From Nanobdellota archaeon (lineage in GTDB: Archaea > Nanobdellota > Nanobdellia > Woesearchaeales > GW2011-AR9), in assembly GCA_038044525.1 (NCBI GenBank), contig JBBSZV010000033.1:7131-71130 (forward strand): a DNA stretch of 64,000 nucleotides, given 5' to 3'. Under the pieces are notes generated by a model. That model worked only from the letters and a program-made list of their open reading frames with translations, did no database searches and was not told the DNA's origin. The position numbers and the translations under genes are program-made. Positions within the stretch are counted from its first letter, which is position 1, and each line of letters begins with the position of its first letter. Positions 1-64,000 of the stretch are shown here, one piece after another.

Positions 1-885
1 TCCCTTGGCCGCGAAACCGATGATGCAGCAGGACAGGAATAAGATGCTTTGGGTGTTCAGGATAAAGCTGGCTGCGAACAGCCCCGTCAAGGGGAGAGCG
101 ATGAAGAACCATTTTTTCTTCCAGCAAAAAAATAAGCCGATGATCGCCAGCATCATGGTGAAAAATCCTACCCCGCCCCAACCGCCTAAGTCAGAAATAA
201 GGTCCGGAACCACCTGCTGGATGTGGAACGGTCCCAGGACGGCCGGCTGGCGGAGATAAACGCCGTTTAATGTTAGCAGGGAGGCTAGAGCTGCCAATGT
301 CAGCAAGGAGAATTTTTCTCGGATCGTCTTATTAATAAAGAAGTACAAAGCAAGCAGCAGCAGCAGCGCTGCGGTGCTGAACAGGTCAAAAAATGCTGCG
401 GTGATGAAAGGAAGCAGGGACCAGTACCGCGATCTATCCTGGCGCAGAAGCAGGGAAAATCCTGCCAGCGATAAAAGTAAAAAAAACAACGGCCCAAAAA
501 AGGAGACCAGCGACAGTATGAATATCGGCGACATGACGGCGAATAAACCGGCGAAGAAAGTTGTTTTTTCAGAGATCTCTAATTTTTTTGCTGCATGGAG
601 GAATAAGAGCAAAGTCATCGCCGCGGCAAGCGGCGGGAGCAAAAAGTGGGCTGAAGAAGGCGTTATCGAAAGAAGGGCGGCCAGCGGATTTAAAACCAGC
701 CCCTGCTGTGAAATGGCCAGATAATAATAACTTTCCCCGCCGATAAGAAACGGTTTTCCACCGAAGTAATTGGAGATGATCTTAGCCGCGGCGATCACCA
801 ACAGCAGGGACAGCAGATATTTCTTCTGGTGTTCTAAAATATGCCTGAAGTAGCTGTTGTCTTCGATCAGATCATGGTTGGTCAT
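1..885 (-). CDS. Partial polytopic membrane protein, a paralog of the adjacent GT-C-like membrane protein. It runs off the window start. Its start ATG overlaps the upstream gene's stop (ATGA).
   Basis: A manual minus-strand translation from the ATG at 885-883 gives MTNHDLIEDNSYFRHILEHQKKYLLSLLLVIAAAKIISNYFGG... It stays open and hydrophobic to position 1. It is absent from the ORF track because it has no stop in the window. Confidence 0.4.
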   Translation of the reverse strand, partial: MTNHDLIEDNSYFRHILEHQKKYLLSLLLVIAAAKIISNYFGGKPFLIGGESYYYLAISQQGLVLNPLAALLSITPSSAHFLLPPLAAAMTLLLFLHAAKKLEISEKTTFFAGLFAVMSPIFILSLVSFFGPLFFLLLSLAGFSLLLRQDRSRYWSLLPFITAAFFDLFSTAALLLLLALYFFINKTIREKFSLLTLAALASLLTLNGVYLRQPAVLGPFHIQQVVPDLISDLGGWGGVGFFTMMLAIIGLFFCWKKKWFFIALPLTGLFAASFILNTQSILFLSCCIIGFAAKG

Positions 886-2393
886 TTTATTTCTGTCTCC
901 TCTAGCCGGCATAAGCGGCGGTAGACGATAGTTTCATTTTGATAAGCTATCTCAAAACAGCGTTTAGTGGCATACGGCAATTCTTCTTTCAGGTTATATT
1001 TTTCCTTCGCTGAAGGTGTCAAGACAAAATATTCCAACCGGTATTTCTCCGCTATTTCCACTGCTTGGGTCTGGAAGTGGGTGGTGAATAGAGAAGTGAG
1101 ATCTTGGAATCTTTTTTCCGCATCATCCACCAGCATGAAGCGGTCGTCGATGAGATTCTTGCGCTGCGCGTAGTAAGTTATCAGATGCCCTTCATCAAGC
1201 GTGGCGACTATGACCGTATCTACGGGAGAATTTTCCCAAAGCCAGCGGAAAGCGCCGATCTCTTCTTCCGAAGGGCGTTCCTGCAGCAAAGCGGCATTTA
1301 TGGCCGGAAGCACGGTCGAGATAAGGAGCAGGCTCAGGATCGTAGGGAGCAGGTATCTCTGATACTGCGCCAGCTTAGTCTTGTGGAAATATTTTTCTAA
1401 GTCCAAATAAAATGAGGAAAACAGGATGGCCAATATCACGCTGAAAAAAGCCAGCGATTGCCGGAAGCGGATCAGCCGGAGCCAGGTAAGGAGCGTCGCA
1501 GCGATGACCAGGCTGATCAACAGGAAAGCTTTCTGATTTTTTATCTGGAACAATGAGCGGTACACGACGACCGCGCCGGCAAGAAACGGTATGATGCTGA
1601 CCAGCACCAACGCTTCAGCCAAGGAGAATTTCGGGAAGTATTGGGCGATGATGCCTGAAGGCACATTCTGCCAAAGGAACGACCAGCCTTCCTCCAACAG
1701 CGATTCTTTGAAAAACAAGAACTGCACCCACAGGAAAAGGAACAGCGAGAAAAACATTATCTCTATCTCTGCCCGGTTTATCTTTTTTCCTTCCAGCAGC
1801 GAGAGAAGGACGTAGATGCCGAATCCTATCAGCAACAGCGCTGCCAAGGGGCTGGTCAGCGACAATAAAAGAAAAGAGGCGATGTAGACATATAGATACT
1901 TTGACGGATGATAATCTTTCCCCGCAGGTTCCTGGAGATTTAGGAAGGCATATATGACTATAAATGTAAGCGGGACAAATAAAGTGGTGACCGTGAATGA
2001 ATTGGTGGCGAATAATATGGGCAGGAATCCGGCGATGAAAGCGGCCAATAACGCTCCCGTCTCATGATGATAGATCTTTCTGCTGATGAGGTATGAAGTT
2101 ATGATCAGGCTGCTTATGAGCAGGTTGGGCAGGATTTTAGCGACGATCTCTAACGGGAGAAATAATCCGAAGAAGGCCATGAAATAATGGAAAAATGGCA
2201 GGAAGCGCATTTCCCTGCCGCCATATGAAAGCCCGTCATGGTACTGGGGCAATCCCGTGTCTAAAATGTGGTCGGTCTGGCGGAGATGGAAGTATGATTC
2301 GTAAGTGAATGTCGGCATCCAAAAAGCCAGAAAAAGGCGTATAAGTACTATACTGATAAAAAGTGCAATCAATATCTTGGTGTTCCGTTCCAT
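882..2393 (-). CDS. Integral membrane protein of about 12 TM helices with a C-terminal soluble domain. Possibly a GT-C fold glycosyltransferase (PMT/ArnT-like). It is not AglB, since no WWDYG motif is present.
   Basis: 503 aa with many hydrophobic helices. The first loop reads HLRQTDHILDTG. The C-terminal region is hydrophilic. It is in tandem with a paralog. Confidence 0.4.
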   Translation of the reverse strand: MERNTKILIALFISIVLIRLFLAFWMPTFTYESYFHLRQTDHILDTGLPQYHDGLSYGGREMRFLPFFHYFMAFFGLFLPLEIVAKILPNLLISSLIITSYLISRKIYHHETGALLAAFIAGFLPILFATNSFTVTTLFVPLTFIVIYAFLNLQEPAGKDYHPSKYLYVYIASFLLLSLTSPLAALLLIGFGIYVLLSLLEGKKINRAEIEIMFFSLFLFLWVQFLFFKESLLEEGWSFLWQNVPSGIIAQYFPKFSLAEALVLVSIIPFLAGAVVVYRSLFQIKNQKAFLLISLVIAATLLTWLRLIRFRQSLAFFSVILAILFSSFYLDLEKYFHKTKLAQYQRYLLPTILSLLLISTVLPAINAALLQERPSEEEIGAFRWLWENSPVDTVIVATLDEGHLITYYAQRKNLIDDRFMLVDDAEKRFQDLTSLFTTHFQTQAVEIAEKYRLEYFVLTPSAKEKYNLKEELPYATKRCFEIAYQNETIVYRRLCRLEETEIK

Positions 2394-2515
2394 CTCTTTT
2401 TAAGCATAAGAATACTTTTTATTTTATAAATTATGTGATTAAGGCAGGATTCTGGCGGGAGCCATAACCTCATCCTAAAATATTAGAAATATTTATATTT
2501 GATCTGCTTTGTGAA

Positions 2516-3193
2516 GTGAGCATGGATAAAGTCCCAACGGGAGCAGGATTTCTGGATAATCTTCTGGAAGGCGGATATGATAATGACATCATCACCACTA
2601 TTTTCGGCCCTGCCGGAGCAGGGAAAACTAATTTCTGTATCCTGGCGGCAGTAAGGATGGCCGAATCCGGGAAAAAAGTGCTCTTTGTGGATACCGAAGG
2701 CGGGATCGCAGTAGAGAGGATAAAACAGATCAGCTCTGATCACGAAAAAGTGTTGCAGAGGATATTTTTCTTTAATCCGGTAACTTTTGCCGAACAGAAT
2801 GAGGCGTTTGAAAAGCTGAACGGGCTGGTCAATGAAAGCGTAGGGATGATAGTGGTGGATTCCATCTCCATGCTGTACCGCCTAGAATTAGGGAAAAATG
2901 AGGAAGTGTATGAAGTAAATTCCGCGTTGGGGAGGCAGATGGCTTATCTGGTAGAGATCGCCCGGAAGAAGAAGATACCGGTTTTGATAACCAACCAAGT
3001 ATATACTGATTTTGATCATCGTGATGAAGTAAAGATGGTCGGCGGGGATCTGCTTAGATATGGCAGCAAGTGCCTGATCGAGCTTAAAACTTTCCATAAC
3101 TGCCGCGGCCTCATCCTCAGGAAACACCGTTCACTGCCGGAAGGTCGGGAAGCCAGGTTCAGGATTGTGCAGAAAGGGATGGAGGAAGTCTGA
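2516..3193 (+). CDS. radB: RadB/KaiC-like RecA-superfamily ATPase (archaeal RadB-like).
   Basis: The Walker A motif reads GPAGAGKTNFCILAA. Other RecA-core-like motifs are VLFVDTEGG and MIVVDSISMLYR followed by VLITNQV. A length of 225 aa is typical of RadB. Confidence 0.6.
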   Translation: MSMDKVPTGAGFLDNLLEGGYDNDIITTIFGPAGAGKTNFCILAAVRMAESGKKVLFVDTEGGIAVERIKQISSDHEKVLQRIFFFNPVTFAEQNEAFEKLNGLVNESVGMIVVDSISMLYRLELGKNEEVYEVNSALGRQMAYLVEIARKKKIPVLITNQVYTDFDHRDEVKMVGGDLLRYGSKCLIELKTFHNCRGLILRKHRSLPEGREARFRIVQKGMEEV

Positions 3194-3546
3194 TGGACCC
3201 AGATTATCTGATCATATCGATGATCGCTTTGAATCCCAGATACGAAGCGGCGGCGCAGCATAGTTTTTCGCGCCAGGATTTCACCAGCCGGGTGCTTTCA
3301 AAATATCCTGATGAGATTCTTCAACAGGCCAGGATAATGCCGCATGATTTATACGGTGATTCCCACGCCTTTGACCAGGCATTGGCGGCGCTGGTCCGCA
3401 GAGGGGTATTGAAGTATTGGACTGACGGCTCTTTGAGTTGGAATTTTCCTTTGGTGCCACGGGAGTATTTTTGGACTTATATCCGTCCGGAATTAGATGA
3501 AGTGGGATTCGGAAAATTAGAGAAGTTTGCCCTTTCGGTGTGGTAG
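3193..3546 (+). CDS. Hypothetical protein. Its start overlaps the radB stop (ATGA).
   Basis: 117-aa ORF with a coding-like composition and translational coupling. No recognisable motif. Confidence 0.3.
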   Translation: MDPDYLIISMIALNPRYEAAAQHSFSRQDFTSRVLSKYPDEILQQARIMPHDLYGDSHAFDQALAALVRRGVLKYWTDGSLSWNFPLVPREYFWTYIRPELDEVGFGKLEKFALSVW

Positions 3547-3697
3547 CGAGGTTTGACTGAATTATTCGCAAAATCTTTATAAAGTGCCGTTGAAATCAGG
3601 AGTATAAAGCCGACATCTTTCCTGAGAGTTGGGAAGATACAGCTGTGTTGAGGCAAAAGAAAAACACAGACAAGAAGACTTATTCTTGTTTGTATAA

Positions 3698-4321
3698 TTG
3701 AGCGAGGCAAACAAAATGACTGAACAACAAGAAGAATTATTGCTCGATTCTAACGAGTATCTGAAATCTGGCATCCATATAGGAACCAAATTCAAGAACA
3801 AATACATGGCCAATTTCATCTATAAGACCAGGCCGGACGGATTAAGCGTCTTGAACCTGAAAGAGATTGACAAGAGGCTGGGCTTGGCAGCAAACCTGCT
3901 GGCTAAATATGAGCCGCAGGATATCTTGGTCGTCAGCAGAAGGGAAAACGGATGGAAAGGCCTGAAGAAGCTGCAGGAGCTTACCGGAATAAGGATCATC
4001 GTCGGCAGATATCCGCCAGGAATATTGACCAATACTAACCTAGCCACTTTCTGGGAGCCAAAAATAATCTTTGTCTGCGATCCGTGGACGGACAAGAATG
4101 CGGTGCAGGATGCGGCTAAGATCGGAATTCCGGTCATCGCTCTCTGCGACACCAACAATCAGGCTAATGATGTCGATCTGGTAGTTCCCTGCAACAATAA
4201 AGGGAAAAAATCAGTCGGATTGGTATTTTATGTCATCGCCCGTGAATTCATGCGCAAGAAAGGATTGCTGCGCGGCGATGAAGAAATGCCGGTCAAGATG
4301 GAAGATTTCATCGAGGAATAG
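3698..4321 (+). CDS. rps2: 30S ribosomal protein uS2, archaeal/eukaryotic SA type.
   Basis: Contains LLDSNEYLKSGIHIGTK, FIYKTRPDGLSVLNL, ILVVSRRENG, GRYPPGILTN and IPVIALCDTNN. It aligns along its full length with archaeal S2. Confidence 0.9.
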   Translation: MSEANKMTEQQEELLLDSNEYLKSGIHIGTKFKNKYMANFIYKTRPDGLSVLNLKEIDKRLGLAANLLAKYEPQDILVVSRRENGWKGLKKLQELTGIRIIVGRYPPGILTNTNLATFWEPKIIFVCDPWTDKNAVQDAAKIGIPVIALCDTNNQANDVDLVVPCNNKGKKSVGLVFYVIAREFMRKKGLLRGDEEMPVKMEDFIEE

Positions 4322-4348
4322 ATTTTTTAATTTATTTTTTTAATTATT

Positions 4349-4906
4349 ATGGCAGCTACCGCAAGTTCTTCTTGGAAAGAACTGGATGGATATGTTAGTA
4401 AGTTAATCCAGGTCTTTCCGAATTTGCAGATCTGGAAAGATATTGAGCGGAAACCGATAACTGTTTCTTCAATAGATCATTTGATCAGTGATGGCCTGAA
4501 CTTGATAGAAGATTCTACCATTACCGTTTTTACCGGCGGAATCGTTATTGAAGAGGAAACAAAAAAGATGGTCATCTTGTTAAAAGCAGGACTTGATTCC
4601 TACAACCGTGATGTAACTCTTTTTCATGAATTAGCTCATCTTCATCATCCGATTTACTTAAGCAGAAGAAGTAATGAATTTGACGGTTTTGTTTCCTATG
4701 CTGAGGAAACTGCAAGAGAAGCGATTACAGAATGGCTGGGAAGAAAAGCGAGAGCTGATCCGGAATTATTACGGCATGCGGTTCTTTCTTTCGGTTTGGA
4801 AGCGCAGGTTTATGATAAATCCAGTTACCAAGCTTTTCAGAAAATAATAAGGGGCCAGCAATGTTTCCCCTTCATGGAACAAGAATATCCCGTCTTGATG
4901 GATTAA
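4349..4906 (+). CDS. Hypothetical protein with an HExxH motif. Possibly an ImmA/IrrE (DUF955)-like zinc metallopeptidase.
   Basis: The motif LFHELAHLHH resembles the ImmA/IrrE HELGHLLLH. There is no other support. Confidence 0.3.
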   Translation: MAATASSSWKELDGYVSKLIQVFPNLQIWKDIERKPITVSSIDHLISDGLNLIEDSTITVFTGGIVIEEETKKMVILLKAGLDSYNRDVTLFHELAHLHHPIYLSRRSNEFDGFVSYAEETAREAITEWLGRKARADPELLRHAVLSFGLEAQVYDKSSYQAFQKIIRGQQCFPFMEQEYPVLMD

Positions 4907-4955
4907 CATTTTCGTTGCATAACTTTTAAAAACGTTTTTCCTTCTGTTTTAATAC

Positions 4956-5924
4956 ATGAAGAAAATAGTGGTCATCGGCGGAGGGACCGGAAATTTCACC
5001 GTTCTCAGCGGGCTTAAGAAATATAACATCGACCTGAGCGCGGTAGTGTCCATGGCGGATGACGGAGGAAGCACCGGAATCCTTCGCGACGAATTAGGCG
5101 TTTTACCTCCCGGCGATGTGCGGCAGTGTCTCGTGGCATTATCAGATTCCAGCAGATTGATGAGAAGCCTGATGAATTATCGGTTTGAGAATGGAAGCTT
5201 GCAGGGGCACAGCTTCGGCAATCTGCTCCTGTCAGCGTTAGAGAAAGTCACCGGCAGCTTTGACCGGGCGGTGGAAGAGATGGGCCGCATCATGGTCATC
5301 AAGGGAAAAGTGATTCCGGTGACGACTAACAAAGTCCATCTGAAAATGATCCTCCGCAGCAATAAGATGCTGGAAGGAGAGCATGAGATAGATGTGTCGT
5401 CGGAGATCGACCGTGGTTTCCAGAGCATTTATCTGGAGCCGTTTCCGCAGGCGAACACCAGGGCCATAGACCAAATAATGACTGCTGACCTGGTGGTGTT
5501 AAGTCCGGGAGATCTTTATACGTCGTTAATCCCGAATCTGCTGGTCGACGGTGTAAGCAAGGCCTTGCGCGAGACTGGCGCGAAGAAAGCATTGGTGGTC
5601 AATCTGATGAACAAGCACGGGCATACCACTAATTTCAAAGCCGGAGATTACCTGCGCGAGATCAAACGTTTTGTGGGGAAGGACGTTTTTGATTACATCA
5701 TCGTCAATAACAGCAAACTGCCGGAAGAATTAATCCAGCTATACGAGACGGAAGGAGATCCGGTGGAAAATGATTTAATCCCTGATCCGCGGGTTATTGC
5801 AGCGGATGTTTTAAGCAACGAAACAGTCCCGTTGCAGAAAACTGACACCCTGAAACGGAGCCTGATCCGCCACGATTCCCGCAAATTAGCTGAGGAGTTG
5901 ATGAAAATTGTTGATAGTTTTTGA
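4956..5924 (+). CDS. CofD/YvcK-family protein (UPF0052; 2-phospho-L-lactate transferase-like or gluconeogenesis factor-like).
   Basis: The N-terminus reads KIVVIGGGTGNFTVLSGLK followed by MADDGGSTGILRDELGVLPPGDVRQCLVALS. This GGGTG...DDGGS signature is characteristic of the CofD/YvcK family. Confidence 0.7.
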   Translation: MKKIVVIGGGTGNFTVLSGLKKYNIDLSAVVSMADDGGSTGILRDELGVLPPGDVRQCLVALSDSSRLMRSLMNYRFENGSLQGHSFGNLLLSALEKVTGSFDRAVEEMGRIMVIKGKVIPVTTNKVHLKMILRSNKMLEGEHEIDVSSEIDRGFQSIYLEPFPQANTRAIDQIMTADLVVLSPGDLYTSLIPNLLVDGVSKALRETGAKKALVVNLMNKHGHTTNFKAGDYLREIKRFVGKDVFDYIIVNNSKLPEELIQLYETEGDPVENDLIPDPRVIAADVLSNETVPLQKTDTLKRSLIRHDSRKLAEELMKIVDSF

Positions 5925-6378
5925 CCTTGATGATACTTTGTTCCATACCGGCGGACAGATGAGGTATGAGACCAGATGGCAGGATGTGAAAAGCATCACT
6001 CCTTTTTCCGGCGTGCATGATTTTCTCAGTTCCTTTCCGGCAAAAAAGATACTGCTTACTTTTGAAACTGATGACGGCCTTCAGGATATGAAAATAAATC
6101 ATCTGGGAATCCGTTCTTTTTTTGATGAAATCTTGATATGTCATTCTAATGAAGAAAAGAAACAGTGCTTGGGAAATCTCAAACGCAAATATTCTGATGA
6201 AGAGATCTGCGTGGTCGGCGACCGGATCGACGCGGAAATCCAATACGGGAATGAGCTTGGTCTGAAGACCGTGCGGTTGAGCTGCGGAAAATATAAAGAT
6301 ATGATGCCGCAGCATGAATCACAAAAAGCAAACCATACTATAACTGATTTTTCTCAATTAAGGAGCGTTTTAAAATGA
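5908..6378 (+). CDS. HAD-superfamily hydrolase/phosphatase.
   Basis: N-terminal DxDxT motif (IVFDLDDTLF). Motif IV-like VVGDRIDAEIQ. It overlaps the end of the upstream gene. Confidence 0.55.
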   Translation: MLIVFDLDDTLFHTGGQMRYETRWQDVKSITPFSGVHDFLSSFPAKKILLTFETDDGLQDMKINHLGIRSFFDEILICHSNEEKKQCLGNLKRKYSDEEICVVGDRIDAEIQYGNELGLKTVRLSCGKYKDMMPQHESQKANHTITDFSQLRSVLK

Positions 6379-7064
6379 AAGCAGTCATTCTGGCGGCGGG
6401 AAAAGGATTGCGGATGCTTCCCTTGACCAGGGATAAGCCGAAAACGTTGATAGAAATAAATGGGAAACCTTTTTTGTCTTACCTATTAGAGCATTTGCAG
6501 AAGGCCGGGATCACCGAGACGGCTATCGTGGCAGGATATAAAATAGAAAAAATTGCCGAGTTTGCTAAAAAACATGATGCGGCTATCACTCTCATCGAAC
6601 AGCAGCAGCTGCGAGGCACGGGAGATGCGGTGATGAAAGCAAAGGAATTTGTCGACGGAGAGGATTTCATAATGCTGGGCGGCGATAATCTTTTCTCTCC
6701 GGCAGACCTGCAGGCGATACAGAAAGATGATGAATATTGTTATGTGGGCGGATGGAAAACGGCCAACCCGGAAAAGTACGGGGTCATGGTCTGCACGGGA
6801 AATGTCCTTTTGAAGATCATTGAAAAGCCCAAAACTTTTGTCGGCGACCTGATCAATGCCGGGCTGTATAAATTCACGCCGGACATATTTGAAGCGTTAG
6901 GAAAGATCGGGCTTTCAGAGCGCGGAGAGCTGGAACTGACTGATGCGATTTCCCTGCTGGCGGAAAGCCGGAAAGTGAAAGTGATGATGCTGCAGGATTA
7001 CTGGCTGGATCTGGGAACGAAAGAAGACGTGCCTAAAGTGGAAGCGTTTTTGAAGAAGTTATAA
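6375..7064 (+). CDS. Sugar-phosphate nucleotidyltransferase (NTP_transferase family, RmlA/GlmU-N-like).
   Basis: MKAVILAAGKGLRMLPLTRDKPKTLIEINGKPFLSYLLE is the canonical G-x-G-x-R-L nucleotidyltransferase signature. ATGA overlap with the HAD gene. Confidence 0.65.
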   Translation: MKAVILAAGKGLRMLPLTRDKPKTLIEINGKPFLSYLLEHLQKAGITETAIVAGYKIEKIAEFAKKHDAAITLIEQQQLRGTGDAVMKAKEFVDGEDFIMLGGDNLFSPADLQAIQKDDEYCYVGGWKTANPEKYGVMVCTGNVLLKIIEKPKTFVGDLINAGLYKFTPDIFEALGKIGLSERGELELTDAISLLAESRKVKVMMLQDYWLDLGTKEDVPKVEAFLKKL

Positions 7065-7188
7065 GGTAAAAGATATCTTTATAAGCAAAATAGTCTTTTC
7101 TGTAGTAAAAAGAGGTGTTAATGGTGTTGATTATAGTGTTAAACAATAGAAATCTTAATAAAATCCTCTCTTTCTGCCCTATCTGGGG

Positions 7189-7437
7189 GTGCAAGATTTG
7201 AAATTGGGTAATATAACCTTCAGTAAGAACGTTCGAGAAGACATATTAGAGCTATTTGGTAAAAGTTTAGACGAAGAAGGATTTATTGTAGAAAAAGACG
7301 ATACTTCTCAGCGGGTTCTTACTCCAAAAGGTGAAGAAATCCATATCGATGAATGGGCCGGCGTAGTTAAAGGTTCTGAAGCTTTTGTTAAGAATGACGC
7401 TCTTTCTTTAATTGAACTTGCAAAAAAATTAGAATGA
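7189..7437 (+). CDS. Small hypothetical protein (82 aa, GTG start). First gene of an AT-rich island.
   Basis: An ORF in a low-GC segment. Its stop overlaps the next start (ATGA). Confidence 0.35.
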   Translation: MQDLKLGNITFSKNVREDILELFGKSLDEEGFIVEKDDTSQRVLTPKGEEIHIDEWAGVVKGSEAFVKNDALSLIELAKKLE

Positions 7438-8252
7438 ATCTTATTCTTGATAAGTTGAAAACAATATTTCACGGTAAGTTTGATGATATTTTATCAAATA
7501 ATAACATCAAGATTTTCGATTTTTCTAAAAATACAACGAATATACTTGAAATTAAAGATGGCCAGAAACTTGATATTGATTTAGGTAAAGCCAATGCAGA
7601 AGAAAAAAAATTAGTAAAAGAAAGAATTATAGATTTAATGGTTCAAAGCGAAAATGGGGCATTTCTGTCTGCTGATTCCTTCCAAAAGACTAAAAAAATT
7701 AAGTCAAATCTTCCTACCGGAGAAGATGAGGAGCTATTAAAATTCTATAAAGATAAACTTAAACTTGAAATGTATAAAGCATTGGAAGCTTCTCTTGTCG
7801 TACGAAATGCTTTTAAAAAAGGTGAGGAAATAACTGATCTTAAAAAAGATATATCTAAACTTTACCCTACTTTTGGTAAAAATATTTGCAATTTAGTGAC
7901 TAGGGAATATTTTCATACTCACTTTAAAGATTTATACGATAGCATGATCGAAGATCAAGATTTTGATATTAATCTCTATCAAAGAAAAGTAGAAAAAATT
8001 GTTCAGTCTCTTCCTTATACAGTTTTCGTAACGAGATATAGGTCTTATGATGATCTAAGTGGTGAAGTGAGATTTAAACTTGAAAAATTAAATAAATATG
8101 GGGCCGGCAGATTATTACTCCACGGCTTAGGAAGGGAAAATGTCAGTGCTACTTTAAATCTCTTAGAAGAATACAAAGATGATAAAAGCATCACTATCCA
8201 AAAAGAATTAAATCCTGGAGGAACAATCATTACAGCAACTCTAATTTTCTGA
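7434..8252 (+). CDS. Hypothetical protein with a C-terminal Smr-like (small MutS-related) nuclease domain.
   Basis: The C-terminus reads ...GAGRLLLHGLGRENVSATLNLLEEY...SITIQKELNPGGTIITATLIF. This matches the Smr pattern LDLHGL...A...L...IItGkG...GG.G...v.L. The N-terminal 190 aa are unrecognised. Confidence 0.4.
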   Translation: MNLILDKLKTIFHGKFDDILSNNNIKIFDFSKNTTNILEIKDGQKLDIDLGKANAEEKKLVKERIIDLMVQSENGAFLSADSFQKTKKIKSNLPTGEDEELLKFYKDKLKLEMYKALEASLVVRNAFKKGEEITDLKKDISKLYPTFGKNICNLVTREYFHTHFKDLYDSMIEDQDFDINLYQRKVEKIVQSLPYTVFVTRYRSYDDLSGEVRFKLEKLNKYGAGRLLLHGLGRENVSATLNLLEEYKDDKSITIQKELNPGGTIITATLIF

Positions 8253-8291
8253 GAAACCGACCTAAAACTATATAAAATCAAACTTCTTTGT

Positions 8292-9791
8292 TTGAGCAAA
8301 AGAGGCATTATGGTCAAGTTTAAAGTAAAGGATATGGATATAGCTACAGGAGGAATCTTTGTAGCTATCCTCAATCAGAAAGATGCGCACAAGCTGGACC
8401 TGCATTCCGGCGATCGTATCTTAGTCAAACACAACAGCAAATCCATCACTTGCATTTTAGACATTTCTCAAAGCAATAAAGCGGTTCCTGAAGGAAAAGT
8501 GGGCTTATTTGAAGAAGTTTTAACCAAACTTCATATCAAGCAAGGCGCAGCAGTTGAAGTAAAACTCACTGAAAAGCCGGAATCAGTAAAACATATCCGC
8601 GATAAATTGTTCGGCAAGGAACTTAATTACACGGAATTGTATCACATCACTGATGACATCACTCACGATCGGTTGACCGACATCGAAAAAACTTACTTCG
8701 TGGCTGCATCATTCATCCATAAATTAAGTGTGCGTGAAATAGTATGGCTGACCAAAGCGATGGTGTTGACCGGGCGGCAATTAAAGTTTAAGGGAGTAAC
8801 TTTAGACAAGCACAGTATCGGCGGAGTGCCCGGCAATAGAACTACCATGGTGGTAATTCCTATAGTAGCTGCTGCCGGCTATACCATTCCCAAAACAAGT
8901 TCACGTGCCATCACTTCCCCGGCCGGGACAGCTGACACCATGGAATGTTTAGCAAAAGTAGAATTATCTGAATCCAAAATAAGGCAGATAGTGCGGAAAA
9001 CGGGAGCCTGCATAGTACACGGCGGCTCGATGAATTTAGCTCCTGCCGACGACAAAATAATCGATGTTGAACATCCTCTCTCAATCGATGCCGAAGGGCA
9101 GTTGCTGGCTTCAGTCATGGCCAAAAAACATTCGGTCGGCGCCAATCATGTGCTGATCGATATTCCCATGGGCAGAAGCACTAAAGCGAGAACTAGGAGC
9201 GAAGCAAAGCATCTAAAGAAGATGTTTGAGCTTATCGGAAGGAAGTTAGGCATAAATGTCCGGGTGATAATCACGGACGGCTCGCATCCAATAGGGAATG
9301 GAATAGGGCCGTTGTTAGAAGCTGAGGATGTCATGGCGGTATTACGCAATGATCCTTTAGCGCCGTCAGATCTGAAAGAGAAATCATTGATGATGGCCGG
9401 AATTCTGCTGGAGATGGCCCAGTGCTGCACGGTCGGCGAAGGAAGAAAGCTTGCTCAGGAGATGTTGGAAAGCGGGAAAGCATTAAAGAAAATGGACAAT
9501 ATTATTCTGGCGCAAGGGAAGCAGAAAATGCCGGCATTGGGAAAATACCGTTTCGCGGTTAAAAGCAGCAAATCTGGTAAAATAACTGAAATAGATAATG
9601 AAATTATCGCTAAAATAGCTAGGATAGCTGGGGCTCCAGATGATAAAGGAGCAGGGCTGTACCTGTCAAAGAAAATTAATGTTCACGTGCAGAAGGGGCA
9701 GTTGTTGTACACCATCTATGCAGAAAGCCAGTTCAAATTGGATCGGGCGAAGGAGTTTGCAGCTTCCAATAATGGTTATGCGGTGAAATAA
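8292..9791 (+). CDS. deoA: AMP phosphorylase (archaeal thymidine-phosphorylase-family enzyme with an N-terminal extension).
   Basis: About 500 aa. The N-terminal domain resembles archaeal AMPpase (KFKVKDMDIATGGIFVAILNQKDAHKLDLHSGDRI). The pyrimidine-nucleoside-phosphorylase core contains SIGGVPGNRTTMVV, TSSRAITSPAGTADTME and GGSMNLAPADD. The true start may be the internal M at 8310. Confidence 0.75.
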   Translation: MSKRGIMVKFKVKDMDIATGGIFVAILNQKDAHKLDLHSGDRILVKHNSKSITCILDISQSNKAVPEGKVGLFEEVLTKLHIKQGAAVEVKLTEKPESVKHIRDKLFGKELNYTELYHITDDITHDRLTDIEKTYFVAASFIHKLSVREIVWLTKAMVLTGRQLKFKGVTLDKHSIGGVPGNRTTMVVIPIVAAAGYTIPKTSSRAITSPAGTADTMECLAKVELSESKIRQIVRKTGACIVHGGSMNLAPADDKIIDVEHPLSIDAEGQLLASVMAKKHSVGANHVLIDIPMGRSTKARTRSEAKHLKKMFELIGRKLGINVRVIITDGSHPIGNGIGPLLEAEDVMAVLRNDPLAPSDLKEKSLMMAGILLEMAQCCTVGEGRKLAQEMLESGKALKKMDNIILAQGKQKMPALGKYRFAVKSSKSGKITEIDNEIIAKIARIAGAPDDKGAGLYLSKKINVHVQKGQLLYTIYAESQFKLDRAKEFAASNNGYAVK

Positions 9792-10267
9792 TGAAAAAAA
9801 AATCGTCAAGATACGATCAAGTCGATGTATTGGACGTTTTGAAAAATGAAATCGATGCCGTCGAAGAAACGCTTCGTAAAGTAGAAGAATTTTATAAAAA
9901 GGATATGCGAAAGCTGGACCGGCTTTCCGATAAAATTGCTGAAATCGGCGGCAGCTGGGGATTCATTTTCGGATTCTTTATTTTCCTGGCCATCTGGATA
10001 ATTATCAATACCATCTTCCTGATGGAACGCCCCATAGATCCTTATCCGTTCATTCTTTTGAACCTGTTTATGTCTATGCTGGCTTCCATCCAGGCGCCGG
10101 TAATACTCATGAGCACCAATCGGTCTGCAAGGAGGGATCAGGCCAGACTGGAAATCGATTTAGAGAAAGACTTGCGAGACTTGCATATCGATAGGAGTTC
10201 TCACGTCCTGTTATTAAATATGCATAAAGACATCATCTCCATCAAGAAAAAACTGGGCATGAGATGA
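9791..10267 (+). CDS. DUF1003 family membrane protein.
   Basis: Two TM helices. The DUF1003-like core reads ERPIDPYPFILLNLFMSMLASIQAPVILMSTNRSARRDQ. TAATG overlap with the upstream gene. Confidence 0.6.
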   Translation: MKKKSSRYDQVDVLDVLKNEIDAVEETLRKVEEFYKKDMRKLDRLSDKIAEIGGSWGFIFGFFIFLAIWIIINTIFLMERPIDPYPFILLNLFMSMLASIQAPVILMSTNRSARRDQARLEIDLEKDLRDLHIDRSSHVLLLNMHKDIISIKKKLGMR

Positions 10268-10274
10268 ATCAAAA

Positions 10275-10490
10275 TCCCCACAGCACAAGAAATACAATAT
10301 TGGTTGTATTTCTGTGCAGAAATGAGATATTTTTCTCATTTCTTGCAAGCTGTGGGGTATGAGATGTAACTACAGCTTTGCTATTTAGCGTGGGTATTTT
10401 GGTGCAAAAAGGGATAGATTTCCCTTTTGCACAGAAGGACTTTGTCCTTCTTGTGTTGCTTTCGTATCCCCACTGCAAGCAGTGGGGGTA
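10275..10490. other. Hairpin-dense structured intergenic element (candidate ncRNA or palindromic repeat cluster).
   Basis: Nested inverted repeats CCCCACAGC...GCTGTGGGG enclose two inner hairpins. A 12-bp hairpin follows (GTGCAAAAAGGGA/TCCCTTTTGCAC). Then comes a CCCCACTGCaagGCAGTGGGG hairpin. A T-run/GC-palindrome/T-run follows at 10524-10545. Confidence 0.4.
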
Positions 10491-10618
10491 TACTCATCAA
10501 CAATTAAGGAAGTTCTATCTGCTTTTTTCGCCGGCCGCCGGTTTTCCGACACAAGTTTAAATAGTTTAAATGATGCATTTAAATAAAAATGGAATATTTA
10601 GTCAACTAATCTACTTAA

Positions 10619-10897
10619 GTGATGGGGGTAAGAAAAATGGATCGGAAAGCAGCTATAAAAGAATACGGGAATTTAATCAACCAGGCTAGGGAGGCCAAAT
10701 ATAGATATAATGCTAAGGTTGAGCATAGGTTTGATCCTACTGAAAGAGACAAAGAACTAATAAGGGAATATCATAACCTACGTGCCCAAGCAGCAGAAGT
10801 AGCGCGTTTTGTATATCCAGATTATCGATGGGGTTCTCAGGAAGATTTAGAGAGCGTGGTAATATGTGATATGACCAATTACTTAAAGTGGTGGTAG
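10619..10897 (+). CDS. Hypothetical small protein.
   Basis: 92-aa ORF. The start is uncertain (an internal M lies at residue 7). Confidence 0.3.
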   Translation: MMGVRKMDRKAAIKEYGNLINQAREAKYRYNAKVEHRFDPTERDKELIREYHNLRAQAAEVARFVYPDYRWGSQEDLESVVICDMTNYLKWW

Positions 10898-10909
10898 AAA
10901 GTTTATTCT

Positions 10910-11341
10910 TCACTTCAGTCCGGTGCTGCCGAATCCGCCCCGATTTTCCCGGTTAAATGAATCTACTTCTTCAAACTGCACCTGATCGTAATTCACCAAG
11001 ATCATCTGGGCGATGCGCGTTCCGCGTTCAATGATGACCTCTTTATCGGTAAAATTAAATGCCGCAAAATGATATTCATCGTCATCACCGCAGAAATCCG
11101 CGTCGCCTACTCCGATACTGTTAGCCGCAGTGATGCCTAATTTATGAGTAGAGCTTCTGGGCGCCAGCATCACCCAGGTTCCCGGAGGGATCTCTAAAAC
11201 CACGTTCAGCGGGATGTAAGTAATTTCTTTTGGTTTTATGGCGACGGTCGTTCTGGCATAGACATCGAACCCGGCAGCGCTTTTAGTTTTGTACTGGGGT
11301 AAGGGCAGAGTTCTGTCAAGACGTTTGATGCGGATTTTCAT
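10910..11341 (-). CDS. dut: dUTP diphosphatase / dCTP deaminase-family protein.
   Basis: Contains AAGFDVYA, LAPRSSTHKLGI and IGVGDADFCGDDDEY. The C-terminus is Gly-rich (GGFGSTG), typical of the dUTPase fold. Confidence 0.65.
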   Translation of the reverse strand: MKIRIKRLDRTLPLPQYKTKSAAGFDVYARTTVAIKPKEITYIPLNVVLEIPPGTWVMLAPRSSTHKLGITAANSIGVGDADFCGDDDEYHFAAFNFTDKEVIIERGTRIAQMILVNYDQVQFEEVDSFNRENRGGFGSTGLK

Positions 11342-11380
11342 GGCGACACTTTTTGTATCCTATGCGAGATAAACTTAAGG

Positions 11381-12124
11381 TTATTCCATCTTCCGGCAAA
11401 AAGTTATGAACCCGGTATGTCCCAGCATCTGGAATTCCGGGCGCATGATCTGGTCGTTGATGGCCCATTTGCGTTCCAGCAATTCAACGGTTTCCAAAAC
11501 TTTGAACGAAGTCCCTTTAAGCGAATCGAGGAATCTTTTTACTTGGGTCAAGTTCGGGAGGTAACTGACTAAATATCTTCCGTTCTTCAGCGCTTTTTCC
11601 GCATGGCCGACCGCCCGCCAAGGTTCCGGCAGGTCTAAAGTGATAAGGTCCAGATTTTTCTCCCTGATGCCTTTGTAGATGTCGTCCTGCTTAAGGACCA
11701 CATTCTGCACCCCCGAAAGAGCGATATTCCGATAGACTATCTTGTGGTGTTCCGGGTTTATTTCGTAAACGGTCACTTTCTTGCAGATATTCGCCAAAGC
11801 CAGGCATAACGAGCCGGAACCGCCTCCAGCATCAACTACTTCCCATTCTTTAGCCATCCCGGTCTTGGCCATGATCAATCCGGCGTCTTTCTGCAGGATG
11901 ATCTGCGGCCCGCGCTGGAAATTTTCCCATAGATCGACAAAGGATGCATCCATAAGATGGAATGTTTTACCTGTGCTTGATTTTATCAGGCTTTTTGGGC
12001 CCTTTAAATCCTTGCTCTTGATGGTGCCTGAAGAAGTATAGAAGTCTTCATCAGAATTTTTTATCAGGAATTTCTTGCCGGTCGATGGTTCAATCAGGAT
12101 TTTCGGATCGCTTTTACTGGCCAT
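11381..12124 (-). CDS. trmI: tRNA (adenine57/58-N1)-methyltransferase TrmI (Gcd14 family).
   Basis: VVDAGGGSGSLCLALA is the SAM motif I. The LDLITLDLPEPW signature and NGRYLVSYLPNLTQV are also present. Confidence 0.8.
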   Translation of the reverse strand: MASKSDPKILIEPSTGKKFLIKNSDEDFYTSSGTIKSKDLKGPKSLIKSSTGKTFHLMDASFVDLWENFQRGPQIILQKDAGLIMAKTGMAKEWEVVDAGGGSGSLCLALANICKKVTVYEINPEHHKIVYRNIALSGVQNVVLKQDDIYKGIREKNLDLITLDLPEPWRAVGHAEKALKNGRYLVSYLPNLTQVKRFLDSLKGTSFKVLETVELLERKWAINDQIMRPEFQMLGHTGFITFCRKME

Positions 12125-12159
12125 CTATATTTTAGATGCCTTTTTATTTAAAAATTTAC

Positions 12160-12519
12160 CTAAAATCCGCGTTGTTTAAAGAAATCTCTGATATATCCTG
12201 CGATCAAAGCGTCTTGGCGCAGATGATAGTACGCCCACCAATCAATCTGGGTGTCTCTGAAACTTCGCGGCGGGTCTAACCACAAGTCTTCGTAGACGTG
12301 AAGCCATTCGTGGACTATGGTATGGTCCTCGGCGGCTTTTCCATATCGATATTTGACCGCCGGATTTATGTAGATTATATTTTTGATGGGATTCCATTCC
12401 CCCCAAATATTCCTATGTTCAGTGATCGAATGGTTGCGGTCATAACGCATCTCCGTCCCTTCTGCAATCAGCTCTTCTATCGAATGGCGGTTAAATTGTT
12501 TTAATGGCGAGATGAGCAT
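12160..12519 (-). CDS. Hypothetical protein.
   Basis: 119-aa ORF with no recognisable motif. Confidence 0.3.
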   Translation of the reverse strand: MLISPLKQFNRHSIEELIAEGTEMRYDRNHSITEHRNIWGEWNPIKNIIYINPAVKYRYGKAAEDHTIVHEWLHVYEDLWLDPPRSFRDTQIDWWAYYHLRQDALIAGYIRDFFKQRGF

Positions 12520-12573
12520 AGATCATATCTGTCCGGTCAAAATTTATAAATATACCACTGATAGTCCATATAC

Positions 12574-13113
12574 ATGGCCTTCGACAACGAAAAGAAAACT
12601 TTCCTCTCCAAGACCGATAAAAGCAAGAAGGGGAGCATCGATGCAAAGATCATCCCCCTGCTGAAAACCATCAATGAGAAAAAAGATTATTACACCACTT
12701 CTTCCTGCTCAGGGAGAGCGTATCTTTGGGAAGGTTCCGGTAAAAAATCAGAAACGCAATGGCTGAAAGTGAGCCATGACCCGATAGGGGTGGATTTTTT
12801 TGAGACGGCGGATAAAAGCATGGTGTGGCTGCGGCTGGAAGGTATGATACTGCACGTAGCCTGTCGGGACCTGGAAGCGGCCAATGTTCTCTTGGATAAA
12901 GCGAGGAAATATTACAAGAAGAGTTCCATCCTAAGCGCCAGCAATAAAATAATTGTGGAATTAAGGGGCAGCGAAATCGTAGAGATGCCATTATATAAGG
13001 ATGGCAGATCATTGTTTTCCGGAGATTTAGGCTGGCTGCGGGATTTGATCAACAGTAAATTAAGCCGGATGTGGGGCACTTTAGAAAAGTTCAGAAAAGA
13101 TATTCGGGATTGA
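12574..13113 (+). CDS. taw3: tRNA wybutosine-synthesis protein Taw3 (TYW3 family).
   Basis: Contains the conserved TYW3 motif DYYTTSSCSGRAYLWEG. A length of 179 aa is typical. Confidence 0.6.
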   Translation: MAFDNEKKTFLSKTDKSKKGSIDAKIIPLLKTINEKKDYYTTSSCSGRAYLWEGSGKKSETQWLKVSHDPIGVDFFETADKSMVWLRLEGMILHVACRDLEAANVLLDKARKYYKKSSILSASNKIIVELRGSEIVEMPLYKDGRSLFSGDLGWLRDLINSKLSRMWGTLEKFRKDIRD

Positions 13114-13186
13114 TGCTTAAATTAGATTAAATATTTAAAAAATAAAATGAAGATAATAAAAAAATAAATTTAATAAAAAAGAAGTT

Positions 13187-15574
13187 TTACCTTCTCCTAG
13201 TCAGCAATACTACCATCGACAATACTGAAGCTACTGCCATCAATATTACCAGCACTCCTAAAAGCATGGTGTATTCCCCGCTTTCCCGGAAAGAAGCTTT
13301 TACCACGGGCTGCGCTTGAGCTCTTCTGTATTCCTCAAGGCTTTTCTGCAGTTCGTTTTTCAGCTTCTCGTCAGCGTAATATTCTTTATTTCCGCTGGCG
13401 GTGGATTCACCGAGGCATTCCTTGACTTCCAATTCTACATCTTTGGAAGCGACGACATCGTTGTCATCCAGCACTTCCACCGTCAAGGTGTAGATGTCGG
13501 CATCGGCATAGGTCAATTCCAGATCGAATGTGGTTTCGTATTCGTTATCATTTCCGCTGTAATCTTCCAGATCGATGTTGGATTTGCTCAAATCCAGATT
13601 CAAGTCGTTGCTGCGGACTCTCAGCTTCAGGTTGTTGAATTCCTTATCGCTGTTGTTCTTGATGGTCACGTAAAGGGTGGTTTTAGCCGAGCACTGCAGT
13701 TTGCTGCTGCTCAATTCCGCTTTAGTGATGGCCACTTCTTCGTCCCCGCGGTCAACCTGAACGGTTAAAGTTTCAACCGTAGTGTAATCATTGCTGCCTT
13801 CAGAACCTTCAACAGTGATCTCTAAAGTGTATTCGTTTTCGTCAAGGTCTTCATTCTGAAGATCCAGATCCAAAGTCACGGTCTCTTCGTCGCCGTTTCC
13901 AAGGCTGTCTCCATTTTCAAACAGATCTTTCTCGACGCTTTCAAGGTCATCGCCGTCTGCATCTAAAAGGGCAACGGTCACTCTTACGTCATCCAGATCT
14001 TTAGTATAATCGTTCCTGACTTCAACTTTGATCTCGTTGCTTTCTGACAAGGAAAGACCGCCATTAGTTTTGCCGTTCACTTTGACGCTGGATACTTTCA
14101 GGTAGTTTTTGGGGTGCACTACGATGTTTGCTTCCTTAACTACCGGAGTATCGTTGGCGTCAGTGCCGGTAACTTTCAGTTTTCCAATGACTCCGCCATC
14201 TTCGTCTTCAGGGATATCCAGTTGGATAGTTACTGATGCTTGTTCACCAGCATCAAGAGTTTGTTCCAGAGTGGATAAGCCGTCAGTAAATGCGGCGCCG
14301 TACTTGGAGGCAACATCTACAAATGCAACTTGAACATTTGTCAATTGTTCAGATGAGCCGATGTTTTTGATCGTTACCTGCTTGGTCAAATCGTCCGCTC
14401 CCAATTCCACATCCGCGAAAACAATTTCCGAGATAGTAAAATCAGCCGGGTTGTCAGCGACTTCGACGTTCCATAACTTTTCAAGGTTAACGTCTTGTCC
14501 AGTAATCGAAACTTTTACGGTGTGCTGGCCCAGACTTAAATTAAGGCCGGTCGGGGCAGGATCTAAAACAAAAGTGTTGGTTGCTTCATTTTGCACAGCA
14601 GTATCTACGCTCCACTCGTAGGTTAAATCTAAATCTTGGGGGTTGTTTACCTCGACATTAAACGCTTGGGTTTCCTGCTTGTCAACTACCACCGGACTTT
14701 GTGGAGATGCAGAAGCGATATTCACTATGCAATCTTCTCCGGAAACAGTAAGAGTTTCAGCGTCATATACTTTGTCTGGAAATTGATTCTCACGGTATAC
14801 TTTTAGAGTTAATTGGTGTTGTCCGGTAATCGCCGCAACATTTGCTGGACTTAAGGTAAAAATTACAACTTGGTCTGCCGGATTATTTGATTCCGTTTCA
14901 ATGGTTGTGTTTTGTTCTAAATCCATCCCTAATGCTTGGTTAGTTAAAGTAACTATTACATCGGTAGGATCTTCAAGCCCATTATTGACTAATTTTGCTT
15001 TAACTTGGATGCTCAGTTGTTTTTCCTGACAGGTTAGTTGGCCGATCTTTTCGACGTTTCCAACATATAGCTTGAGATTATCCACAACTACGTTATTTAA
15101 TTTCTGTTCTACTTTTAATAAGAAGCTTTGTGAATCGCCAAACGGATTATTCGCTTCGTCTTCTCCTTCGATATTGAATTCAACGGAGTAAGTCTCTAAT
15201 CCATCAACAGTATCTAAACCTGCCGGAATTTCGTAAGTATAGGTAACTTCCTTTTCTTGATTTGGCAGTAAGTGAGATGGCGCAGGCGTGCTGGGGAAAT
15301 CAGTTAATTCAGCGTCGACAAGCGCAGTAATCACTAAATTTTCGATGGTTACAAGGCCATTATTCTTAACCTTCATCTTAACCGTAATTTCATCTCCCGG
15401 CTGGAAAGCAGCAGTTTCATTTCCGTCATCATACGAAACTAAAGTTTCACCGGTTTTTCCAACTTTTATGTCGGTTATCTCTAAGTTATTCGGAAGAACC
15501 GCAAAAGCGCTCCCGATAGTTATCAGCAATGCAAATATCACCGCTGCCGTAAACATTATTTTTTTGGTTTCCAT
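13187..15574 (-). CDS. Large acidic cell-surface protein with a signal peptide, repeated beta-sandwich (CARDB/Ig-like) domains and a C-terminal TM anchor with a basic tail.
   Basis: The N-terminus reads METKKIMFTAAVIFALLITIGSAFA. The 795-aa sequence is rich in T, D, E and V, with repeats. The C-terminus reads MLLGVLVILMAVASVLSMVVLLTRRR. Confidence 0.6.
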   Translation of the reverse strand: METKKIMFTAAVIFALLITIGSAFAVLPNNLEITDIKVGKTGETLVSYDDGNETAAFQPGDEITVKMKVKNNGLVTIENLVITALVDAELTDFPSTPAPSHLLPNQEKEVTYTYEIPAGLDTVDGLETYSVEFNIEGEDEANNPFGDSQSFLLKVEQKLNNVVVDNLKLYVGNVEKIGQLTCQEKQLSIQVKAKLVNNGLEDPTDVIVTLTNQALGMDLEQNTTIETESNNPADQVVIFTLSPANVAAITGQHQLTLKVYRENQFPDKVYDAETLTVSGEDCIVNIASASPQSPVVVDKQETQAFNVEVNNPQDLDLTYEWSVDTAVQNEATNTFVLDPAPTGLNLSLGQHTVKVSITGQDVNLEKLWNVEVADNPADFTISEIVFADVELGADDLTKQVTIKNIGSSEQLTNVQVAFVDVASKYGAAFTDGLSTLEQTLDAGEQASVTIQLDIPEDEDGGVIGKLKVTGTDANDTPVVKEANIVVHPKNYLKVSSVKVNGKTNGGLSLSESNEIKVEVRNDYTKDLDDVRVTVALLDADGDDLESVEKDLFENGDSLGNGDEETVTLDLDLQNEDLDENEYTLEITVEGSEGSNDYTTVETLTVQVDRGDEEVAITKAELSSSKLQCSAKTTLYVTIKNNSDKEFNNLKLRVRSNDLNLDLSKSNIDLEDYSGNDNEYETTFDLELTYADADIYTLTVEVLDDNDVVASKDVELEVKECLGESTASGNKEYYADEKLKNELQKSLEEYRRAQAQPVVKASFRESGEYTMLLGVLVILMAVASVLSMVVLLTRRR

Positions 15575-15596
15575 TTTTGTTTTAACCTCGCGAGTA

Positions 15597-17015
15597 TTAT
15601 TGTCTTCTAAAAAGCAGGAACAGCATCAGTATGACCATCACTGCTACTACCACGATGGCAATCACCAACAGAGCCATGATGTAATCGCTGGCGCCGTAGG
15701 ATAGTTTCTCTACCGTTTCGACGACTGCGGAAGAAGGCTGGCCGGAAGTATTTTCAGCCTCTACGGCCGGCTTATCCAGCTCTTCAGTATCTTCTTCTGC
15801 CACTTCTTCCTCTTCTGCGACTACCGGCGGTTCAGCGCAGCTCTTGACCGGAAGTTCTAAGCGCTGGTACTGCGAAAGCTGATTGTCATTGATGTACACA
15901 TTAAGGTCAAGGTAATAGGTTTTGGCTTTCGGGTTCTTAAGTTCCAGCGTGAATTCTTGGTTCCAATAATTGTTTTCTTTGGCGTATGGTTTCAGTTCAA
16001 TATTCTGGATAATTTCATTGATCCCCAATTCTGCATTGATTATGGATAATCCGGCAAATTCCTGGTGGTCGGTGCCGAAATTACGCAGTTCAACGTCCAG
16101 ATTAAATTCGGCGTCGCAGATGGTCACTGCTGCCGGCAGGATCTCCGCTTTGACGATGCGGACATCGTCATCATCAAGTTCGATCTCCAGCACCAATTCT
16201 TTTTCGATAGAATATTCGATGCCCTGTCCGTCTTCTGCAGTGATAGTCAGTTCTAAAGTATAGATGTCAGCATCAACATCTTTGCTGATCATGAAAGGGA
16301 TGGTAAATTCCAGGTTTTTTCCCGCTTCTAAGCTGGATTCCGGCAGATATTTGTCTTCCAGAGGCGTTTCAAACAAGTCGTCATCATCAGAATCGAGGGA
16401 TATTTCTATCTCATCTAAACTACCATCGGCTTTAAAATCGTTGTCAAATAAGTTCCGCAGGTAAAAAGTCATGGTTACCGGGGTATAAGGCTTCACTTCA
16501 TCGCCCAGATTGAAAGTGGCCGTGTCCTGATTCTTGAACTCTTCTTTTTGCGTATCGCCGCGGTAATTGACATATCTTATCTCCAGTTCTTTCAATTGCA
16601 GCATGGAAGCGGTATCTTGGTTCAGGTCAATGCTGTCTAATTGATTGTCATTAAGATCCTTGATGACGATAGTCCCGATCTTTTCTGTTCCCTGGTCTTT
16701 TTTATGCGGCACTTCGATGGAAAGCGTCATGCTTTTCCCGTTCTCAGGGATAGCTTCCTCTTTAGGTTCCCAATCATATCCTGAAGGAAGCCCAGTAATC
16801 TCTATCTTAACTGAAGTTGCCGGACCGTCATTGGTGATGGTGAACGCTTCCGTGGTCACCACGATGAAATCATCATCTTCATCCACAAATTGGCTGTAAT
16901 CTACGTTTAAGACCACTTCATTCTCGCTGATGCCCGGTGCGGCAGCAGCAAATGCTGATAAGAATAACATACTAAGTAATACTACAAGAGTGGTGATAAA
17001 TTTAGCTCTGTTCAT
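15597..17015 (-). CDS. Acidic cell-surface protein (signal peptide plus C-terminal TM anchor).
   Basis: Signal peptide MNRAKFITTLVVLLSMLFLSAFAAAA. C-terminus IMALLVIAIVVVAVMVILMLFLLFRRQ. An acidic EEEEVAEEDTEE linker lies before the anchor. Confidence 0.6.
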   Translation of the reverse strand: MNRAKFITTLVVLLSMLFLSAFAAAAPGISENEVVLNVDYSQFVDEDDDFIVVTTEAFTITNDGPATSVKIEITGLPSGYDWEPKEEAIPENGKSMTLSIEVPHKKDQGTEKIGTIVIKDLNDNQLDSIDLNQDTASMLQLKELEIRYVNYRGDTQKEEFKNQDTATFNLGDEVKPYTPVTMTFYLRNLFDNDFKADGSLDEIEISLDSDDDDLFETPLEDKYLPESSLEAGKNLEFTIPFMISKDVDADIYTLELTITAEDGQGIEYSIEKELVLEIELDDDDVRIVKAEILPAAVTICDAEFNLDVELRNFGTDHQEFAGLSIINAELGINEIIQNIELKPYAKENNYWNQEFTLELKNPKAKTYYLDLNVYINDNQLSQYQRLELPVKSCAEPPVVAEEEEVAEEDTEELDKPAVEAENTSGQPSSAVVETVEKLSYGASDYIMALLVIAIVVVAVMVILMLFLLFRRQ

Positions 17016-17114
17016 ATAGCAACGATTAGTTATTTTTGAGTGGTAGTATTTAAGCTTTTTGGAACAAAGTGTTCTTATTTTTTACTAAATTGGGTATGAA
17101 AATAAAATAAAAAA

Positions 17115-17927
17115 TTACTTTTTTTTCCGATTTTTCCGATGTAATAAGCTAAGGGTTAGGATGACCAATAAGAATACGCCCGCAATGGTTCCTAATTTTC
17201 CCGCGGTGCTGGAAGTAACTCCCGTAAATGCTCCAGTAAGAAAATTACTTAAAACATTTTTAGGAACATTAGCTTCCGGTTTACCGGAAATTCCGTCCAG
17301 AGTATCAGATTCCGTTTTTTCTTGAAGGTCGCTTACTTCTCCAGTATTTTCATCTGACTCTTCATCATCAGCTAAATCTATTGTCGGCTTTATTTTTGTT
17401 TTCTTTGAAGATGAGCTGCTGCCCCCTCCGCCGCCTGAAGATCCTCCACTGCTAGGGCTGTCTCCAGTACTGGGGCTTCCGCCGTTATTTCCTGGTGTTT
17501 CCCCTCCAGTATTGGTATCTGTGTTACTTCCAGTATTATTCTCTTCAGGAGGAGTGGTTTCCGGTGCCGGTGCGGTTCCCGGAAAAGTTAGATCAAGATT
17601 AGTAGCATTTCCACTTTGGAAGGTAACTTCCTGGTCTGCATCCACAGCGCCGATATGGAAAGTAACCGTTCCGCCTTGTTCGGGGTCATCAGTTACAATC
17701 AAAGTATCATCTCCATACCCGTACTTGCCATCTTGTACGGTAGAAGTATCTACAGCATTGCCATTTAATTCAGCAGTTATGACCGTTCCATCCGGAACCG
17801 GGGAATCATCACTATACTTTGCAGTTCCGTAGAAAGCGTGTGGAATGACCAGAGCGTACACTGATGCGATAAGCGATAAAATCAGTAATATCGTGAATAT
17901 TGTTTTTTTCATATTCGTTCTCCACAT
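17115..17927 (-). CDS. Small cell-surface protein with a beta-sandwich domain, a Gly/Ser/Thr-rich linker and a C-terminal TM anchor.
   Basis: Signal peptide MKKTIFTILLILSLIASVYA. The low-complexity stretch reads GSPSTGDSPSSGGSSGGGGGSSSS. The C-terminus reads IAGVFLLVILTLSLLHRKNRKKK. Confidence 0.55.
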   Translation of the reverse strand: MWRTNMKKTIFTILLILSLIASVYALVIPHAFYGTAKYSDDSPVPDGTVITAELNGNAVDTSTVQDGKYGYGDDTLIVTDDPEQGGTVTFHIGAVDADQEVTFQSGNATNLDLTFPGTAPAPETTPPEENNTGSNTDTNTGGETPGNNGGSPSTGDSPSSGGSSGGGGGSSSSSKKTKIKPTIDLADDEESDENTGEVSDLQEKTESDTLDGISGKPEANVPKNVLSNFLTGAFTGVTSSTAGKLGTIAGVFLLVILTLSLLHRKNRKKK

Positions 17928-17989
17928 CTACTCCTCTGGGAAATTCGGCTTTACTTTAAAAAATTATGTAAAAAATAAAAAATAAAAAT

Positions 17990-20461
17990 TTAATTTAGCT
18001 CTTCGTAGTCAGCTCCAGAAGGAGCGTAGAGTAAGCTGTCTTGCCCAGTAACAAAAGCCCAGTATCCTTCTCCAGGAATCAAGTCTTCCCAATCGGAGAC
18101 GGGCATGGCCTCTTCAGTTAACAAATTAACTTCTGCCAAGTCGGTTAACAGACCGCCACTTAAGTCTTGAGTTTCTTCTTCTTTGGGTACTTCGTTAAGA
18201 CCGTAGTGGCCAACAAGGTTCCAACCAGTCGTTAAAGTTACTTGGGGTGGAAGCGGGATGTTGTTTCCCAACAGGTAGTACTTATCTCCATCGTTGTAAA
18301 GAGTATCTTCTTCACTCATGATGACATAGTACCCGTATCCAGGGATCATTTCATCAAGATCTCCAGCTTCTCCGGAATAGAAATACCATTGGTTTTCTCC
18401 AGTTTCCGGATTGTGCTTGTAAGCCCATACTACTTCAGGGTTAACTCCATTAAGCACTGCTTCTACGCTGGTGTCTTGCGGAACAAGCGGGATGGAAATC
18501 AAGTTTTGGCCTGCACTTAGTTGAATTCCGTATTCGTATACGGTTACGGTGGCGGTTGCAACTTCGCTGTCATCATCTCCGTCGTTTACTACTAAAGCTA
18601 CGGTATGATCTCCAAGTTCAGAGTACTGAGTACATACGGACTGGCCTTCATCAGTACCGCTGAATTCTCCATCGTAGTCCAAATCCCAGAGGTAACGGAA
18701 TTCGGTATCGACAACATCTGTTGCGGTTCCCTCGAAACAGACTTCTTTATTTACAACCGATTGGTAAGACCCGTTTGCGTCTGCGGAAGGAGCGACGTTG
18801 TTAACAACAATCAATGCAGAATCGTATCCTGAATCTCCGTCGTTATCAGTAACCTGTGCCCCGACGCTAACTTCAGCATCGCCGTTACCGCAGGTGTAAT
18901 TAACGGATTCCCCTTCAGCTTCAAATTCTTCGCCACCCTCCAAATTCCTCCAGTTGTAGGTCAATGGATAGTCTGCGGGAACATCAAGAGCTGTTGCGGT
19001 AAGAAGTATTGTTTCTCCTTCGTTACAGGTATATTCTCCTGCTTCAACTAAAGGCGCTTCGTTGGACACGTATTTTGTAGCCGTAGCATCATCACAACTT
19101 TCTGCATCGCATACGGTTAAAGTAACAAGATATTCTCCTTCATCTGCGTAAGTATGTGTAGGGTTTTGTTCGGTTGAAGTTTCTTCATCGCCGAAATTCC
19201 ATGACCAACTTACTAAGACGTCGTGGGATTCAGAGGTGTCAGTAAAATCAACTGACATGCTTTCACCAAATTCATGGGCGCTTTCTTCAAATGAAGCTAC
19301 TGGCGCTACGTCAAGCACTTCAATGTAACCAGTTTTAGTTTCTGTATCGCTATGACCTGCATTATCAGTTACGGTTAAAGTAACTGTGAACAGCCCGTCA
19401 TTTTCATACAAAAGGTTTACAACTGGGCTGGTTGAGCTTTCAAGGTCAGCACCTTCAAAAGTCCACTGAAGATCTAATTCTTGATCTACAGTATCTGTAG
19501 AAGTACTAGTACAGGTAACTTCTAAATTTTCTTCTCCTGCAGCAGGAGTGCATTCAAAGTCAGCTACTGGGTCAGCACCATCGTAGGTGTAGGAGCTAGG
19601 ACCTACCACGGCAGTATTTCCAAATTCATCAACAGCAGTTACTACGTAAGTGACAACCATGCCATCTACTACATTAATGGTATTAGCTGAAATGTCTCTA
19701 CAATAGGCATCTCCTCCTTGGGAGAGATCATTCATGCCCAAAGTGCCTGAATAATTAGCAGTCTGAACCGTAAGTTGTGGGTAATTAACAACGCCCGATG
19801 GATCGGTGACTACTGCACAGATATTAACCTCGTCCGAGATATTAGGATCTGTTGGCGCATGTGTCACAGTGATTGCCGGACCTTCTGCGTCAAAATCATA
19901 AGTAATCATATCAGTTTCAAACAGAAAATTATTAGGATTCCAATTGATAACTTTTTTCAATTCAGCATCGTAATCGCTTGAGGGGACTAACCACAATTTT
20001 GCACCATGGCAATTGGTATAACCATCAGATTCACAATAATCATGTACATCAATGTTTGCATCAGGTGCGCTTGGTAAATCTAATCCCAGATCTACTGATT
20101 CTTCAAGATTTAAGTTACCGGACACATCGCTGGATCCAGTTCCGATTAAAGCTCCAGGGTTATCTCCGCCCCATTCATTAAGTCTGTCTGCATAATCAGC
20201 ATAATAGATCAAAGAATATTCTGTTTCTGGTTGAAGTCCTTGAGCATTTAATGAATAATCAAAGGTTGGGCCGCCGTTATTAAAGACAACTACCGCTTGG
20301 ACACCATCTCCAATTACATTCCAATCGGCATCTTTGTTTTCTAAAACCAAAGTGGTGGTGGTCTCATCCACAACGGCACTAACAGAACTCATCGCAATTA
20401 TAAAAATAGATAATATTAACATGATTTTATTCACAAAATGATTATTTTGATTATTTTTCAT
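17990..20461 (-). CDS. Large secreted protein with multiple PKD-like domains.
   Basis: Signal peptide ...ILSIFIIAMSSVSA. PKD-like segments VTLTVTDNAGHSDTETKTGYIEV and TVALVVNDGDDDSEVATATVTV. 823 aa with no C-terminal anchor. Confidence 0.6.
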   Translation of the reverse strand: MKNNQNNHFVNKIMLILSIFIIAMSSVSAVVDETTTTLVLENKDADWNVIGDGVQAVVVFNNGGPTFDYSLNAQGLQPETEYSLIYYADYADRLNEWGGDNPGALIGTGSSDVSGNLNLEESVDLGLDLPSAPDANIDVHDYCESDGYTNCHGAKLWLVPSSDYDAELKKVINWNPNNFLFETDMITYDFDAEGPAITVTHAPTDPNISDEVNICAVVTDPSGVVNYPQLTVQTANYSGTLGMNDLSQGGDAYCRDISANTINVVDGMVVTYVVTAVDEFGNTAVVGPSSYTYDGADPVADFECTPAAGEENLEVTCTSTSTDTVDQELDLQWTFEGADLESSTSPVVNLLYENDGLFTVTLTVTDNAGHSDTETKTGYIEVLDVAPVASFEESAHEFGESMSVDFTDTSESHDVLVSWSWNFGDEETSTEQNPTHTYADEGEYLVTLTVCDAESCDDATATKYVSNEAPLVEAGEYTCNEGETILLTATALDVPADYPLTYNWRNLEGGEEFEAEGESVNYTCGNGDAEVSVGAQVTDNDGDSGYDSALIVVNNVAPSADANGSYQSVVNKEVCFEGTATDVVDTEFRYLWDLDYDGEFSGTDEGQSVCTQYSELGDHTVALVVNDGDDDSEVATATVTVYEYGIQLSAGQNLISIPLVPQDTSVEAVLNGVNPEVVWAYKHNPETGENQWYFYSGEAGDLDEMIPGYGYYVIMSEEDTLYNDGDKYYLLGNNIPLPPQVTLTTGWNLVGHYGLNEVPKEEETQDLSGGLLTDLAEVNLLTEEAMPVSDWEDLIPGEGYWAFVTGQDSLLYAPSGADYEELN

Positions 20462-20607
20462 TTTTAAAAAACCCTCCCCTAAATAGTTTTATTCGTTTGC
20501 GAAGCGACCGCTTTAAAAAGTTTGTTAAACTATAAGACATACATTACATTGCTAATGGCGTCTTTGTTTCGTGACAAAATAAAGGAAATAATTTTATTTT
20601 TCGGTTA

Positions 20608-21375
20608 TTAATCTAAGTTCCCATTCGCTTTCAAAACGTCATCTATCGTGCCGAGGTCTAATCTGTTTGATGCTTGGATAACTTTGAATCTATCGTTTAC
20701 TAATTCCAGAGGATTTTTACATTTCAGCAGTTCTGATGAAAGATTCTGCATCTGCCGCAGCTTTTCCGGACTAAATAGATATACGGATGCATTTACCAAT
20801 CCTGATACCGCATCCTGCGGTTTTTCCCTGAAACTGGTGAGCCGATAGTGTTTATCTATAGTTATAACTCCATGGCTGGAGGCATTTTTTTCCTTATAAT
20901 ACACAATTACGGAAGAGAGCCCTTCTTTCCGGTAGGTCTCTATCATCGGAGAAAGATCCAGAAGGCCGCCAGTTTCATACACTAGAGTATCAGAAGCGAA
21001 GAGAAACAACGGCTGGCCGGGGCCGATCTGGGAAATTCCCAAAAGAATATCTAGCACCTGTTCTTTCCGGTCTTCGTTCTTGGTCACGCCGTTATTGAAG
21101 ATATTTTCACAAGGGATACCTTGTTGGGCAGCCCACCCTACATACTGCTGGTAATATTTTTGGTTAGTTTGGACGTATATATTATTCAATTGCACTCCAG
21201 CTTTACGCAGCTGTTCTAATTGATGCGTCACTATCGGCTTTCCCTCGATAGGAACCAATCCTTTGGGCTTGTCTTTTATCCATTTGATCAGCTGTTCTCT
21301 GTGGGAGCCTTGATAACGGTTAAGGGTGCTTTCTAATCTGGTTCCGAAACCGGCGGCGAGGATCAGTGCGTTCAT
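20608..21375 (-). CDS. Nucleotidyltransferase-family protein (NTP_transferase/MobA-like).
   Basis: The N-terminus reads MNALILAAGFGTRL...PKGLVPIEGKPIVTHQLEQLRKAG. Confidence 0.5.
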   Translation of the reverse strand: MNALILAAGFGTRLESTLNRYQGSHREQLIKWIKDKPKGLVPIEGKPIVTHQLEQLRKAGVQLNNIYVQTNQKYYQQYVGWAAQQGIPCENIFNNGVTKNEDRKEQVLDILLGISQIGPGQPLFLFASDTLVYETGGLLDLSPMIETYRKEGLSSVIVYYKEKNASSHGVITIDKHYRLTSFREKPQDAVSGLVNASVYLFSPEKLRQMQNLSSELLKCKNPLELVNDRFKVIQASNRLDLGTIDDVLKANGNLD

Positions 21376-21792
21376 GTGATCTCTTGAAGATGCTTGATTT
21401 AATTAAATTGTGAACCGTGAAACCGTTGCCACGCGCAAGGAAATGGCTTAGTGACAATTGCACCTCTATCGATGTAAAAGATGTAGAAAACTATTTAAAT
21501 AAAACGGCATTAAATTTAATGTTAGGCGAGGAATAATATGGCGGATGAACATAAAATAACTAAGAATGATAAAAGACTGCTTGAGTTAGTCAAAGTAGCT
21601 AAAGAAATCGTATTAAGAGAAGATAAAGTCCTGTTTGAAGAGTTAGCTAAACATTAATCTTGGCTGAGATTTCTCTATTTTTTATGATATTTGTGGATAG
21701 TCCAGAATTAGTATTTTGATCTTTTCATTTGAAATTCAACATAATTCAGTCAATGGAGTTAATGGGTTTATGAAAAAACTTACAAAAATAAT

Positions 21793-22311
21793 CTACTTCT
21801 TATTCCCCATGTAGAAGAACTTCTCGATGGAGACCTCTTCCGTCTTGTAATTCCCGGAACGGGGATGTGAAGAAGTATTCTGCTGCGGCTGCTCTTTGGG
21901 CTTTTCCTGGGCAGGCGTAAATATCTCTCCCAATTTAGGAGCAGCTCCGGACATGGCGGGAGTCTGGCTGAATCTTCTCTTGACTTCTTCCACTTCCTTG
22001 CGCATGGCAGTCATCTGTTCCTGAAATTCGGTAATCTTCTTGACTAAAAACTGGGAATTCTGCTGGAGAATGTCTTTTACTTTATCTGGATGGAGGTCGT
22101 CAGGCTGGACATGGACAGAATTGGCTGCCGCTGCCGGCACCCGCGGCTCCATGCCTTGATGCATCCGTTCGCGGATGGACTGGTTGTCCCCATCGTTGGA
22201 TTTAAATATTTTTTCTGCTTGTACTACCGCATCATCGCGATCCGAAGCTAATCCTTGTTTCATCAAATCAAGAGCAAGCTTGTTGATTTTCTGTATCCTT
22301 TCTACATCCAT
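21793..22311 (-). CDS. Hypothetical protein, probably coiled-coil.
   Basis: 172-aa ORF rich in charged and Q residues. Confidence 0.3.
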   Translation of the reverse strand: MDVERIQKINKLALDLMKQGLASDRDDAVVQAEKIFKSNDGDNQSIRERMHQGMEPRVPAAAANSVHVQPDDLHPDKVKDILQQNSQFLVKKITEFQEQMTAMRKEVEEVKRRFSQTPAMSGAAPKLGEIFTPAQEKPKEQPQQNTSSHPRSGNYKTEEVSIEKFFYMGNKK

Positions 22312-22752
22312 GTTGTTTCCCTCTTTTTAATGTGAATTTTTACAGAAGTAAAGAGCACCATTTAATAACGTTTTCTATCCTGAAAACAATATCTTGCTTT
22401 AGTTTTATCCGCATACCAAGGGAATCTTGAACGGCAAAACTGCAACCGTACCTAAAAATACCAGCAGCAACCCCAACAATAGGCCGATAAACATACCCAT
22501 TATAAAATATTTGAATTCAATAATCCCCAGTTGACCCTTTTTTTCCATGCAACTTAAGATTTTTTTTAGATATATAAATGTTGCTATTTTTTCTTAAAAC
22601 GAGTGGCAAATATCAAAACAAGGCGAATATTCGTTTCATCTTCTCATCAAATCTTTTGCTGGCTTCGTCAAACCTTCTCGCGGCCTCATCGGCCTGCTCC
22701 TTATTTTCCTTTAAGAATCTTCGCAACTCTTCCAGTTCTTTTTTATTCACTT

Positions 22753-23178
22753 TCATCTTCCGCGCCTCTTTTCGTTTTTAATATAAATGCTTTTTGGATT
22801 TAAATCTTTCGAAAAAATTTCCATGCCGTGAAGCAGGTCGTTATGAGCCATCTTCAGTGTTTTGTTTTCTTCCTCTAACGTCTTCTTATCACCATTTACT
22901 TCTGCGACTTGGTTCTCTAAGAATTTTATCCTTGATTCCATCAAAAGTTTATGGAAGGAAAAAGTAGTCAGGACGATAATAGCGAAAACAGAGATGATCG
23001 CTCCTAATTCCTGGACATTTTCAGCTTTATAACTAAACATCATCAGCAGGAATTGTTCTGCGGAGTAAAGTGCGATGAAGAACGCTTCAAATATGGTTTT
23101 ATTATTGAACGCAAAAGTACGTAAATTTTTCCAAAACAAGCTGCTTTCTCTAAAGATAAGGCCGTGCCAGGAAGTCAT
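22753..23178 (-). CDS. Hypothetical membrane protein with a coiled-coil tail.
   Basis: 141 aa with two hydrophobic helices followed by a KFLENQVAEVNGDKKTLEEENKTLK coiled coil. Confidence 0.35.
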   Translation of the reverse strand: MTSWHGLIFRESSLFWKNLRTFAFNNKTIFEAFFIALYSAEQFLLMMFSYKAENVQELGAIISVFAIIVLTTFSFHKLLMESRIKFLENQVAEVNGDKKTLEEENKTLKMAHNDLLHGMEIFSKDLNPKSIYIKNEKRRGR

Positions 23179-23397
23179 ACTTTTTTTTGCTTGGAACTTA
23201 ATTATAATCTTTGCTGTAACCTAAAATATATCTTAAAGTTTAACTGTCCAAGCTAGTTAAATGCAATCTGTGGCATGTATTTTCTGTATTAATCTTTATA
23301 ACCCTAATTCAAATCGAAATTAGCACGCTTTATGCTCTCTCTTTTCCGACGCCACCCTAGCATAATCTTTATAAATCACAAGACTATCTTTAAGCCA

Positions 23398-25383
23398 ATG
23401 CGAAAAAAGAGGTACACGATAGATAGCAGTAGCCTTAATCTCCCTTATCCGGCTTCTAAAAAAGGACAAGTGACTGTTTTTATTATTTTAGGGATTCTAT
23501 TGCTTCTGTCTTTAACTTTAGTGGTTTTTCTGCGTAAAGAACTTATAACCTTTAAACCGGGAGAAATAATCCCGACGGAAAAAGGAAAAGTGGAAAATTT
23601 CCTCACCAGCTGTCTGGAAAAAGTCGGCGGGGAAGCATTGCAGCTGGTGGGAGTGCAGGGCGGTTATATCACCATCCCTTCTGATGTTGTCAATGATTAC
23701 AACGCCCGTTTACAGGTTTCTCCTGCGCACATGGTTCCTTACTGGGCTTACGGTCAGAATGTACGCATACCTTCTCTTCCGGAAATAAAGGAACAAATGG
23801 ACAATTATATCGAAAAAAATATGCGCGCGTGCTTATTTTCACAGGAAGCTTTTCAGGAAGCTTATGATTTGATTGAAAAGAGCGATTTGATCTCCAATAC
23901 TGAAATAGTAGAAGGAAAAGTCATATTCAACCTGCGCTGGGAAATGGAAATACGCAGTAAAAACGGAGAGATCATTACGGAATTAATCAACCACATCGCT
24001 GAATCTCCAGTGCGTCTGAAAGAGGTATATGAAGTTTCCCGATCCATCGTAGAGAAAGAACTGGACACTTTGAAGCTGGAAGACATCACCCAAGATCTGA
24101 TTGCCTTGGAGCATCCTGATGTTCCGGTAGCCGGAATGGAATTGAGCTGTGCAAAAAAGAAGTGGGACCCTAATACGGTCCGCAGTACCTTACTGGAATT
24201 GATCCGCATCAATCTCCGGGAACTTAAAGTGCAGGGGACTGATCATGTGAATTTTCCGGAAGAATTGACCTATTACCAAAACCATTATGTCTGGGATCTT
24301 GGTTCTGAGTTCAAACATCCTTCGGTAAGCGTCTTATTTAATTTCGACCGGAGCTATCCTTACATTTTTGCCGTAACTCCTTTGAACGGGAATAGGATGG
24401 AAAGCTCCCAATTGGGGGGAACAGATGTGCTTTCTTTCTTATGCATCCAGACCTGGAAATTTACCTACGATATTATTTATCCCGTGCTGGTCAAAGTAAA
24501 AGATGAAACTACAGGATACACTTTCAATACCGCTTTTACAGTGCATTTAGTCAGAAACCTGCCCAGCCGGGAAGAAGCGGTGCCGCGAGCTTCATATTTT
24601 ACCGGTACAGTGAACGATGAAGAATATTGCGGAAACATGAATATGCCCATGACTGTCTTCGCGTACGAATTAGTGGAAAATGAACCGACCGGCGTCTATG
24701 ACCGCGAACCGCTGGAAGGGGTGCAGACCAGTTTTACTTGTCTGAAATATAAATGCGAAATGCTAGAAAGCGAATATGATTTTGCCGGACGCGGGCATGT
24801 TGCCGGGTACACCACTAATTTCCCCTACTGCGTCGGAGGGATACTGCGCGGAGAAAAAGAAGGATATAAAGAAAGCTGGCAGAGATTAGTCACGGCTGTA
24901 GGAAAAGAAGTAGAGCTGGATTTAGTTCCAGTCGCTGAAGTGCCGGTGCGGAAAATCACTTTAGTGAAACATCAGCTTGGCAGCGACGGGAAAGCGGGAC
25001 CAGCAAAAGAACTGTCTGATGAAGAGTTAGGCTTAGTCAAATTGATACTGCGCAAGAAAAGTGATCTTCCCGGAAGCGTTTTCCACGAATCAAGCATAAC
25101 CAAGGCGAAAACCAGCGATGAAGAAGTTTTAGGAGAAGAAGCGTTGGAATTTTTAGCCCGGGCAGATTTTACTTACGAATTAGAGGTCAGCGTGTTAGGG
25201 TCGGAAAAATTTATCGGCGGATATAAAGGAAACTGGGGCGTTTCATGGGATGCATTGCGTAATGCGGAAGAAATAGTGTTCCATGTCGTAAGCAGGGATG
25301 GCGCGAGCGAAGAGCAAATGTTCGATTTAATGTTGAACCTGCCGGAATACAGCCGATACGTTCCCTCGCCGGAAATAAGATAG
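23398..25383 (+). CDS. Large membrane-anchored (N-terminal TM) extracellular protein. First gene of the giant-protein operon.
   Basis: The likely start MRKKRY lies at 23398. The ORF-track start at 23332 has an unlikely leader. The TM helix reads QVTVFIILGILLLLSLTLVVFL. 660 aa with no known motif. Confidence 0.5.
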   Translation: MRKKRYTIDSSSLNLPYPASKKGQVTVFIILGILLLLSLTLVVFLRKELITFKPGEIIPTEKGKVENFLTSCLEKVGGEALQLVGVQGGYITIPSDVVNDYNARLQVSPAHMVPYWAYGQNVRIPSLPEIKEQMDNYIEKNMRACLFSQEAFQEAYDLIEKSDLISNTEIVEGKVIFNLRWEMEIRSKNGEIITELINHIAESPVRLKEVYEVSRSIVEKELDTLKLEDITQDLIALEHPDVPVAGMELSCAKKKWDPNTVRSTLLELIRINLRELKVQGTDHVNFPEELTYYQNHYVWDLGSEFKHPSVSVLFNFDRSYPYIFAVTPLNGNRMESSQLGGTDVLSFLCIQTWKFTYDIIYPVLVKVKDETTGYTFNTAFTVHLVRNLPSREEAVPRASYFTGTVNDEEYCGNMNMPMTVFAYELVENEPTGVYDREPLEGVQTSFTCLKYKCEMLESEYDFAGRGHVAGYTTNFPYCVGGILRGEKEGYKESWQRLVTAVGKEVELDLVPVAEVPVRKITLVKHQLGSDGKAGPAKELSDEELGLVKLILRKKSDLPGSVFHESSITKAKTSDEEVLGEEALEFLARADFTYELEVSVLGSEKFIGGYKGNWGVSWDALRNAEEIVFHVVSRDGASEEQMFDLMLNLPEYSRYVPSPEIR

Positions 25384-25397
25384 GGGTAGATTAGGTA

Positions 25398-28300
25398 ATG
25401 ATAGGTTCGCAAAAAAAGAGATGCTGGAGAATTTTGGTTTTCATAGTCCTGGGGCTGTTCCTGAATCTTCCGATCGTAAGCGCATTAGAGATATCTAATG
25501 TCCGCGCCGAAATTATTTCACCTACTGAAGCAGAAATATCATGGGAAACTGATGAGCCTGCCGGAAGTTTTGTTGATTATGGTCTTTCAGAAGAAACCCT
25601 CGGAAGAGTCGGCGATGCCAGCCAAGTGGTGGAGCACATAGTAGCGTTATCTGATATTGCGCCGCAGTCAACTTATTATTTTCAGGTGCAGAGCGGAGAA
25701 GTCATAGATAATAATGATGGAAGCCTGTATTCTTTCAATACCCTCGCTCCCGACACTACCGCACCAGAAATAAATGTTGAATTGCCGGCAGCGGTGCAGG
25801 GAAACAGGATTGATTTCTCCGGAACCACTGAATTCGGAGCGACGGTCAATGTTTTTGTGAACGGCCCCTTGTTAAGGGTTGTGGCTGCCGACGCAGCTCT
25901 GCCTGACGATCCGTCACAGGGGAGATTTACCATCACTGATCTGGCTCTGGACAGCAATAAGGATAATCTGGTTAAAATAGAAGTGATTGACCTAGCTGGG
26001 AATGATGCATCGATGCAGGTGACCGTATTTTCAGACACCAGCAAACCAAAATTGGATTTGGTGGTCCTGCCGGAGTTCGTGAGCGAGAAAAATTTTATCC
26101 TGAGAGGGACTATCTCTGAGGAGAGCTCTTATGAGATTTTTATTGCTGAAGATTCTGTCGCTGAAGGTCAAGGAACTGCCTTGCAGGCCGAATTATCTTT
26201 AGAAGAAGGCGGAAACAAGATCAAGATTGTGATTACTGATAAGGCCGGCTGGGTGACTGAAGAGGAATTCAACATCATCTCTGATACCAAAGCACCTAAA
26301 GTAGAATTTGATTTCGCCAAAGGAAAGGAATATTACCAGGGAAATGCAGAGACTGACATTTCAGGGGCTACCGAACCTGGCGCAGAAGTGTATCTATTTA
26401 TTTTCCGTCCACTCACTTATGAATTCACTCCCACCTTTAACAAAGCTTGGGAAAAAGTTACCGCTGATGCGCAGGGAAGGTTTACCTTTGAGGAAGTAGA
26501 TCTGGAAAGCCCACCTATCAGTTTAGAAGATCTTGCTCCACGGCAAATTCCTTCAGGCTTAAATGCTGAAACTATTTTTCCTATAGAACAGATACAGGCG
26601 GCACAGAAATTTACCTATCATGTGTATTTAGTTGCCGAAGATAAAAGCGGCAAAACAGGATATGCAAAAAAGCTGGTCAATATCAATACCTGCTATTCTG
26701 CCGATTTTGATTTTGACGTGCAATCGCTGGCCAGGTTCCAGGCTCCTCTGCGATTAAACCCGACTTTGCTTGATGACGGCAGGGAAGAAGTAACTGCGGT
26801 ATTTAATTTTAGTTACCGCGGGAAAGGAATTTCAACCCAAGGCCAGTCAGCTTTCCAGATCCAGAACGTCCAGTTCGATAAGGCCTGCACTCAAGGGATG
26901 CTGGAAGACGACAGCACTAAGATAGGATGCAATATTTTCCCGCAGCAGCCGCGGCTGATGCCGAATGCTGATAAGACTGCCTGGTATATCACGGCGCCTC
27001 TTTTCACTACAGAAAAGTTCAGCGATAAGAAAGAAGATTTCTGGGACGAATTCGGCAGGCGGCAGATAACGTTCCCTCTGAAAATTAAAATTACTTACCG
27101 TGATAATCTGGGCGGCGGAAAGATGAGCGACCTTAAGACACAGGTATCTTGTTATGAGCTAGGTTATTTCATCGACATACCTCTCGAAAGCAAAAACATG
27201 ATTCCGGATTTCTTAGCTGAAGAAGGTCTGGATGCAATCGAATTTACTATCGATAAAATTGATATTGTTTTGCCTTATCTGGAAAATGCTATTTTAGTTA
27301 CGGGGATTGCCTGGGTAAGTTCGTTCATAGGTAAGTTAGCCGTCAGGTATGCCCGGCTGGTCAGTTCTAAATTAGAAGCTTTCTTCAGCAAAGGAAAAGC
27401 TAAGAATGAGCAATGTCCGGGGGATCAGGAAAAATATTATACCAAGAGTGAGATCCAGCACTGGAGAGAGCTGAAAGCGCGCGGCTTGCTGGAAGGAGAA
27501 GAAAGATTAAGAAAAGATTGGGAAGATGAATCGCAATCGATAGAAGAATTATGTCCGAGCACTGCTGGCCTGTGGGAAGCAGAAAAAGTTATTGATCAAG
27601 CCTACCGCTGGACCGGAGACAGAGTATTATGCCGGACCGTTCCTGCCGGATGGACTTCTACCAAAGATAAACCGGAAATTGATACCGTCATCGCGGGGCA
27701 GAACCAATGCACTGCCTCCAGCCGAGGCGTACCGCTTCTGGAAATTGAGAATTGCGGAAAGCGCATAGAAGAAAATACCAATATTGCTAATCCTAATGCC
27801 AAAGCAGCGCGGTTAGTCGACGAAGGAGAATTCACCTGTTACCAGTCGGGAGATTTCTTGTATTACGCAAATCAAGATTCAGCGACGACATTGCAAAATG
27901 GCGGTTCTTTAGTGCGGCTGGAAAGAGTTCACGATTTTGGTTTGAGCATTCAGCAGGCGGGATTATACGCTGGTGCAGGAGATTTGATTGCCTATCAGCC
28001 GCCAGGTTCTGACCAATATGTCATCGGGCAGGATAAAACCTGTGAACAGGCGTGCAAAAATCCGCGGAAATCCGGCTACCGAGCTTATGTGGAAAAAGGA
28101 TTAAGGACCGTCACTGCCGACGGACAGGAAGGATCTTTTGGCTGTTTCCAGGAAAGGGTCAACGAATTTGGAGATATAAACCCGGTTGGCGTCGCTACTC
28201 AGGATAATCCTAACGATCCCCAAGGGATTGGTTCCAGACAGTTTTCGGCAGGTTATACCCGCGACTGTTTCATCGATTATCAAAAAGGCGGTGTCACTCC

Positions 28301-30848
28301 CGGTGATGCGAATATCAATAATCCTTGTAACGTCCATGATGATTGCACCGGCGGAGCGTTATGTCTTTCCGGCGTTTGTTCCGCGCCTCCGTCTAATAGT
28401 GTTGCGCTAAAAGGATCAACTGACACCACCACCGGTTTATTGCAGTGCGTATGCACATACGACGAAAAGCAAGTGAAACATTATCCCGGTGTCAGGACGG
28501 CTATGAAAGAGCAGAATGGCATCGCTGAAGAGTGGTCTTATCATCAGCAACAAGTATTCAAAGAATCAAATAATCGTTTCGGAACGTATTATCCGGAATG
28601 GAGATATTATGGCGGCCGGGACTTTTCGTCTGCTTTTGGAGCAGATTACCTTTTAGATTATTTCCAGTCGGATAAACAGGTGCATCAAGTCAGCCCCAAC
28701 ACGCAGTTCTTAGGCGCATATCAAACGGTCTGCTTATCGCGGGTAAGAGCGCATTTAATCACATTAAAAGCAATTCTGGAAGGACTGCGCAATTGCATTC
28801 AGGAAGCAAAATACACCGGCCTGCGCGATGCAGGAGTTTGTAAAACTATTTTCACCCAGCAGGTATGCGGTTTAGTCTACAAAGCGATCGCTTACTTTGT
28901 CAACCAATGCAGCCCCTTTGATTTCAATGACGAAAGCAAAGGAACATTAGGGGGCATCGGCGCAGTTACTGAAGCGACCTTCGGCTCTATCGGGGAAGCC
29001 ATGCAGTCGTCCATCGATGATGTGAAAAGCGATTATGGCAACGCGCAGTTGAATAATTATTTTGCTGCCGGCGCAGAAGGATTGACTCAGTCTATGTGCA
29101 TGGCTGCTTTCGGCTACGACTGGCCGTTGGGCGCAGATTTTATTCTTGATGCTGCTTATGCAGTTCCAGGAAAAACAACTGTGCATGTAATTCCCGCGCA
29201 CCGGGAATTGTCAACTTACGATCCTTCTTCTGGGAATGCCGTCTATAATTACGAAGTCGGCGCTTTGATATTGCCGGGCTGCAGGGTCAGAAGTTATAAT
29301 GTTTATCTGAAATGCGTCGGTCCGGAAGATTCCGGAAAACCGGGCGTGCAATGCGGCGAGCAGGGCTGCGACTGCTTGCATACGACAGAAGTGAACTCAT
29401 TATTGGAAGGGGATAAGAAACATTCCCTGGATGGCGGCAGAGGATTTGATCTTAAGCCGAACGGATTTTTCAGCGTTCCCATACCTTCTCCGCAGAAAGT
29501 AAACAAACCGTTCAGGTACGACCACGTCGTGGTAGAGCTGCAGCTGGACCAGTCTGAACAAGGAAATGAAGACAAATGTTACGATACCGGATACGAAGAC
29601 GGAAAATTCTATTTCCCGATCGTTGATGTATCGCCGCCGGGAACGGGAGTATGCCAGGTGCAGCCATTGACGGGAAAATATACTTGTCCTGAATTCATGA
29701 GTTTATTTGGCGGTGAAGAAGGAGCATACCTGCAGGATCCGTACATCAGCTGTTATGATGCCGATACGCGTTCCTGGATTCCGTGCATTACGCCGAATAT
29801 CTTTACCAAGGGCGAAGAGATAAAAGTGCGCGCGGAAGCGGTCAGCGACGGAAAAAAATATTGCGTGAAAATGAGCACTTCGGGATTACCTCAGCAGGAT
29901 GTGCAGTTCCGACAACTGCCAGTGGGCATCCCAGGAAATTTCCCGGTGGAAATGTCTTTAGGTTCAGTCACGCCGAATTTGTTTACTGGTGCAACAACGA
30001 CTATAGTATTAACCGGCGGAGACAAGAGCTGCGAATCTAAATTAAAACTGATAGATTTCCCGGCGGGAGACATCGATACTGCAAGTTTGAAATTTACTTA
30101 CCAGAAATTAGGCGATGATAGTTACAGGATATTTGTTCCAGAAGGAATTTCAATTTCATCTGAAGGCGGTTATAGTGCCAATGGAGCAACTTTAACCAAG
30201 AATGGAAAAGAAGAGCTCACTTCTGCTGAAATACGAGAAGCCGTATTTGACTATAAAGGGATGCGTTTCAGCAACGCTGTCGGCGCTCCGGGAAGCGGGG
30301 ACAGCTGTGAATACAGAGTCAGGGCGGCGGCAGGGGCGCAGTACGCGCAGAACGAAAAGACCATTTCCGTCACCGCAGAATTATTGCAGCCGGATGCGGT
30401 AGGTAATTGTTACAATGCAGAGATCCCGGTCAAGAGCCAGATAGGGTATTCGAGATACACGCAGCCTATTAATCTGCGGTTGGAACCTTTAGTATCGCAG
30501 GCAGCCAGTCAGATGTATCAGGATTTCATGCGTGAAAATTATGCAAAAGTTATCGGCAATGCGGAAAGCATCGTCAACCGCGGCATCTCCGATATCGAAG
30601 ATGCGACCGCATTATATTATCTGGTCGCGGCGAAAATCGCAGACAGCCAGAAAAGGAATGTGGACTGGAAGGTTTCTTTCCGGGAAGATATCTGCGATCT
30701 GATCGGCGTGTTTAAAACCAGAAAATCCGGCAGCATACCTCTCGGCCAATATCCTGACGAAGTCAGGAGCAGCGCAGAATACAAGAAGATAGAAGCATAT
30801 TTCGGCGAGATTGAAAAAGAAGCCCAATGCGGAGTTACGAATGTTTAA
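25398..30848 (+). CDS. Giant secreted protein (1816 aa): signal peptide, an N-terminal fibronectin-III-like domain, Ig-like repeats, and a long Cys-rich C-terminal region.
   Basis: Signal peptide ...VFIVLGLFLNLPIVSALE. The FN3-like segment reads ISNVRAEIISPTEAEISWETDEPAGSFVDYGLSEE...STYYFQVQS. More than 60 Cys lie in the second half, including CNVHDDCTGGALCLSGVCS. Confidence 0.6.
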   Translation: MIGSQKKRCWRILVFIVLGLFLNLPIVSALEISNVRAEIISPTEAEISWETDEPAGSFVDYGLSEETLGRVGDASQVVEHIVALSDIAPQSTYYFQVQSGEVIDNNDGSLYSFNTLAPDTTAPEINVELPAAVQGNRIDFSGTTEFGATVNVFVNGPLLRVVAADAALPDDPSQGRFTITDLALDSNKDNLVKIEVIDLAGNDASMQVTVFSDTSKPKLDLVVLPEFVSEKNFILRGTISEESSYEIFIAEDSVAEGQGTALQAELSLEEGGNKIKIVITDKAGWVTEEEFNIISDTKAPKVEFDFAKGKEYYQGNAETDISGATEPGAEVYLFIFRPLTYEFTPTFNKAWEKVTADAQGRFTFEEVDLESPPISLEDLAPRQIPSGLNAETIFPIEQIQAAQKFTYHVYLVAEDKSGKTGYAKKLVNINTCYSADFDFDVQSLARFQAPLRLNPTLLDDGREEVTAVFNFSYRGKGISTQGQSAFQIQNVQFDKACTQGMLEDDSTKIGCNIFPQQPRLMPNADKTAWYITAPLFTTEKFSDKKEDFWDEFGRRQITFPLKIKITYRDNLGGGKMSDLKTQVSCYELGYFIDIPLESKNMIPDFLAEEGLDAIEFTIDKIDIVLPYLENAILVTGIAWVSSFIGKLAVRYARLVSSKLEAFFSKGKAKNEQCPGDQEKYYTKSEIQHWRELKARGLLEGEERLRKDWEDESQSIEELCPSTAGLWEAEKVIDQAYRWTGDRVLCRTVPAGWTSTKDKPEIDTVIAGQNQCTASSRGVPLLEIENCGKRIEENTNIANPNAKAARLVDEGEFTCYQSGDFLYYANQDSATTLQNGGSLVRLERVHDFGLSIQQAGLYAGAGDLIAYQPPGSDQYVIGQDKTCEQACKNPRKSGYRAYVEKGLRTVTADGQEGSFGCFQERVNEFGDINPVGVATQDNPNDPQGIGSRQFSAGYTRDCFIDYQKGGVTPGDANINNPCNVHDDCTGGALCLSGVCSAPPSNSVALKGSTDTTTGLLQCVCTYDEKQVKHYPGVRTAMKEQNGIAEEWSYHQQQVFKESNNRFGTYYPEWRYYGGRDFSSAFGADYLLDYFQSDKQVHQVSPNTQFLGAYQTVCLSRVRAHLITLKAILEGLRNCIQEAKYTGLRDAGVCKTIFTQQVCGLVYKAIAYFVNQCSPFDFNDESKGTLGGIGAVTEATFGSIGEAMQSSIDDVKSDYGNAQLNNYFAAGAEGLTQSMCMAAFGYDWPLGADFILDAAYAVPGKTTVHVIPAHRELSTYDPSSGNAVYNYEVGALILPGCRVRSYNVYLKCVGPEDSGKPGVQCGEQGCDCLHTTEVNSLLEGDKKHSLDGGRGFDLKPNGFFSVPIPSPQKVNKPFRYDHVVVELQLDQSEQGNEDKCYDTGYEDGKFYFPIVDVSPPGTGVCQVQPLTGKYTCPEFMSLFGGEEGAYLQDPYISCYDADTRSWIPCITPNIFTKGEEIKVRAEAVSDGKKYCVKMSTSGLPQQDVQFRQLPVGIPGNFPVEMSLGSVTPNLFTGATTTIVLTGGDKSCESKLKLIDFPAGDIDTASLKFTYQKLGDDSYRIFVPEGISISSEGGYSANGATLTKNGKEELTSAEIREAVFDYKGMRFSNAVGAPGSGDSCEYRVRAAAGAQYAQNEKTISVTAELLQPDAVGNCYNAEIPVKSQIGYSRYTQPINLRLEPLVSQAASQMYQDFMRENYAKVIGNAESIVNRGISDIEDATALYYLVAAKIADSQKRNVDWKVSFREDICDLIGVFKTRKSGSIPLGQYPDEVRSSAEYKKIEAYFGEIEKEAQCGVTNV

Positions 30849-31410
30849 ACGGGGAAAGATAGAGATGGAAATGTTTATCGTATTGATCACCATGGTCTTT
30901 ACCAGCGCGGTAATATTATTCTTAGTTTATAGCGGGACTATCGAAGTGAAAGAAGGCGCCTCTTCCGAGCCGGTATTGAACGCAGAATTCCTTCCGGCAG
31001 GAAGGGAAGGCGTCTTGGCGATAAAAGATTTTGATTTCTGCAGTTATGTGGATGAGAATCTTAATTGTTTGGCAGAGCAAGATGAATTTGGAAAAGCCGA
31101 AAATGTTTATGTGCGGTTCGTGGTCGAGAGCAGCGTTACCGGCGGGCAGGCGATACTGCTGCGAAATTATGAGATGCGTAATCCTTCTGGAGAAATAATA
31201 TTACGGGCAGAACAGAAAAATGCTTATAATTTTGAATTAAGCAGCACTAGAAGTACGGAAAATGTGGTCTTCGGAGAATATTTCGTCATCGGCGAGGATG
31301 CGGTTGCCGGAGAGTATACTTTGGATGTGATCATCGAAAATCCATTATTTGAAAAGAAGATAACTTTGACCAAGAGCTTTGAAGTGGTTGACTGGGAGGA
31401 GCAGCCATGA
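30811..31410 (+). CDS. Small membrane-anchored protein in the giant-protein operon.
   Basis: The TM helix reads MEMFIVLITMVFTSAVILFLVYSG. It overlaps the upstream gene by 38 nt and has an ATGA overlap with the downstream gene. Confidence 0.45.
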   Translation: MKKKPNAELRMFKRGKIEMEMFIVLITMVFTSAVILFLVYSGTIEVKEGASSEPVLNAEFLPAGREGVLAIKDFDFCSYVDENLNCLAEQDEFGKAENVYVRFVVESSVTGGQAILLRNYEMRNPSGEIILRAEQKNAYNFELSSTRSTENVVFGEYFVIGEDAVAGEYTLDVIIENPLFEKKITLTKSFEVVDWEEQP

Positions 31411-33845
31411 AAGGAAAAATAATTTTTCTGATCGGTTTGATCTTGGTCAGCGCAGTCTTCGCCCAGCAGGTGCAGGTCGGGACGGTCGGGGTAAATCCTG
31501 TTGGTGTTTACGATGGATGCTCAGGAAAGAGAATAGGATTAGTTGGAGCTTCTAATACGGTGGATATGGACGCTCAGGGGAATAAAGTCCCTTCTTCGTG
31601 GAATAATGTTAACATTATCAAAGTGATGTGCCCTGGCGCTACAGTATTTCTTCATGCGAAAGGGGGAACTTGGCCTGGCGCGCAAGTATCTTTAGTCCAA
31701 GCAGCGATACAAAACGATAATCTTGATTATATGATTCTGGATCCTTCTGCTAATGGCCAGCAGGCTTCTTCAGGTATAACGTCTGAAGGATATAAGGCGG
31801 CAGCGATCAATTTAGCTCAGATAGTAAAAAATAAAAATAAAGATATTAAAGTTATAATGCTGACCAATACTCCGCTTAAAGGGGCTGGCGGCGGATATGG
31901 AACGCCAGAAACGGTGCAAAAAGTTAAGGCTTTCAATGCAGATCTCTTGAATAATAAACTGGGAAGACCTGATTTGATCGATTATGCAGTCGATACTTAT
32001 TCTGCAACTGAAGACCCTGCCGGAAGCGACAGCTGTGGAAAATATTGCGGCGGAGATAATCTTCATTTCGGCGAAGCGGGAAGAAAACAGGTCATGAAAG
32101 CGGTCATGGATATAGTGTTTGGAAATCCGACTGTCGCAACCGCCACAAGCAATGCGCCGGTTTCCCAATCTTTGGGAGCAGAGAATTGCCTGAACAAACA
32201 ACGCTGTGAGGAGATTGATGCGATATGGCTGAAGATCGTGGCCTGGATCAATAATGCGGCGCGGAAAGGGCGTGTTTTTGATACCGTTGACGGGTGGAGA
32301 AATCATCAGGAAGCCCGTCCAACTGTGGTGATAAACCCAACTATAATCAAACCCAGCGCCGTTTCTACTAATTTTTGTATTGCAACTATAGGAACCAACG
32401 AACAGAAAGCGCTGTTGGATACCATCGCCTGGGCCGAAGGAACAAAGGAAAAATATAATCTGATGTTCGGGGGAAAAGAATTTACAACGTATAGCTCGCA
32501 TCCAGTTGAAACCGGAGAGATGCCGGAAAAAGGTTTTCCTTGGCCCGGCGGCACATCCACCGCTGCAGGAAGGTACCAATTTTTATACAGAACTTATAAA
32601 GATCTCCGTGGCCGCGGATTCTTCCAAACGGGATTCTTACCTGCAGAACAAGATAAAGCCGGGTTATGGTTATTAGAGACTAAGCGCGGCCTTTCTCAAA
32701 ATGAATTAGCTATCGCCGTGAATTCAGGCAATCTTGCTCCCGTATGGGATAAATTAGCCGGGGAATGGGCGTCGTTGCCCTGCGATACAACTAATGTGAA
32801 AATAGGAGATAGAACTTATTGTTTGGCAAAAGGAAAAAGTTTTTATCCCGGCCAGACGGCAAGAAGTTATCAGGAACTGAAAACCGTCTATCAAACTTGT
32901 CTGCAGTACCACGCCACCGGAGGACTTTCCGGCGCAGCTTCTTCTCCAGCAGCTTCAGGAATTTCTAATGCGGCATCAGAAGCATTCGACTTTGTTTATG
33001 GCATCTGGGGGGGGGGCAGTTCTCCTGAAACCAAGCAAGGAAGCGTAGTCAGCTTCAAGAACAGCATCCTTGAACAGGCCTGTACTGCGGAAAGCTTAGT
33101 GTGCGTCATCCCTACTAAAAATGTGGGCAAGCGGGAAGCTGGCGGCATAGGCAATTGCCGTGCCGGAATGGTGCAGGTAGGGAATATCTGTGTAGACCAA
33201 TACGAAGCGATGCTGGCAAATAAAAATAATGGAGAAGTGTGGTCTCCCTATTGCGCTCCCGGAACAGAGATAAGCGAACTGCAGGCGGTTTCTATCAGCG
33301 GAGTTGTTCCCCAGGCGACCATCAATCAGCTGCAAGCCAAACAAGCGTGCGAAAATGCAGGGAAAAGATTGTGCACGGACGAAGAATGGTTATCAATCTG
33401 TCAGGGAGCAGAAGGAAGGACATATCCTTATGGCAATGTTTTACAGCAGGAAACGTGTAACGACCAGACCATTGCCAAGCCTTACGCGCACGTAACTGAT
33501 GCTACCGTAAAAGAATATTGTCCAAACCATCAAGAGTTTTATAAAAAACAGCCGGCCGGAGTAACTTACAACACCAATCCTTGGATGATCCACCCTAAAA
33601 ATAATCAGAATGCCGTTTCTTTGGAAGTAACCGGCAACAAGGCAGGATGTAAAACTCCTGAGCAGGTTTATGATTTAGTCGGAAATATTGCAGAATGGAC
33701 CGCCGATCCGGCAGGAACGTTCAGGGGGGGATATTTCCAACTAGCAGCAGGAACAAATAATGGCTGTTTGTACAAAACAACTTTTCATCCGGCATCTTAT
33801 ACCGATTACTCCATAGGTTTCCGCTGCTGCGCCGGCCTTTCTTAA
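31407..33845 (+). CDS. Secreted multidomain protein with a central lysozyme-superfamily-like region and a C-terminal FGE-sulfatase/C-type-lectin-fold (DUF323-like) domain.
   Basis: Signal peptide MKGKIIFLIGLILVSAVFA. The segment IAWAEGTKEKYNLMFGGKEFTTYSSHP shows the E-x8-(D/N)-x5-T pattern of T4-lysozyme-like enzymes. The C-terminus reads ...YDLVGNIAEWTADP...GGYFQ...YSIGFRCCAGLS, which resembles FGE/SUMF1-fold domains ending in GFRC. Confidence 0.5.
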   Translation: MKGKIIFLIGLILVSAVFAQQVQVGTVGVNPVGVYDGCSGKRIGLVGASNTVDMDAQGNKVPSSWNNVNIIKVMCPGATVFLHAKGGTWPGAQVSLVQAAIQNDNLDYMILDPSANGQQASSGITSEGYKAAAINLAQIVKNKNKDIKVIMLTNTPLKGAGGGYGTPETVQKVKAFNADLLNNKLGRPDLIDYAVDTYSATEDPAGSDSCGKYCGGDNLHFGEAGRKQVMKAVMDIVFGNPTVATATSNAPVSQSLGAENCLNKQRCEEIDAIWLKIVAWINNAARKGRVFDTVDGWRNHQEARPTVVINPTIIKPSAVSTNFCIATIGTNEQKALLDTIAWAEGTKEKYNLMFGGKEFTTYSSHPVETGEMPEKGFPWPGGTSTAAGRYQFLYRTYKDLRGRGFFQTGFLPAEQDKAGLWLLETKRGLSQNELAIAVNSGNLAPVWDKLAGEWASLPCDTTNVKIGDRTYCLAKGKSFYPGQTARSYQELKTVYQTCLQYHATGGLSGAASSPAASGISNAASEAFDFVYGIWGGGSSPETKQGSVVSFKNSILEQACTAESLVCVIPTKNVGKREAGGIGNCRAGMVQVGNICVDQYEAMLANKNNGEVWSPYCAPGTEISELQAVSISGVVPQATINQLQAKQACENAGKRLCTDEEWLSICQGAEGRTYPYGNVLQQETCNDQTIAKPYAHVTDATVKEYCPNHQEFYKKQPAGVTYNTNPWMIHPKNNQNAVSLEVTGNKAGCKTPEQVYDLVGNIAEWTADPAGTFRGGYFQLAAGTNNGCLYKTTFHPASYTDYSIGFRCCAGLS

Positions 33846-33890
33846 TATCTAAAGCATACTTTTTTAAAATTAGTTTTGTTTTAACCTTCC

Positions 33891-35780
33891 ATGAGCGTCG
33901 AATCATTCTTAGAGATCTGTAAACGGCAGTATGAGCCGCAGCATCTTTCCGTATTTAATGCAGCTTTGGCCTTTTCTCAAAAGCATCTCGGCGAAGTAAA
34001 ACGATTGGCAGGTGATTCCTTTTTTGACCATAATGTCCGGGCGGGAGAAATCTTGGCGGACAGCAAAGTGTCGCCGGAAGTGGTGGTCGCCGGTCTGCTG
34101 CATGGGATTTTAAAATATTCTTCTGAAAAAGAGGTCTTAAATATTTTCGGCAAAGAGATCCTGCTTTTGCTGAAAGGAGAAGAAGAAATCAAGGCGGTCA
34201 AATCAAAAAATCCTCTTCTGGAAGCCGAAGCCCTGCGGAGAATATTGCTTGCGACATTAAGAGACGTACGGGTTATTTTTGTTAAGCTCGCCGCTAAATT
34301 AGATAATCTTAGGGCCATCTCGGTGCTTCCCGAGGAAGACCAGAGACGCATCGCAGAAGAAGTAATGGAAGTATATGCGCCGCTGGCTAACAGATTGGGA
34401 TTGGAGAAAATAAAAAATCCTCTGGAAGATTTGGCGCTGCAGATCCTGAATCCGGAAAAATATCGCGAAATAACCGAATTCCTGGAAGAATCACGTGAGC
34501 AGCGGGAAGCGTTGATCAAAGAAATGATTCAATCGGTGAAAGAGTTGGCCGCGGGAAAAGTTGAGATCATCAAAATCAAAGGCCGTTCCAAGCACATCTA
34601 CAGCATCTACAAGAAGCTGGTGCAGCGCTGCGTGCCTTTAGCAGAACAATATGATTTGTCGGGCATCAGGGTAATTGTTCCGGAAGTAAATGATTGCTAT
34701 ACTCTCTTGGGACTCTTGCACGAGAAGCTCGAGTCCGCGGAAGGAAGATTAAAAGATTATATCGCCAACCCTAAACCTAACTTTTATCGTTCTCTTCACA
34801 CCGGAATTCTGTCGTCATCAGGAAAAATTGTGGAGATTCAGATTCGCACCCCGGAAATGGATGAGCTTGCTGAGGAAGGGCTGGCTGCGCACTGGCGGTA
34901 TAAGAAACTGAATTCCGATGAATTATTTGAAAAGAAAATTGCCTGGCTGAAAGGAGTTTTAGATATGCAGAAGGAAGAAAACCACGAATTTTTAGAGATG
35001 GCTAAAGTAGACGTGTTTGGGGATAATATCTATTGCTACACGCCAAAAGGCGACGTTAAAGAACTGCCTAAGGGAGCAAATATCCTTGATTTTGCTTATA
35101 TGATCCATGAAGAAGTCGGAAACCATGCGGTAGGAGCGCACGTGAACGGAAAATTCGTCTCTTTGAAACAGCAGCTTTCTTCCGGAGATGTAGTGGAGAT
35201 ACTTACCAACAAAAGCCAGCGCCCCCGACGCGACTGGCTGAAATTAGTCAAATCTGCGAATGCCAGAAATAAGATTCGGAAATCTCTTAAAGAATATGAT
35301 AAGCTTCCGGCTCTTCATTTTAAGCAGCTTAAACCGGTGGTGACAGAAGAGCAGGGCATTTTAGCAGAAGCGCCCGACTATGCCAGCGCAGTATGCGTAT
35401 TAGCTAAATGCTGCAATCCTCTGCCGGGAGAAGATATTGCCGGCTTAATCACTAAAAGAAGAGTCATTTCCGTCCACAGGATCGATTGCCGCGCGGCATT
35501 GAAAGAGCAGGAGCGCTGGGTGGCGGTGCAATGGAAAAATGGATTCAACCAAAAAATAAGATTTTATGCTGTAGCTGAGGAAAGGAGCGGCCTGTTGGCT
35601 GATCTTTTAAACGTCATAGCCAATACCGGTTTTGAGGTTAAGGAAGCAAAAGCAAAATTGTTAGACATAACCTTAGCGCAATGCTCTTTTTTAGTGATAC
35701 CAAAAGATTTGGAACATCTGAAAGAACTGGTAAGGCGGGCGCAGAAAGTAAGGGGGATAAAAAAGATGTATTTCGGATGA
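33891..35780 (+). CDS. Long RelA/SpoT homolog (RSH) with HD-like, (p)ppGpp synthetase, TGS and ACT domains.
   Basis: The synthetase motifs are GRSKHIYSIYKKL, IRVIV...CYTLLGLLH, KDYIANPKPNFYRSLHT, VEIQIRTPEMDELAEEGLAAHWRYK. The TGS domain reads YCYTPKGDVKELPKGANILDFAYMIHEEVGNHAVGAHVNGKFVSL. In the HD region, LLHGIL replaces the usual LLHDVVED, so the hydrolase may be inactive. Confidence 0.75.
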   Translation: MSVESFLEICKRQYEPQHLSVFNAALAFSQKHLGEVKRLAGDSFFDHNVRAGEILADSKVSPEVVVAGLLHGILKYSSEKEVLNIFGKEILLLLKGEEEIKAVKSKNPLLEAEALRRILLATLRDVRVIFVKLAAKLDNLRAISVLPEEDQRRIAEEVMEVYAPLANRLGLEKIKNPLEDLALQILNPEKYREITEFLEESREQREALIKEMIQSVKELAAGKVEIIKIKGRSKHIYSIYKKLVQRCVPLAEQYDLSGIRVIVPEVNDCYTLLGLLHEKLESAEGRLKDYIANPKPNFYRSLHTGILSSSGKIVEIQIRTPEMDELAEEGLAAHWRYKKLNSDELFEKKIAWLKGVLDMQKEENHEFLEMAKVDVFGDNIYCYTPKGDVKELPKGANILDFAYMIHEEVGNHAVGAHVNGKFVSLKQQLSSGDVVEILTNKSQRPRRDWLKLVKSANARNKIRKSLKEYDKLPALHFKQLKPVVTEEQGILAEAPDYASAVCVLAKCCNPLPGEDIAGLITKRRVISVHRIDCRAALKEQERWVAVQWKNGFNQKIRFYAVAEERSGLLADLLNVIANTGFEVKEAKAKLLDITLAQCSFLVIPKDLEHLKELVRRAQKVRGIKKMYFG

Positions 35781-35811
35781 TCTTTGCAGAAAGTATCCGT
35801 AAAGTTTAAAT

Positions 35812-35825
35812 ATGTGTTAACACAT
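35812..35825. promoter_or_regulatory. Perfect 14-bp palindrome ATGTGTTAACACAT about 30 bp upstream of the antitoxin start. Candidate autoregulatory operator.
   Basis: Read directly from the sequence. It is self-complementary. Confidence 0.45.
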
Positions 35826-35854
35826 AAATCCCTTATAATGGTCGGAGGTATAAA

Positions 35855-36073
35855 ATGACAAATATGACTCTATCAATACCTAAGGAACTGCACAGCGAAA
35901 TGGCGGCACATTCGGAAATCAGATGGAGCGATGTTGCCCGGCAAGCTTTTGAAAAGAAAGTAGAAGAGCTGCATTGGATGGACAAAGTTTTGGAAAAAAG
36001 CGCGCTTACTGAGAAGGATGCAGGAGAGATAGGTCATAAAATAAAGCATGAAATAAGAAAAAGGTTTTCTTAA
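35855..36073 (+). CDS. Ribbon-helix-helix (CopG/VapB-like) antitoxin candidate.
   Basis: 72 aa. The N-terminal beta-strand MTLSIPKELHSEM is followed by helices. Its stop overlaps the next ATG (TAATG). Confidence 0.45.
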   Translation: MTNMTLSIPKELHSEMAAHSEIRWSDVARQAFEKKVEELHWMDKVLEKSALTEKDAGEIGHKIKHEIRKRFS

Positions 36074-36486
36074 TGCGTTTGATAATCAATACCAATAGGA
36101 TTATAGCTGCGCTCATAAAAGATTCGGTCTCCAGAGAAATATTCCTTCATCTTGATGCCGAGTTAATAACCATTAATTTTTCGAACAAAGAAATCGATAA
36201 ATATAAGGCTCTTATCCTTAAAAAAGCAAGAATTACGGAACTGGAATTTAACATCCTCCTTGAAAAACTCAAACAAAAGCTAATTCTGCTTGATGACAGG
36301 ATTATTTTAGCTAAAATGGAAGAAGCAGGAAAAATTATGGATAGGATTGACCAAGATGATACGCCCTTTATCGCAGCAGCATTAGCAACCGGTTCAGATA
36401 TATGGTCTGATGATACCCATTTTGAGAAGCAAAAAAAAATTAAGGTTTGGAAGACGAAGGATTTAGCCGGATTAATGAAAAAATAA
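36073..36486 (+). CDS. PIN-domain (VapC-like) toxin candidate.
   Basis: 137 aa. The N-terminus reads LIINTNRIIAAL. The C-terminal acidic cluster DDTPFIAAALATGSDIWSDDTHF is typical of PIN active sites. Confidence 0.5.
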   Translation: MRLIINTNRIIAALIKDSVSREIFLHLDAELITINFSNKEIDKYKALILKKARITELEFNILLEKLKQKLILLDDRIILAKMEEAGKIMDRIDQDDTPFIAAALATGSDIWSDDTHFEKQKKIKVWKTKDLAGLMKK

Positions 36487-36617
36487 AATCCAGATGGGCA
36501 ATATAAAATTAAATCCCAAGAGGAGTGAACTTAGATACAACGGCCATAATAAAGACAAATACTTTTTCATTACGGACTAAATAATAGTTTAAATTATAAA
36601 TATAACCCCTACATGAA

Positions 36618-37637
36618 TTATTTCATCATCTTCTTAATCAAATCAACCACCCGGCAGCTGTAACCCCATTCGTTGTCATACCACGCGACTATCTTGAGGA
36701 ATTTCTTATCGACGACCGAAGTCAGCTTGGCATCGTAGATCGCAGAGTGCGGGTTATGGATAATGTCAGTAGAGACCAATTCGTCTTCAGAATATTGTAT
36801 TATCCCTTTTAATTTTCCGCCGGCCGCTTTTTTAAAGATCTCATTAACTTCTTTCGGAGTCACTTCACGCTGGGTTTCGATGGTGAAGTCAGTTACGCTG
36901 CCGTCAGCGACGGGAACCCTGAAAGCCAGGCCTCTGACCTTTCCCCGCAATTCCGGGATGGCTTCTACTGCAGCGACATCTGCTCCCGTAGAAGCCGGGA
37001 TGATGTTGATTGCCGCAGCCCGGGAACGGCGCAGATCTTTATGCGGGCCGTCCACCAGTTTCTGCGAGGACGTATAAGCATGGATGGTAGTGAAAAAACA
37101 GCGTTTGATCCCGATACGATCTTCCACCACTTTGAGGATAGGGGCGACGCAATTGGTCGTGCAGGAAGCATTAGAGACGATCAGGTGCTTGTTTTTTTTA
37201 TAAGCGTGTTCGTTGACTCCGGAAACTAAAGTGACAGTATTAGCCGGACAGGCTTTATCCGCTTCGCATTTGCAGGGCGCAGAGATCAATACTCTTTTTG
37301 CTCCAGCCTTAAGATGCGCCGCGGCCTTGTAAGGGTCGGTAAAACGGCCGGTACTTTCCACCACCACATCAATGTTCAGCTTTTTCCAAGGGAGCTTGGA
37401 AGGGTCCTGTTCCGCCAGGACTTTAATTTTCTTTTTTCCGACCGCCAGATAGCCATCACTGGCAATAACATTCTCGGAGAAAAGCCCGTGGACAGAATCA
37501 TATTTCAGCAGGTGAGCAAGAGTTTTGTTATCGGTAAGATCATTGACCGCAACTATGTTTATGCTCTTATCTTTCCAAGCAGCGCGGAAGAAAGTCCTGC
37601 CGATACGGCCAAAACCATTAATGGCCACATTTATCAT
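36618..37637 (-). CDS. gap: Glyceraldehyde-3-phosphate dehydrogenase, class I (bacterial/eukaryotic type).
   Basis: The N-terminus reads INVAINGFGRIGR. The active site reads SNASCTTNCVAPILKV. 339 aa. Confidence 0.9.
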   Translation of the reverse strand: MINVAINGFGRIGRTFFRAAWKDKSINIVAVNDLTDNKTLAHLLKYDSVHGLFSENVIASDGYLAVGKKKIKVLAEQDPSKLPWKKLNIDVVVESTGRFTDPYKAAAHLKAGAKRVLISAPCKCEADKACPANTVTLVSGVNEHAYKKNKHLIVSNASCTTNCVAPILKVVEDRIGIKRCFFTTIHAYTSSQKLVDGPHKDLRRSRAAAINIIPASTGADVAAVEAIPELRGKVRGLAFRVPVADGSVTDFTIETQREVTPKEVNEIFKKAAGGKLKGIIQYSEDELVSTDIIHNPHSAIYDAKLTSVVDKKFLKIVAWYDNEWGYSCRVVDLIKKMMK

Positions 37638-37865
37638 TGATTACACCTTCTAAATTTTTTCTTAATGGCCATCGTGGTTCCAAAAATCCTTGATTTTTGA
37701 GAACCGTTGATTGCGACGTTGATCATCTTACAACACCTCTTTTGATATCTATACAGAAGAATTCAGTGGTTTATATACTTTATTGGGATTTTACTTTACA
37801 ATAAATGAATCTGCACCTAAAAAACAAGGCATAAATTTTTTAAAATCTGCCTCTTATCCACAGTC

Positions 37866-38363
37866 ATGCAGGAAAAATCAGAACTCTCGACCCTTCTGGA
37901 AAAATTGCAGTTTCCGCAGACGGATGAGAGATTCAATCTTGATTATAATTATAAGATTAAAGCTGATTGCGATTTCTATAAAGGGCGCATCGCCTTGAGC
38001 AAAAGCGGCGAAAAATTGTCGGATATTCTTGCTGCTCCCGCCATATTCGGCCGTTATAGGATAAAAGAAGTGATAATCGTGTCTAATGATGAAGGCATGA
38101 TGGTTCACCCACGCGACGGCGGGCAGCCGACGGAATATCAAGCCGATACGTGTTATCATAACGTTGATTTTCACCATCCTGATCTGGAAGAGATGCTAGA
38201 AAACCGCGGCTACCGTTTAGGGCAGGAAGTTGAATGCGTCGGCGGGGATTACTTTATGGCCGCAGGAGCTTCGGGAGAGCTGACCATCGGCCAATTAAAA
38301 GACCTCTTGGCGTTAGGCTGCGTTAAGCTGATAGAGATAGAGCTTGATTTTTTACGCAAATGA
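37866..38363 (+). CDS. Hypothetical protein.
   Basis: 165-aa ORF, no motif. Confidence 0.3.
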   Translation: MQEKSELSTLLEKLQFPQTDERFNLDYNYKIKADCDFYKGRIALSKSGEKLSDILAAPAIFGRYRIKEVIIVSNDEGMMVHPRDGGQPTEYQADTCYHNVDFHHPDLEEMLENRGYRLGQEVECVGGDYFMAAGASGELTIGQLKDLLALGCVKLIEIELDFLRK

Positions 38364-38401
38364 ATGTTCACCTGAGCGTGATTTTTTTACAAGCATAATT
38401 A

Positions 38402-38453
38402 AGCTGATATGAACCGCTCAGGAGAGGTTGGCAACCGATGGTTTCATATTAAT
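38402..38453. repeat. Miniature IS-derived element. Inverted copies of the IS terminal repeat (GCTGATATGAACC ... GGTTTCATATTAAT) flank a core of about 24 bp.
   Basis: Both halves match the 16-bp TIR GGCTAATATGAAACCC of the IS at 42934-43956 in 12-14 of 14 positions, in inverted orientation. Confidence 0.45.
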
Positions 38454-38500
38454 ACAAAAACTTCCATAAATATTAAATAGGTGTCCTTCTTTGAAAAAGT

Positions 38501-39148
38501 ATGGATTTCACTTCAGCACTAACAGAACTTGAGCATTTATTTAAGGAATCTGAAGAAGCAAAGGCACGAAGTGGAATAGCAGCAAGAGCATTTGAAAAGA
38601 AAGATGCTGAAATCCGAGAGTCGCTGCGGAACGGGCATAGTACTGGCGATCAAATTCTTGATTGGGCTCTTTCAAATGGATATCCTTACCAGGAAAACAA
38701 ACAAAAAGCCCAGATGGTTTACGATTACCTTCAGGAACACGTAGGAGATTACTTTTTCTTCTTGGGTAGAGAATATTGGCGTCCTTTCATTTGGGATATT
38801 CACGTTGGAAAAATAGGATCTCCCCCACTCTTAAATAGAGAAGGGCAGCTTTCTCTTGTAGTTGAAGAAGGAACATTGATGCAGAAGAAAGTAGCGCATT
38901 ACACAGATATTCCTTTAGTGAATAATATTTTTCCCAATGAAAAGAAAGAGCCCTCTATACAAGGCCTATTTTTAACTCCTTTCCAAAGGAAAGAATTAAT
39001 TGAGTCAATTTCTTCGTGTTGGGATGATTCTAGTGATAGCTACTATATCCTTGGTGCAGGTGAAAAAACAGTATTATCTTACCTTCATCAACAAAAAATA
39101 ATTCCTGAAGCAACTAAAGAAAGTCTGCAAGCATTACTTTCTAAATAA
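38501..39148 (+). CDS. Hypothetical protein.
   Basis: 215-aa ORF, no motif. Confidence 0.3.
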   Translation: MDFTSALTELEHLFKESEEAKARSGIAARAFEKKDAEIRESLRNGHSTGDQILDWALSNGYPYQENKQKAQMVYDYLQEHVGDYFFFLGREYWRPFIWDIHVGKIGSPPLLNREGQLSLVVEEGTLMQKKVAHYTDIPLVNNIFPNEKKEPSIQGLFLTPFQRKELIESISSCWDDSSDSYYILGAGEKTVLSYLHQQKIIPEATKESLQALLSK

Positions 39149-39186
39149 TCCTAAAATATATATAGAAACCTATTTTCTTACCCCTC

Positions 39187-40152
39187 ATGTCAGAACCAAA
39201 ACAAATTCCCACCACCGAGAACATCGTATTTAAGCCCGCTTTCATAGAACGATATTCGCAGTTAACTGACTGGGAAGAATTCAAGAAGTATTCTCTTTCT
39301 TTCCTGCGCAGGAGCATCCGGGTCAATACCTTGATGGGGACGATCCAGGAGGCGCGGAAAAGCATCGAAGCCAAGGGATGGAAGCTCATGCCGATCCCCT
39401 GGTGCAAGGAAGGTTTCTGGATATCCCATGATGAAAGAAGGGATGTAGGAAACTTACTGGAGCATCATACAGGAAAAATTTACGTACAGGAAGCGGCTTC
39501 CATGATTCCGCCATTAGTATTAAAGCCAAAACCAGGAGACATAGTCTTGGACATGGCCGCTTCCCCTGGAAGCAAGACTACGCAGATGGCAGCGATGATG
39601 AATAATAAAGGATTAATCATTGCTAACGATTACAAAGGCGATCGTCTGCAGTCCTTAGGGATAAATCTGCAGCGCAGCATCACCACTAATTGCATCATCA
39701 CGCTGATGCGCGGGCAGGGCATAAAAGGGATGCAGTTTGACAAGATCCTATTGGATGCGCCTTGTTCGGGAACCGGCGCTATCAGGAAGAGCCTTAAGAC
39801 CATCGGCATCTGGAATCCGCACATGATCACCAAATTAGCCCGAGAACAGAAAGAACTTATCACTGTAGCTTTTGAAAATCTTAAGCCGGGCGGAGAGCTG
39901 GTCTATTCCACCTGTTCGGTCGAGCCGGAAGAGAACGAAGGGGTAGTCAGTTATCTGCTTAAGAAATATGAAAATGCTAAAGCGATAAAAGTTACTCTTA
40001 AAGGGCTGAAAACCAGCCCCACGATAGCGGAATTTGAAGGAGAACAATATCATCCTGAGGTAAAGAACGCTTTGCGCATCTGGCCGCAGGATAATGATAC
40101 CGAAGGTTTTTTCGTTGCAAAGCTACGAAAAATACCCACGAACGAAGCGTAG
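39187..40152 (+). CDS. NOL1/NOP2/Sun-family RNA (cytosine-C5)-methyltransferase (aTrm4/RsmB-like).
   Basis: Contains VLDMAASPGSKTTQMA, FDKILLDAPCSGTGAIRK and LVYSTCSVEPEENE. Confidence 0.75.
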   Translation: MSEPKQIPTTENIVFKPAFIERYSQLTDWEEFKKYSLSFLRRSIRVNTLMGTIQEARKSIEAKGWKLMPIPWCKEGFWISHDERRDVGNLLEHHTGKIYVQEAASMIPPLVLKPKPGDIVLDMAASPGSKTTQMAAMMNNKGLIIANDYKGDRLQSLGINLQRSITTNCIITLMRGQGIKGMQFDKILLDAPCSGTGAIRKSLKTIGIWNPHMITKLAREQKELITVAFENLKPGGELVYSTCSVEPEENEGVVSYLLKKYENAKAIKVTLKGLKTSPTIAEFEGEQYHPEVKNALRIWPQDNDTEGFFVAKLRKIPTNEA

Positions 40153-40249
40153 CGAAGTGACTTGGGTTTCTTTGTTGCCAAGATAAGAAAATTGTAAGTT
40201 ACAACAAAGAAACTCACGAACGGAGCGCAACGAAGTGACTTGGAGTTTT

Positions 40250-40660
40250 TCATCGTTTTATCCTCCACCACACTGCACCCGCTAATAACCCATTACTCAC
40301 GAAGCCGAGAATAGGTCTGTACGGCTCAAAATAGGTCATCAGAGTAGTTGCTCCAAATACAAAAACAAGTAATTTATTACAAATGGGACAGGCAAACGCG
40401 AAGAAACTACCTATTCCTCCCGTAGTTGCAATCGTATCGCACTTTTTGATTGTATTTTTTTTGTAGTAATGGACTCCAACATACGCGCCGAGTAAAATAG
40501 AGCTACTCGCGAGAAAAATATAATCCAATGTATTTATTGGAGTCATTCTTGTAAAAAATGAGTTCGGCAAAAGTGAGGTAATGATTCCAGATACAACAAA
40601 GAAAAGTAATCCTGTTCCGAGTCCTAAGAGTACATATTTCAATTTCTGGTTCATATTCAT
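40250..40660 (-). CDS. Small polytopic membrane protein with an intramembrane CxxC (ACPICN).
   Basis: 136 aa with four hydrophobic segments. CxxC is FAFACPICNKLL. Adjacent to the DsbA-like gene. Confidence 0.4.
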   Translation of the reverse strand: MNMNQKLKYVLLGLGTGLLFFVVSGIITSLLPNSFFTRMTPINTLDYIFLASSSILLGAYVGVHYYKKNTIKKCDTIATTGGIGSFFAFACPICNKLLVFVFGATTLMTYFEPYRPILGFVSNGLLAGAVWWRIKR

Positions 40661-41506
40661 TCACTTCAATTGTAATGCTTGTATATATCTTCCTTTCTCA
40701 CAAATATGATCTCCATTACGTAGCATACAACCTAAGCAAGTGGACTGACCGGTTGGAACGTTATTCTGTGTTGGCTGCATCTTCATCCACATACCACCAG
40801 TTTTAGCGCAGACTTCTTTGAATGGCAGATCTGCGTAAGGGTCATTATTGCTAGTCACTATAACGTTTCCCGTTATTCCTGAACCAAGATTTCCTTTTAA
40901 TGCCAAAAATCCGAAAACAGCTATCAGAACGACCACTATCAATTTCCAAATTGTTGACTTCTTTACTGAAACATTGTTATTTTCCATATTAACCTCCTTT
41001 TGTGCAATATTGCACGTCTTTGTTGCTATTTTATTTGATAGATAAACTATTGATGCACCTAAAAGACCAATGCCGAGAAACCCCAATTCTAATCCTTTAA
41101 ATGGAAGCACCGCTAAGAATCCACCAAAGCCTAAGACGCTCAGTAATCCAATTGCACACGATGGACACGCGGGAGCTATCAAACTTATGAAGATACTTGA
41201 TGTTCCTGCCTTAAGACTTCCTTTAACTTGCCTTTTCACTAAAAAAATGGTCATTGTCGTGACAACACCAGCAAGAACTGACATTATAATGAGAAGTATG
41301 AAAGAAAGAGCAGTCATTGATGCGAGTGCTCCCTTAAGCAAGGAAAAAAACAGCGAGAAAGAAAAATCAGAAAAAAGTATGCGGTAATTGTTCACAAGTG
41401 TATTGAAAAGAAAAATTGCCAAAGCAACGCTGAAAGTAACTAAAAAGTATTTCTTAAAACTGTACACCTCTTTTAGTGCTTCCTGCACTTTATTTATGTA
41501 TTTCAT
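40661..41506 (-). CDS. Membrane protein with an intramembrane CxxC (APACPSCA) and a Cys-rich C-terminal soluble domain.
   Basis: 281 aa. An N-terminal TM bundle is followed by C-terminal CAKTGG...CLGCM...HICEKG. Confidence 0.4.
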   Translation of the reverse strand: MKYINKVQEALKEVYSFKKYFLVTFSVALAIFLFNTLVNNYRILFSDFSFSLFFSLLKGALASMTALSFILLIIMSVLAGVVTTMTIFLVKRQVKGSLKAGTSSIFISLIAPACPSCAIGLLSVLGFGGFLAVLPFKGLELGFLGIGLLGASIVYLSNKIATKTCNIAQKEVNMENNNVSVKKSTIWKLIVVVLIAVFGFLALKGNLGSGITGNVIVTSNNDPYADLPFKEVCAKTGGMWMKMQPTQNNVPTGQSTCLGCMLRNGDHICEKGRYIQALQLK

Positions 41507-41526
41507 TTTGAAAAAAAGAAAAAAAA

Positions 41527-42261
41527 TTAATTAAGCTCAGCATCAATGACCTGCTGGAAAACACTAAACGGTTGCGCTCCACTGATGAGTTTTCCATTGA
41601 TGATGAACCCCGGCGTTCCTGAAATTCCTGCTGCACTTCCATCAGCTAAATCTTTTCGAATTTCCTGCTTTTGCGCTGGATCGCTCAAACAGGCTTCCCA
41701 TTTAGCAACGTTTAAACTAAGTTCCTGAGCCCAACGTTTGTAATCAGCACTGCTCTTTCCTCCTGCTCCTCCATTGCTGAAGATTATGTCATGGTACTCA
41801 AAGTATTTTTCCTGTTCCCCAGCACAATTGGCGGCAATCGCAGCAGGTTCAGCCTGTTGATGGAAGCCTAATGGAAAGTCACGATAGACAAACTTCACTT
41901 TCCCAGTTTTAATGTACATACTCTCAATTTGTGATAATGTTTGCTGATAAAATCGTTCACAGAACGGACATTCATAATCACTAAATTCAATTATGGTGAC
42001 TGGTGCATCTTTTTCTCCCAAGAAAGGATCATCATCAGCAAGTGCTTTCATATCGGTTATTCCTGCACTTGGCGCTTGTGGTGCTCCTCCTAATGTGGGC
42101 GCCCCAACTGCACCCGTAGGAGAATTATTGCCTCTAAAGGCCATGAATGCTAATACTACAATTAAAACTATTGTAGTGACTTTCCAGAACATTGATTTAT
42201 TGATAGTTATACTATCACTCTTTTTTGCTTTTAGTTCTTGTTGCTCTTCGATTTTAACCAC
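41527..42261 (-). CDS. DsbA-family thioredoxin-fold thiol:disulfide oxidoreductase, membrane-anchored and exported.
   Basis: The TM anchor reads FWKVTTIVLIVVLAFMAF. The CxxC motif reads FSDYECPFCERF. The DsbA-like core reads VKFVYRDFPL...GTPGFIINGK. Confidence 0.65.
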   Translation of the reverse strand: MVKIEEQQELKAKKSDSITINKSMFWKVTTIVLIVVLAFMAFRGNNSPTGAVGAPTLGGAPQAPSAGITDMKALADDDPFLGEKDAPVTIIEFSDYECPFCERFYQQTLSQIESMYIKTGKVKFVYRDFPLGFHQQAEPAAIAANCAGEQEKYFEYHDIIFSNGGAGGKSSADYKRWAQELSLNVAKWEACLSDPAQKQEIRKDLADGSAAGISGTPGFIINGKLISGAQPFSVFQQVIDAELN

Positions 42262-42300
42262 CTCTGGCGTTTTTTAAATTGCTATTCTCAAACAATTCTG

Positions 42301-42321
42301 TTGTTTCATAGGATGAAACAA
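42301..42321. promoter_or_regulatory. Palindrome TTGTTTCATaggATGAAACAA in a divergent promoter region. Candidate operator.
   Basis: A 9-bp perfect inverted repeat with a 3-nt spacer lies between divergent starts at 42261 and 42417. A TTGTTTC half-site is repeated at about 42364. Confidence 0.4.
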
Positions 42322-42416
42322 TATATAAATGGTTTTGAAACGTCCAAAATTAAGCCGAATTGTTGTTTCGTCAGGTGTAGCAATATTTAAATAAGGGTTG
42401 ATTCTGCTGACTATTT

Positions 42417-42917
42417 ATGGATGGACGCTCAGTTAAGTTATATAAATACATCAGCCTTGGATTTTCAGCAATAATCATCGGTCTTGCGATTCTTATCTAT
42501 GGGGTAATGTATATCCATCGTAATACAACCAGTAAAAATTCATTAATATTCTGGACAGTTGAAAATCATTTACCTATAACTATCAGTATGATCATACTTT
42601 CTGGATTTATGGGTTATATTTTATCAACCGTAACTTACAAACAAGTTACTAAGACTAAGAAAGAATCTCACAAATTATTAGAGATATTATTTCTCTTCCT
42701 AAACAGAGATGAGAAAGAGATTATTAATTCTCTTGTTCAGAATAATGGCATGATAGGACAAGCAGAGATTTCCCGTTTGCCCGGAATGGACCGAGTTAAA
42801 GCGTATCGCTCCCTCCAAAAGATGCAGGAAAAAAAACTGATAGATATAACTGCGCATGGAAAAATAAGAAAAGTATCGCTTAAAGACAACATATTAAACC
42901 TGCTTACTAGAGAATAA
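42417..42917 (+). CDS. Membrane-tethered winged-helix transcriptional regulator (two N-terminal TM helices plus a C-terminal wHTH).
   Basis: TM helices SLGFSAIIIGLAILIYGVMYI and ITISMIILSGFMGYILS. The C-terminus EKEIINSLVQNNGMIGQAEISRLPGMDRVKAYRSLQKMQEKKLI is MarR/TrmB-like. Confidence 0.45.
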   Translation: MDGRSVKLYKYISLGFSAIIIGLAILIYGVMYIHRNTTSKNSLIFWTVENHLPITISMIILSGFMGYILSTVTYKQVTKTKKESHKLLEILFLFLNRDEKEIINSLVQNNGMIGQAEISRLPGMDRVKAYRSLQKMQEKKLIDITAHGKIRKVSLKDNILNLLTRE

Positions 42918-42924
42918 ATTAGTC

Positions 42925-42933
42925 TGCCGTAAC
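42925..42933. repeat. Left copy of the 9-bp target-site duplication TGCCGTAAC.
   Basis: The identical 9-mer abuts both IS ends (42925-42933 and 43957-43965). Confidence 0.6.
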
Positions 42934-43956
42934 GGCTAATATGAAACCCTTGTAATTCTGATGAATATCAGAATTACTTGTTTTCCCGCTTCTAACATTC
43001 TGTCAATGTTATAGGCAACGATTCTACACATTGCTTCCACTTTTTGGTTCTTTACATCCTTTGATTTGATACTAAACCCAAACTTTCTTTTGAGAATACT
43101 GAAAGTAGTCTCAACCTTGTTCCTTTGAAGGTATTCTCCATAATCAAACACATCAAACGTCTCTTTTCTGTATCTTCCTTTTCTTCTATGCTTTGGCACA
43201 TCTAATCTTTTCTGGAGAATAAACGGGTATGCTCCCAGCTCTTCAAATACTATTTTGAAGAGCTTCTCGGCATCATATCCCCTATCTCCGTAAAAAGCTT
43301 CTGGTCGGTAATTTTTTGCCAATCTCCGGGTCATTGTATATGCATCAATCAGGTCGTGTCTTGCTTTTTTTCTAAGCTTAAATTGTAGGATAAAATAATG
43401 CTTTATATCGACGATAATACTTAGCTTCAAGAACGGACGTTTTTTGTATGCTTTTCCGATTCTTTTGCAGTAATGTGGACTGGCATTATCCAAACTAATG
43501 CCCGTTCCATCGATAGCAACCTTTTCAGGTTGCTCAATAAGTTTGCTAAACGCAGCCATAAGCTTATCGAAGATAGCAGTAGGAAGTCTCTTCGCAAACT
43601 TGATAAGAGTTGTATATTCAGGGAGCTTATTTAGCCCTAAATATGCCCTAAGCGTGATATTATCGCTTAAATCTTCAAGCAATTCCTTATAAGTAAACTT
43701 ACGGAATTGCTTGTATACCAGCAAAAAGAGATGCTGGTATTGGGTATAAAGCTTATTTGAGAACTTGGAGTTGTGAAGCATAAGCTCCGCTTCTCTGAAC
43801 AATTCATAGCAAAAATCAGCAAGTTTTTTAAATTTAGAAGTTATTATTTCCATTCGTAGTTCACCTCGTCGATAAAAGCGTCTTAAGACAACACTTTATC
43901 GACGTGAACTACTTTATATAACTTCTGAATCAAAGCCGGAGGGTTTCATATTAGCC
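42934..43956 (-). mobile_element. Complete IS element of about 1.0 kb (IS5/IS4-superfamily-like) with 16-bp perfect TIRs (GGCTAATATGAAACCC) and a 9-bp TSD.
   Basis: The TIRs are at 42934-42949 and 43941-43956 (reverse complement). A single DDE transposase ORF lies inside. The flanking 9-bp direct repeats indicate a recent insertion. Confidence 0.75.
42936..43853 (-). CDS. DDE transposase (IS5/IS4-like).
   Basis: Motifs AIDGTG, GDRGYD and NKVETTFSILKRKFG match the D-D-E / R-x3-E-x3-K signatures of the IS4/IS5 superfamily. 305 aa. Confidence 0.7.
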   Translation of the reverse strand: MEIITSKFKKLADFCYELFREAELMLHNSKFSNKLYTQYQHLFLLVYKQFRKFTYKELLEDLSDNITLRAYLGLNKLPEYTTLIKFAKRLPTAIFDKLMAAFSKLIEQPEKVAIDGTGISLDNASPHYCKRIGKAYKKRPFLKLSIIVDIKHYFILQFKLRKKARHDLIDAYTMTRRLAKNYRPEAFYGDRGYDAEKLFKIVFEELGAYPFILQKRLDVPKHRRKGRYRKETFDVFDYGEYLQRNKVETTFSILKRKFGFSIKSKDVKNQKVEAMCRIVAYNIDRMLEAGKQVILIFIRITRVSY

Positions 43957-43965
43957 TGCCGTAAC
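43957..43965. repeat. Right copy of the 9-bp target-site duplication TGCCGTAAC.
   Basis: See the left copy at 42925-42933. Confidence 0.6.
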
Positions 43966-44000
43966 AAAATCTTTTAATACCCTAAAAGAATAGCAGGTTT

Positions 44001-45047
44001 ATGCTGGGATTAGACAAATCAATTCTTACTTTCGTGGAGAAGCAAAGCCCCATATTTCATAAAATAATGAAAAATTCTCTTAAATTAAAGGGGGAGGAGA
44101 TCTTGGTTATCAGCGATTACGGCATAGGCAGAGATACCTTCTCCAGCATGCTGGGCTATGGTTACTATCATGCCGCAAACAAGAAAGGTCTTAATACCAA
44201 TATCCTGTTCCAGGAGCCTAAAAAAGGTTTTATGTTTTCTGATGATCACGTCGTGAATGCAATCAACCGATTGGAAAAAAACAGCATCATTATCGTAGCA
44301 GTTTCAAATAAGCTGGGCCGGTTCGGAGAAGAAAAAAGTTTCCGCAATTTCTGCGCAGAGCGAGGGCATAGATTTCTTTCCGCAACCGGTCTGAGCGATG
44401 TCAAGCCGCAGCACTTCAGCCTGTTCCTGGAAGCGATGAATGTCAATTATTCACGCATGAAGAAAAAAGGTTCCGCCATCAAAAATCTGTGGGATAAAGC
44501 GGAAGAGATCAAAGTAAAAACAGAAGCCGGAACAGATGTTACTTTCAATGTTTCAGGGATGAAAGCGATAGCCAACATCGGCGAATATCATGAGCCGGGG
44601 ATGGGCGGCAATATGCCTGCAGGAGAGGTGTACATTCCGCCGGCAGGGTTTGAAGGAGTGAACGGAAAAGTAGTTGTCGACGGCAGCATGAAAACCGAAA
44701 ATGGCGCGATATTGCTGCAAAGCCCGGTCACTTTGCACATCAAGGAAGGAAAAGTGGTACAGATGGAAGGAAAGGATGCGCCCCTATTGGAACAAACTTT
44801 CCAAAAATTTGAAGAATTGGTAAAATATCGGGAACGGGTGCGCCACATCGGCGAGCTAGGCATAGGGATCAATCCCGGAGCGGTATTGATAGGTTCTATG
44901 ATTATGGATGAAAAAGTCCTGGGCACCGGACATGTAGCCATTGGTAGCAATTACTGGTTTGGCGGAGCGATAAAAACCATCTTTCACAGCGATCAGGTAT
45001 TCAAGAGCCCGAGGTTTTATGTTGACGGGAAGAAGATGGATATCTGA
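44001..45047 (+). CDS. Aminopeptidase, peptidase family M29 (AmpS/aminopeptidase T-like).
   Basis: The C-terminal core GELGIGINPGAVLIGSMIMDEKVLGTGHVAIGSN is M29-like. 348 aa. Confidence 0.55.
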   Translation: MLGLDKSILTFVEKQSPIFHKIMKNSLKLKGEEILVISDYGIGRDTFSSMLGYGYYHAANKKGLNTNILFQEPKKGFMFSDDHVVNAINRLEKNSIIIVAVSNKLGRFGEEKSFRNFCAERGHRFLSATGLSDVKPQHFSLFLEAMNVNYSRMKKKGSAIKNLWDKAEEIKVKTEAGTDVTFNVSGMKAIANIGEYHEPGMGGNMPAGEVYIPPAGFEGVNGKVVVDGSMKTENGAILLQSPVTLHIKEGKVVQMEGKDAPLLEQTFQKFEELVKYRERVRHIGELGIGINPGAVLIGSMIMDEKVLGTGHVAIGSNYWFGGAIKTIFHSDQVFKSPRFYVDGKKMDI

Positions 45048-45067
45048 ATGTCAAGATGGCAGCCAGG

Positions 45068-45150
45068 ATAGCTAAATATTTAGAAAGCAAAATCTTTAAA
45101 AAACCAAATCTTTAGAAAACTAAATATTTAGAAAACTAAATCTTTAAATA
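45068..45150. repeat. Degenerate tandem array (about 5 copies) of an AT-rich unit of about 16 bp (AAAACTAAATmTTTAGA) in the intergenic region.
   Basis: Read directly: ctaaatatttagaaagc / aaaatctttaaaaaacc / aaatctttagaaaact / aaatatttagaaaact / aaatctttaaatag. Confidence 0.4.
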
Positions 45151-45245
45151 GTTCCGGGACATGCTTAAAATTATGAATTGGACCAAACTGCTTTATGTCT
45201 TGATCATCGTGCTGTTGTACGTCCCCATGGTTTTCTTGGGAGCGA

Positions 45246-45707
45246 ATGTTTTTTTTTCCGAAATATACCGGAACTAATGCTTATTATCAAGGTCCTTTCG
45301 GTGATTGTTACGCCAAATATCCTTATCCTGCCAATCCAGAAAAATTGAGCGCTCCGGAGCGGATGGCGATTGACGAAAATCAGCGCAAGTGCAGTGAAGA
45401 ATTCCAGAAAGAGCAGGAGAAGTTCGAACAATCCAAATTATCTTATGAAGGCATGAAATATGTGTTCATATCCTTATTTAATCTGTTCATCTTATTATTG
45501 GCGTTGTTTCTCCCCAAGATGCAGGACAGCGTCACCATGGGCTTGTTCTTAGGCAGTATCGCGGCCACATTTGGCGGAACGATACGTTATTTCGACACGA
45601 AAAGCAAAATCGGCTTTGCTATTTTAGTAGTCACTTTCTTCGCCATGCTGTATTTCATCAACCGAAAGAAAGATAACTTCCTGGATTGGGGCAATAAGAG
45701 AAAATAA
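45246..45707 (+). CDS. Hypothetical membrane protein.
   Basis: 153 aa. Three hydrophobic helices in the C-terminal half. Confidence 0.35.
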   Translation: MFFFPKYTGTNAYYQGPFGDCYAKYPYPANPEKLSAPERMAIDENQRKCSEEFQKEQEKFEQSKLSYEGMKYVFISLFNLFILLLALFLPKMQDSVTMGLFLGSIAATFGGTIRYFDTKSKIGFAILVVTFFAMLYFINRKKDNFLDWGNKRK

Positions 45708-45732
45708 TTTTAACCGGTAAGCACTATAAAGA

Positions 45733-46299
45733 CTATCTTTCCTTAACTTTCCCTTCTACTAAATTAACTACCTTAGAAGGCCGCCCTTTCTTTTCGCCTT
45801 CGTAGATGATGAAGTCTACTCCGTCTTTAATGGTTTGATCCAAATCTTCCAATGAAGTCATGAATGGCTGTCCGGAACGATTGGCGGAAGTTGTAATAAT
45901 CGGAAAACCCAGTTCTTCGACCACGTCGCCGAACCAATGGCCGGGGATTCTTACACCGATGGTTTCTTGGTCTAAATTTACGTTTTTAGCGATAGCGTTC
46001 TTATTTTTTAGTTTCAGGATGAGCGTGTAAGGGCCGGGAAGCTTATTGAGCAAATCCTTTGCTTCCTTAGTAATTATGCAATTTTCGGTGATCCATTCTT
46101 TTGAAGGGGCGATGATTGAGAATGGGTTTGCTGGGCGCTCTTTTAATCTCCTGATTTTTCCCACTGCGTTTTTGTCAAGTGCATTGCAGCCGATGCCGTA
46201 GATGGTGTCGGTCGGATAGATGAATACTGCTCCATCACGGATCCGTCCGGCTATCTCGGCATAGCGCAGGCGAAGTTCAGCTTTGGTAAGAGTTTCCAT
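45733..46299 (-). CDS. tsaC: L-threonylcarbamoyladenylate synthase (TsaC/YrdC/Sua5 family; t6A biosynthesis).
   Basis: Contains FIYPTDTIYGIGCNALDKNAVGKIRRLKERPANPFSIIAPS and PGPYTLIL. Confidence 0.75.
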   Translation of the reverse strand: METLTKAELRLRYAEIAGRIRDGAVFIYPTDTIYGIGCNALDKNAVGKIRRLKERPANPFSIIAPSKEWITENCIITKEAKDLLNKLPGPYTLILKLKNKNAIAKNVNLDQETIGVRIPGHWFGDVVEELGFPIITTSANRSGQPFMTSLEDLDQTIKDGVDFIIYEGEKKGRPSKVVNLVEGKVKER

Positions 46300-46858
46300 T
46301 AATTAGGGTGGTTATTACTGATTTATAATCTTTCCGAAAAAAAACGCGGCCGTTTCCGGCCACGAAAAGGGTAGTGAGGTGTGTGGTCTTAAGAAATAGC
46401 GTAGTAGCAATCGTAATCATCTATGAACGTCTGCTTGTTCTGCTTCTGCGCCGGCTCTTCGTACTTTTGCATAAGGTACAGAATCCGGTCTCTTATATTG
46501 TTCATGTTATTATTGTTCATGTTATTCATCATAACCACCCCCCGCTTAGTTGGTAATCAAAAGAACCTTCTTTAGTCATGACCGTTTTTTGGGTCAATTC
46601 CCGCACCTGCCTTTCAAACAATTGTTGAATTGTTCTTGTCGTAAGATCCATCATGGTTTATACCACCTCTGTTTTTTGATAAATAATCTGATGTTAGAAG
46701 TTGTTTATATAGAAGACCCGGACTTGTCTAGTGCGGGAGTGGATAATCTAAAGAGCTTAAAAATCTTAAATTTTTAGTAATTAAGCCTTATTGGGCGTTT
46801 GTCCGGTGGTTGTCCAGTGGGTCATGGAAGAAATTTTCAAAATGTAAACTCTTTCAGT

Positions 46859-47239
46859 TTATTTAACCAAAACACCATTCAGAGTAGCTTCTTGCCCAGG
46901 TCGGGAAGTAATCCTGACTTTCCCCAGCTTAGTTTCCACAACAGCACCTTTAGTGATAATGTTTCGTCTTACCAGATGTGGGTTGGCTGGGTTTCCTACT
47001 ACGTTAAGAATTTCAACTTTAGTAGCTTTTCCTTTATTATCACAAACGTTAACGTTGCTGGCAGTCAGAAGAGAATGTTTAGTCCGTCCGCCGCGTATTC
47101 TGGTAGTTTTGACTTTCCGTTCTTTCTCCAGTTTAGTATTGGCAGGAAAGCCGGCCAATTCGCGCAGCCTTTTAGTCCTGGTATAATGATACCTTCCGCC
47201 GGATGGTTTCCGGTTGGATCTTCGTTGTGAACGTGCCAT
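46859..47239 (-). CDS. rps8e: 30S ribosomal protein S8e.
   Basis: Contains MARSQRRSNRKPSGGRYHYTRTKRLRELAG and IRGGRTKHSLL. The family is restricted to archaea and eukaryotes. Confidence 0.85.
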   Translation of the reverse strand: MARSQRRSNRKPSGGRYHYTRTKRLRELAGFPANTKLEKERKVKTTRIRGGRTKHSLLTASNVNVCDNKGKATKVEILNVVGNPANPHLVRRNIITKGAVVETKLGKVRITSRPGQEATLNGVLVK

Positions 47240-47291
47240 ATTGAGTTAGATTAAGGGGTGATTTTTAAACATTTCTAATTTTTACTGCAGA

Positions 47292-47618
47292 TTAAAACAA
47301 ATCGTCGTCAATCGCATCGAAATATGAGATTGGCTCCAAATCTAAATCAAAGGGGTCGTACGTTTGTTTTTGCGGTTGTTTTCTTTCCCAAACCAGCGAG
47401 TGATAAATAGGCCTTAAAATATCCCGCGGGCTCGGATACAAGACGCGCACATTTCTCATCTCATATCTCAAAGGCAGCTCTCCCTCTTCTACGAATGTTC
47501 CCCGCGCTGAACAAATAATTTTTGTTTGGTCATCCCTGATAGTCACATATTCCGGCCCTTCCGGGACAAATATTACTTTTTCATCGATAGCGATATCTTC
47601 AATAATGCGCAAAATCAT
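47292..47618 (-). CDS. Hypothetical protein.
   Basis: 108-aa ORF. Its start overlaps the upstream LonB stop by 4 nt (ATGA). Confidence 0.3.
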
Positions 47619-48286
47619 TTTTTCCTTCGGAATATTTTTTCTTTAAGTTTCTCATTCCCATTCCAATCCAAGGCATGTCCCATCACTTCTTCAATAGTAT
47701 CTACGGGGATAATTTTTACTTTTACCAATTTCTCTTCATCGATAACAATATCCTGGAGGTTTGATTTAGGAACAATGACCGTTTTCATCCCGGCATCGAT
47801 GGCTGCTTCGACCTTGGAAGAAACGCCGCCGACAGGAAGGACTTCTCCGCGGACGGACAGCGAACCGGTCATGGCCACGTCTTGTTTTATGGGTATCTCT
47901 TTCAATGCAGATATGATGGCGGTCGCCACGGCGATGGAAGCTGAATCTCCTTCCACGCCCTCATGGGTCTGCAGGAACTGCACGAATATATCTTTAGTCT
48001 CTTTGATATCTTCGCCGAAATATTTTTGGATGATAGCAGACACGTTCTTGACTGCTTCCTTGGCGATCTCTCCGAGTTTTCCGGTAGCAATAATCTCTGC
48101 TTTCTTCCCGCCGGGAGTCACTTCTGCTTCTATCGGCAGTAAAATTCCCGAGTATGCAGAACCGCCGCCGATGACCGCCAATCCATTGACTCTTCCGACG
48201 CGCAGGCCGGAAGTGATGATCACTTCGTATTCTTTCTTGCGTTCGATATATTTGTCTGCCATCTGCTGTTCCAGGGGCCTAGCCAA
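47615..48286 (-). CDS. lonB: Lon protease proteolytic domain (archaeal LonB C-terminal part).
   Basis: Contains [13 protein letters not shown] and [16 protein letters not shown] (catalytic Ser), followed by [21 protein letters not shown] (catalytic Lys). It is in the same frame as the upstream ATPase ORF, separated from it by a single TAG. Confidence 0.7.
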
Positions 48287-48307
48287 TATTTTTGCTTCCT
48301 TGACGTG

Positions 48308-49573
48308 CTATCTGTTCACAAACTCGGATTCTTCTTCTCGTGCTAAGTCGCCGGCAGCCCGAACTAATCCGCCCAGGCCGCGCAGGTGCAACGTAAGGCG
48401 CCCCTTGTGGTTGGCTCTCCTCCGCGCTTCTTCCACGATCGCTTTCAGTGCAGAAAGATCAAAATGGGGAATTTTTCTGTCTTCCTTTTTTATTTCCTGG
48501 GCAACAAAACGGGCGATCTTAGTCCGGTTCTCCTTAGTGTCAGGCATGGTTTCGTTCATATATACTTCATACCCGTATCCCCTGATCCTGGAACGCAGGG
48601 CTGGATGCATATTCTTGATGGTCTCGGGATTTCCTGCGGCGACCAAAATAAAATCGCAGGGCACCGGTTCGGTCCGTACCATCGCGCCGGCAGAGCGTTC
48701 AGACTGTCCGGTGATGGGGAATTTTTTTTCCTGCAAGGCAGAGAGCATTTCTTGCTGTGTTCTGGGATGAAGCGTAGCGATTTCGTCGATGAATAACACT
48801 CCCTTGTGTGCTTTATGGATCATTCCGGCCACGACTCGCTGGTTTGCCGGAGTTCCTAATCCGCCTGATTGAAACGGGTCGTGCAGTACATCACCTAACA
48901 ATGCTCCTGCGTGTGCGCCGGTAGCATCAAAGAATTGCGCTTGTTTTTTGTCAAAATTGTCTACGATAACTTTTGGTGCGATAACTTTAGATGTTTGGAA
49001 CATTCTCGGCCCCATATTTATAGATATGGCAAATCCAGCAAGAAACATCATGCCGCCTAAGAAAAAAGCGGTGAACATCAAATCTGATTGATAATGATAG
49101 CGGATCCACCAAGGCGCAATGAAAGTTATGATAGCGACAATGAACAGCAGAAAACTATTATTTTTCATAGACTTATTAGCATCCAACTGATAACTTAATG
49201 CTTCTTCTCTCCCTTTTCCGGCAGGCAGGGTTTTGATGTAAGGATTATTTTCATCATTAGGGTTGGGATAAGCAAGGGTATCTTTCAAGTCGGATTTGGG
49301 AAGAAGTTCGGCCAAGGCAATTCCCAGCATGGATTTTCCTGTTCCTGGCTCGCCTATCAATAGGACGTGCCGGCGCTGCAGTGCAGCTTTTTTAATTATT
49401 TTGACTGCTTCTTCCTGGCCCAGAACTTGGTCTACTATTTTATCAGGTACCTTTATGTTCTTAGTGGTGATATTTTTAGCTGATTCCATACTTACCTTAG
49501 AACATCTATCACTCGATGGGTGTAAATTCCAGTCTTGATTTAAAAAGATTGCGGAGAAATGGGGGAGATTCAA
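48308..49573 (-). CDS. lonB: Archaeal membrane-bound LonB AAA+ ATPase module with the characteristic two-TM insertion between Walker A and Walker B.
   Basis: Walker [25 protein letters not shown] insert [17 protein letters not shown]...[17 protein letters not shown]. Walker [12 protein letters not shown]. It ends at an in-frame TAG (48308-48310). Confidence 0.75.
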
Positions 49574-49595
49574 TCTTCCATATTCCGGAATAAAG

Positions 49596-49844
49596 CTATA
49601 CCCTACATTTGCCGCAGCAGGCGCATTCAGATTCCCCCAAGCCCCGGTACCTAATTACTGGATGGTTGCATTCTATTTCTGGTATATTTGCTGCTTTGTA
49701 GCGTCGGACGACTTCTTCTTCAAGCTGGCTTATTTCTTCTCCAGCCTCAGCTACTTTTTTTTGAAGAGCCTCATATGTTTCATAAAGGGCGCCATAATTT
49801 TTCCGGGCTTCTAACAAATCCGTAATATCTGGTAAATTTGCCAA
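49596..49844 (-). CDS. Small hypothetical protein with a C-terminal Cys cluster, possibly a zinc ribbon.
   Basis: 82 aa. Ends ...[25 protein letters not shown]. Confidence 0.3.
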
Positions 49845-49859
49845 TTTTCTTCCATCGTT

Positions 49860-50603
49860 CTATGCCGTTTTTCTTTCTTTCTTATTATTAACTACGTTAA
49901 TAAAAATCTCATCAAAATGGCCTTTCTGTTCCATTTCGATCTTCTGCTGCGTCTCCAAGTGCAGCAAGGGGATGAAAGTATAAACCTTCTCATGCTTTCC
50001 CGCTTTCGGCGGCAGCAATCGGGTATAGGTCAATTTCTGTTCCGGATCTTTGCTGATATAATAATTTATCTTGTGGTAGATATCGCGGATGACTTCCAGG
50101 ATGTCTATCTTCCGCTGCGGCATGGAAAAAGTGGTGGGGCGCTGCCTTTCCAGGATCCTTTTCTTGGTAGCCATGGCTCTCTGCAAGGCTTCCACTAAAT
50201 CTTCGACGGACACTTTCCTGTTCCTAGGCTGAGGATTTCTGGGTATAAGCTGCGGCTGCATAGAATTTTTTGGGTCGCGTAAGCGCTGTTCCATCTCTTC
50301 AAACAGCTCTTCTTCAGGAATCCCTTCATTTTGATCGATCAGCTTGTCAAGATTGGAGATGTCATTTTCTACCAGATGCGTGGCCTTGATCCGCAATAAG
50401 ACTGCAGCGGCCAGCAGGATCTTCCCAGGTATTTTGAAATCATGCTCCTGCATCTCTTTGATGATCTGGATAAATTTCCTGGCCAGAAGGGAAACATCAA
50501 TGTCCCAGGGATCCATCTGTTCGGTCTTGACCAAATCATAGATGATGTTTTTCCAGTTCAGCTCATCCTGATTCAACAGCAAATCGAATATTTTTTCCTG
50601 CAT
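49860..50603 (-). CDS. scpA: Segregation and condensation protein A (ScpA kleisin).
   Basis: Contains FDLLLNQDELNWKNI...DPWDIDVSLLARKFIQIIKEMQEHDFKIPGKILLAAAVLLRIKATHL, which is the ScpA N-terminal signature. 247 aa. Confidence 0.65.
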   Translation of the reverse strand: MQEKIFDLLLNQDELNWKNIIYDLVKTEQMDPWDIDVSLLARKFIQIIKEMQEHDFKIPGKILLAAAVLLRIKATHLVENDISNLDKLIDQNEGIPEEELFEEMEQRLRDPKNSMQPQLIPRNPQPRNRKVSVEDLVEALQRAMATKKRILERQRPTTFSMPQRKIDILEVIRDIYHKINYYISKDPEQKLTYTRLLPPKAGKHEKVYTFIPLLHLETQQKIEMEQKGHFDEIFINVVNNKKERKTA

Positions 50604-50769
50604 GAGGCTTAAAAATTCTTAAGAGTTTAAATGCTTATTGTTTATAACTAGTTTGTCGCAGGGTTAAGATGTTAAGCTGCGCGATTCTTCAGATATTTTC
50701 ATCGAAACAGCTTCTCTTGAATAAAAATATTTAAAAAGAGAGGGCTACCGAGATACTTCAGAAAAGAAA

Positions 50770-52185
50770 ATGGCGGGAAAATCTATCTTATCGAGGACTT
50801 ATGTTTTATCAAGGATTTTTTTATCCAGGACATTAGTCCTATCATTATGTTTGCTGTTATTTTTAACCGCATCTTCAGCTCTGGCAGAAGATTCCGTGGT
50901 CCTGAATCCAGTTCCCGCTTCCGGAAAAACTCCACTGCAAGTGACGTTTAACCTTACTGCGTCAGAAGAGATTATCTCTATAGCTTGGGACTTTGATGGC
51001 GATGGCGTTACTGATGGTTCCGAATTAGCGCCGGTTTACACTTACCAGCAGGCGGGAATATATGAAGCGTCTGCAAATGTAACTACTGCAAGCGGCAGCA
51101 GCGTTGTTTCTTCGACGATAAAAGTAGAAGATCCTTTCATTGTTTCCGTAATTGCCGTGCCGTCGTCAGGGATAGCGCCTTTGGAAGTCAGGTTCACTAC
51201 GATCGTCTCCGGCAGCAGCCAATTCGTGTATGCCTGGGATTTTGATAATGATGGTGTTATCGACAGCACCGAACAAAATCCAAGCTACGTTTTTGAGAAT
51301 GTTGGCGATGTCATAGTGAAATTATCAGTGCAGGATAGTGAAGAAAGAAAAGTGACCAAATCGGTGCCGGTCATGGTAAGCTCTTATGATTCAAAAATAA
51401 ATCTAGTGTCTTATTTTCCCATGACGCTGCAATTAAAAGAAAACCAAGTTACGTTTTTGGTGACTAACGGCGGCACGGGAGCGATCAAGGACATCAGCGC
51501 AAAAATAGTCGGAGAAGGCGTCCAGCACCTAAGCTCTACGACCATCTCCCGTTTGAAGCCGGGAGAGCAGGATTCTTTGACCGTTAAGATGAATATTCTT
51601 CAGGGGGGGAATGTCACGGCGATGATTAAAATCGACGAGAAGGCTTTCCCGGTCACTTTTACCGTAGTCGGAGAGGTAGAGGTGGATAAAGAGCAATTAA
51701 AACTAAAGCTTGCTGAAGTGAAACAGAAATTGCAGGAACAGGAAGATTTGTATTATCAAAAAAAGGCAGAAGATTATATGGTGGACGAAATATTCGACAG
51801 CATTAAAGCAGCAAAAAAACAATTACAGGATGCGCAGCAGCAGATGCTGACAAATCATCTTGAAGAAGCGCAGGTGAATGTTGATATGGCCGGGCCGGCG
51901 GTGGATGAAATCGCTCGGCGTTTGGAAATAGCGATAAGGCAGGAGCAGACTATGCTATTATGGATGAAAGAAAACGCCGTAGCTATCACTGCCATCATAG
52001 CTGCGGTCGGAACTTTGGGCGGCGTGGCTGTCAAAATTACTAAAGGCGCGAAAAAGCTTGGCGAAGATGTGAAAGACAAATTAGTTTCTAAGAAGGGCAA
52101 GGGAGAAAGCGCTGCGCATAAGAAGCCTGCGGTCGAAGAGCCTAAAGAAGAGAAAGACGTCCCCAAAGAGGAGAAGAAAGAATAA
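50770..52185 (+). CDS. Cell-surface protein with PKD-like domains, a C-terminal TM anchor and a Lys/Glu-rich tail.
   Basis: PKD-like segments IAWDFDGDGVTDGSE...YTYQQAGIYEASANVT and YAWDFDNDGVIDSTEQNPSYVF. TM helix AVAITAIIAAVGTLGGVAV. Tail KKPAVEEPKEEKDVPKEEKKE. Confidence 0.55.
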   Translation: MAGKSILSRTYVLSRIFLSRTLVLSLCLLLFLTASSALAEDSVVLNPVPASGKTPLQVTFNLTASEEIISIAWDFDGDGVTDGSELAPVYTYQQAGIYEASANVTTASGSSVVSSTIKVEDPFIVSVIAVPSSGIAPLEVRFTTIVSGSSQFVYAWDFDNDGVIDSTEQNPSYVFENVGDVIVKLSVQDSEERKVTKSVPVMVSSYDSKINLVSYFPMTLQLKENQVTFLVTNGGTGAIKDISAKIVGEGVQHLSSTTISRLKPGEQDSLTVKMNILQGGNVTAMIKIDEKAFPVTFTVVGEVEVDKEQLKLKLAEVKQKLQEQEDLYYQKKAEDYMVDEIFDSIKAAKKQLQDAQQQMLTNHLEEAQVNVDMAGPAVDEIARRLEIAIRQEQTMLLWMKENAVAITAIIAAVGTLGGVAVKITKGAKKLGEDVKDKLVSKKGKGESAAHKKPAVEEPKEEKDVPKEEKKE

Positions 52186-52229
52186 TATCCGTAATATTTT
52201 TAAACAGGCTTAAATCCTTTTGCTGTATT

Positions 52230-52319
52230 GGGCTCGTGGTCTAGTGGCTATGATGCTGCCCTTACAAGGCGGATGTCGCCGGTTCGAGATGATTGTCAAC
52301 GAAAATCCGGCCGGGCCCA
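52230..52319 (+). tRNA. tRNA-Val (anticodon UAC) with a 17-nt non-canonical intron in the T-loop (about position 58/59).
   Basis: Manual cloverleaf: acceptor GGGCTCG/CGGGCCC plus discriminator A. D-arm GTC-TAGTGGCTAT-GAT. Anticodon stem CTGCC/GGCGG with loop CTTACAA. Variable loop ATGTC. T-stem GCCGG/CCGGC. These enclose 24 nt (a TTCGA..AT loop plus 17 nt GATGATTGTCAACGAAA). 90 - 17 = 73 nt mature. Confidence 0.7.
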
Positions 52320-52411
52320 TTCATCTTTAGACAACGGCGTGAAATCCATTTTATTATCCGCAAAGCCTTCTTTACAAAATATTTATCAATATTCCTCATT
52401 TCAACCACTTA

Positions 52412-53614
52412 ATGGAAATATATCAACCGGCAGAAGATTCGTACTTATTGCAGAGATTTGTGTCCCGGCATGCTTACGGCCGGGTGCTTGACGTAGGCAC
52501 CGGTTCGGGGATACAGGCCATAACTGCTATAGGAAATCCGCAGGTGCGGGAAGTAATTGCAATAGATATAAACGCGGAAGCAGCCGGTGTTTTTGAGCAG
52601 AAGGTGCAGAAACAGAAACTGCGTAAGATCAAGGTCCTGCAAAGCGACCTGTTTGAAGAAGTAAGCGGTTATTTCAATGTAATCATTTTCAATCCCCCGT
52701 ATCTGCCGCAAGATAAAGGTATCAGGGACGACGCGATCTATGGTGGAAAGAAAGGGTGGGAGATTTCTGAACGGTTCTTTAAAGAGGTTTCAAATCATCT
52801 GTTTCCAGAAGGGATGATATTATTTTTGTTCTCTTCCCTGACCAATAAACAGAAGATAGAAGAGATACTTTATCATAATATGTTGGGGTGGGAAGAGCTG
52901 GGCGAAGAAAAGATCGCTTTTGAAACTTTGTATGTGTATAAGATCACCAAAACATCTTTACTGCGCCAGCTGGAAGGAAAACTGCTGCGGGATATACATT
53001 ATTTTGCAGAAGGCAAGCGGGGAGTGATATATACTGCTAAATCTGATAAGAGCAAGCTGGTGAAAAGCCATTTTCCTTCAAAGCGGGAGATAGTTACTGT
53101 CGCGATCAAAGTAAAGAAGAAAGAAAGCAAGGCGGAAGATGCCATCGCCAGCGAAGCGCTGTGGCTGAAAGCCCTAAACAAGCAGGGCATAGGGCCGAGA
53201 TTTTTGTTCTCCGAGGAAGAATATGTGGTGTATGAGTTTGTGGAAGGGGAATATATAGAAGATTGGCTGCCGAAAGCTTCCCCGGAAGCGGTAAAAAAAG
53301 TCCTGGTCGACGTTTTGGAGCAATGTTTTATCCTCGACCAGATGAAGGTGAACAAAGAAGAGATGCACAATCCCTTAAAACATATTATCATCGATGCGGA
53401 GAATATGCCGGTCTTGATCGATTTTGAACGGTGTTATGAGACCGAAAAACCGCACAACGTGACTCAGTTTGTGGATTTCATCGGCAAACGGCAGAAATTA
53501 TTGCTCAAGAAAGGTTTTGCTTTCGGCCTGAAAGAGCTGCGGGAAGCGGCAGTTAAATATAAGCAAACTTATGGGGAAAAGGAGTTTGAAGCGATGGTTG
53601 GATTGTTGAGATGA
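52412..53614 (+). CDS. Fusion protein: an N-terminal Mtq2/PrmC-like N5-glutamine methyltransferase joined to a C-terminal Bud32/RIO-like small protein kinase domain.
   Basis: N-terminal half: YQPAEDSYLL, VLDVGTGSGIQAI, VIIFNPPYLP, DGGKKGWE (archaeal Mtq2-like). C-terminal half: FAEGKRGVIYTA, VAIKVKKKE, VVYEFVEGEYIEDWL, KHIIIDAENMPVLIDFERC. This follows the Bud32 order: Gly-loop / VAIK / hinge / catalytic loop / DFG-like. Confidence 0.6.
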   Translation: MEIYQPAEDSYLLQRFVSRHAYGRVLDVGTGSGIQAITAIGNPQVREVIAIDINAEAAGVFEQKVQKQKLRKIKVLQSDLFEEVSGYFNVIIFNPPYLPQDKGIRDDAIYGGKKGWEISERFFKEVSNHLFPEGMILFLFSSLTNKQKIEEILYHNMLGWEELGEEKIAFETLYVYKITKTSLLRQLEGKLLRDIHYFAEGKRGVIYTAKSDKSKLVKSHFPSKREIVTVAIKVKKKESKAEDAIASEALWLKALNKQGIGPRFLFSEEEYVVYEFVEGEYIEDWLPKASPEAVKKVLVDVLEQCFILDQMKVNKEEMHNPLKHIIIDAENMPVLIDFERCYETEKPHNVTQFVDFIGKRQKLLLKKGFAFGLKELREAAVKYKQTYGEKEFEAMVGLLR

Positions 53615-53666
53615 ATACTTTAACCATGGAAAATAATATAAAACTCTTTAAGATTAAAGGTGATCA

Positions 53667-54164
53667 ATGGGAATCTTCAATTGGTTAGCCGGTAAAGCAG
53701 CTTCAGAGAAATCTGAAGAAGAGAAATTGCTGATTGATTTAAGCGAAGCGGGTAAGTATTTAGATCGTGCTAGAAAATGGTCTATTCTAGATAACCGGCC
53801 GACAGGCCCTAAAAGAGATGCGGTTTCCAGGCAATATGGTCTAGCTATTACTGAAGCACTTAAATGGCTCAAAGAAGCAAGGAAAAGAGTATCGTTAATT
53901 ATTGCGAAATTAGAGTCTAAAAAAACTGTTACCGGTTATAGAAAAATGGGTCATTTATCAGATGATGGGGTGGAATTTCTGAAGTTAATGTTAGAAATAG
54001 ACTTGCAGTTATCTAAACAAATCAGAAACATTAGTACTGTAGTTTCATTGCCAGGATGGTTATATACGAAGGAGGGTTTTCATTCAGTTCTAACTTCCTA
54101 TTCTAAACGAGTACTTAAGTATCGCGAAAAAATCAAAGAGCATTTGAAAAAGATAGATGACTGA
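53667..54164 (+). CDS. Hypothetical protein.
   Basis: 165-aa ORF, no motif. Confidence 0.3.
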   Translation: MGIFNWLAGKAASEKSEEEKLLIDLSEAGKYLDRARKWSILDNRPTGPKRDAVSRQYGLAITEALKWLKEARKRVSLIIAKLESKKTVTGYRKMGHLSDDGVEFLKLMLEIDLQLSKQIRNISTVVSLPGWLYTKEGFHSVLTSYSKRVLKYREKIKEHLKKIDD

Positions 54165-54174
54165 TCGGAACTTC

Positions 54175-54876
54175 CTAATAATACTCTACTTCTTTTTCAG
54201 CGTAGATGCCTTTCTTCAGTTCCACCGGCCGCCATTCGTCGATGATTAAGGTCGCTCCCAGCCATTCTGACAATTCCTTGGGGTTGCCTATGGTTGCCGA
54301 AAGGCCGATGATCTGCGGCTTGATGAGGCTCTTAAGGAGCGTAAGGATAATTTCCAAAGTAGGTCCCCTGGAAGTATCGTTCAATAGATGGATCTCATCC
54401 ACGATCACGGTTTTCACTTCGGAAAGCCAGCCAACCCTATGCCGCAGAAGCGAATCCAGCTTTTCCGTGGTAAGGATAAGCAAGTCGTAATCGGTCAGAT
54501 AGTCGGCTTCAGAATCTACGTCGCCGGTCGAAAGTATCACTTTGTATGGAGAATCCTTGAACAAAGTTAGATATTCCTTGTATTTTTCTGTCCCTAGGGC
54601 TTTGAGCGGCACTAAATATATACTCTTGCTCTTTTTGCGCTCTTGTTCCAAGGAATTATCCTGGGTATTATCCTGAGTATCATGGTTGCCCAGAGTATTA
54701 TATATAGCCATAGTAGCGATCAAAGTTTTCCCGGAAGCAGTAGGGGCGCAGACCAGAATTGATTTTTTCTCCAAGAGTCCGGCTTTTACGGCTTTCTCCT
54801 GGATGGGCGTAAGAGTATTGAATGCGGCATATCGTTTTTTGAACGGTTCGGGCAGGGGAAGGCTGTTGATGTCCAT
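54175..54876 (-). CDS. Ski2/Hel308-like superfamily-2 helicase, N-terminal RecA1 domain only (truncated, 233 aa).
   Basis: Q-motif TPIQEKA. Motif I CAPTASGKT. Motif II VIVDEIHLL. Motif III LSATIGN. The ORF ends just after ...IIDEWRPVELKKG, so the RecA2 and downstream domains are missing. Confidence 0.55.
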   Translation of the reverse strand: MDINSLPLPEPFKKRYAAFNTLTPIQEKAVKAGLLEKKSILVCAPTASGKTLIATMAIYNTLGNHDTQDNTQDNSLEQERKKSKSIYLVPLKALGTEKYKEYLTLFKDSPYKVILSTGDVDSEADYLTDYDLLILTTEKLDSLLRHRVGWLSEVKTVIVDEIHLLNDTSRGPTLEIILTLLKSLIKPQIIGLSATIGNPKELSEWLGATLIIDEWRPVELKKGIYAEKEVEYY

Positions 54877-55263
54877 CTTATTTCATCTTATCGTTTTCGT
54901 AACCCGAATCTTTATAATTCTTTAGTGTTGTCGTGGCTACCAAATACATGGCTGCGACCAATTTACCAGAACTAAGTTCCAGAACATAGTTTTATCATTT
55001 AACAATGATGAACCGCCAAAAGCAAAAAATTTTTCAGTTTCAAGACGCCTCCATTTTTAGTGCGGATAGGTTCCGGTTATCTTAACGAAAAACTTATAAA
55101 TGGTTTTTCAGTAGTTGGAGATACTTAGTAGATGTGTCAATAAAGGATTACATCAATCTTAGGAATCCTTTGGATTTTTAATCCGTCTATAAGACCGAAA
55201 CAAGTGGGCCCTTGTGGTTTGCTGTTCGGAACTCTTAGGATGGAGCAGGACTGAGGAGAAGAG

Positions 55264-57846
55264 TTGGAAAACATATTCAAAACACGGAGGTGTGTTTTAA
55301 TGAAAGTAAAAAAGATAGTGAAATGCATTCTTTCAGCTGGTGCTGGAGCAACTATGCTTGGCGCAACAGTGATGGGTGCAATGGCTGCAGATTTGAGCAA
55401 CTACCCGGACATGTTAGTTCAAGATGGTGTCTTTAACGGACTTATGGTAGTCGGAGAAAATGCCGCTGCTGTAGACAATTTAGCAATGACTGACATTGCC
55501 GCAAGCATGAAATATAAAGCATCTGATGCAGGCGCTACCGTCAGTGTCGAGGGCGATGCTTTCCTAGTTAAAGCAGGAACTGACGAATTAGAGTTTGGCG
55601 AAGCGCTTGGAACCACAACTCACGGAGTATTGGATTTCGTAGATGGGGATGATTTAGCTGCTTTGGCAGATGGTACTTTGGCCAGTTCAAAGGGATCTTT
55701 CAACTACGAACAGTTCATCCACTTCGATGACCCGGTCGTTAACACCACTTACGTGGAAGATGACGACGACGTAACTGCTTTGTTCTTGAAAGTTCCGGAT
55801 AACAGCCAATTCGCCAGATATGAAATGAACTTTCTGGATGCAGCAAAAAGCGATGTAGATTCATCTACCAGCTATAAATTGGATGATCTGGAAAAGAAAT
55901 CCATCACCCTGCTGGGAAAGACCTATAACATCGTCCAGGCCAGGACCAATGCGATTTCGGCTACTCCGCAAATCACCTTGACCTTGATGTCCGGTTCTGC
56001 TTCAGACCAAATATTGGAAGGGGAAACAAAAACGTTTACTCTTGATGGTAAAGAGTATGAAGTGAGTCTGATTTTCACCAATACGGCGGATCAAGCTAAA
56101 TTTACTGTCAATGGTGAAACTACCCCGGTAATGGATGAAGGAGATACTGAAACGCTATCTGACGGAGTGGTACTTGGATTGAGCGAAGTATTATACCAAG
56201 ACTACGCTGGAGGTATCCACCAAGCTGAGTTTTATCTGGGAGCTGACAAGTTAGAGTTGCAGGATGATAACTTTAACCAGACTATGGCTACCGCCACTTC
56301 ATCAGACGACCTAAAAGTCAATGATGAAACCATCGACGGCGCAGCGGTAACGATCTTTGGTTCAGTGACTACTGCCTGGAGCGCAACTGCTGACGGAGAG
56401 TTAGAGATTGACGACATCCAGGTCAACATGACTGCGCAGGACGATTATTTTGTAGCAGCTGGTGAAACCTTGTTAGGCCAGCCCGAGCTTGAAGAAAAAT
56501 CATTAGTCTTCACTGAGAATTGGGACTTGCGTTTTGAAGGTATGGACCAGTCTGTGCTGACCGATGAACTAAAAGTTGCTGACCAAAGCGGTGAGAAGGA
56601 ATATTGGTTGACTTTCACTAACGTGAAAGGAGACGTAATAAATATGCCTTTAGCTTATGCGAATGGGGCAACTTTAAGATTTGGTAGCCAAGATGATAAG
56701 TTGCAATTGAACAAAACTTCAATCCAGGACGAACAATATTTCATCTTGAACGATGATACGGATGAAGATTCGGTCACCAGCGTAGTCCAATACAAGGGAA
56801 CTGATAAGTTTGGCGCATCCGATCCTAAAGCAAAGTTTAAGGTTTTAGGAACTGGAGAGACGGTCGAACGTCCGATAACCTTTGGAGCAGGCCAAAACGG
56901 TGCAACTTTTAACTTAAAGTTAGGAGGTAACACCTATACATTTGCCAACGCGAGTTCCGTCGGAGGAGCAGCTGCTGGAGGAGGTAATGTTGATGCTGAT
57001 GATTGGAACATTACCGTTACTGGTGGACATGCAGCTACTGCTCTGACTGCAAGGGGACCACTTGGTGTAAACTACGAAACCGATTTTTTAATCGCCCGTG
57101 GTGGTGCTAAAATTTGGGTCGAAGATATGTTTGGTAACGACACCGCTAACAGCATAAGGTTCAACGTCAGTTTGCTAGACGCTGATGCAATTGATGACAG
57201 AAACGCTGTTCCGTACCTGATAAAAGGGTACAACATCACGGCTGCATCAAGCGAAGTTGACTTGGCAACTGAAGTTGGGTTTGATTTTGTGAACCTTACC
57301 TTGACATCACCGCAAGACGACGACGACAATTCCTACGGTTACTCAGCTAACGGAGCATGGGTAAAAAGGAATAGTCCTAGCGGCGGCGGATCCAGCGCAG
57401 ACACATTGACCATTGAATGGCCGCACAAAGAAAGATTGCCAATGGTGTACTTGACCTCTGGAGCAGTAGCTTCGAGCACTTCAGCAGGCGGCGACCTGAA
57501 AGCAGTAACCTTTGTGGATGCCACTAAGCTGGACAGCGAAGTAGCTGACGTGAAAGCGCAGAACTTAGTTGTTGTAGGAGGACCTTGTGTCAACACCGCA
57601 GCAGCTGAATTGTTGGGCAACCCAACTGATTGTGCCGAAGGATTTACCCCTGGAAAAGCACGCGTTAAGTTGTTCGAGCATGCTAACGGCAACGTGGCTA
57701 TGCTTGTAGCAGGTTACAGCGGCGCTGACACCAGACTGGCTGGTAAAGTTGTAGCTAACAGAGCTGGCGAACTTTCCGGCAAGGAAATGGTTGTAGAAGG
57801 CACGACCTACGCTGACGCAACACTCAGCAAAACAACGTCTAACTAA
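55264..57846 (+). CDS. Large secreted acidic protein. Candidate S-layer or major surface protein.
   Basis: Signal peptide MKVKKIVKCILSAGAGATMLGATVMGAMA. 860 aa, rich in T, D, A and G. An SD-like GGAGGTG lies about 8 nt upstream. The 5' region is long and the gene is followed by a poly-T tract. Confidence 0.55.
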   Translation: MENIFKTRRCVLMKVKKIVKCILSAGAGATMLGATVMGAMAADLSNYPDMLVQDGVFNGLMVVGENAAAVDNLAMTDIAASMKYKASDAGATVSVEGDAFLVKAGTDELEFGEALGTTTHGVLDFVDGDDLAALADGTLASSKGSFNYEQFIHFDDPVVNTTYVEDDDDVTALFLKVPDNSQFARYEMNFLDAAKSDVDSSTSYKLDDLEKKSITLLGKTYNIVQARTNAISATPQITLTLMSGSASDQILEGETKTFTLDGKEYEVSLIFTNTADQAKFTVNGETTPVMDEGDTETLSDGVVLGLSEVLYQDYAGGIHQAEFYLGADKLELQDDNFNQTMATATSSDDLKVNDETIDGAAVTIFGSVTTAWSATADGELEIDDIQVNMTAQDDYFVAAGETLLGQPELEEKSLVFTENWDLRFEGMDQSVLTDELKVADQSGEKEYWLTFTNVKGDVINMPLAYANGATLRFGSQDDKLQLNKTSIQDEQYFILNDDTDEDSVTSVVQYKGTDKFGASDPKAKFKVLGTGETVERPITFGAGQNGATFNLKLGGNTYTFANASSVGGAAAGGGNVDADDWNITVTGGHAATALTARGPLGVNYETDFLIARGGAKIWVEDMFGNDTANSIRFNVSLLDADAIDDRNAVPYLIKGYNITAASSEVDLATEVGFDFVNLTLTSPQDDDDNSYGYSANGAWVKRNSPSGGGSSADTLTIEWPHKERLPMVYLTSGAVASSTSAGGDLKAVTFVDATKLDSEVADVKAQNLVVVGGPCVNTAAAELLGNPTDCAEGFTPGKARVKLFEHANGNVAMLVAGYSGADTRLAGKVVANRAGELSGKEMVVEGTTYADATLSKTTSN

Positions 57847-57849
57847 GCC

Positions 57850-57900
57850 TAGATAAGGCTTTTGTTTTTTTCTTTTTTTTCTTTTTTTCTGGTGTTTTTG
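57850..57900 (+). terminator. Poly-T transcription terminator region (archaeal type).
   Basis: Reads ttttgtttttttctttttttttctttttttctggtgtttttggtatttttg immediately after the stop. Confidence 0.45.
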
Positions 57901-58085
57901 GTATTTTTGACGCAGGTTTTTGCGCTGAGCAAAAGATAATTTTTATAAGCAGGAAAATTATTCTTCCCTCAAATAAGTTAATTTCAAGTGAATCAGCAAT
58001 ATATTAAATCAGGATATTAAACCAATAAGAAAAAAATATCAAGAGGCGAATAGATATCAAATACAAAAATTACGTTCCGGTATTC

Positions 58086-59105
58086 TTGTTTGTTTCTTTG
58101 GCAGTATTATCTTTTTTTATCCTCCGGCCGCTCGTACTGGCAATTTTTGTAGGAGCGCTATTAGCTTATACCTTTTATCCGATATACAAGTTCACCGCAA
58201 AAAAAACCAATAGCCCTATAATCTCTTCGTTTTTAGTATGTTTCTTAGTCCTTCTCTTGGTGATAATCCCTGCCGGTTTTTTGATAAAGGTGCTTATACA
58301 GGAATCATATGTCATCTATCTGCTGGTCAAACAGAAATTAGCGGTGGGGTTGTTTAACAGCTGCACTACCGACCTGTGCAAGGCCATAACGGAGATGAGC
58401 CAGAGCGAGGTCGTCAGCTATCAGCTGAAAGAGATCACCAAAAATGCCGCCGAATGGGTCATCAGTAAAGGCTCATCATTTTTAGTGAACTTACCGCGCC
58501 TGCTGATGAATTTATTTGTGGTTTTCTTTACCCTATTCTTTTTCCTGAAGGATGGGGAAAGTTTGCTCAATAAGCTGCACAATTATTTTCAGATCCGCCA
58601 GAAAAATTATGCTTTGATCCTTGACCGATTGAGAGAAATAATCCATGGGGTGGTTTACGGTTATCTATTGGTAGCTTTGATTCAGGGGATATTCGGCGCG
58701 TTAGGATTTTTCCTGTTCGGCATCCCTTCACCTTTTTTCTGGGGGGTAGTGATATCATTTTTTGCATTGATTCCGGCTATAGGTACGGGAGTGATCTGGA
58801 TCCCCGCTTCATTGTTCTTGTTGTTAGACGGGATATTTCAGGGTTCTGATGCCGGCATATGGATGGGGATAGGCTTGTTTGTATATTGTTTTATCTTTGT
58901 GGGAAGCGTGGATAATATTCTCCGCCCTAAACTTATCGGCGACAAGGCTAAAGTCCACACCGCGATCATCATGCTGGGTATCTTCGGCGGGATATTGTTT
59001 TTAGGGCCGCTGGGGGTAATCCTTGGGCCGTTAGTACTGTCGCTGACCGCAGAAGTGATGTGGATCTATCTTGCGAAAAATAATTACCATAAAAAACTAT
59101 TATAA
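58086..59105 (+). CDS. AI-2E family transporter (UPF0118/PerM-like).
   Basis: 339 aa with about 8 TM helices. The family-typical C-terminal region reads NILRPKLIGDKAKVHTAIIMLGIFGGILFLGPLGVILGP. Confidence 0.65.
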   Translation: MFVSLAVLSFFILRPLVLAIFVGALLAYTFYPIYKFTAKKTNSPIISSFLVCFLVLLLVIIPAGFLIKVLIQESYVIYLLVKQKLAVGLFNSCTTDLCKAITEMSQSEVVSYQLKEITKNAAEWVISKGSSFLVNLPRLLMNLFVVFFTLFFFLKDGESLLNKLHNYFQIRQKNYALILDRLREIIHGVVYGYLLVALIQGIFGALGFFLFGIPSPFFWGVVISFFALIPAIGTGVIWIPASLFLLLDGIFQGSDAGIWMGIGLFVYCFIFVGSVDNILRPKLIGDKAKVHTAIIMLGIFGGILFLGPLGVILGPLVLSLTAEVMWIYLAKNNYHKKLL

Positions 59106-59133
59106 TAAACCAGTTATAATAAAACTGTTATAA

Positions 59134-59595
59134 TCAGAATCCGGTTCCCCTGCTGTAACCTACCAGCTGCTGGAGGTAATCGGAAAGCTGTATCTGCTGC
59201 GGAATATGCCGTAAAAAGAAATTTTTACCTAAATTGATGGAATAAGTTTTGAAGAACCGGTCTAAAGGATCGAGATGGACCGCGGTGTTGTTTATATCGA
59301 TGTAAAAGATGGTTTCTTTTCCTTTGGTTACTCTGTTGCGGTAAAATAAGTAAGGCTGGCTTACTTTCCGCACCGCCAGACCGGTGCCCAAAAGGACGAG
59401 GAGCAGCAATAGTATCAAAGAGCCGGTTTTTAGCGCAGTTTCCTGTCCGGCGCTTAATTCCAGTAAGGATACATTAAGCAATACGCCGAGGTAAAAAATG
59501 GTAGATAAGATCGTCAGAGAAGCTATTTTAGGCGCTAAGGCCCGGGATTTAGATTCGTACACGGTGTAGATAGGCATTTCCGGAGGAAGTTCCAT
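59134..59595 (-). CDS. Hypothetical membrane protein.
   Basis: 153 aa with two hydrophobic helices. Confidence 0.3.
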   Translation of the reverse strand: MELPPEMPIYTVYESKSRALAPKIASLTILSTIFYLGVLLNVSLLELSAGQETALKTGSLILLLLLVLLGTGLAVRKVSQPYLFYRNRVTKGKETIFYIDINNTAVHLDPLDRFFKTYSINLGKNFFLRHIPQQIQLSDYLQQLVGYSRGTGF

Positions 59596-59675
59596 TAGAT
59601 AATGAAAATGATATTAATTTAAATGGTTTATGGTAGATTTTTGGGATAAATTAATGGTCGATAATGAAAAATAAA

Positions 59676-59821
59676 TGGGCCCACCCGGACTTTCGGTATC
59701 AAGCATTTCGAACCGGGGATCTCCTCGATACAGAAAATGCCAGCGTTTTAAGCGCTTTGCATTTGCGTCAACGAGATGTCATCTGCGGCGCATCTCTGCG
59801 TAGCCGCTAGACCATGAGCCC
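59676..59821 (-). tRNA. tRNA-Val (anticodon GAC) with three introns: D-loop about 19 nt, anticodon loop 37/38 about 37 nt, T-loop 17 nt. The mature length is 73 nt.
   Basis: On the minus strand: acceptor GGGCTCA/TGGGCCC plus A. D-arm GTC-TAGCGGCTA[CGCAGAGATGCGCCGCAGA]T-GAC. Anticodon stem TCTCG/CGAGG with loop TTGACG[37-nt intron]T. Variable loop AGATC. T-stem CCCGG/CCGGG enclosing TTCGA[AATGCTTGATACCGAAA]GT. The T-loop intron position and sequence pattern match the other tRNA-Val. Confidence 0.6.
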
Positions 59822-59878
59822 ATCTTTGTAAGAAAGACTTATATTCTTTTATAAATCTTATTTATTTATTCTTGAAAA

Positions 59879-60520
59879 ATGGCAGATGCGGAAACCCTGT
59901 TCTTTAGCGGCCTGATAGAACTGCAGTATGGAAAGGACGTGGAAAAAGAATTGAAGATAATAGCAGAAGATGTTTCCTGGGCCAAGGGATGGCCTGACAA
60001 TATCATCTCATTCTGGAATGCCGAATCCTTCATGTGGAGGCATAAGATCAGCAAGGAAGCAAGAGATCTGATCGCCGGCGAATTATCCTTTCTGAAGGGC
60101 GGGAAGAATCTGGATGTGGGCTGCGGCGCTTATTCCTATCTGTCTTCGGTAGGTTTTGATATTTCGGAAAAGATGCTGCTGCTGAACGGCCACTGCACGG
60201 AAAAAGTCCGCGGGGATCTGGAAGGCGCATTGCCGTTTCACGACAGCAGCTTTGACTCCATCACTGCGGTTTTTGTCCTGAATTATGTGTCCGGCTATCA
60301 TCAGCTGCTGCAGGAAATAAAACGAATCCTACGTCCGGACGGCCGTTTTGCAGCAGTTCTATCTGCCAACAGGATCAACAGTTGGCAGCGGCAGAAAGAA
60401 GTGAATTGTTTTGCTGCTGAAGGATGGGTTTCTATCTTAAAAAGAGCCGGGTTTACCGTTGATTTTCAGGTGAAAGAGGGGTTGTGGTTTTTCAGATGCA
60501 AAGCCCTTTCTATTAGATGA
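59879..60520 (+). CDS. Class I SAM-dependent methyltransferase (Methyltransf_11-like).
   Basis: Motif I NLDVGCGAY. The post-I/II region reads LPFHDSSFDSITAVFVL...LRPDGRF. Confidence 0.6.
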   Translation: MADAETLFFSGLIELQYGKDVEKELKIIAEDVSWAKGWPDNIISFWNAESFMWRHKISKEARDLIAGELSFLKGGKNLDVGCGAYSYLSSVGFDISEKMLLLNGHCTEKVRGDLEGALPFHDSSFDSITAVFVLNYVSGYHQLLQEIKRILRPDGRFAAVLSANRINSWQRQKEVNCFAAEGWVSILKRAGFTVDFQVKEGLWFFRCKALSIR

Positions 60521-60586
60521 ATGTAGGTAGATTTATAAATTTAAAATGATTAATTTCTTTATTTAGTTATAACTATAAAAAAGGTA

Positions 60587-61897
60587 ATGAAAATGAAGAA
60601 ATATCTGGTGCTGGTAGGTCTTTTATTATTGCTTCCCGTGGTTTTGGCGCAGGAAAATGAAATTGTTTCGGAAGATCCGGGCGTGACTCCCGATTCTTTT
60701 TTATGGGGCGTAGATAAGGCTTTGGAGCAGATCTCCTTATTGCTCGCTGCTGATCCGGAAGCAAAAGCGGCCAAAGGGCTGGAAATCGCCCGGGAACGTC
60801 TGTTGGAAGTAAAGGCCATGGCTGAAGCGAAGAACCTCCCTGCTCTCGAGAAAGCGCAGAATGAGCACAGCAAAATTCTTCTTAAGGTAAAAGAAAATAT
60901 CAAATCGATGGCCGATGACGATCCTGAAGCTCAGCTGGAGAATGAATTAAAAATAGAAAAAGAGCTGCAGGAACACGAAAAGGAAATAGAAGAAGTAAGC
61001 GCGAAATTAAAAGTCAAGATAAAGGTTGAAGGCGTTTTGTCTGCGGAACAGCAGGCGCAGCTGGACGAATTCTTGGCTTCGTTGAGCGAAAGCGCTGAAG
61101 ATGTTAAAGTGGAGATTAAAAATAAGAAAGAATCTACCAAGGTAACCATCAAGGAGAAGACCGGCAAGAGCGAAGAAGAAATAGAAGATGATGTGGAAAA
61201 ATCAGAGCGGGAGCAAGGTATCGGCGAAGAGATAAAAGTGCGGGCTGAGACTGCCGGCGGGAAATCTTTTGTCAAAGTGGATCTTAGTTTCGATACTGCT
61301 GCTACCGATAAGGAAGCGCTTCTGGCGGAGATCGTGGAACGGTTCAGCCTGGATGCGGAAAACGCAGCTTCTCTACTGAAGGTTGAAGAAGAGGCAGAAG
61401 ATGATGAAGATAGGCTGCAGGTCAAAGTAAAGACCGGCGCAGAAGGTTCAGAAGTGGATGTAAAACTGCGTTTTACCATAAACTCTACGGAAGAGAGCGC
61501 CATCGTCGCTGCCTTGGTCGAGAGGACGCAATTAACTCCTGAACAGATCGAAGCGGTATGGCGGCTGAAAGAAGAAAAACAGAAAGAAGGTAAGGAGATC
61601 GAGATCGAAGTGGAGATAGAGGAAGGCGAAGCGCAGGTTAAGGTCGAGACCGACAGCAGCGAGATGGAATTTGTGCTGGAAGAGACCGACCGCGAGAAAA
61701 TAGTGCAGGAGATTGCTTCCCGCCTGGGAATCTCCGTGGAAGAAGTCTTGAAGTACGCGACTTTTGAAGAAGAATCGGAAGAAAAATCTAAGAGAACGGA
61801 AGAGCCGGAGACGGAAGAAGACGAAGCCGGGGATGAGGATGAAGATTCTGAAGAGGAAGATGAGGAAAGCGGAAGCAACGTCTCCGGCAATCAATAA
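60587..61897 (+). CDS. Secreted, highly charged (K/E-rich) coiled-coil protein with an acidic C-terminal tail.
   Basis: Signal peptide MKMKKYLVLVGLLLLLPVVLA. 436 aa, with more than 35% of residues E, K or D. It ends EEDEAGDEDEDSEEEDEESG. Confidence 0.4.
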   Translation: MKMKKYLVLVGLLLLLPVVLAQENEIVSEDPGVTPDSFLWGVDKALEQISLLLAADPEAKAAKGLEIARERLLEVKAMAEAKNLPALEKAQNEHSKILLKVKENIKSMADDDPEAQLENELKIEKELQEHEKEIEEVSAKLKVKIKVEGVLSAEQQAQLDEFLASLSESAEDVKVEIKNKKESTKVTIKEKTGKSEEEIEDDVEKSEREQGIGEEIKVRAETAGGKSFVKVDLSFDTAATDKEALLAEIVERFSLDAENAASLLKVEEEAEDDEDRLQVKVKTGAEGSEVDVKLRFTINSTEESAIVAALVERTQLTPEQIEAVWRLKEEKQKEGKEIEIEVEIEEGEAQVKVETDSSEMEFVLEETDREKIVQEIASRLGISVEEVLKYATFEEESEEKSKRTEEPETEEDEAGDEDEDSEEEDEESGSNVSGNQ

Positions 61898-61940
61898 GCT
61901 GATGGGATGATAAAAGCTGGTAAGCGGATGAGCAGATAAA

Positions 61941-63404
61941 ATGGCAGTTGATATATTTTCCAAGGAACCGGCATTCGCTGACGACCCTACTTATCGATCT
62001 AATCTTCTGAAAGAATATGGTTTTGGAGAAGAACGGGCAGAAATAATTACCGGCGAATATCAAACTACGGGGTTTCCTGAATCTTTAAGGCACTGTCGTC
62101 TGTTGTGGGAAGTGTTCGATCTTGGTCTGGAAGAGCCGTATTTCTGGATATTAGATTATTTTAAAGATGCTTTCCCCATAATCGAGAAATTAGAAGATTC
62201 TTTTGCCGCAGCAGAAAATTCTGCATTTTTTGGAGTGACCCAGCAGCGTTTAGGTGCGCAGCAGGATAAGATATCACAGTTCTTAGCCCAAGTCGGAAAG
62301 ATGATCAAGGAACTGTTTCAGATGGTGCGGGAATTGCGGATAATTGATGAGCGGTTAGATTATTATAACGGGGTAGAATCAGAATTATCCAAGTCCATAA
62401 GCCAGCGGGGCAAAAGCCACGAAATCACTTTGAAGGGATTGTTTGTAGATTTAGTGCAAGGGGGAGGAAAAAGCGCCGCATCAGTGTATGGGATGGCCAG
62501 AGAACTGGAATTCATCACTCTTCCGGATTTATTTTTTGATGCTCCGCCTTTAAAGAATACCGGAGAACTGGAAAGGCACATCGAATCGCTAAGCCAGAAT
62601 TTCAACAAGAATGTCCTTCGGGTTTTACAGCGGCATCTTAACCAATATCTGGAATGGCGGACGCGGACGCATAAAGAGCATATGCAAAGAAAAATCTTCC
62701 AGCTTAAATATCTAAAACAGCACTTTGACGTCATCAAGATGTACCTAACTTGGGTCAAGCCTTACCTGCGGCACGTCCGTGCCTTGACTCTGAAAGGAAA
62801 AAGCATGAGTTCGGCGGAGATGGTTTCCGCTTTTGAAGGAAGCATGCTGGACGTGGAAATTTTGGCGCGCAAGCCGTTGGAGCCGTCGAAGAAAGCCAGT
62901 TCCTGTGTCTTAGCTACGTTCAATTACCGGACGAGAGCGGAAATGAAAGTGCAGCAGGAAGGCTATCAGCGCGGCCCGATCCATATCGGCAAGATGGTAG
63001 TCACGTTCAGGGCTTATGCCTGGACGAACGAACAAGTGGATAATTATAAAAAACTTAAAGATAAAGAGATGTTTGATCTGTTCGGCGATGTTTCTTCTTC
63101 AGTGCAGGCAGCCATGGAATCTTTAGGGCAGGAATTATATCATTATCTTGAAGAGGCAGAAGGGAAAGCTGTGCAGGAAAAGAAAGCGGCCGAGAAAAAG
63201 CCAGCAAAAACTTTTACCGAGAAATTCCTGGGAGATTTTTATACGCCGCGGGGAGCGAAGGAATCCAGAAAAACGCGTAAGCAGGAAGGATTAGCTGCAG
63301 CTCAGGCTATGGCTGATGCAGAGAAGTGCGAAGGAGCGGCTAAATTTCATGCATTCAATGTTTTTCATCTATTCAAGAAAGCGCACCGGATGGTAGCATG
63401 GTGA
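61941..63404 (+). CDS. Hypothetical protein.
   Basis: 487-aa ORF, no motif. Confidence 0.35.
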   Translation: MAVDIFSKEPAFADDPTYRSNLLKEYGFGEERAEIITGEYQTTGFPESLRHCRLLWEVFDLGLEEPYFWILDYFKDAFPIIEKLEDSFAAAENSAFFGVTQQRLGAQQDKISQFLAQVGKMIKELFQMVRELRIIDERLDYYNGVESELSKSISQRGKSHEITLKGLFVDLVQGGGKSAASVYGMARELEFITLPDLFFDAPPLKNTGELERHIESLSQNFNKNVLRVLQRHLNQYLEWRTRTHKEHMQRKIFQLKYLKQHFDVIKMYLTWVKPYLRHVRALTLKGKSMSSAEMVSAFEGSMLDVEILARKPLEPSKKASSCVLATFNYRTRAEMKVQQEGYQRGPIHIGKMVVTFRAYAWTNEQVDNYKKLKDKEMFDLFGDVSSSVQAAMESLGQELYHYLEEAEGKAVQEKKAAEKKPAKTFTEKFLGDFYTPRGAKESRKTRKQEGLAAAQAMADAEKCEGAAKFHAFNVFHLFKKAHRMVAW

Positions 63405-63434
63405 CTGTATTTTTTTAACATAGAGGTATAGAAA

Positions 63435-63674
63435 ATGGATAACTTGGAAAATAAAATTTTAAAACAGAACGGGAATGAACCAATTAAACCGGACGGAAAA
63501 CAGTGGCTGCCTCTGGGCATCGGCGTTTATTTTGCAGTGAAAGATGCATTACAAGGCAAACCGCACATTATGGATCCGAGTAATCGGGTGAGGCTGTATG
63601 CCAGTGCATTCTATCACGGCATGATAAGCGCATATCCTATTTATCTTGGCATAAAAGATCTTGTTCAAAATTGA
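63435..63674 (+). CDS. Hypothetical small protein.
   Basis: 79-aa ORF downstream of the upstream gene, on the same strand. Confidence 0.3.
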   Translation: MDNLENKILKQNGNEPIKPDGKQWLPLGIGVYFAVKDALQGKPHIMDPSNRVRLYASAFYHGMISAYPIYLGIKDLVQN

Positions 63675-63687
63675 ACTAGGCGTAACG

Positions 63688-64000
63688 ATGGGAACAATGG
63701 CAAAAGAAACAGCAAATGAGGATACCATTGAAAAAATGATTGCGCTTGATGAAGATTTTATCAGCTGGTGGGCGGAAGGTTTGGAAAGGGAAGGTTGCAA
63801 TTTAGATAAAGACACTATCCGTATCGCTACCCAGCAGGAAAAGCCTTTTCTTTTCCGCAATTATACTTATAGGGAATATTTTGATGCCATGAGGCGGGGC
63901 GAATATTGGCCGTCAGTTACATATAATCTTGCATACACCATGTGCTGGAAGTCGGTTCTTGAAAATATGGTCGAGGACGAAGGAGCAGCAGTTCCGCCCT
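63688..64000 (+). CDS. Hypothetical protein, partial (continues beyond the window end).
   Basis: The frame from the ATG at 63688 (MGTMAKETANEDTIEKMIALDEDF...) is open to the window end. Confidence 0.3.
   Translation, partial: MGTMAKETANEDTIEKMIALDEDFISWWAEGLEREGCNLDKDTIRIATQQEKPFLFRNYTYREYFDAMRRGEYWPSVTYNLAYTMCWKSVLENMVEDEGAAVPP

Follow-up and report, generated by a model that had tools for sequence, protein, structure and literature searches.

The locus lies in a 64,000-nt stretch of DNA from a Nanobdellota archaeon (GCA_038044525.1, contig JBBSZV010000033.1, positions 7,131 to 71,130, forward strand), which is called the window here and numbered from its own first letter. Its forward strand carries, between 7065 and 8258, a conserved leader (7065-7197), a small gene that starts with TTG and encodes an acidic partner protein of 79 residues (7198-7437, pI 4.8), and a large gene for a 272-residue protein with three predicted domains (7434-8252), which has homologs of about 270 residues and an AF2 model with a pLDDT of 85. 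The reading frames were initially called at 7189-7437 (82 residues from GTG) and 7434-8252 (272 residues), both on the forward strand, with an ATGA overlap at 7434-7437. The original prediction of two translationally coupled genes stands for both frames and their overlap, but its small protein of 82 residues has to be shortened. Because the homologs are nearly all 79 residues long, the true start is TTG 7198 and not GTG 7189, and an independent gene caller also gave 79 residues in the sister strain.

The segment had been described as far more AT-rich than its flanks, and windowed GC bears this out: at 0.307, the GC content of 7065-8291 is the lowest of the whole 64 kb, which has a mean of 0.433 with an sd of 0.034 for 1,064-nt windows. 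Its limits, placed at 7081 and 8290 in the prediction, are corrected to 7065 and 8258 by the comparisons described below. GC3 is 0.216 in the large gene and 0.237 in the small gene, compared with 0.472 ± 0.093 for the 46 genes of the window, among which these two rank lowest. GC at codon positions 1 and 2 is low as well in the pair (0.33 vs 0.42); since GC3 is also the lowest of all, the AT-richness does not follow from amino-acid composition alone. Apart from the pair, low GC3 is seen in the window in genes for a DDE transposase, a PKD surface protein and a DsbA-like protein and in ORFans, with no highly expressed housekeeping genes among them, and it marks accessory DNA in this genome. A further candidate for accessory or mobile DNA is a second low-GC3 stretch at 40661-43853, which comprises a DDE transposase (42936-43853), ORFans and a DsbA-like thioredoxin (41527-42192). 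The pair is present as a single copy in the window. We found no terminal repeats or target-site duplications at the ends of 7065-8258, no Rfam match on either strand of the region, and no recombinase within the two-gene unit that would explain its movement.

The leader aligns with those of L004 and L009, where the pair lies in different contexts. At its left end is a perfect 12-bp palindrome, AAAGATATCTTT (7069-7080), overlapped by a distal TATA-like sequence, CTTTATAAG (7077-7085), and followed by a proximal TATA-like sequence, CTTAATAAA (7154-7162), and an SD-like GGGGGTG (7185-7191) located 13 nt before TTG 7198. The CTTAATAAA box recurs at -44 to -50 in 15 of 22 loci and the SD-like motif in 19 of 22. 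Judging from these motifs, the leader probably acts as a promoter. The part of it that contains the palindrome and the distal TATA-like sequence is conserved across unrelated contexts (L004 at about 5533-5560, L009 at about 5624-5650), and AAAGATATCTTT could be an operator or a recombination site. A pyrimidine box (tCCTCTt) at 7163-7175 lies between the TATA-like box and the GGAGG-type SD, and occupies the same place in the leaders of L001, L003 and L007; being complementary to the SD, it could sequester it if transcribed. In some loci the leader also contains an upstream ORF of 23-51 residues, the TGA stop of which overlaps the start of the small gene (ATGA/TTGA): window 7121-7201, L001:5619-5768, L012:5610-5765, L014:2464-2619, L015:5517-5762, and the leaders of L004 and L022. 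This ORF is probably not a gene, as it is absent or startless in most loci including the closest relative, L029; the examples of about 50 residues called in some loci overlap the promoter-like box and have no sequence conservation.

The two genes form a fixed unit. In all 22 non-redundant loci the small gene lies directly upstream of the large gene, and 17 of them retain the NTGA overlap of 4 nt; no third gene recurs with the pair. The two proteins co-evolve, the pairwise distances of one correlating with those of the other at r = 0.86. The small protein, which is acidic throughout the family, changes at 0.75 times the rate of the large one, so that small partners remain 49-54% identical where large proteins share just 26-32%. 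A divergent stand-alone paralog of the small protein was observed in L014 (1909-2151; hhalign E 1.2e-11), about 460 nt upstream of the regular pair, and the small-protein family is therefore broader than the cassette. Two other candidates, a 79-residue HTH_45 gene in L003 and a divergent 79-residue ORF in L029, turned out not to be small-protein paralogs.

To place the unit in its chromosomal setting, syntenic relatives were located via the downstream AMP-phosphorylase gene; they keep the order S2 - CofD - HAD - NTP-transferase - AMP phosphorylase - DUF1003 - dUTPase. In L028, with an AMP phosphorylase 79% identical, the slot is empty: 131 bp separate the NTP-transferase from the AMP phosphorylase, and nothing of the pair is left between them. 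The slot of L027 (81%) is occupied by a NUDIX gene and an 83-residue membrane protein, and in L026 (87%) by yet another sequence. Homology to the syntenic relatives ends at about 7061 and restarts at 8259, where the AMP-phosphorylase promoter is conserved. Conversely, nucleotide similarity to L004 and L009, which hold the pair in unrelated contexts, covers 7066/7068 to 8256/8250, and L012, L014 and L015 can be aligned to the window solely over the approximately 1.23-1.28 kb of the cassette. The boundaries drawn from these independent comparisons agree. As an observation on the slot itself, the NTP-transferase/AMP phosphorylase intergenic region (window 7065-8258; L027:7250-7944; L026:1-334; L028:7870-8000) is a hotspot that takes one of four forms among close relatives: the cassette, the NUDIX gene with the 83-residue membrane protein, another sequence, or nothing. 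The L026 version contains a perfect 14-bp inverted repeat, GTTGTAAATACCCC and GGGGTATTTACAAC separated by 35 nt, together with a tiny Arg/Lys-rich ORF. A gene 2.3 kb upstream of the cassette (4349-4906, GC3 0.36) gives a weak match to IrrE/ImmA-type M78 peptidases (E 1.3e-4); it is probably resident and not part of the island, because a gene of similar size occupies the equivalent position in the syntenic relatives.

In L030, a 98% strain, the pair occupies the same slot, and 7055-8277 (1,223 nt) shows 0 differences from the window where about 53 would be expected (P ~1e-23). In the flanks 3.7-9.2% of nucleotides differ, and no identical run elsewhere exceeds 272 nt. Because differences at 7046, 7049, 7050 and 7054 reach the edge of the cassette, a simple switch of strains during assembly is an unlikely cause. 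Among long contigs, the nearest homolog is that of L029 (69%), where the pair has a different slot and Polbeta/HEPN, NTP_transf_2 and Fic genes for neighbours; GC3 of the pair is 0.15-0.17 there and that of its neighbours 0.31-0.51. The same deficit is repeated in the GC-richer hosts L008, L013 and L029, and across the 22 loci the GC3 of the pair follows that of the host with a slope of only 0.47. The chromosomal slot was different in every genome compared. Horizontal transfer and patchy distribution are thus supported by the empty site, the differing slots, the identical tract and the GC3 anomaly. We conclude that 7065-8258, as delimited by the homology breaks, the shared unit elsewhere and the identical tract in L030, is a self-contained accessory cassette that moves horizontally among DPANN archaea, always as the same unit of about 1.2 kb, and that was recently acquired in the lineage of the window. 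The foreign origin originally proposed from AT-richness is therefore strongly supported, by GC3, the empty site, the identical tract and the recurrence of the unit in other contexts. Neighbours in 13 further loci are mostly housekeeping genes, and the slot differs in every genome.

Apart from these housekeeping genes, the neighbour census of the 13 further loci contains just two transposases and generic PADLOC matches, and does not support an association with defence islands. Some neighbourhoods include tRNA genes or mobility functions. Two loci have a tRNA gene downstream of the large gene, at 15 nt in L022 (1145-1232) and at 190 nt in L005 (7009-7094). In L023, a phage-type integrase abutting tRNA-Thr (12623-12697) is 2.5 kb from the pair, with the tRNA about 3.8 kb away; no second att copy was found within the 15 kb covered. 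L003 has a ParA-like gene directly upstream of the pair and a DDE transposase close by. Suspected tRNA-like sequences downstream in L004 (with a hairpin insertion), L009 and L029 were confirmed by neither ARAGORN nor Rfam. ARAGORN listed no tRNA gene in the whole window, which may reflect intron-containing or split archaeal tRNAs missed in the mode used. The EF-2 gene beside the pair in L001 (283-3066) and L002 (743-3526) contains an intein, with Pfam Intein_splicing inside a 927-residue EF-G/EF-2.

Members of the large-protein family vary little in length, at about 265-285 residues. Eighty clusters of close homologs, around 270 residues long, come from MAGs of Nanoarchaeota, Woesearchaeota and Pacearchaeota; an exhaustive search gave 456 clusters at 50% identity, and in a genome scan the pair-bearing genomes were all DPANN-type MAGs. 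No relative appeared in a pattern scan of IMG/VR (alignment A1), and BFVD contained no full-length structural match. Scans against PADLOC, Pfam, NCBIfam and PHROGs, with single sequences and per member, returned nothing significant for either component; the 'prok_STING' matches in 7 of 134 members are noise over a 24-residue helical stretch. Searches of PDB sequences with the family profiles gave only designed repeat proteins and a marginal match to Pop7. We found nothing relevant in the literature on Smr in archaeal toxin contexts and no description of the family.

The AF2 model divides the protein into a small N-terminal α/β region (aa 1-75; 7434-7658, moderate model confidence), a helical middle domain (aa 76-192; 7659-8009) and a C-terminal IF3-C-fold domain (8010-8249), all encoded on the forward strand. 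For the N-terminal region, structural and profile searches were without a match, and the helical domain found none in PDB or Pfam. In an alignment of 134 large-protein sequences reaching down to 22% identity, the conserved polar set comprises R124, K137, N150, N153, S/T156 and Y159 of the helical domain, together with K215, Y222, H230 and N236; none of the conserved positions is acidic, either at the end of strand 1 or elsewhere in the protein. The C-terminal signature is PFAVFV(S/N/H)R...K...KYGI..LNIHGIGxEN(V/I). Its center is the H-G-L-G-R-E-N loop at aa 230-236 (8121-8141), with the family form HGxGxxN, in which the His is kept in 133 of the 134 sequences, G231 in 113 (Ala in the other 21), G233 in 126 and the Asn in 132.

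The original prediction read the C-terminus as an Smr nuclease domain, and this claim survives only in part. The C-terminal domain is predicted by the model to adopt the β-α-β-α-β-β arrangement of the IF3-C-like fold, which Smr and Alba share, and LLLHGLGRENV is present (aa 226-236). However, the register was wrong: the motif corresponds to the β2-α2 HGxG loop and not to the N-terminal LDLHG, and in hhalign the HGxGxxN loop pairs with HGKG/HGHG of Smr. The 'GG' before the last strand, which had been taken as part of the Smr signature, is not conserved across the family. PF01713 does not match the window protein at E<=10, and finds 2 of 134 members with a best E of 0.008; the consensus scores 13.4 bits (E 0.087), below the gathering cut-off of 25.7 bits, and a scan of 52 C-terminal domains alone against Pfam gave only noise. 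The sub-threshold Smr matches are co-linear with the domain, and a phage Smr-domain is among the structural matches. The TusA-Alba-Smr assemblage is united by the small-x-Gly loop that connects strand 2 to helix 2, and its catalytically active members are said to be marked by an Asp (LDxH/DxH) at the end of strand 1 (10.1101/674358; PMC3200294). The aligned position is Val or Ile in 129 of our 134 sequences, followed by Ser, Asn or His, and Asp and Glu together occur in at most 18 of 134 across positions 198-204. The Smr motif in the strand 2-helix 2 loop is HGxG in families 1 and 3 and TGxG in family 2, and H701 of the HGxG motif is important for the nuclease activity of MutS2 Smr (PMC3200294).

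In structural comparison, Alba-like folds outscore Smr, and Pop7 was found with the family profile among PDB sequences at E 0.31. The hhalign P values are 8.5e-4 for a four-sequence Smr profile, 7e-4 for a Pop7 fragment and 0.39 for Sso10b. None of the families listed in the scans of the 134 members, of the 52 C-terminal domains and of the consensus was an Alba family. The domain, embedded in a 272-residue protein, has a median pI of 8.2 (range 4.5-9.8), and the whole large protein 7.7. A 2024 survey of Alba proteins defined 13 subgroups and mentions no DPANN multi-domain form (PMC11621453). [quoted passage not shown]

As for function, we tentatively prefer the reading that the self-contained mobile cassette works as a toxin-antitoxin-like or abortive-infection-type conflict module. 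The acidic 79-residue protein would bind the 272-residue protein and restrain or regulate it, while the large protein would bind RNA, or less likely DNA, through the IF3-C-fold domain and the conserved Arg, Lys, Asn and Tyr of the helical domain, and might cleave RNA without metal. That no carboxylate is conserved speaks against a metal-dependent mechanism, which leaves cleavage without metal or binding alone; by analogy, a set of conserved His, Lys, Arg, Tyr and Asn without a carboxylate would resemble metal-independent RNases. The selfish or defensive value of such a pair would explain its spread between genomes. Antitoxin genes usually lie upstream of, and coupled to, the toxin gene, and it counts for a conflict module that the partner here is acidic, upstream and coupled. 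Typical antitoxins are not known to evolve more slowly than their toxin partners, and the 0.75-fold rate of the small protein counts against it. So do the lack of any toxin, antitoxin or defence match in PADLOC, Pfam, NCBIfam and PHROGs, the mostly housekeeping neighbours in the 13 loci, the missing strand-1 Asp of catalytic members, and the single copy in the window with no recombinase, target-site duplication or terminal repeats.

The main rival to a conflict module is a benign nucleic-acid-binding accessory complex, in which a non-catalytic Alba/Pop7-like C-terminal domain would serve as an RNA chaperone, regulator or chromatin-associated factor that is dispensable and exchangeable. We regard this as possible but doubtful. 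The structural preference for Alba-like folds points in its direction, but no Alba Pfam family was listed in any scan, the alignment to canonical Alba Sso10b is null (P 0.39) and the domain is just mildly basic; the invariant His-Gly-x-Gly-x-x-Asn suggests a specific site over generic binding, and recent transfer with patchy presence would be unusual for a benign structural factor. The co-linear profile matches and the shared loop motif could instead suggest, from sequence, a true endonuclease of the Smr family (PF01713) that has gained a new domain at its N-terminus. This is improbable: the consensus stays below the Pfam gathering score (13.4 vs 25.7 bits) with only noise in the domain-only scans, an invariant hydrophobic Val/Ile followed by Ser/Asn/His replaces the strand-1 Asp/DxH, and Alba-like folds score higher.

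Nearly as improbable is a reading in which the pair is cargo of a virus, plasmid or integrative element that it serves, for example in anti-defence, replication or partition, with the chromosomal copies as remnants. The L023 pair, which lies among ORFans near the integrase abutting tRNA-Thr, the tRNA genes 15 and 190 nt downstream in L022 and L005, and the ParA-like gene and nearby DDE transposase of L003 are consistent with such cargo. On the other side, the IMG/VR pattern scan and BFVD provided no relative and no full-length match, respectively, no second att copy was found in L023, and in most loci, that of the window among them, the cassette stands alone between housekeeping genes, without further genes of an element. 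Finally, the pair might be a vertically inherited DPANN core pair, AT-rich merely from a Lys/Asn/Ile-rich composition; its conservation at 50-73% identity is comparable with that of AMP phosphorylase (70-87%), and the low GC at codon positions 1 and 2 would fit. GC3, however, is independent of amino-acid composition and is the lowest of 46 genes, the cassette shows zero divergence in strains with flanks 4-9% apart, and the slot changes in every genome. The empty site in a syntenic relative and the identical tract effectively refute vertical inheritance, which we consider extremely unlikely.

DPANN archaea have tiny genomes with few recognised defence or addiction systems, and their accessory genes are mostly unannotated. 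The family described here is widespread (456 clusters at 50% identity), tightly conserved, and shows recent transfer at the level of genes with unusual clarity. Should it be a conflict module, it would add a new kind of effector built on the Smr/Alba fold, and a tractable case of DPANN genes moving without an obvious mobility gene. More speculatively, and rather unlikely in our estimate, it may constitute a formerly unrecognised archaeal conflict-module family: a minimal cassette of 1.2 kb that brings its promoter along and integrates precisely between genes, sometimes by tRNA genes, without a recombinase of its own. If it is a benign RNA-binding pair, it would still provide a new fixed architecture for the Alba/Smr fold. 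In either case, the HGxGxxN loop with a missing strand-1 Asp is a natural test case for the residues that make the fold catalytic, a point left open by a review of Smr proteins.

Among known systems, Smr families 1 and 3 (the MutS2 C-terminus, SmrA/YdaL and SmrB; PF01713) share with the large protein the IF3-C fold, the β2-α2 HGxG with its near-invariant His, the C-terminal position of the domain in a larger protein, and the weak co-linear profile matches. The large protein differs in lacking a significant profile match and the Asp/DxH at the end of strand 1, in the extra invariant Asn three residues after the loop (HGxGxxN), and in its other N-terminal architecture and obligate small partner gene; as far as seen, its family is confined to DPANN-type archaeal metagenomes. 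The Alba superfamily (PF01918), including Pop7/Rpp20 and Pop6/Rpp25 of RNase P/MRP, lacks the invariant His and Asn. Unlike Alba, the domain has no Alba profile match, is only mildly basic, is fused to about 190 unrelated residues, and travels on a mobile cassette, whereas Alba is a core chromatin or RNA protein. From type II toxin-antitoxin and abortive-infection modules the cassette differs in having no homology to known families, a large protein of three domains and 272 residues, and a small protein more conserved than the large one. It nevertheless shares with them a 4-nt overlap between a small upstream gene for an acidic product and a larger downstream gene, a probable promoter of its own (the conserved TATA-like box and SD), patchy distribution with horizontal transfer, and occasional siting beside TA-type genes (Polbeta/HEPN, MazE, Fic).

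Follow-up and report, generated by a model that had tools for sequence, protein, structure and literature searches.

A probable PATE-type, non-autonomous IS200/IS605-family element between the DUF1003 and dUTPase genes of a groundwater DPANN archaeon

The DNA analysed here (hereafter the window, meaning the whole stretch of 64,000 nucleotides) belongs to a DPANN archaeon from the Hainich groundwater metagenomes; its proteins carry the NCBI label Nanoarchaeota, and its genes include TYW3, Trm61/GCD14, an AMP-phosphorylase-like protein and CARDB. The terminal genes of the window were used to extend the genome and recovered short contigs only. The locus under study lies between a DUF1003 gene and the convergent dUTPase gene dut, and is composed as follows:

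9791-10267: DUF1003 gene, its stop codon abutting the element
10267-10504, minus strand (the tnpA sense of the autonomous relatives): window copy of the element, 238 bp
10267-10275, minus strand: RE tail, ATTTTGATT, 9 nt from the foot of the RE hairpin to the element end
10276-10357, minus strand: RE-side terminal palindrome, CCCCACAGC...GCTGTGGGG, its loop interrupted here
10276-10284 and 10349-10357: the arms CCCCACAGC and GCTGTGGGG of that palindrome, an outer perfect stem of 9 bp
10285-10346: nested block H1+H2, 62 nt, two tandem 31-nt hairpins, present only in the window copy
10285-10315 (H1) and 10316-10346 (H2): inner hairpins, each with 10 perfect bp (12 with one bulged A) and a hexaloop
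10402-10451: internal hairpins H3 and H4, conserved in 4/4 copies
10402-10432: H3, 12 bp with one bulged A
10433-10451: H4, AGAAGGAC-TTT-GTCCTTCT
10465-10490, minus strand: LE-side terminal palindrome, TAT-CCCCACTGC-AA-GCAGTGGGG-(G)TA
10468-10487: core of the LE-side palindrome, CCCCACTGC-AA-GCAGTGGGG, the second copy of the motif
10489-10504, minus strand: LE linker, 16 nt, ATTGTTGATGAGTATA in tnpA sense
10505-10636, plus strand: non-element segment
10523-10545: T6/GC palindrome/T4, outside the element
10556-10584: TATA-box-like motifs, three TTTAAAT(A/G)
10625-10630: Shine-Dalgarno-like GGGGGT
10637-10897, plus strand: orphan ORF of 86 aa, within the 642-bp lineage-specific gap and outside the element
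10910-11341, minus strand: dut, convergent, after the orphan ORF

All inverted repeats listed in an earlier note on this DNA were recovered, together with the hairpin H4, which is absent from that note. A TAT was said there to follow both GTGGGG arms, and this holds for the first arm, while the second is followed by G and then TAT. The motif CCCCACWGC has four matches in the 64 kb against 0.52 expected, all of them inside the element, and 6 of the 23 perfect hairpins of the window (stem of at least 8 bp) fall within these 300 bp, compared to 7.4 ± 2.8 such hairpins expected per 64 kb of shuffled sequence; the hairpin density is thus far beyond chance. Three short ORFs overlap the region, at 10264-10362 (plus), 10378-10560 (plus) and 10269-10478 (minus), and such ORFs across the palindromes of a mobile element are most likely spurious. 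No other copy of the element was found within the 64-kb window. A second cluster of perfect hairpins is located at 42100-43900, where two 11-bp stems lie inside the gene of an IS5-type DDE transposase (DDE_Tnp_1 and DUF772; 42936-43853, minus strand) in a stretch of low GC content (0.35-0.37). The segment 7001-8252, with a GC content of 0.31 and two ORFs (7189-7437 and 7434-8252) without a family match, may be another acquired island.

On the minus strand of the window both terminal palindromes read CCCCAC(A/T)GC-TT-GC(T/A)GTGGGG in direct orientation, with their feet 9 nt and 16 nt from the ends shared by 4/4 copies, and approximately 110 nt of hairpin-rich filler without any gene lie between them. 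The window copy consists of a canonical body of 176 bp and the nested block of 62 nt. The unit of about 280 bp proposed in the earlier note combines two separate things: the element ends at 10504, and the T-run and GC palindrome at 10523-10545 therefore fall outside it. At the other end, A10267 of the element is also the third base of the DUF1003 stop codon TGA (10265-10267). If the element were removed, the DUF1003 frame would extend by about 27 codons, and the C-terminal tail of the window DUF1003 is unlike the tails of its relatives.

Comparison with the closest relatives (L011, L012, L013 and L019, with DUF1003 proteins 79-84% identical) revealed a DUF1003-dut gap of just 8-25 bp, and therefore the whole 642 bp found here are lineage-specific. 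Neither the element nor any conserved cis-element or ncRNA was present at the orthologous site in these four loci. The population that carries the window locus is represented by 10 contigs and one long-read contig, which are identical apart from sequencing errors, and a covariation test from these contigs is consequently impossible.

A metagenome scan with an element-specific 22-mer from the H3/H4 junction yielded further copies: three Hainich contigs (L144, L145 and L146) that lack the window locus. They resemble the window only at about 10345-10508, with 96-99% identity, and have nothing but the element segment in common with one another in pairwise comparisons. The four copies share their ends, AATCAAAAT-CCCCACAGC... 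and ...GGGGTATACTCATCAACAAT, and their flanks are unrelated. In the three other copies the canonical element measures 175 bp, and the copies are 95-100% identical: two of them are 100% identical to each other, the window body is 98.9% identical to that pair, and without its 62-nt block it is 95-99% identical to the three. Terminal inverted repeats were not detected (the first 20 nt match the reverse complement of the last 20 at 7/20 positions), and, judged from the flanks, a target duplication was likewise absent (direct repeat of 0 nt in 4/4 copies). No empty site was found for any copy, and the sole comparable site (L147) holds a different element. The LE-side flanks CCTTA, GCTTA, TTTTG and TTTTC have only TT in common and point to no clear tetra- or pentanucleotide of the kind 3' of which IS200/IS605 elements insert, four copies being too few to define a target motif.

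The surroundings of the three copies differ. The L145 copy lies between convergent genes and is flanked by an NOG1 GTPase and ribosomal protein L10e; the L144 copy is flanked by SMC_prok_A and an intein-containing GyrB; and the L146 copy occupies a divergent promoter region beside a sigma-like gene, the nearest homolog of which is labelled Nanoarchaeota by NCBI. These flanking genes would fit DPANN archaea, the link to the genome of the window consisting of Nanoarchaeota or archaeal labels and similar GC content only. The GyrB of L144 (2812-4794, minus strand) is a fragment with an intein beside the element copy on a DPANN-like contig. The sigma-like gene is of the ECF sigma-70 type (TIGR02937, 64 bits) and is present at 4237-4701 (minus strand) of L146 and 1978-2523 of L147, on contigs labelled Nanoarchaeota by NCBI, where its neighbours are several orphans and a gene with a Bro-N domain. 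It is odd to meet a sigma factor of bacterial type in a DPANN bin, and a mobile island or an error of binning could account for it. The gene had suggested a cross-domain copy in L146, but its nearest homolog carries the Nanoarchaeota label and the adjacent locus L147 agrees with a DPANN MAG, so that this reading is not supported.

The junction ...CCTTTTTA and GAAAAACCACTC... encloses the 175-bp element in L146 (4702-5016), and the identical junction in another Hainich population, L147 (1607-1977), encloses a different hairpin-rich element of 231 bp with similar ATACCCCAC motifs. This shared junction fits precise excision and reuse of the target by related elements, without proving it. Five short-read contigs start inside the 231-bp element of L147. 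Independent assemblies also end inside such elements, namely L006, L007 and L008 at the window locus, L039 and L044, and L148-L152; the last bases of L007 show the G variant that the other copies typically have, which would be expected if the repeat tangles the assembly graph.

The window copy is further distinguished by its RE side: the hairpin CCCCACAGC-AA-GCTGTGGGG, plain and 20 nt long in the other copies, has its loop enlarged by 62 nucleotides here. This block is absent from L144, L145 and L146, and the place of its insertion, within TTGC, can be fixed only to within a few bases. Local alignment of the block with the H3 segment of the element gave a score of 17, compared to 8.9 ± 1.4 for shuffled sequences (0/500 reached 17), and this significant similarity indicates that the block is a diverged partial copy of PATE-internal sequence. 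In the predicted fold the 9-bp stem can still close beneath the block, as a three-way junction. The block may have crippled or immobilised the window copy.

The distribution of the core hairpin was determined from exact matches to the 20-mer CCCCACWGCAAGCWGTGGGG, one genome being scanned for each species. It occurs at no fewer than 118 loci of archaea and bacteria, compared to about 2-4 expected by chance (our own estimate). The matches listed include Woese-, Pace-, Nano- and Micrarchaeota, Methanotrichaceae, Methanosarcinaceae and Thermoplasmata, as well as Dehalococcoidia, Anaerolineae, Ignavibacteria, Zixibacteria, Patescibacteria and others, and in many of them TAT or CAT flanks the hairpin on both sides. 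Within single genomes, the matches form multi-copy elements that have sequence in common to one side and end 15-20 nt past the hairpin: among the matches listed, a Pacearchaeota genome has four copies, a Methanotrichaceae genome three, an Anaerolineae genome nine, and a Hainich Nanoarchaeota MAG two, both at contig ends; many other genomes in the same set have a solitary copy. About 21 of the matches listed, from Rheinheimera, Alkalimonas, Streptomyces and Cupriavidus, have no relation to transposons and resemble terminator hairpins, and the 20-mer alone is thus not diagnostic. In Rheinheimera and Alkalimonas it is an orthologous terminator-like hairpin with a CUUG loop and a T8 tail on the other strand (L030, L049, L050, L052, L054, L063, L065, L079, L091, L092, L097, L098, L103, L118, L121, L122 and L126). 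In these two genera a very stable hairpin has probably been put to convergent use. In seven Dehalococcoidia loci (L028, L059, L074, L080, L108, L114 and L127) and in the viral contig L138, conserved sequence of about 70 nucleotides (cattacgggaaagggagccacccc...ggccgctttc) comes after the hairpin and forms a different conserved module.

Inspection of the genes beside the hairpin revealed its association with a transposase. In Methanotrichaceae (three identical copies) and Anaerolineales (L077 and L120) the hairpin is followed, 34-59 nt downstream, by a Y1_Tnp gene of 143-150 aa (PF01797, E 2e-33 to 5e-42), and tnpA fragments flank it in L066 and L071. Read in tnpA sense, these autonomous IS consist of a flank, a linker of 15-16 nt, the LE hairpin CCCCACAGC-TT-GCTGTGGGG and tnpA, and after the tnpA stop codon follow the RE hairpin CCCCGCAGC-TT-GCTGCG(c)GGG, about 10-20 nt with tails of the form ATYATYTACT, and the other flank; the LE and RE hairpins have the same strand and the same orientation. 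The archaeal and bacterial TnpA are 45% identical, though the LE 20-mer is identical. The window element and the tnpA-carrying copies share nothing beyond the hairpin core of 20-26 nt, and tnpA was detected neither in a six-frame translation of the 64-kb window, searched with an HMM built from three TnpA sequences, nor in the Hainich loci examined.

We consider it highly likely that window 10267-10504 is a non-autonomous IS200/IS605-family element of the PATE kind that carries no gene. As such, it is a new example of an already known kind of element, in a DPANN archaeon, and ordinary selfish DNA. According to the literature, IS200/IS605 is the most widespread IS family in archaea (PMC13343696), and PATEs, which were defined in Haloquadratum walsbyi (PMC3119063) and have also been seen in Geobacillus stearothermophilus, are mobilised in trans by TnpA (PMC10055086). 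Like the window element, PATEs have no terminal inverted repeats, palindromes near both termini and no target duplication, are too short for a transposase and are multi-copy (PMC3119063, PMC10055086). PATEs also share their ends with IS200/IS605-type transposons (PMC3119063, PMC10055086); for the window element the corresponding link would be the identity of the 20-mer with the LE hairpin of tnpA-carrying IS copies in Methanotrichaceae and Anaerolineales. The differences concern the host, here a groundwater DPANN archaeon, the nested 62-nt double hairpin in one terminal palindrome of the window copy, and the autonomous partner, since the PATEs of Haloquadratum go with IS1341-type tnpB elements, whereas the autonomous relatives found here carry tnpA only (IS200 type).

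The likeness to the IS200 group extends to the placement of the hairpins, which are subterminal, direct and on one strand, about 16 nt inside LE and about 9 nt inside RE, and to the position of the identical LE 20-mer next to Y1_Tnp genes; the window element differs from that group in its lack of tnpA and of common sequence past the core. The hairpins of IS608 lie about 19 and about 10 nt from its ends, and in both IS608 and ISDra2 the two end hairpins are on the same strand in the same orientation. With MITEs, which are derivatives of DDE elements, the window element shares its small size, the absence of coding sequence, multiple copies, intergenic position and, presumably, mobilisation in trans, but it lacks both the terminal inverted repeats of MITEs and the target duplications that usually accompany them. 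Of the "REP/MITE-like palindromic repeats" named in the earlier note, the multi-copy, mobile palindrome repeat is borne out, but in the absence of terminal inverted repeats and target duplication, and with its terminal palindromes direct, the element is not a REP or MITE in the strict sense.

Three other candidates were set aside. Contrary to a CRISPR repeat, the matches number only one or two at each locus and form no arrays; a replication origin, considered for a likeness to ORB-like G-strings, was abandoned when the mobile nature of the repeat emerged; and an integron attC site, suggested by the taxon range and the small orphan ORF, does not agree with two separate palindromes and the Y1 transposase link, nor did an integrase turn up. 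Phage and plasmid collections searched by BLAST gave no match to the region.

Single-strand transposition by TnpA is the established mechanism of IS608 and ISDra2. By analogy with these elements, TnpA supplied in trans would bind the folded hairpins of single-stranded DNA during replication, the palindromes being what a Y1 (HUH) TnpA would recognise on such DNA, and would cut both ends and free a single-stranded circle, which would be pasted beside a short target motif without duplication of the target. We infer peel-and-paste transposition of this kind, in trans by TnpA, for the window element (PMC10055086). The element would have inserted directly against the DUF1003 stop codon, and the RE-side palindrome of the window copy would later have taken up the 62-nt double hairpin into its loop. 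The density of hairpins would then be a DNA-level property of a selfish element, so that termination, insulation or any other influence on transcription would be a by-product.

The earlier note had also suggested a structured ncRNA, which could take the form of an omega RNA scaffold carried on a PATE for a TnpB encoded elsewhere, or of a regulator in the 3'-UTR of the DUF1003 operon. The predicted structure is indeed very strong (RNA fold z-scores of -10.3 on the plus and -8.7 on the minus strand), the RNA-parameter folding energy is lower on the plus strand (-121 vs -106 kcal/mol), and PATEs are often reported to encode omega RNAs (PMC10055086). We nevertheless judge such a gene very unlikely: the stems are perfect Watson-Crick palindromes with near-equal single-stranded DNA energies on both strands (-58.9 and -61.6 kcal/mol), and the unit moves as DNA with sharp ends at unrelated loci and is absent at the orthologous site, the homologous intergenic regions of the relatives having no counterpart of it. 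Searched at gathering thresholds, the 64 kb contain 0 matches to Rfam 15; a permissive search of 10150-10700, with E up to 10, picked up nothing except noise from eukaryotic miRNA and snoRNA families. Against an omega RNA in particular, the autonomous relatives found carry tnpA only, the scanned ORFs of the window include no TnpB, and the genes inspected by eye beside the hairpin at other loci do not resemble one. A REP or REPIN repeat kept by a domesticated single-copy RAYT, in place of a PATE moved by an IS200 TnpA, would likewise bring together short, GC-rich, intergenic palindromes and relatives of Y1 HUH transposases, by which REPs are recognised (PMC2817692), and the core hairpin of just 20 nt is solitary in many genomes among the matches listed. 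In REPINs, however, the palindromes form inverted pairs, and a RAYT is a single-copy gene with inverted REPs on its two sides, whereas the two palindromes of the window are direct and form the ends of a repeated unit of 175 bp with defined ends, not of a palindrome of 20-40 nt. Elsewhere, too, a second perfect hairpin with the same apex within 300 nt pointed the same way in 19 of the 101 non-terminator matches listed and the opposite way in 2 (19/21 direct), and the associated Y1 genes are multi-copy, bracketed by LE and RE hairpins of the same orientation and move with them, as in the three identical IS copies of one Methanotrichaceae genome. We therefore regard the REP or REPIN reading as extremely improbable.

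Irrespective of its origin, the window copy could now be retained because it serves the archaeon as a terminator or multi-hairpin barrier separating two convergent units, DUF1003 and orphan-ORF/dut, in agreement with its position directly after a stop codon, the similar position of the L145 copy between convergent genes, the nested 62-nt block that may have immobilised it, and a sequence invariant over 11 population contigs. This invariance is uninformative, because the population contigs are near-clonal throughout; the L146 copy lies in a divergent promoter region, the relatives manage with 8-25 bp between the same genes, and the obvious oligo-T tract (10523-10528) is outside the element. Archaeal termination relies on oligo-T tracts. 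A role for the host thus appears unlikely. It is also conceivable, though we hold it to be quite unlikely, that such elements are mobilised by the transposase of another genome, of a host cell or a co-resident mobile element, and move between domains in the aquifer community. This idea starts from the identity of the hairpin and its TAT flanks across DPANN archaea, methanogens and several bacterial phyla, in which the linked transposases are 45% identical, and from near-identical 175-bp copies in a reduced DPANN genome with no tnpA visible there; if true, DPANN genomes would be passive reservoirs of trans-mobilised elements.

The remainder of the gap is not explained by the PATE-type repeat. 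The segment 10505-10636 has no similarity to any locus examined, and its T6 run may be an archaeal oligo-T terminator of the upstream operon. The orphan ORF has no homologs beyond its own population, either in 5.8 billion clusters or in an exhaustive HMMER search against 1.84 billion representatives; it has no Pfam or PHROG match and is absent from the relatives. It had been considered as a clue, whether as a toxin, a DNA-binding partner or a mobile-element gene, and was set aside, as it has no family match and no homologs and lies outside the element. The T-run with its GC palindrome, the TATA-like boxes and the orphan ORF are a second lineage-specific addition.

With the identification of a probable PATE, a candidate novel structured RNA is struck off and replaced by a clear annotation. 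Such elements have practical consequences, as gene callers place spurious ORFs on them and assemblers break contigs there, and because they have no terminal inverted repeats they are missed by TIR-based MITE finders. The probe TAT-CCCCAC(A/T)GC-AA-GC(T/A)GTGGGG-TAT, of 20-26 nt, marks a subgroup of these elements in both prokaryotic domains and finds their ends. The nested block, and the two elements at one site in two populations, provide small cases for element decay and target reuse. In biological terms, these results suggest that even very small DPANN genomes carry active-looking derivatives of the IS200/IS605 family.

What the first reader, a model, noticed from the sequence alone, without database searches (positions are those of the whole stretch)
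23332..33845. Four-gene plus-strand operon encoding a 1816-aa Cys-rich giant surface protein and partner membrane or secreted proteins
The four genes are consecutive and overlapping (starts at 23398, 25398, 30811 and 31407; overlaps of 38 nt and ATGA). They are a TM-anchored 660-aa protein, a 1816-aa secreted protein, a 199-aa TM protein and an 812-aa secreted protein. The giant protein has an FN3-like N-terminus, Ig-like repeats and a C-terminal half with more than 60 Cys. Giant extracellular proteins in reduced archaeal genomes are candidates for host-cell attachment or interaction machinery. The composition of this operon is not one I recognise.
Basis: partly seen in the sequence, partly recalled or inferred. 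Interest (0 to 1): 0.7.

Follow-up and report, generated by a model that had tools for sequence, protein, structure and literature searches.

The report
Archaeal operon for breaching bacterial walls
A tiny DPANN archaeon, which has no bacterial-type cell wall of its own, keeps a conserved operon that links a giant secreted protein of unknown fold and its anchored partners to swappable enzymes that cut bacterial cell walls, so it is a concrete candidate for how these archaea attach to or attack bacteria.

Summary
The four co-oriented, overlapping genes are real. Corrected coordinates are ORF1 23398-25383, ORF2 25398-30848, ORF3 30841-31410 and ORF4 31407-33845. ORF2 has 43 Cys, not more than 60.

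ORF1, ORF2 and ORF3 are adjacent in every one of 76 species-level Woesearchaeota/Nanoarchaeota loci whose contig reaches them. They diverge roughly in step with the neighbouring RelA/SpoT gene, somewhat faster. The gene after ORF3 varies in its catalytic domains (SLT, GH104-like, M23, M15, M74, amidase and others). In 55 of 56 loci it carries one copy of a previously undescribed ~45-aa module that occurs nowhere else in the flanks.

In four lineages, four different murein-hydrolase families are fused directly to the C-terminus of the giant protein.

ORF1, the ORF2 core and ORF3 have no Pfam, PHROG, NCBIfam or PDB relatives, and the ORF2 core has no fold match.

Best reading (confidence 0.6): an extracellular scaffold that presents interchangeable murein hydrolases against bacterial walls. 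Murein hydrolases in these archaea are published. I found no description of the operon, the module or the fusions.

The parts
23361..23376 (+). Conserved archaeal promoter block (BRE/TATA; TTTATAAA at 23368-23375), centred about 26 nt upstream of the ORF1 ATG. This implies a leaderless operon transcript.
   Evidence: Read directly. The block and its spacing to the ATG are invariant in 8 relatives, while the sequence upstream of it cannot be aligned.
23398..25383 (+). ORF1, 661 aa. It has an N-terminal class-III-like signal/anchor (KKGQVT plus a hydrophobic helix, residues 21-45, nt 23458-23532). An extracellular alpha/beta domain follows (about residues 60-400), then tandem beta-sandwich domains (about 410-661). 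All 8 Cys are invariant.
   Evidence: 347 homologues, none with a Pfam domain. Invariant residues. AF2 model pLDDT 83. Foldseek matches the beta-sandwich part to SdrD B-type domains (10ps, E 7e-8). The motif [KR][GA]Q[VI]T[IV] is present in 66 of 69 homologues. ORF1 lies directly upstream of ORF2 in 71 of 71 GTDB loci and in every remote-branch locus whose contig reaches upstream.
25398..30848 (+). ORF2, 1816 aa, a secreted giant protein. Domain layout: signal peptide 1-29; FN3-like 32-115; Ig-like repeats 116-425; conserved disulfide-rich core 426-1650; less conserved C-terminal region 1651-1816, which is where hydrolase domains are fused in other lineages.
   Evidence: About 85 full-length homologues and 531 representative clusters. 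36 Cys are invariant across 33 sequences. AF2 model of residues 425-1624: pLDDT 76.5, pTM 0.61. No PDB fold match. No PDB sequence relative outside the Ig repeats.
26670..30269 (+). The ORF2 core that was modelled (residues 425-1624). It comprises a beta-sandwich (439-592), a 63-residue helix (604-666) containing a moderately hydrophobic segment (631-649), a helical region (683-769), an alpha/beta region (781-1024), a helical bundle (1048-1254, the most conserved part) and beta-rich domains (1261-1624).
   Evidence: The hydrophobic segment does not reach transmembrane grade consistently across the family (mean KD 0.8-2.1).
30841..31410 (+). ORF3, 189 aa. It has an N-terminal basic-Gly-x4-Glu motif plus a hydrophobic helix (pilin-like, or a signal anchor) and a small globular domain with two invariant Cys. 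Its start overlaps the ORF2 stop by 8 nt.
   Evidence: ORF3 is adjacent to ORF2 in 67 of 68 GTDB loci that reach it. It has no Pfam, PHROG, NCBIfam or PDB relatives.
31407..33845 (+). ORF4, 812 aa, a secreted multidomain peptidoglycan hydrolase. Its start overlaps the ORF3 stop (ATGA).
31524..32126 (+). ORF4 SGNH/GDSL-type esterase domain (about residues 40-240). GASNT Ser49 and D217-x-x-H220 are present.
   Evidence: PDB SGNH hydrolase 9kr0, E 8e-5. Pfam Lipase_GDSL_2 is below its cut-off here (13.7 bits), but clear in 15 of 61 sister proteins. The motifs were read from the translation.
32181..32315 (+). ORF4 residues 259-303: the ~45-aa module C-x5-C-x-E-I-D-x-[VI]-W ... [VW/VF]-D ... W. It is shared by all the hydrolases that follow the trio.
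   Evidence: An iterated HMM finds one copy in each of 64 downstream hydrolases. A six-frame scan of all loci and the whole window gave hits only downstream of ORF3 on the same strand. The module has no significant PDB sequence relative (best E 0.018).
32349..32924 (+). ORF4 lambda-lysozyme-type (GH104-like) lytic transglycosylase domain (residues 315-506). Glu344 aligns with the catalytic Glu19 of lambda R.
   Evidence: PDB 1am7/3d3d, E 2.6e-8, with the AWAEGT / AWSEGT alignment. PHROG endolysin phrog_90, E 4.5e-26.
33291..33716 (+). ORF4 C-terminal FGE-sulfatase-like domain (Pfam match at residues 629-770). It is probably a binding domain.
   Evidence: Pfam PF03781, E 1.9e-7, 31.5 bits against a cut-off of 23.3. 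The same domain is present in 14 of 61 sister hydrolases.

Best explanation
The locus encodes an extracellular apparatus of Woesearchaeales-type DPANN archaea that presents murein (bacterial peptidoglycan) hydrolases.

**Proposed components**
- ORF1 is anchored by an N-terminal class-III-like helix and carries beta-sandwich stalk domains.
- ORF2 is a secreted, disulfide-rich 1,816-aa scaffold.
- ORF1 and ORF2 form an ancient, vertically inherited pair. ORF3, a small anchored protein, joins them in this clade.
- One or two secreted hydrolases are co-translated downstream. They attach to the scaffold, most likely at the C-terminal end of ORF2, through a shared ~45-aa module.

**Proposed action of ORF4 in this window**
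- The SGNH esterase would remove O-acetyl groups from MurNAc.
- The lambda-type lytic transglycosylase would then cut the glycan strand.
- The FGE-like domain would help to bind.

**Proposed target**
The archaeon has no murein, so the substrate is the wall of a bacterium. The complex would open the sacculus where the archaeon touches a bacterial host, prey or competitor.

**Shown:** gene order and its conservation; hydrolase domain identities and the catalytic Glu; the module and its restriction to this locus; C-terminal fusions; secretion signals; invariant Cys.

**Inferred:** the physical complex; the docking role of the module; action on living bacteria at contact sites.
For: 1. The ORF1-ORF2-ORF3 order is conserved in 71/71, 76/76 and 68/68 GTDB species-level loci that reach each gene. 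Identities fall to about 33-37%.
2. The trio diverges roughly in step with the neighbouring RelA/SpoT gene, somewhat faster. Median identity to the window is ORF1 57%, ORF2 48%, ORF3 48% and RelA 62%.
3. The next gene overlaps the ORF3 stop in 39 of 62 loci.
4. Among 61 such genes the Pfam counts are: SLT 14, GDSL 15, FGE-like 14, DUF2272 10, M23 5, Phage_lysozyme2 5, M15_4 4, Amidase_2 2, Glucosaminidase 2, Hydrolase_2 2, M74 1, Polysacc_deac 1.
5. These proteins are often not homologous to one another. Yet each has one copy of the same ~45-aa module, placed 30-60 aa before whichever catalytic domain follows.
6. The module gene is present in 55 of 56 GTDB loci with more than 1.1 kb downstream of ORF3. 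The module occurs nowhere else in the roughly 1.4 Mb of flanks or in the 64-kb window.
7. All 64 module proteins have N-terminal signal-like segments.
8. Four different murein-hydrolase families are fused to the C-terminus of ORF2 homologues:
   - GH104-like in P0070/L041, E 8e-34 to window ORF4
   - Peptidase_M74 in P0307
   - Phage_lysozyme2 in P0314
   - PG_binding_1 plus SLT in the remote-branch protein P0364
9. No module was detected in the four fused giants, and the three whose linkers I read are joined by Pro/Thr/Ser-rich linkers. This fits a docking role for the module.
10. ORF4 keeps the catalytic Glu of lambda lysozyme.
11. The hydrolase cassette is exchanged between near-identical strains. 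Window and L013 are 89% identical in DNA up to 31055, unalignable from 31055 to 33836, and alignable again after that. Domain shuffling between close relatives is common. This pattern fits an interaction-facing component.
12. Published work already proposes that murein hydrolases of Woese-/Pacearchaeota target bacterial walls (PMC8204110, PMC9723730, PMC12352652).
Against: - There is no experimental evidence of a complex, of muralytic activity or of localisation.
- Conserved adjacency and fusions show functional coupling. They do not show contact-dependent action.
- The module always lies just N-terminal of the catalytic domain. It could equally be a substrate-binding or regulatory element rather than a docking element.
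- One locus (L070) has a DUF2272+SLT gene without the module.
- In the remote branch of the ORF2 family the module and ORF3 are not detectable. A hydrolase is adjacent or fused in only 2 of the 6 contexts with downstream sequence. The ancestral role of the ORF1-ORF2 pair may therefore be broader than wall attack.
- The strong sequence constraint on ORF2 is unusual for a host-recognition protein.
- I could not check whole genomes for murein synthesis genes or for module copies elsewhere.
Confidence: 0.6

Rival explanations
1. Loose coupling. The hydrolases are freely secreted bacteriolysins or foraging enzymes that harvest peptidoglycan fragments from living or dead bacteria. The ORF1-3 proteins are a separate surface structure that merely shares a transcript. 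The module is a lineage-specific peptidoglycan-binding or folding element.
For: Freely secreted archaeal peptidoglycan hydrolases that kill bacteria without partner proteins are documented (PMC12352652). Scavenging of dead-cell peptidoglycan has been proposed for Pacearchaeota (PMC11537232). The module always sits next to the catalytic domain. Remote ORF1-ORF2 pairs often lack an adjacent hydrolase.
Against: Four independent C-terminal fusions of hydrolase domains to the giant protein. Overlap of the next gene's start with the ORF3 stop in most loci. Module genes found only at this locus within the sequence held. No module was detected in the fused forms.
Confidence: 0.17
2. Type-IV-filament accessory complex. 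ORF1 and ORF3 are pilin-like proteins processed by a prepilin peptidase. They prime or cap an archaeal type IV pilus that carries ORF2 and the hydrolase at its tip, analogous to minor pilins plus PilY1.
For: The ORF1 N-terminus is [KR][GA]-Q-[VI]-T-[IV] followed by a hydrophobic helix. It is nearly invariant (66 of 69) and resembles Q+1 class III signals. Many ORF3 homologues have basic-G/A-x4-E/Q followed by a hydrophobic helix (49 of 70). Epd-type TFF system 1 is reported in some DPANN (bioRxiv 10.64898/2026.04.22.720090).
Against: No pilus ATPase, platform protein or prepilin peptidase appeared among the called genes of the eight loci whose gene tables I read, or among the window proteins I scanned. 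The ORF1 model has a broken N-terminal helix (21-51, then 61-86) and no pilin match in Foldseek. The ORF3 +1 residue (K/R) is atypical. A plain signal anchor explains the same features.
Confidence: 0.1
3. Self-directed wall remodelling. These archaea build a murein-like wall, and the operon is their own autolysin/divisome-type machinery.
For: Operons that pair structural proteins with dedicated lytic transglycosylases are typical of bacterial trans-envelope machines (general knowledge).
Against: No murein synthesis genes appeared among the window proteins I scanned; several ORFs were not scanned. An S-layer protein is encoded in the window. The published literature treats DPANN as lacking murein (PMC8204110, PMC12352652). 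Rapid cassette swapping of bond specificities is not expected of housekeeping autolysins.
Confidence: 0.03
4. Mobile-element or provirus module, for example tail-like lysin genes of an integrated archaeal virus.
For: The ORF4 lysozyme domain matches phage endolysin and tail-lysozyme PHROGs. An IS element lies 9 kb downstream.
Against: The trio has no PHROG hits. No ORF2 relative was found in 2.9 million IMG/VR contigs. The locus sits in a conserved chromosomal neighbourhood (enolase, RelA/SpoT, PAC2) and diverges roughly in step with RelA.
Confidence: 0.02

Closest known systems
Large extracellular murein lytic-transglycosylase proteins of Woesearchaeota/Pacearchaeota (AR20 gene, Castelle 2015; fam00969 in 'Module 98', Castelle 2021, PMC8204110; GH23 genes, Vigneron 2022, PMC9723730)
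   Same: Same organisms and the same idea: secreted murein hydrolases in wall-less DPANN archaea, taken as a sign of episymbiosis or predation on bacteria. ORF4 and its sister proteins belong to this phenomenon.
   Different: Those reports list single hydrolase genes or co-occurring protein families. In the held library I found no description of the conserved ORF1-ORF2-ORF3 operon, the shared 45-aa module, the cassette swapping or the fusions to the giant protein.
Secreted archaeal peptidoglycan hydrolases that kill bacteria (Halogranum salarium Woldo/Danwoldo; PMC12352652)
   Same: Archaeal enzymes of bacterial or phage ancestry aimed at bacterial walls. That paper notes Nanoarchaeota as especially rich in diverse hydrolase architectures.
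   Different: Those enzymes act alone as soluble toxins. Here the hydrolases are genetically tied to a conserved three-protein scaffold and, in some lineages, are covalently fused to it.
Specialised hydrolases of bacterial and phage envelope-crossing machines (phage tail or virion-associated lysins, T4SS VirB1-type, T6SS Tae/Tge effectors; my own knowledge)
   Same: Works alike: a constant structural machine paired with a modular, exchangeable muralytic domain set (SLT, M23, M15, amidase, tail lysozyme). The muralytic part is sometimes fused to a structural protein and sometimes separate.
   Different: There is no homology of ORF1-3 to any phage or secretion-system protein. No ATPase or tube genes were seen, though the secretion-system membership features were not formally tested. 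The setting is an archaeon acting outward on a foreign wall.
Cellulosome scaffoldin with dockerin-bearing enzymes (my own knowledge)
   Same: Possible working analogy: a large non-catalytic extracellular scaffold plus diverse polymer-degrading enzymes that share one small docking module.
   Different: No cohesin or dockerin domains were detected. The docking role of the 45-aa module is inferred, not shown. There is one module per enzyme, and no repeated receptor domain was identified in ORF2.
Giant surface proteins of other DPANN, such as the SPEARE proteins of Nanohaloarchaeota (my own knowledge)
   Same: Very large secreted proteins in reduced archaea, thought to mediate host contact.
   Different: There is no sequence relationship. 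Those target archaeal hosts and carry protease or nuclease domains. This family is half the size, strongly conserved, Cys-rich and coupled to murein hydrolases.

Membership tests
Lambda-lysozyme-type lytic transglycosylase (GH104-like) - ORF4 residues 315-506 | Significant sequence similarity to phage lambda R lysozyme across the catalytic domain | tested here: met
   PDB 1am7/3d3d, E 2.6e-8, ORF4 330-458 against chain residues 5-128. PHROG endolysin phrog_90, E 4.5e-26.
Lambda-lysozyme-type lytic transglycosylase (GH104-like) - ORF4 residues 315-506 | Catalytic glutamate (Glu19 of lambda R, motif AWSEGT) | tested here: met
   ORF4 has AWAEGT, and Glu344 aligns with Glu19 (alignment). That Glu19 is the catalytic residue is from my own knowledge.
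Lambda-lysozyme-type lytic transglycosylase (GH104-like) - ORF4 residues 315-506 | Cleavage of MurNAc-GlcNAc bonds with formation of a 1,6-anhydro product | not testable with these tools
   Needs an enzyme assay on sacculi.
SGNH/GDSL hydrolase - ORF4 residues ~40-240 | Match to the family profile at the curated threshold | tested here: inconclusive
   Pfam Lipase_GDSL_2 scores 13.7 bits against a cut-off of 32.9. PDB SGNH hydrolase 9kr0, E 8e-5, over residues 126-235. Sister proteins score up to E 2.6e-18.
SGNH/GDSL hydrolase - ORF4 residues ~40-240 | Block I nucleophile Ser (GDS-like) and block V D-x-x-H | tested here: met
   G47-A-S49-N-T and D217-N-L-H220, read from the translation. Blocks II and III were not examined.
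FGE-sulfatase-like domain - ORF4 C-terminus | Pfam PF03781 above the gathering score | tested here: met
   E 1.9e-7, 31.5 bits against a cut-off of 23.3, residues 629-770. The catalytic Cys pair of true formylglycine-generating enzymes was not examined.
Archaeal type IV pilin / class III signal peptide proteins - ORF1 and ORF3 | N-terminal [KR][GA] cleavage motif followed by a ~20-residue hydrophobic helix | tested here: inconclusive
   ORF1 has KKG-QVT plus a hydrophobic stretch. The motif is present in 66 of 69 homologues, with Q24, T26, F28, I29 and G32 invariant. The ORF3 motif is present in 49 of 70, with an atypical +1 K/R. There is no Pfam class-III-signal hit. A signal anchor would look the same.
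Archaeal type IV pilin / class III signal peptide proteins - ORF1 and ORF3 | Genomic association with a pilus ATPase, platform protein and prepilin peptidase | tested here: not met
   None appeared among the called genes of L001-L003 and L080-L086, or among the window proteins scanned. Whole genomes were not examined.
Archaeal type IV pilin / class III signal peptide proteins - ORF1 and ORF3 | Pilin fold: a long continuous alpha1 helix packed on a beta-sheet | tested here: inconclusive
   The ORF1 model has helices 21-51 and 61-86 separated by a low-confidence break. No pilin appears among the Foldseek hits. ORF3 was not modelled.
Repeat adhesins (Bap / Ca2+-stabilised tandem-repeat adhesins, FN3/Ig stalks) - ORF2 | The bulk of the protein is made of recognised adhesin repeats | tested here: not met
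   Only residues ~32-425 give weak FN3/Ig/Bap-type hits, and all Pfam and NCBIfam hits are below their cut-offs. Residues 426-1816 have no sequence or fold relative.
Phage or virus tail-lysin module | Structural partners homologous to viral proteins, or the locus found on viral contigs | tested here: not met
   ORF1-3 have no PHROG hit. IMG/VR holds no relative of ORF2. The neighbourhood is chromosomal and conserved.
Cellulosome-type cohesin-dockerin system | Dockerin and cohesin domains | tested here: not met
   No such Pfam hits in ORF1-4 or in the 61 sister hydrolases. The resemblance is functional only.

The most novel reading that the evidence does not exclude
The ORF1-ORF2(-ORF3) complex is a previously unrecognised, archaea-specific, contact-dependent machine for penetrating bacterial envelopes. 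The exchangeable hydrolases drill through the sacculus. The ORF2 core is a new fold with a 63-residue helix that carries a shielded hydrophobic segment next to conserved helical bundles. This core then engages or inserts into the bacterial membrane to make the feeding or attachment junction. If so, much of the Woesearchaeales radiation would be epibionts or predators of bacteria rather than of archaea.
Probability: 0.25. Interest if true: 0.9.

Novelty: new variant of a known kind. Interest (0 to 1): 0.72.

Why it matters
Woesearchaeales are among the most widespread uncultivated archaea, and neither their hosts nor their way of life is known. Earlier genomic surveys noted isolated murein hydrolase genes.

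This analysis shows that those genes are the variable end of a conserved, vertically inherited operon. Its core proteins (531 representative clusters for the giant protein alone) have no known relatives or fold. That gives three things:

1. A defined set of proteins to look for at archaeon-bacterium contact sites by proteomics, antibodies or cryo-ET.
2. A testable docking module.
3. A natural library of archaeal muralytic enzymes with many bond specificities.

If the reading is correct, it points to bacteria as partners or prey of a major archaeal lineage. It would also be the first molecular apparatus proposed for that interaction.

Tried and rejected
1. **Mid-protein transmembrane helix in ORF2 (631-649).** Rejected. 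It is the only such segment. It lies inside a predicted 63-residue helix. Its hydropathy falls below transmembrane grade in many homologues. The downstream 1,100 residues carry invariant Cys and a knottin/EGF-like insert typical of extracellular proteins.
3. **Profile searches against PDB sequences.** ORF1 and ORF3 profiles gave no hits, and the module profile gave only a non-significant hit (E 0.018).
4. **PHROGs and NCBIfam for ORF1-3.** Nothing useful.
5. **Module-to-trio linkage test.** I tried twice to test this without bias, by scanning metagenome contigs with the module alignment. 
6. **ORF3 homologues in the remote branch.** hhalign found no relation between ORF3 and the 234-283-aa genes that follow the giant there.
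7. **Direct homology between ORF4 and the hydrolases of distant loci.** None beyond the module.
8. **Viral origin.** Rejected.
9. **ORF3 tracking the hydrolase cassette.** Not general. ORF3 was swapped together with the cassette in L013, but stayed at 89% identity in the L010/L011 pair while the hydrolase changed.
10. **Sigma-70 promoter and terminator scans.** Not used, because the host is an archaeon.


Full report
**1. The observation**

Searches confirm four consecutive plus-strand ORFs. One search lists only short minus-strand ORFs inside the region.

- The context is archaeal and DPANN-like. The window encodes a LonB-type AAA protein, an S_layer_C protein, an AMP-phosphorylase-like protein and many PKD/CARDB exoproteins.
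- GTDB locus L004 ('Nanoarchaeota archaeon H32-bin054_1') is 98% identical over ORF2.
- The ORF1 start at 23398 is right, and the first ATG at 23332 is not used. A block GCATAA(T/C)CTTTATA(A/T)AT (23361-23376; TATA at 23368-23375) is invariant in eight relatives and keeps a fixed distance to the ATG. Everything upstream of it cannot be aligned. The TATA centre lies about 26 nt before the ATG, as expected for a leaderless archaeal transcript (general knowledge).
- ORF3 most likely starts at ATG 30841. Homologues are called at 184-190 aa and align from MxKKG. The overlap with ORF2 is therefore 8 nt.
- ORF3 and ORF4 share ATGA.
- ORF2 has 43 Cys, 42 of them after residue 431. It does not have more than 60.

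**2. The fourth gene is a murein hydrolase**

ORF4 has the following layout:

- A signal-peptide-like N-terminus.
- An SGNH-type region. The Pfam hit is below threshold. PDB 9kr0 matches at E 8e-5. Ser49 in GASNT and D217-x-x-H220 are present.
- A lambda-lysozyme-type domain. PDB 1am7/3d3d match at E 2.6e-8. AWAEGT aligns with AWSEGT, so Glu344 matches the catalytic Glu19. PHROG endolysin phrog_90 matches at E 4.5e-26.
- An FGE-sulfatase-like C-terminal domain, above the Pfam cut-off.

O-acetylation of MurNAc C6 blocks lytic transglycosylases, and SGNH esterases remove it (established knowledge of the Ape/LT relationship). The esterase-then-transglycosylase order therefore makes mechanistic sense. 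This step is an inference.

**3. Conservation of the unit**

- ORF2 has about 85 full-length homologues at 35-100% identity, all from Nanoarchaeota/Woesearchaeota metagenome bins. Below them come only FN3-level hits.
- A scan of one genome per GTDB species found 108 relatives. 76 loci were kept.
- ORF1 lies directly upstream in 71 of 71 loci that reach that far.
- ORF3 lies downstream in 68 of 68 loci that reach that far. It is immediately adjacent in 67. In L078 it is displaced by 4.5 kb.
- In the most distant of the first loci examined (L001), identity is ORF1 37% (E 9e-170), ORF2 35% and ORF3 30% (E 4e-37).
- Across 27 loci the trio diverges roughly in step with the neighbouring RelA/SpoT gene, somewhat faster. 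Median identity to the window is 57%, 48% and 48% against 62% for RelA.
- The flanks hold housekeeping genes such as enolase, RelA/SpoT and PAC2.
- No relative exists in IMG/VR, and ORF1-3 have no PHROG hit.
- This is therefore a vertically inherited chromosomal operon, not a mobile element.

**4. The variable slot and the shared module**

- The gene after ORF3 overlaps the ORF3 stop in 39 of 62 loci. In 27 of them the overlap is the 4-nt one seen in the window.
- Its length ranges from 390 to 1,068 aa. Its catalytic content differs between lineages, and window ORF4 shows no BLAST similarity to the two hydrolases of L002.
- Pfam counts on 61 such proteins: SLT 14, Lipase_GDSL_2 15, FGE-sulfatase 14, DUF2272 10, Peptidase_M23 5, Phage_lysozyme2 5, Peptidase_M15_4 4, Amidase_2 2, Glucosaminidase 2, Hydrolase_2 2, Peptidase_M74 1, Polysacc_deac_1 1. 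Six are enolase, meaning no hydrolase sits directly after ORF3 in those loci.
- Despite this variety, single-linkage BLAST joined 64 of the proteins.
- The link is a ~45-aa module, C-x4-5-C-x-E-I-D-x-[VA]-W-x-K-[IV] ... [VW]-D ... W-x2-F-x3-Y. It is present exactly once per protein. The Asp and two Trp are nearly or fully invariant.
- The module lies 30-60 residues N-terminal of whichever catalytic domain follows (SLT, GH104-like, M23 or VanY), often after an SGNH domain.
- I scanned all 79 loci then held and the whole 64-kb window in six frames. This gave 68 hits, all on the operon strand within 9 kb downstream of ORF3, and none elsewhere.
- 55 of 56 GTDB loci with more than 1.1 kb after ORF3 have the module. 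The exception, L070, has a DUF2272+SLT gene without it.
- Nine loci have two module genes, typically a glycosidase plus a peptidase.
- All 64 module proteins have N-terminal signal-like segments.
- The module has no significant PDB sequence relative (best E 0.018).

**5. Cassette dynamics**

Window and L013 are 93% identical in ORF2. They are 89% identical in DNA from 23355 to 31055. They cannot be aligned from 31055 to 33836, which covers the last ~120 aa of ORF3 plus all of ORF4. They align again from 33836.

Other close pairs show partial domain replacement in the hydrolase while the trio stays at 85-95% identity. So a constant core is combined with a fast-shuffling enzyme cassette.

**6. 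Fusions**

Four ORF2 homologues carry a murein-hydrolase domain after their normal C-terminus:

- P0070/L041: a GH104-like domain, 41% identical to window ORF4 residues 321-502, E 8e-34.
- P0307: Peptidase_M74.
- P0314: Phage_lysozyme2.
- P0364: PG_binding_1 plus SLT.

That is four different catalytic families at the same position. P0364 belongs to the remote branch described in section 8.

No module was detected in these fused giants. In the three whose C-terminal sequences I read (P0070, P0307, P0314) the join is a Pro/Thr/Ser-rich linker. This is what one expects if the module replaces a covalent link, but the sample is small.

Some homologues also carry a transglutaminase-like core after the FN3 domain.

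**7. What the core proteins look like**

*ORF1*
- 347 homologues, none with a Pfam domain.
- The AF2 model has pLDDT 83. It shows a hydrophobic helix at 21-51, a second helix at 61-86, an alpha/beta domain to about residue 400, then tandem beta-sandwiches.
- The beta-sandwiches resemble SdrD B-type domains (Foldseek 10ps, E 7e-8). The N-terminal domain has no match.
- All 8 Cys are invariant.
- The N-terminal [KR][GA]-Q-[VI]-T-[IV] motif is almost universal (66 of 69). It resembles Q+1 class III signals, but a signal anchor cannot be excluded.

*ORF2*
- A signal peptide with a VSA|LE-like site, which is conserved.
- An FN3 domain plus Ig-like repeats. These are weak hits only.
- A core modelled at pLDDT 76.5 and pTM 0.61.
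- 36 Cys are invariant across 33 sequences.
- The best-conserved stretch is the helical bundle at 1026-1260.

*ORF3*
- A small anchored domain with two invariant Cys and no detectable relatives.

*Supporting observations*
- A DsbA-like thioredoxin is encoded 8 kb downstream in the window.
- DsbD and thioredoxin genes follow the giant gene in L085.
- Both fit extracellular disulfide formation.

**8. Depth of the family**

- An exhaustive phmmer search of the ORF2 core against 1.84 billion representatives found 531 clusters at E<=1e-3 and 190 at E<=1e-30. These include 27-32%-identical proteins of 1,500-2,700 aa.
- I looked up seven such remote proteins. An ORF1-sized gene (630-698 aa) sits directly upstream in the six whose contig extends upstream. 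It was confirmed as an ORF1 homologue in the four tested (HMM E 1e-105 to 1e-133).
- In those contexts the downstream small gene is unrelated to ORF3, and the module is not detected.
- A hydrolase is present in only two of these contexts: fused in L084, and two genes upstream in L083.
- ORF1+ORF2 is therefore the ancient pair. ORF3 and the module-bearing cassette are an elaboration specific to this clade.

**9. Interpretation**

The most economical reading is an extracellular scaffold (ORF1, ORF2, ORF3) that carries interchangeable murein hydrolases. These are aimed at bacterial walls, because the archaeon has none.

Confidence is 0.6. The coupling is strongly supported by synteny, start-stop overlap of adjacent genes, module restriction and four fusions. 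The complex itself, the docking role of the module and contact-dependent action are all inferred.

Rivals considered:
- Soluble bacteriolysins or foraging enzymes with an unrelated surface structure (0.17).
- A type-IV-filament accessory complex (0.10). This is compatible with the main reading as regards function.
- Self-wall remodelling (0.03).
- A mobile element (0.02).

**10. Comparison with what is known, and novelty**

Murein hydrolases in Woese-/Pacearchaeota, and their possible use against bacteria, are published (PMC8204110, PMC9723730, PMC10936187, PMC12352652, PMC11537232).

Five full-text searches found no description of this operon, the module, the cassette exchange or the fusions. 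The library is incomplete, so absence is not proof.

The logic resembles phage tail lysins, hydrolases associated with secretion systems, and cellulosomes. Membership in the phage and cellulosome classes was tested and failed. Secretion-system membership was not formally tested, although ORF1-3 gave no Pfam, NCBIfam, PHROG or PDB hits.

I rate it a new variant of a known kind: hydrolase-armed surface machinery built from uncharacterised protein families in archaea. Interest is 0.72.

Noticed in passing
window 33891-35780 (+): A full-length long RelA/SpoT homologue (HD_4, RelA_SpoT, TGS, ACT_4) lies 45 nt after ORF4. A homologue lies 1-6 kb downstream of the trio in about 30 other loci. Long RSH enzymes are unusual in archaea (my own knowledge), which suggests an old bacterial acquisition that is fixed in this lineage.
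   Followed up: partly
window 36618-37637 (-): A bacterial/eukaryotic-type GAPDH (Gp_dh_N plus Gp_dh_C). This is another bacterial-like housekeeping gene in a DPANN genome.
   Followed up: no
window 41527-42261 (-); L085 11494-13408: The window encodes a DsbA-like thioredoxin. In a remote-branch locus, DsbD_TM and thioredoxin genes lie just downstream of the giant gene. These could be the disulfide machinery for the Cys-rich exoproteins.
   Followed up: no
window 42936-43853 (-): An IS-type transposase (DDE_Tnp_1 plus DUF772).
   Followed up: no
window 13187-20461 (-): A block of four minus-strand genes for putative surface proteins (795, 472, 270 and 823 aa), with PKD, CARDB and Wzt_C-like hits. 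It runs divergently from the operon region, with three further minus-strand genes in between.
   Followed up: no
window 55264-57846 (+): An 860-aa protein with an S_layer_C match spread over almost its whole length. It is the likely S-layer protein.
   Followed up: no
L005, L006, L010, L013 and about 30 other GTDB loci: Many records that carry the trio are titled 'uncultured Methanosarcinales archaeon' (TPA_asm MAGs). Their proteins are nevertheless 64-93% identical to those of Nanoarchaeota/Woesearchaeota MAGs and share the same neighbourhood. The taxon label looks wrong.
   Followed up: no
window 33845-33891, compared with 28 other loci: An enolase gene of about 410 aa sits within a few genes downstream of ORF3 in 28 loci, usually after the hydrolase cassette and, where RelA/SpoT is present, just before it. 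It is absent at that place in the window and in L004, L013 and L028.
   Followed up: partly
L078 15409-19903: This is the only locus where ORF3 is not adjacent to ORF2. About 4.5 kb is inserted between them. The ORF3 homologue there is followed by a Peptidase_M74 gene.
   Followed up: no
window ORF2 residues 971-995 (nt ~28308-28382): A short Cys-knot / EGF-like insert (weak CarbpepA_inh, EB and DUF7107 hits) lies within the least conserved part of the ORF2 core.
   Followed up: no

Follow-up and report, generated by a model that had tools for sequence, protein, structure and literature searches.

A gene located at 31407..33845 (+) of the 64-kb stretch of archaeal DNA analysed here (hereafter the window) probably encodes, to judge from sequence, a secreted, disulfide-rich, three-module Nanoarchaeota enzyme that would degrade bacterial peptidoglycan and would form an exchangeable part of a surface assembly. 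The domain identities, the conserved catalytic residues, the genomic setting of the gene and the way in which it diversifies are established, and the mechanism is what we infer. A previous, sequence-only reading had described a secreted DPANN protein joining a wall-lytic domain to a C-terminal FGE/C-type-lectin-fold domain, which is supported by the domain matches; its two regions were both borne out, but a third, N-terminal SGNH domain and the gene cluster described below had been overlooked. The open reading frame (812 aa, stop codon included in the coordinates, as in the ORF list) is real and contains every peptide quoted at that time. The organism is a tiny, symbiotic archaeon of the DPANN group, and a 96% identical copy of the lytic gene is present in the Nanoarchaeota MAG H32-bin054_1 (L010). 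Sequence, profile and structure searches resolved the product into a signal peptide followed by an SGNH esterase, a lambda-lysozyme-like domain and an FGE-sulfatase fold. The Sec-type signal peptide (aa 1-19, MKGKIIFLIGLILVSAVFA; 31407..31463, +) was located by a hydropathy scan, and the hydrophobic N-terminus is consistent with secretion, the cleavage site before QQ being placed by sequence reading; aa 1-29 were predicted with low pLDDT.

The central module, aa ~320-505 (32364..32921, +), was assigned by profile searches as a lambda-lysozyme-like (GH104-like) lytic transglycosylase/muramidase domain, whose pLDDT is mostly >80. As a single sequence, aa 330-458 matched phage lambda lysozyme (1am7/3d3d) at E=2.6e-8 in phmmer, and the family profile matched it at E=4.6e-24 over chain residues 6-146 of 158; further matches were obtained to the PHROG endolysin family phrog_90 (E=4.5e-26), to the tail lysozyme family phrog_17230 and, with the family profile of this region, to the phage hub protein 8kea. 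The lysozyme-like region proposed earlier is thus statistically solid, whereas the motif on which it had been based is not: IAWAEGTKEKYNLMFGGKEFTTY (aa 340-362) had been read as E-x8-(D/N)-x5-T, and the real spacing, by sequence reading, is E344-x6-N351-x8-T360. A T4-type lysozyme (GH24) was accordingly rejected, the triad spacing being absent and the alignment leading to lambda R (AWSEGT, Glu19) instead; the Pfam family Phage_lysozyme (PF00959) gave no match on the lytic protein at E<=1. The catalytic glutamate E344 (32436-32438, +) aligns with lambda Glu19 and is kept in 24/25 family sequences, in which the AAGRYQ and WASLP motifs are also conserved. Compared with lambda R (PDB 1AM7/3D3D; CAZy GH104), the profile match is near full length, AWSEGT is represented by IAWAEGT around E344, and AGRYQ and WASLP are likewise shared; by contrast, the archaeal domain lies inside an 812-aa secreted protein, is ~40 residues longer and carries an extra Cys-containing insertion (aa ~459-505). 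The module is, as far as these alignments define it, lambda-type and GH104 lytic-transglycosylase-like, and the E344 domain probably employs lytic transglycosylase chemistry, as in lambda R, by which the MurNAc-GlcNAc bond would be cut via the single catalytic Glu344.

The N-terminal module is an SGNH/GDSL esterase domain (aa ~31-244; 31497..32138, +), which was recognized through PDB matches, Foldseek and family conservation. Its signature is intact, comprising the catalytic S49 (31551-31553, +; sequence context GASNT), G86/G87, N116 and the D217-x-x-H220 block with the catalytic H220 (32064-32066, +), and all four blocks are conserved across the family. PDB entry 9kr0 was matched at E=8e-5 by the single sequence and at 1.9e-7 by the profile, which also matches 4ppy; in Foldseek the top 50 hits of the domain (pLDDT mostly >85) were all SGNH esterases, with 4ppy at E=2e-7 and TMt 0.70, and TMt reaching 0.75. 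Pfam Lipase_GDSL_2 scored 13.7 on the window protein, below the gathering score of 32.9. The structures closest to the domain are those of generic acyl- and acetyl-xylan esterases, and SGNH domains of similar shape are frequent in phage tail spikes and esterases, the phage relatives acting on capsules or O-antigens. The fold and the Ser-Gly-Asn-His signature, intact here, are shared with Ape1 and further SGNH esterases acting on carbohydrates, among them those of phage tail spikes. The likeness to Ape1 lies at the superfamily level only, and the archaeal enzyme differs from it in having no CBM35 and in carrying SGNH fused in cis to a glycan-cleaving module. On this fusion with a lytic transglycosylase-like domain rests the putative role as a peptidoglycan O-acetylesterase: O-acetyl (or other acyl) groups would be taken off wall or envelope glycan, which would unmask the substrate, because lytic transglycosylases are restrained, and so controlled, by O-acetylation of peptidoglycan, which also acts as an inhibitor of lysozymes (PMC6627197). 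In the case of the SGNH enzyme Ape1, lytic transglycosylases can act only once de-O-acetylation has taken place (bioRxiv 10.1101/2021.09.23.461501).

The lytic gene comes fourth in a co-directional cluster spanning 23398-33845 in the window, whose order is a 662-aa protein, a giant protein of ~1,800 aa, a transmembrane (TM) protein of ~185 aa and a secreted peptidoglycan-hydrolase mosaic with an element termed LINK. The first gene (23398..25383, +; M23 of the ORF as listed being the conserved start) encodes a 'KKGQ' and hydrophobic N-terminus followed by alpha/beta and tandem beta-sandwich domains (pLDDT 82.6), and the product has 347 homologs, no Pfam match and only weak matches to the adhesins/pilins SdrD and SpaA. 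The second (25398..30848, +; from the ORF list) specifies a giant of 1816 aa with a signal peptide, N-terminal fn3/Ig-like domains and 43 cysteines, which is 60-99% identical across all cluster loci and has no PDB relatives in a profile search. The third (30841..31410, +), which encodes 189 aa when counted from the conserved start, shares 8 nt with the giant gene and 4 nt with the lytic gene, and its product, composed of one N-terminal TM helix and a beta-rich ectodomain, has no relatives in Pfam or PDB; one relative of this small protein gave a sub-threshold Wzt_C match. All four products are rich in cysteines and have an N-terminus of the signal or TM type. A DsbA-like gene is also found within the window.

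The same order recurs in 13 species-level Nanoarchaeota (GTDB) genomes and two distant Woesearchaeota (L024/L025), as well as at the metagenomic loci L001-L008, and the neighbourhood (enolase, RelA/SpoT, GAPDH and RsmB) is constant at all loci examined. Synteny and gene overlap suggest that the cluster encodes a single apparatus. Nearly every locus has its own mosaic of peptidoglycan-cleaving modules in the fourth gene; these include lambda-lysozyme-like, DUF2272, Phage_lysozyme2, SleB-like, 3D, Glucosaminidase and Peptidase_M15_4 modules, accompanied or not by SGNH and by FGE, and the catalytic modules all belong to murein-specific families. Module mapping showed that the sole piece matched in all full-length fourth-gene products of the cluster is LINK (aa ~255-303; 32169..32315, +), a helix and beta-hairpin by secondary structure with near-invariant columns at C261, C267 and W274, which may serve as a docking element. 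Blastn against the close relative L022 delimited a 2.8-kb exchangeable cassette (31056..33835, +) that comprises the small-protein ectodomain and nearly the whole lytic gene; it has no DNA similarity to L022, the flanks are 85-89% identical and the breakpoints are sharp. At the protein level, identity between the window and L022 amounts to 94% for the 662-aa protein, 91-94% for the giant and 92% for RelA, as against 59% for the small protein, and the fourth gene of L022 has a different architecture. P0002, the closest listed homolog of the window protein, shares 92% identity with it over the SGNH domain and bears the other FGE subtype.

The previous reading had envisaged attack on bacterial or host envelopes, of which attack on the bacterial wall is plausible in view of the murein-specific alternatives in the gene slot. 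The enzyme would be co-produced with three extracytoplasmic partners, namely the 662-aa adhesin/pilin-like protein, the cysteine-rich giant of ~1,800 aa and the small membrane-anchored protein, and the translational coupling of the cluster genes makes it probably an exchangeable 'warhead' carried by a cell-surface assembly, which would be used for breaching or feeding on bacterial hosts or prey. In this regard, murein transglycosylases of Woesearchaeota/Pacearchaeota have been proposed to target bacteria (PMC8204110, PMC9723730), and killing of bacteria by archaeal peptidoglycan hydrolases has been demonstrated (PMC12352652).

The same domain evidence would also fit a scavenging exo-enzyme that acts on free peptidoglycan or necromass for amino sugars and peptides, the cluster partners then being unrelated surface proteins; DPANN metabolism is reduced and recycling of cell debris has been proposed (PMC9723730), and the signal peptide of the lytic enzyme looks cleavable, the protein itself lacking a membrane anchor. 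Several indications, none of them decisive, make this unlikely: the lytic gene is tightly overlapped with three surface-protein genes kept at every locus, the ectodomain of the small protein is exchanged along with it, and the very fast module turnover on a conserved background is more arms-race-like than typical of a housekeeping nutrient enzyme.

Between the lysozyme-like and the C-terminal modules lies a disordered Ser/Ala/Gly-rich linker (aa ~507-564; 32925..33098, +; pLDDT <50), which contains a G10 homopolymer (33007-33016, +), the only G/C run of at least 8 in the window; database entry P0001 corresponds to a version with one G fewer and a stop at aa 546. The C-terminal domain itself (aa ~566-812; 33102..33842, +) is a disulfide-rich FGE-sulfatase/C-type-lectin-fold domain of subtype A. 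Pfam PF03781 scored 31.5 bits, above the gathering score of 23.3, and the profile matched human FGE (2aft) at E=4e-10 over the whole domain (chain residues 27-283), which makes this part of the previous reading solid. The fold and the framework motifs LCT..EW, PYG, DxxGNxxEW and GFRC are shared with FGE/SUMF1, SUMF2 and the CLec-fold variable proteins of diversity-generating retroelements (DGRs), such as TvpA and the archaeal AvpA. In contrast to FGE/SUMF1, extra disulfides are present and the catalytic pair is absent, as in SUMF2: alignment and sequence reading place L779/N784 at C336/C341, and of the FGE cysteines only the equivalent of the structural C346 (C787) is retained. The inactive paralog SUMF2 is also the best PDB match. 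AF2 confidence was moderate for this domain, with pLDDT <50 in the loops at aa 673-728 and 770-802. The nearest relatives are thousands of small standalone Myxococcota proteins (40-47% identity), which have every Cys and motif position of the domain. Several homologs are named 'SUMF1/EgtB/PvdO family nonheme iron enzyme' at NCBI. In DGR variable proteins the loop region from GG to GFRC is the ligand-binding face, and the same segment is the most variable here. By its position, its lost catalytic residues and its variability, the domain is most likely a target-binding module; it occupies the place that the cell-wall-binding domain takes in endolysins, and it would bind a cell-wall or envelope glycan.

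Homolog names and the Pfam FGE-sulfatase match could be taken to indicate a genuine FGE/EgtB/PvdO-type enzyme, and the fact that known DPANN hosts are archaea could point to pseudomurein or S-layer glycans as the substrate, in the envelope of the archaeon itself or of an archaeal host. Both versions are very improbable: the FGE catalytic cysteines are replaced and no DinB/EgtB N-terminal domain was detected with Pfam, and an archaeal target is at odds with the murein-specific catalytic modules that alternate in the gene slot and with the chemistry of pseudomurein, whose beta-1,3-linked N-acetyltalosaminuronic acid is not cleaved by lysozymes or lytic transglycosylases.

The protein had been framed as DGR-target-like, which is right as to the fold and misleading otherwise, since the nearest relatives of the domain are standalone Myxococcota proteins and diversification proceeds by recombination. 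The accompanying statement that the window holds no DGR, neither a reverse transcriptase (RT) nor a template repeat (TR), was confirmed. No RVT family was found in any ORF of at least 150 aa of the 64-kb window and no RT within ±10 kb at five related loci (L001, L003, L004, L005 and L008); an RT-motif scan of 13 GTDB loci retrieved only the RT of L019/L023; and no TR-like repeat of the 3' end of the gene was present in six loci by blastn and an adenine-tolerant scan, the best plain identity being 35/60. A true DGR does occur in the relative L023, ~6 kb downstream of its lytic gene, where it targets a different gene. This TR/VR pair provided a positive control, with mismatches of 9/9 at TR adenines and 0/68 elsewhere, and because the true pair gives 0/68 non-A mismatches the scan is sensitive enough; against the lytic gene, the same TR gave 37/68 non-A mismatches, which is no match. 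DGR variable proteins are often built on the FGE/CLec fold, DGRs exist in Nanoarchaeota (PMC4372165, PMC5006420, PMC5758913), and near-identical homologs of the lytic protein differ chiefly in two clusters within the last ~130 residues, so that a variable region served by a remote or trans-acting RT and TR outside the 64 kb examined of this genome might be imagined. Its probability is nevertheless minimal, as the C-terminal differences of P0013/P0067 are fully accounted for by recombination with a P0018-type allele (P0067 equals P0013 with a P0018-type C-terminus at 14/14 consecutive sites). Compared with DGR variable proteins, the domain is accompanied by neither RT nor TR and belongs to a distinct subfamily common to short, non-archaeal Myxococcota proteins. 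The FGE/CLec fold alone is not diagnostic of a DGR, given thousands of non-DGR bacterial homologs, and the family demonstrably diversifies by recombination of modules and alleles; its diversity comes from recombinational swapping of modules and whole cassettes rather than from a DGR.

That the gene is virus-derived and belongs to a provirus of the archaeon, as its endolysin or as a tail-associated lysin, is scarcely credible, despite the phage matches of the lysozyme module, the Phage_lysozyme2 in sister proteins and the SGNH relatives in phage tail spikes, as PHROG yields no match for the remaining three cluster genes, no capsid, terminase or integrase families occur in the 64-kb window, the chromosomal neighbourhood is the same at all examined loci and a murein hydrolase would be of no use to an archaeal virus. 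The modules are likely of phage or bacterial origin, and the gene itself is cellular.

Going one step further, it is conceivable, though doubtful, that the cluster constitutes an undescribed, lineage-wide surface 'wall-breaching' organelle of Woesearchaeota-type Nanoarchaeota, in which a stalk or adhesin of the 662-aa and giant proteins presents the exchangeable warhead, docked via LINK and the co-exchanged ectodomain of the small protein. If so, the catalytic modules and the FGE-fold lectin domain of the warhead would encode which bacteria each strain attaches to or preys on, and the hosts of these abundant archaea would become predictable from sequence. That some Woesearchaeota/Pacearchaeota-type DPANN live on bacteria, not archaea, is suggested by their genomes chiefly through murein-degrading enzymes. 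The present family has been overlooked by domain-list surveys, its lysozyme module escaping Pfam and its putative targeting domain being annotated as a 'nonheme iron enzyme'; FGE-sulfatase and DUF2272 are absent from the domain lists of the survey of Strock et al. 2025 (PMC12352652). Its place in a conserved surface cluster is fixed, and its turnover by cassette exchange resembles an arms race. Reagents for finding bacterial partners are also at hand: the FGE-fold domain could be used to probe binding, and the pair of SGNH and lytic transglycosylase lends itself to an activity test on O-acetylated murein. Moreover, a tempting reading is corrected, namely that an FGE fold in DPANN need imply a DGR target.

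In comparison with known systems, modular phage endolysins likewise combine one or more catalytic domains with a binding domain and undergo rampant domain shuffling, whereas the archaeal enzyme is encoded on a cellular archaeal chromosome. Polymorphic effector loci with swappable C-terminal cassettes similarly join a conserved 'delivery' part to a variable 'effector' part subject to recombinational replacement, but no immunity gene is needed or seen here, and PHROG and profile searches found the cluster partners unrelated to known secretion/toxin-delivery systems. DPANN murein hydrolases aimed at bacteria are a kind already known: the large, extracellular murein lytic transglycosylases (GH23/SLT) of Woesearchaeota/Pacearchaeota are also DPANN-secreted proteins with bacterial-type murein-cleaving domains (PMC8204110, PMC9723730), and the archaeal peptidoglycan hydrolases of Strock et al. 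2025 (PMC12352652) have likewise been interpreted as tools against bacterial walls. In contrast with those archaeal hydrolases, the present enzyme is lambda/GH104-like, not SLT/GH23 or GH108, it would be targeted by an FGE fold in place of LysM or PG_binding, it carries an added SGNH esterase, and its gene resides within a conserved four-gene cluster that undergoes cassette exchange.

The open reading frame proposed at 31407..33845 was confirmed by the ORF list on the + strand, where it encodes a protein of 812 aa containing all of the peptides quoted in the sequence-only reading. The two-domain anatomy described there was incomplete, since an N-terminal SGNH/GDSL esterase (aa ~31-244) had been missed, and the protein is constructed of three domains connected by disordered linkers. 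The esterase domain matched PDB entry 9kr0 both as a single sequence (E=8e-5) and as a family profile (E=1.9e-7), its AlphaFold model is confident, and all of the top 50 Foldseek hits (50/50) were SGNH esterases. The four SGNH signature blocks, S49 (in GASNT), G86/87, N116 and D217-x-x-H220, are conserved family-wide, and similarity to phage tail-spike and minor-tail esterases was also found. A literature search on 9KR0, the closest SGNH structure, gave nothing relevant. A small conserved element termed LINK (aa ~255-303, with C261, C267 and W274) separates the esterase from the second domain.

The second domain (aa ~320-505) belongs to the phage lambda type. Its lysozyme-like character was borne out by matches to 1am7/3d3d with E=2.6e-8 for the single sequence and E=4.6e-24 for the profile, the latter covering nearly the entire lambda enzyme, and to the PHROG endolysin phrog_90 (E=4.5e-26), but the T4 type originally assigned to it was not. 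The E-x8-(D/N)-x5-T motif is absent, the actual spacing being E344-x6-N351-x8-T360; the wrong spacing, the lack of a match to Pfam Phage_lysozyme and the alignment to the lambda enzyme led to rejection of the T4 identity. E344 (in IAWAEGT) aligns with the catalytic Glu19 of lambda (AWSEGT) and is conserved in 24 of 25 sequences. The same module is also present in bacterial and phage proteins.

The assignment of the C-terminal region (aa ~566-812) to the FGE-sulfatase/C-type-lectin fold held, with a Pfam score above the gathering threshold and a profile match to human FGE over the whole domain (E=4e-10). The catalytic cysteines C336/C341 of FGE are aligned to L779/N784, and the equivalent of the structural C346 alone is kept; the top PDB match is SUMF2, an inactive paralog. 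The identities of the three domains are established, with catalytic residues intact in the two enzymatic modules and lost in the FGE fold. The subtype-A form of this fold belongs to a very large family (>5,000 matches) and has thousands of close relatives (40-47% identical across ~98% of the domain), which are short standalone proteins, secreted or lipoprotein-like. All named ones among those listed (P0194-P0313) come from Myxococcota, including Polyangiaceae, Kofleriaceae and Sandaracinaceae, and share every cysteine and framework motif with the archaeal domain, likewise being devoid of the FGE catalytic pair. The Myxococcota that carry such proteins are predatory bacteria.

A G10 homopolymer (33007-33016), the sole G/C run of at least 8 in the 64 kb, forms part of the coding sequence for the disordered linker that joins the lysozyme-like domain to the FGE-like one. 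In the database entry P0001, which derives from an ENA 29-kb contig and whose 90% cluster holds 8 member sequences, the same protein has one G fewer, so that a frameshift ends it at aa 546 and removes the FGE domain, while in the 96%-identical relative L010 the tract is interrupted (TGGGGCGGAAGC). This length difference could come either from phase variation by strand slippage or from an error in assembling the homopolymer.

The gene context overlooked by the sequence-only reading is a conserved cluster of four genes, closely packed and all in one direction, with the lytic gene at the end. Before it come the genes of a 662-aa protein (23398-25383), a giant of 1816 aa (25398-30848) and a 189-aa protein (30841-31410), and the last three genes overlap by 8 and 4 nt. 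At the N-terminus, each of the four products has either a signal peptide or one hydrophobic segment. The cluster recurs with unchanged gene order in the metagenomic loci L001-L008, in 13 species-representative genomes and in two more distant Woesearchaeota genomes, with a mostly constant neighbourhood of enolase, long RelA/SpoT and GAPDH. Extracytoplasmic signals on all four products, operon-like packing and lineage-wide conservation count among the established properties of the cluster. The three partners gave no functional match in solved-structure profile searches, PHROGs or Pfam. The family of the 662-aa protein comprises 347 matches without annotation, whose identity is still at least 48% at rank 120. 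In its AF2 model (pLDDT 82.6), a helix at the N-terminus leads into alpha/beta and tandem beta-sandwich domains; in Foldseek the model weakly resembles adhesins and pilins (SdrD and SpaA, for example), a likeness of generic beta-sandwich kind; judged by its sequence, the 'KKGQ' followed by a hydrophobic stretch may be a class-III (pilin-type) signal.

The DPANN origin of the window holds, because archaeal genes are encoded in it (RadB/Rad51, TYW3, GCD14, an archaeal LonB lid domain, an archaeal S-layer protein and uS2), the nearest genome is the Nanoarchaeota MAG H32-bin054_1 (96% DNA identity across 13 kb), and all named homologues of the 812-aa protein come from Nanoarchaeota/Woesearchaeota MAGs. 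The base composition of the lytic gene is not anomalous, and the window gave no matches in scans for tRNAs and Rfam families. Seven of the 13 cluster genomes (L011, L012, L014, L015, L019, L021 and L022) are titled 'uncultured Methanosarcinales archaeon'. Their loci share 60-94% protein identity with those of Nanoarchaeota MAGs, and one contig encodes the protein P0005, whose 90%-identity cluster has an NCBI-named Nanoarchaeota member; the titles are probably wrong taxonomic labels that arose in automated submission of MAGs.

Several further features of the window were recorded. A long RelA/SpoT homologue (HD_4 + RelA_SpoT + TGS + ACT, 33891-35780) lies immediately downstream of the lytic gene and is conserved behind the cluster at nearly all related loci; for archaea, a (p)ppGpp synthetase/hydrolase of bacterial type, as present in these DPANN genomes, is unusual. 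The giant contains 43 cysteines and the lytic enzyme 24, and near the cluster lies the gene of a membrane-anchored DsbA/thioredoxin-like protein (41527-42261, - strand), which fits the many disulfide-rich secreted proteins encoded by the window. Large secreted or surface proteins are unusually abundant (13187-20461 on the - strand; 50770-52185, 55264-57846 and 60587-61897 on the + strand), including the archaeal S-layer protein, proteins with PKD and CARDB domains, a DUF5667 protein and several acidic repeat proteins that end in a TM anchor, and this abundance is consistent with a surface-interaction-heavy lifestyle. In addition, an IS-type DDE transposase (DDE_Tnp_1 + DUF772) occupies 42936-43853 (- strand), four tandem, 16-nt-spaced A/T-rich units resembling AAATCTTTAGAAAAC lie in the intergenic region downstream of an M29 peptidase gene (45067-45148), and two 45-nt direct repeats, 80% identical and 78 nt apart, lie in the intergenic region downstream of an RsmB-like gene (40128-40250).

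In the 13 species-representative loci, identity of the three partners to the window copies lies at 60-99%, while the fourth gene is a different mosaic at almost every locus. Its catalytic modules include lambda-lysozyme-like, DUF2272, Phage_lysozyme2, SleB-like, 3D, Glucosaminidase and Metallophos+Peptidase_M15_4; the SGNH domain is optional, the FGE fold is of subtype A, subtype B or missing, and LINK alone was matched in all full-length products. P0002, the closest homologue among the matches listed, is 92% identical in the SGNH domain and carries the other FGE subtype. The exchange is most clearly delimited in L022, where the 662-aa protein, the giant and RelA share 91-94% identity with their window counterparts. 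Here window 31056-33835 is replaced by L022 10216-12796, with flanks of 85-89% DNA identity and no detectable similarity between. Collinearity (89%) ends at 31055, ~71 codons into the small gene and right after its TM segment, and returns at 33836 (85%), ten bases short of the stop of the lytic gene. The L022 cassette contains an unrelated small-protein ectodomain and a fourth gene of the order LINK - FGE - DUF2272 - Glucosaminidase. Since both were replaced in one cassette, the small-protein ectodomain and the lytic enzyme travel together, which suggests that they interact. The fourth slot is thus hypervariable through recombination, by module as well as cassette exchange. As their relatives are found in Myxococcota (FGE), bacteria and phages (lysozyme) and phage tail esterases (SGNH), the modules look like bacterial or phage imports put together in the archaeon.

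A diversity-generating retroelement (DGR) was rejected for the lytic gene, in agreement with the earlier failure to see a reverse transcriptase (RT) or template repeat (TR). No RT family was detected in any ORF of at least 150 aa in the 64-kb window, the 3' 900 nt of the gene have no repeat within it (best 35/60 identities), and the adenine-tolerant TR scan retrieved poly-A tracts only. Five homologue loci, which bring the generic and adenine-tolerant scans to six loci in all, likewise had neither an RT within +-10 kb nor a template-like repeat. The scan was sensitive enough, because it recovered the textbook DGR of L023 (= L019, contig CAYIZT010000017.1), which lies between GAPDH and RsmB (9415-11698, - strand) and comprises an RT (9415-10515, - strand; RVT_1, E=6.5e-25) and a 97-nt pair of TR (10538-10634, - strand) and variable repeat, VR (11036-11132, - strand). 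All 9 mismatches of this pair fall at TR adenines, with 0/68 elsewhere. Its target is a separate 285-aa gene of no Pfam family, in which the VR sits ~65 codons before the stop; against the lytic gene the TR has 37/68 non-A mismatches, i.e. no match, and in the syntenic place the window has no RT and carries two unrelated ORFs (37866-38363 and 38501-39148). In the microdiversity comparison, differences between near-identical homologues were concentrated within the last ~130 residues, a clustering that is DGR-like. In the pair P0013/P0067, however, the residue at each of the 14 consecutive C-terminal sites that differ is that of P0018, which reveals a recombinant mosaic and explains the clustering by recombination with a P0018-type allele. 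The pair P0025/P0065 differs by 10 substitutions over ~100 residues, with no TR in their loci. Nothing supports a remote DGR elsewhere in the genome, which is very unlikely.

Pseudomurein does not contain the bond cut by lysozyme- and transglycosylase-type enzymes, and all modules seen in the fourth slot belong to murein-specific families, so bacterial murein is most likely the substrate. The FGE-fold domain would bind a wall or envelope ligand in the manner of the cell-wall-binding domain of an endolysin, and E344, probably by lytic-transglycosylase action as in lambda R, would cut MurNAc-GlcNAc bonds. O-acetyl groups restrain transglycosylases and block lysozymes (PMC6627197; bioRxiv 10.1101/2021.09.23.461501), and the SGNH esterase may strip them; alternatively, it may act like phage tail-spike esterases and deacylate a different envelope glycan. 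The lytic enzyme would be used against bacteria at the cell surface, jointly with its three partners. Taken together, the original observation was real, its motif detail was wrong and its interpretation was partly right: the predicted enzyme is a murein-hydrolase 'warhead' diversified by recombination and set in a conserved surface cluster of DPANN archaea, rather than a DGR curiosity, and it offers an experimentally tractable handle on the bacteria with which these archaea interact.

Within a limited literature search, no paper was found on an architecture of SGNH esterase, lambda-type lysozyme and FGE fold, on the four-gene cluster, on its cassette exchange or on a link between the FGE-sulfatase fold and lysin targeting. 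FGE-sulfatase and DUF2272 do not appear in the available part of the domain lists of the archaeal peptidoglycan-hydrolase survey. Extracellular murein lytic transglycosylases, and hence a possible association with bacteria, have been reported for Woesearchaeota and Pacearchaeota (PMC8204110, PMC9723730), and killing of bacteria by archaeal peptidoglycan hydrolases has been demonstrated (PMC12352652). In the reported archaeal enzymes, LysM or PG_binding domains accompany catalytic domains of the GH23/SLT, GH108 and similar kinds. The lysozyme module of the window escapes Pfam altogether.
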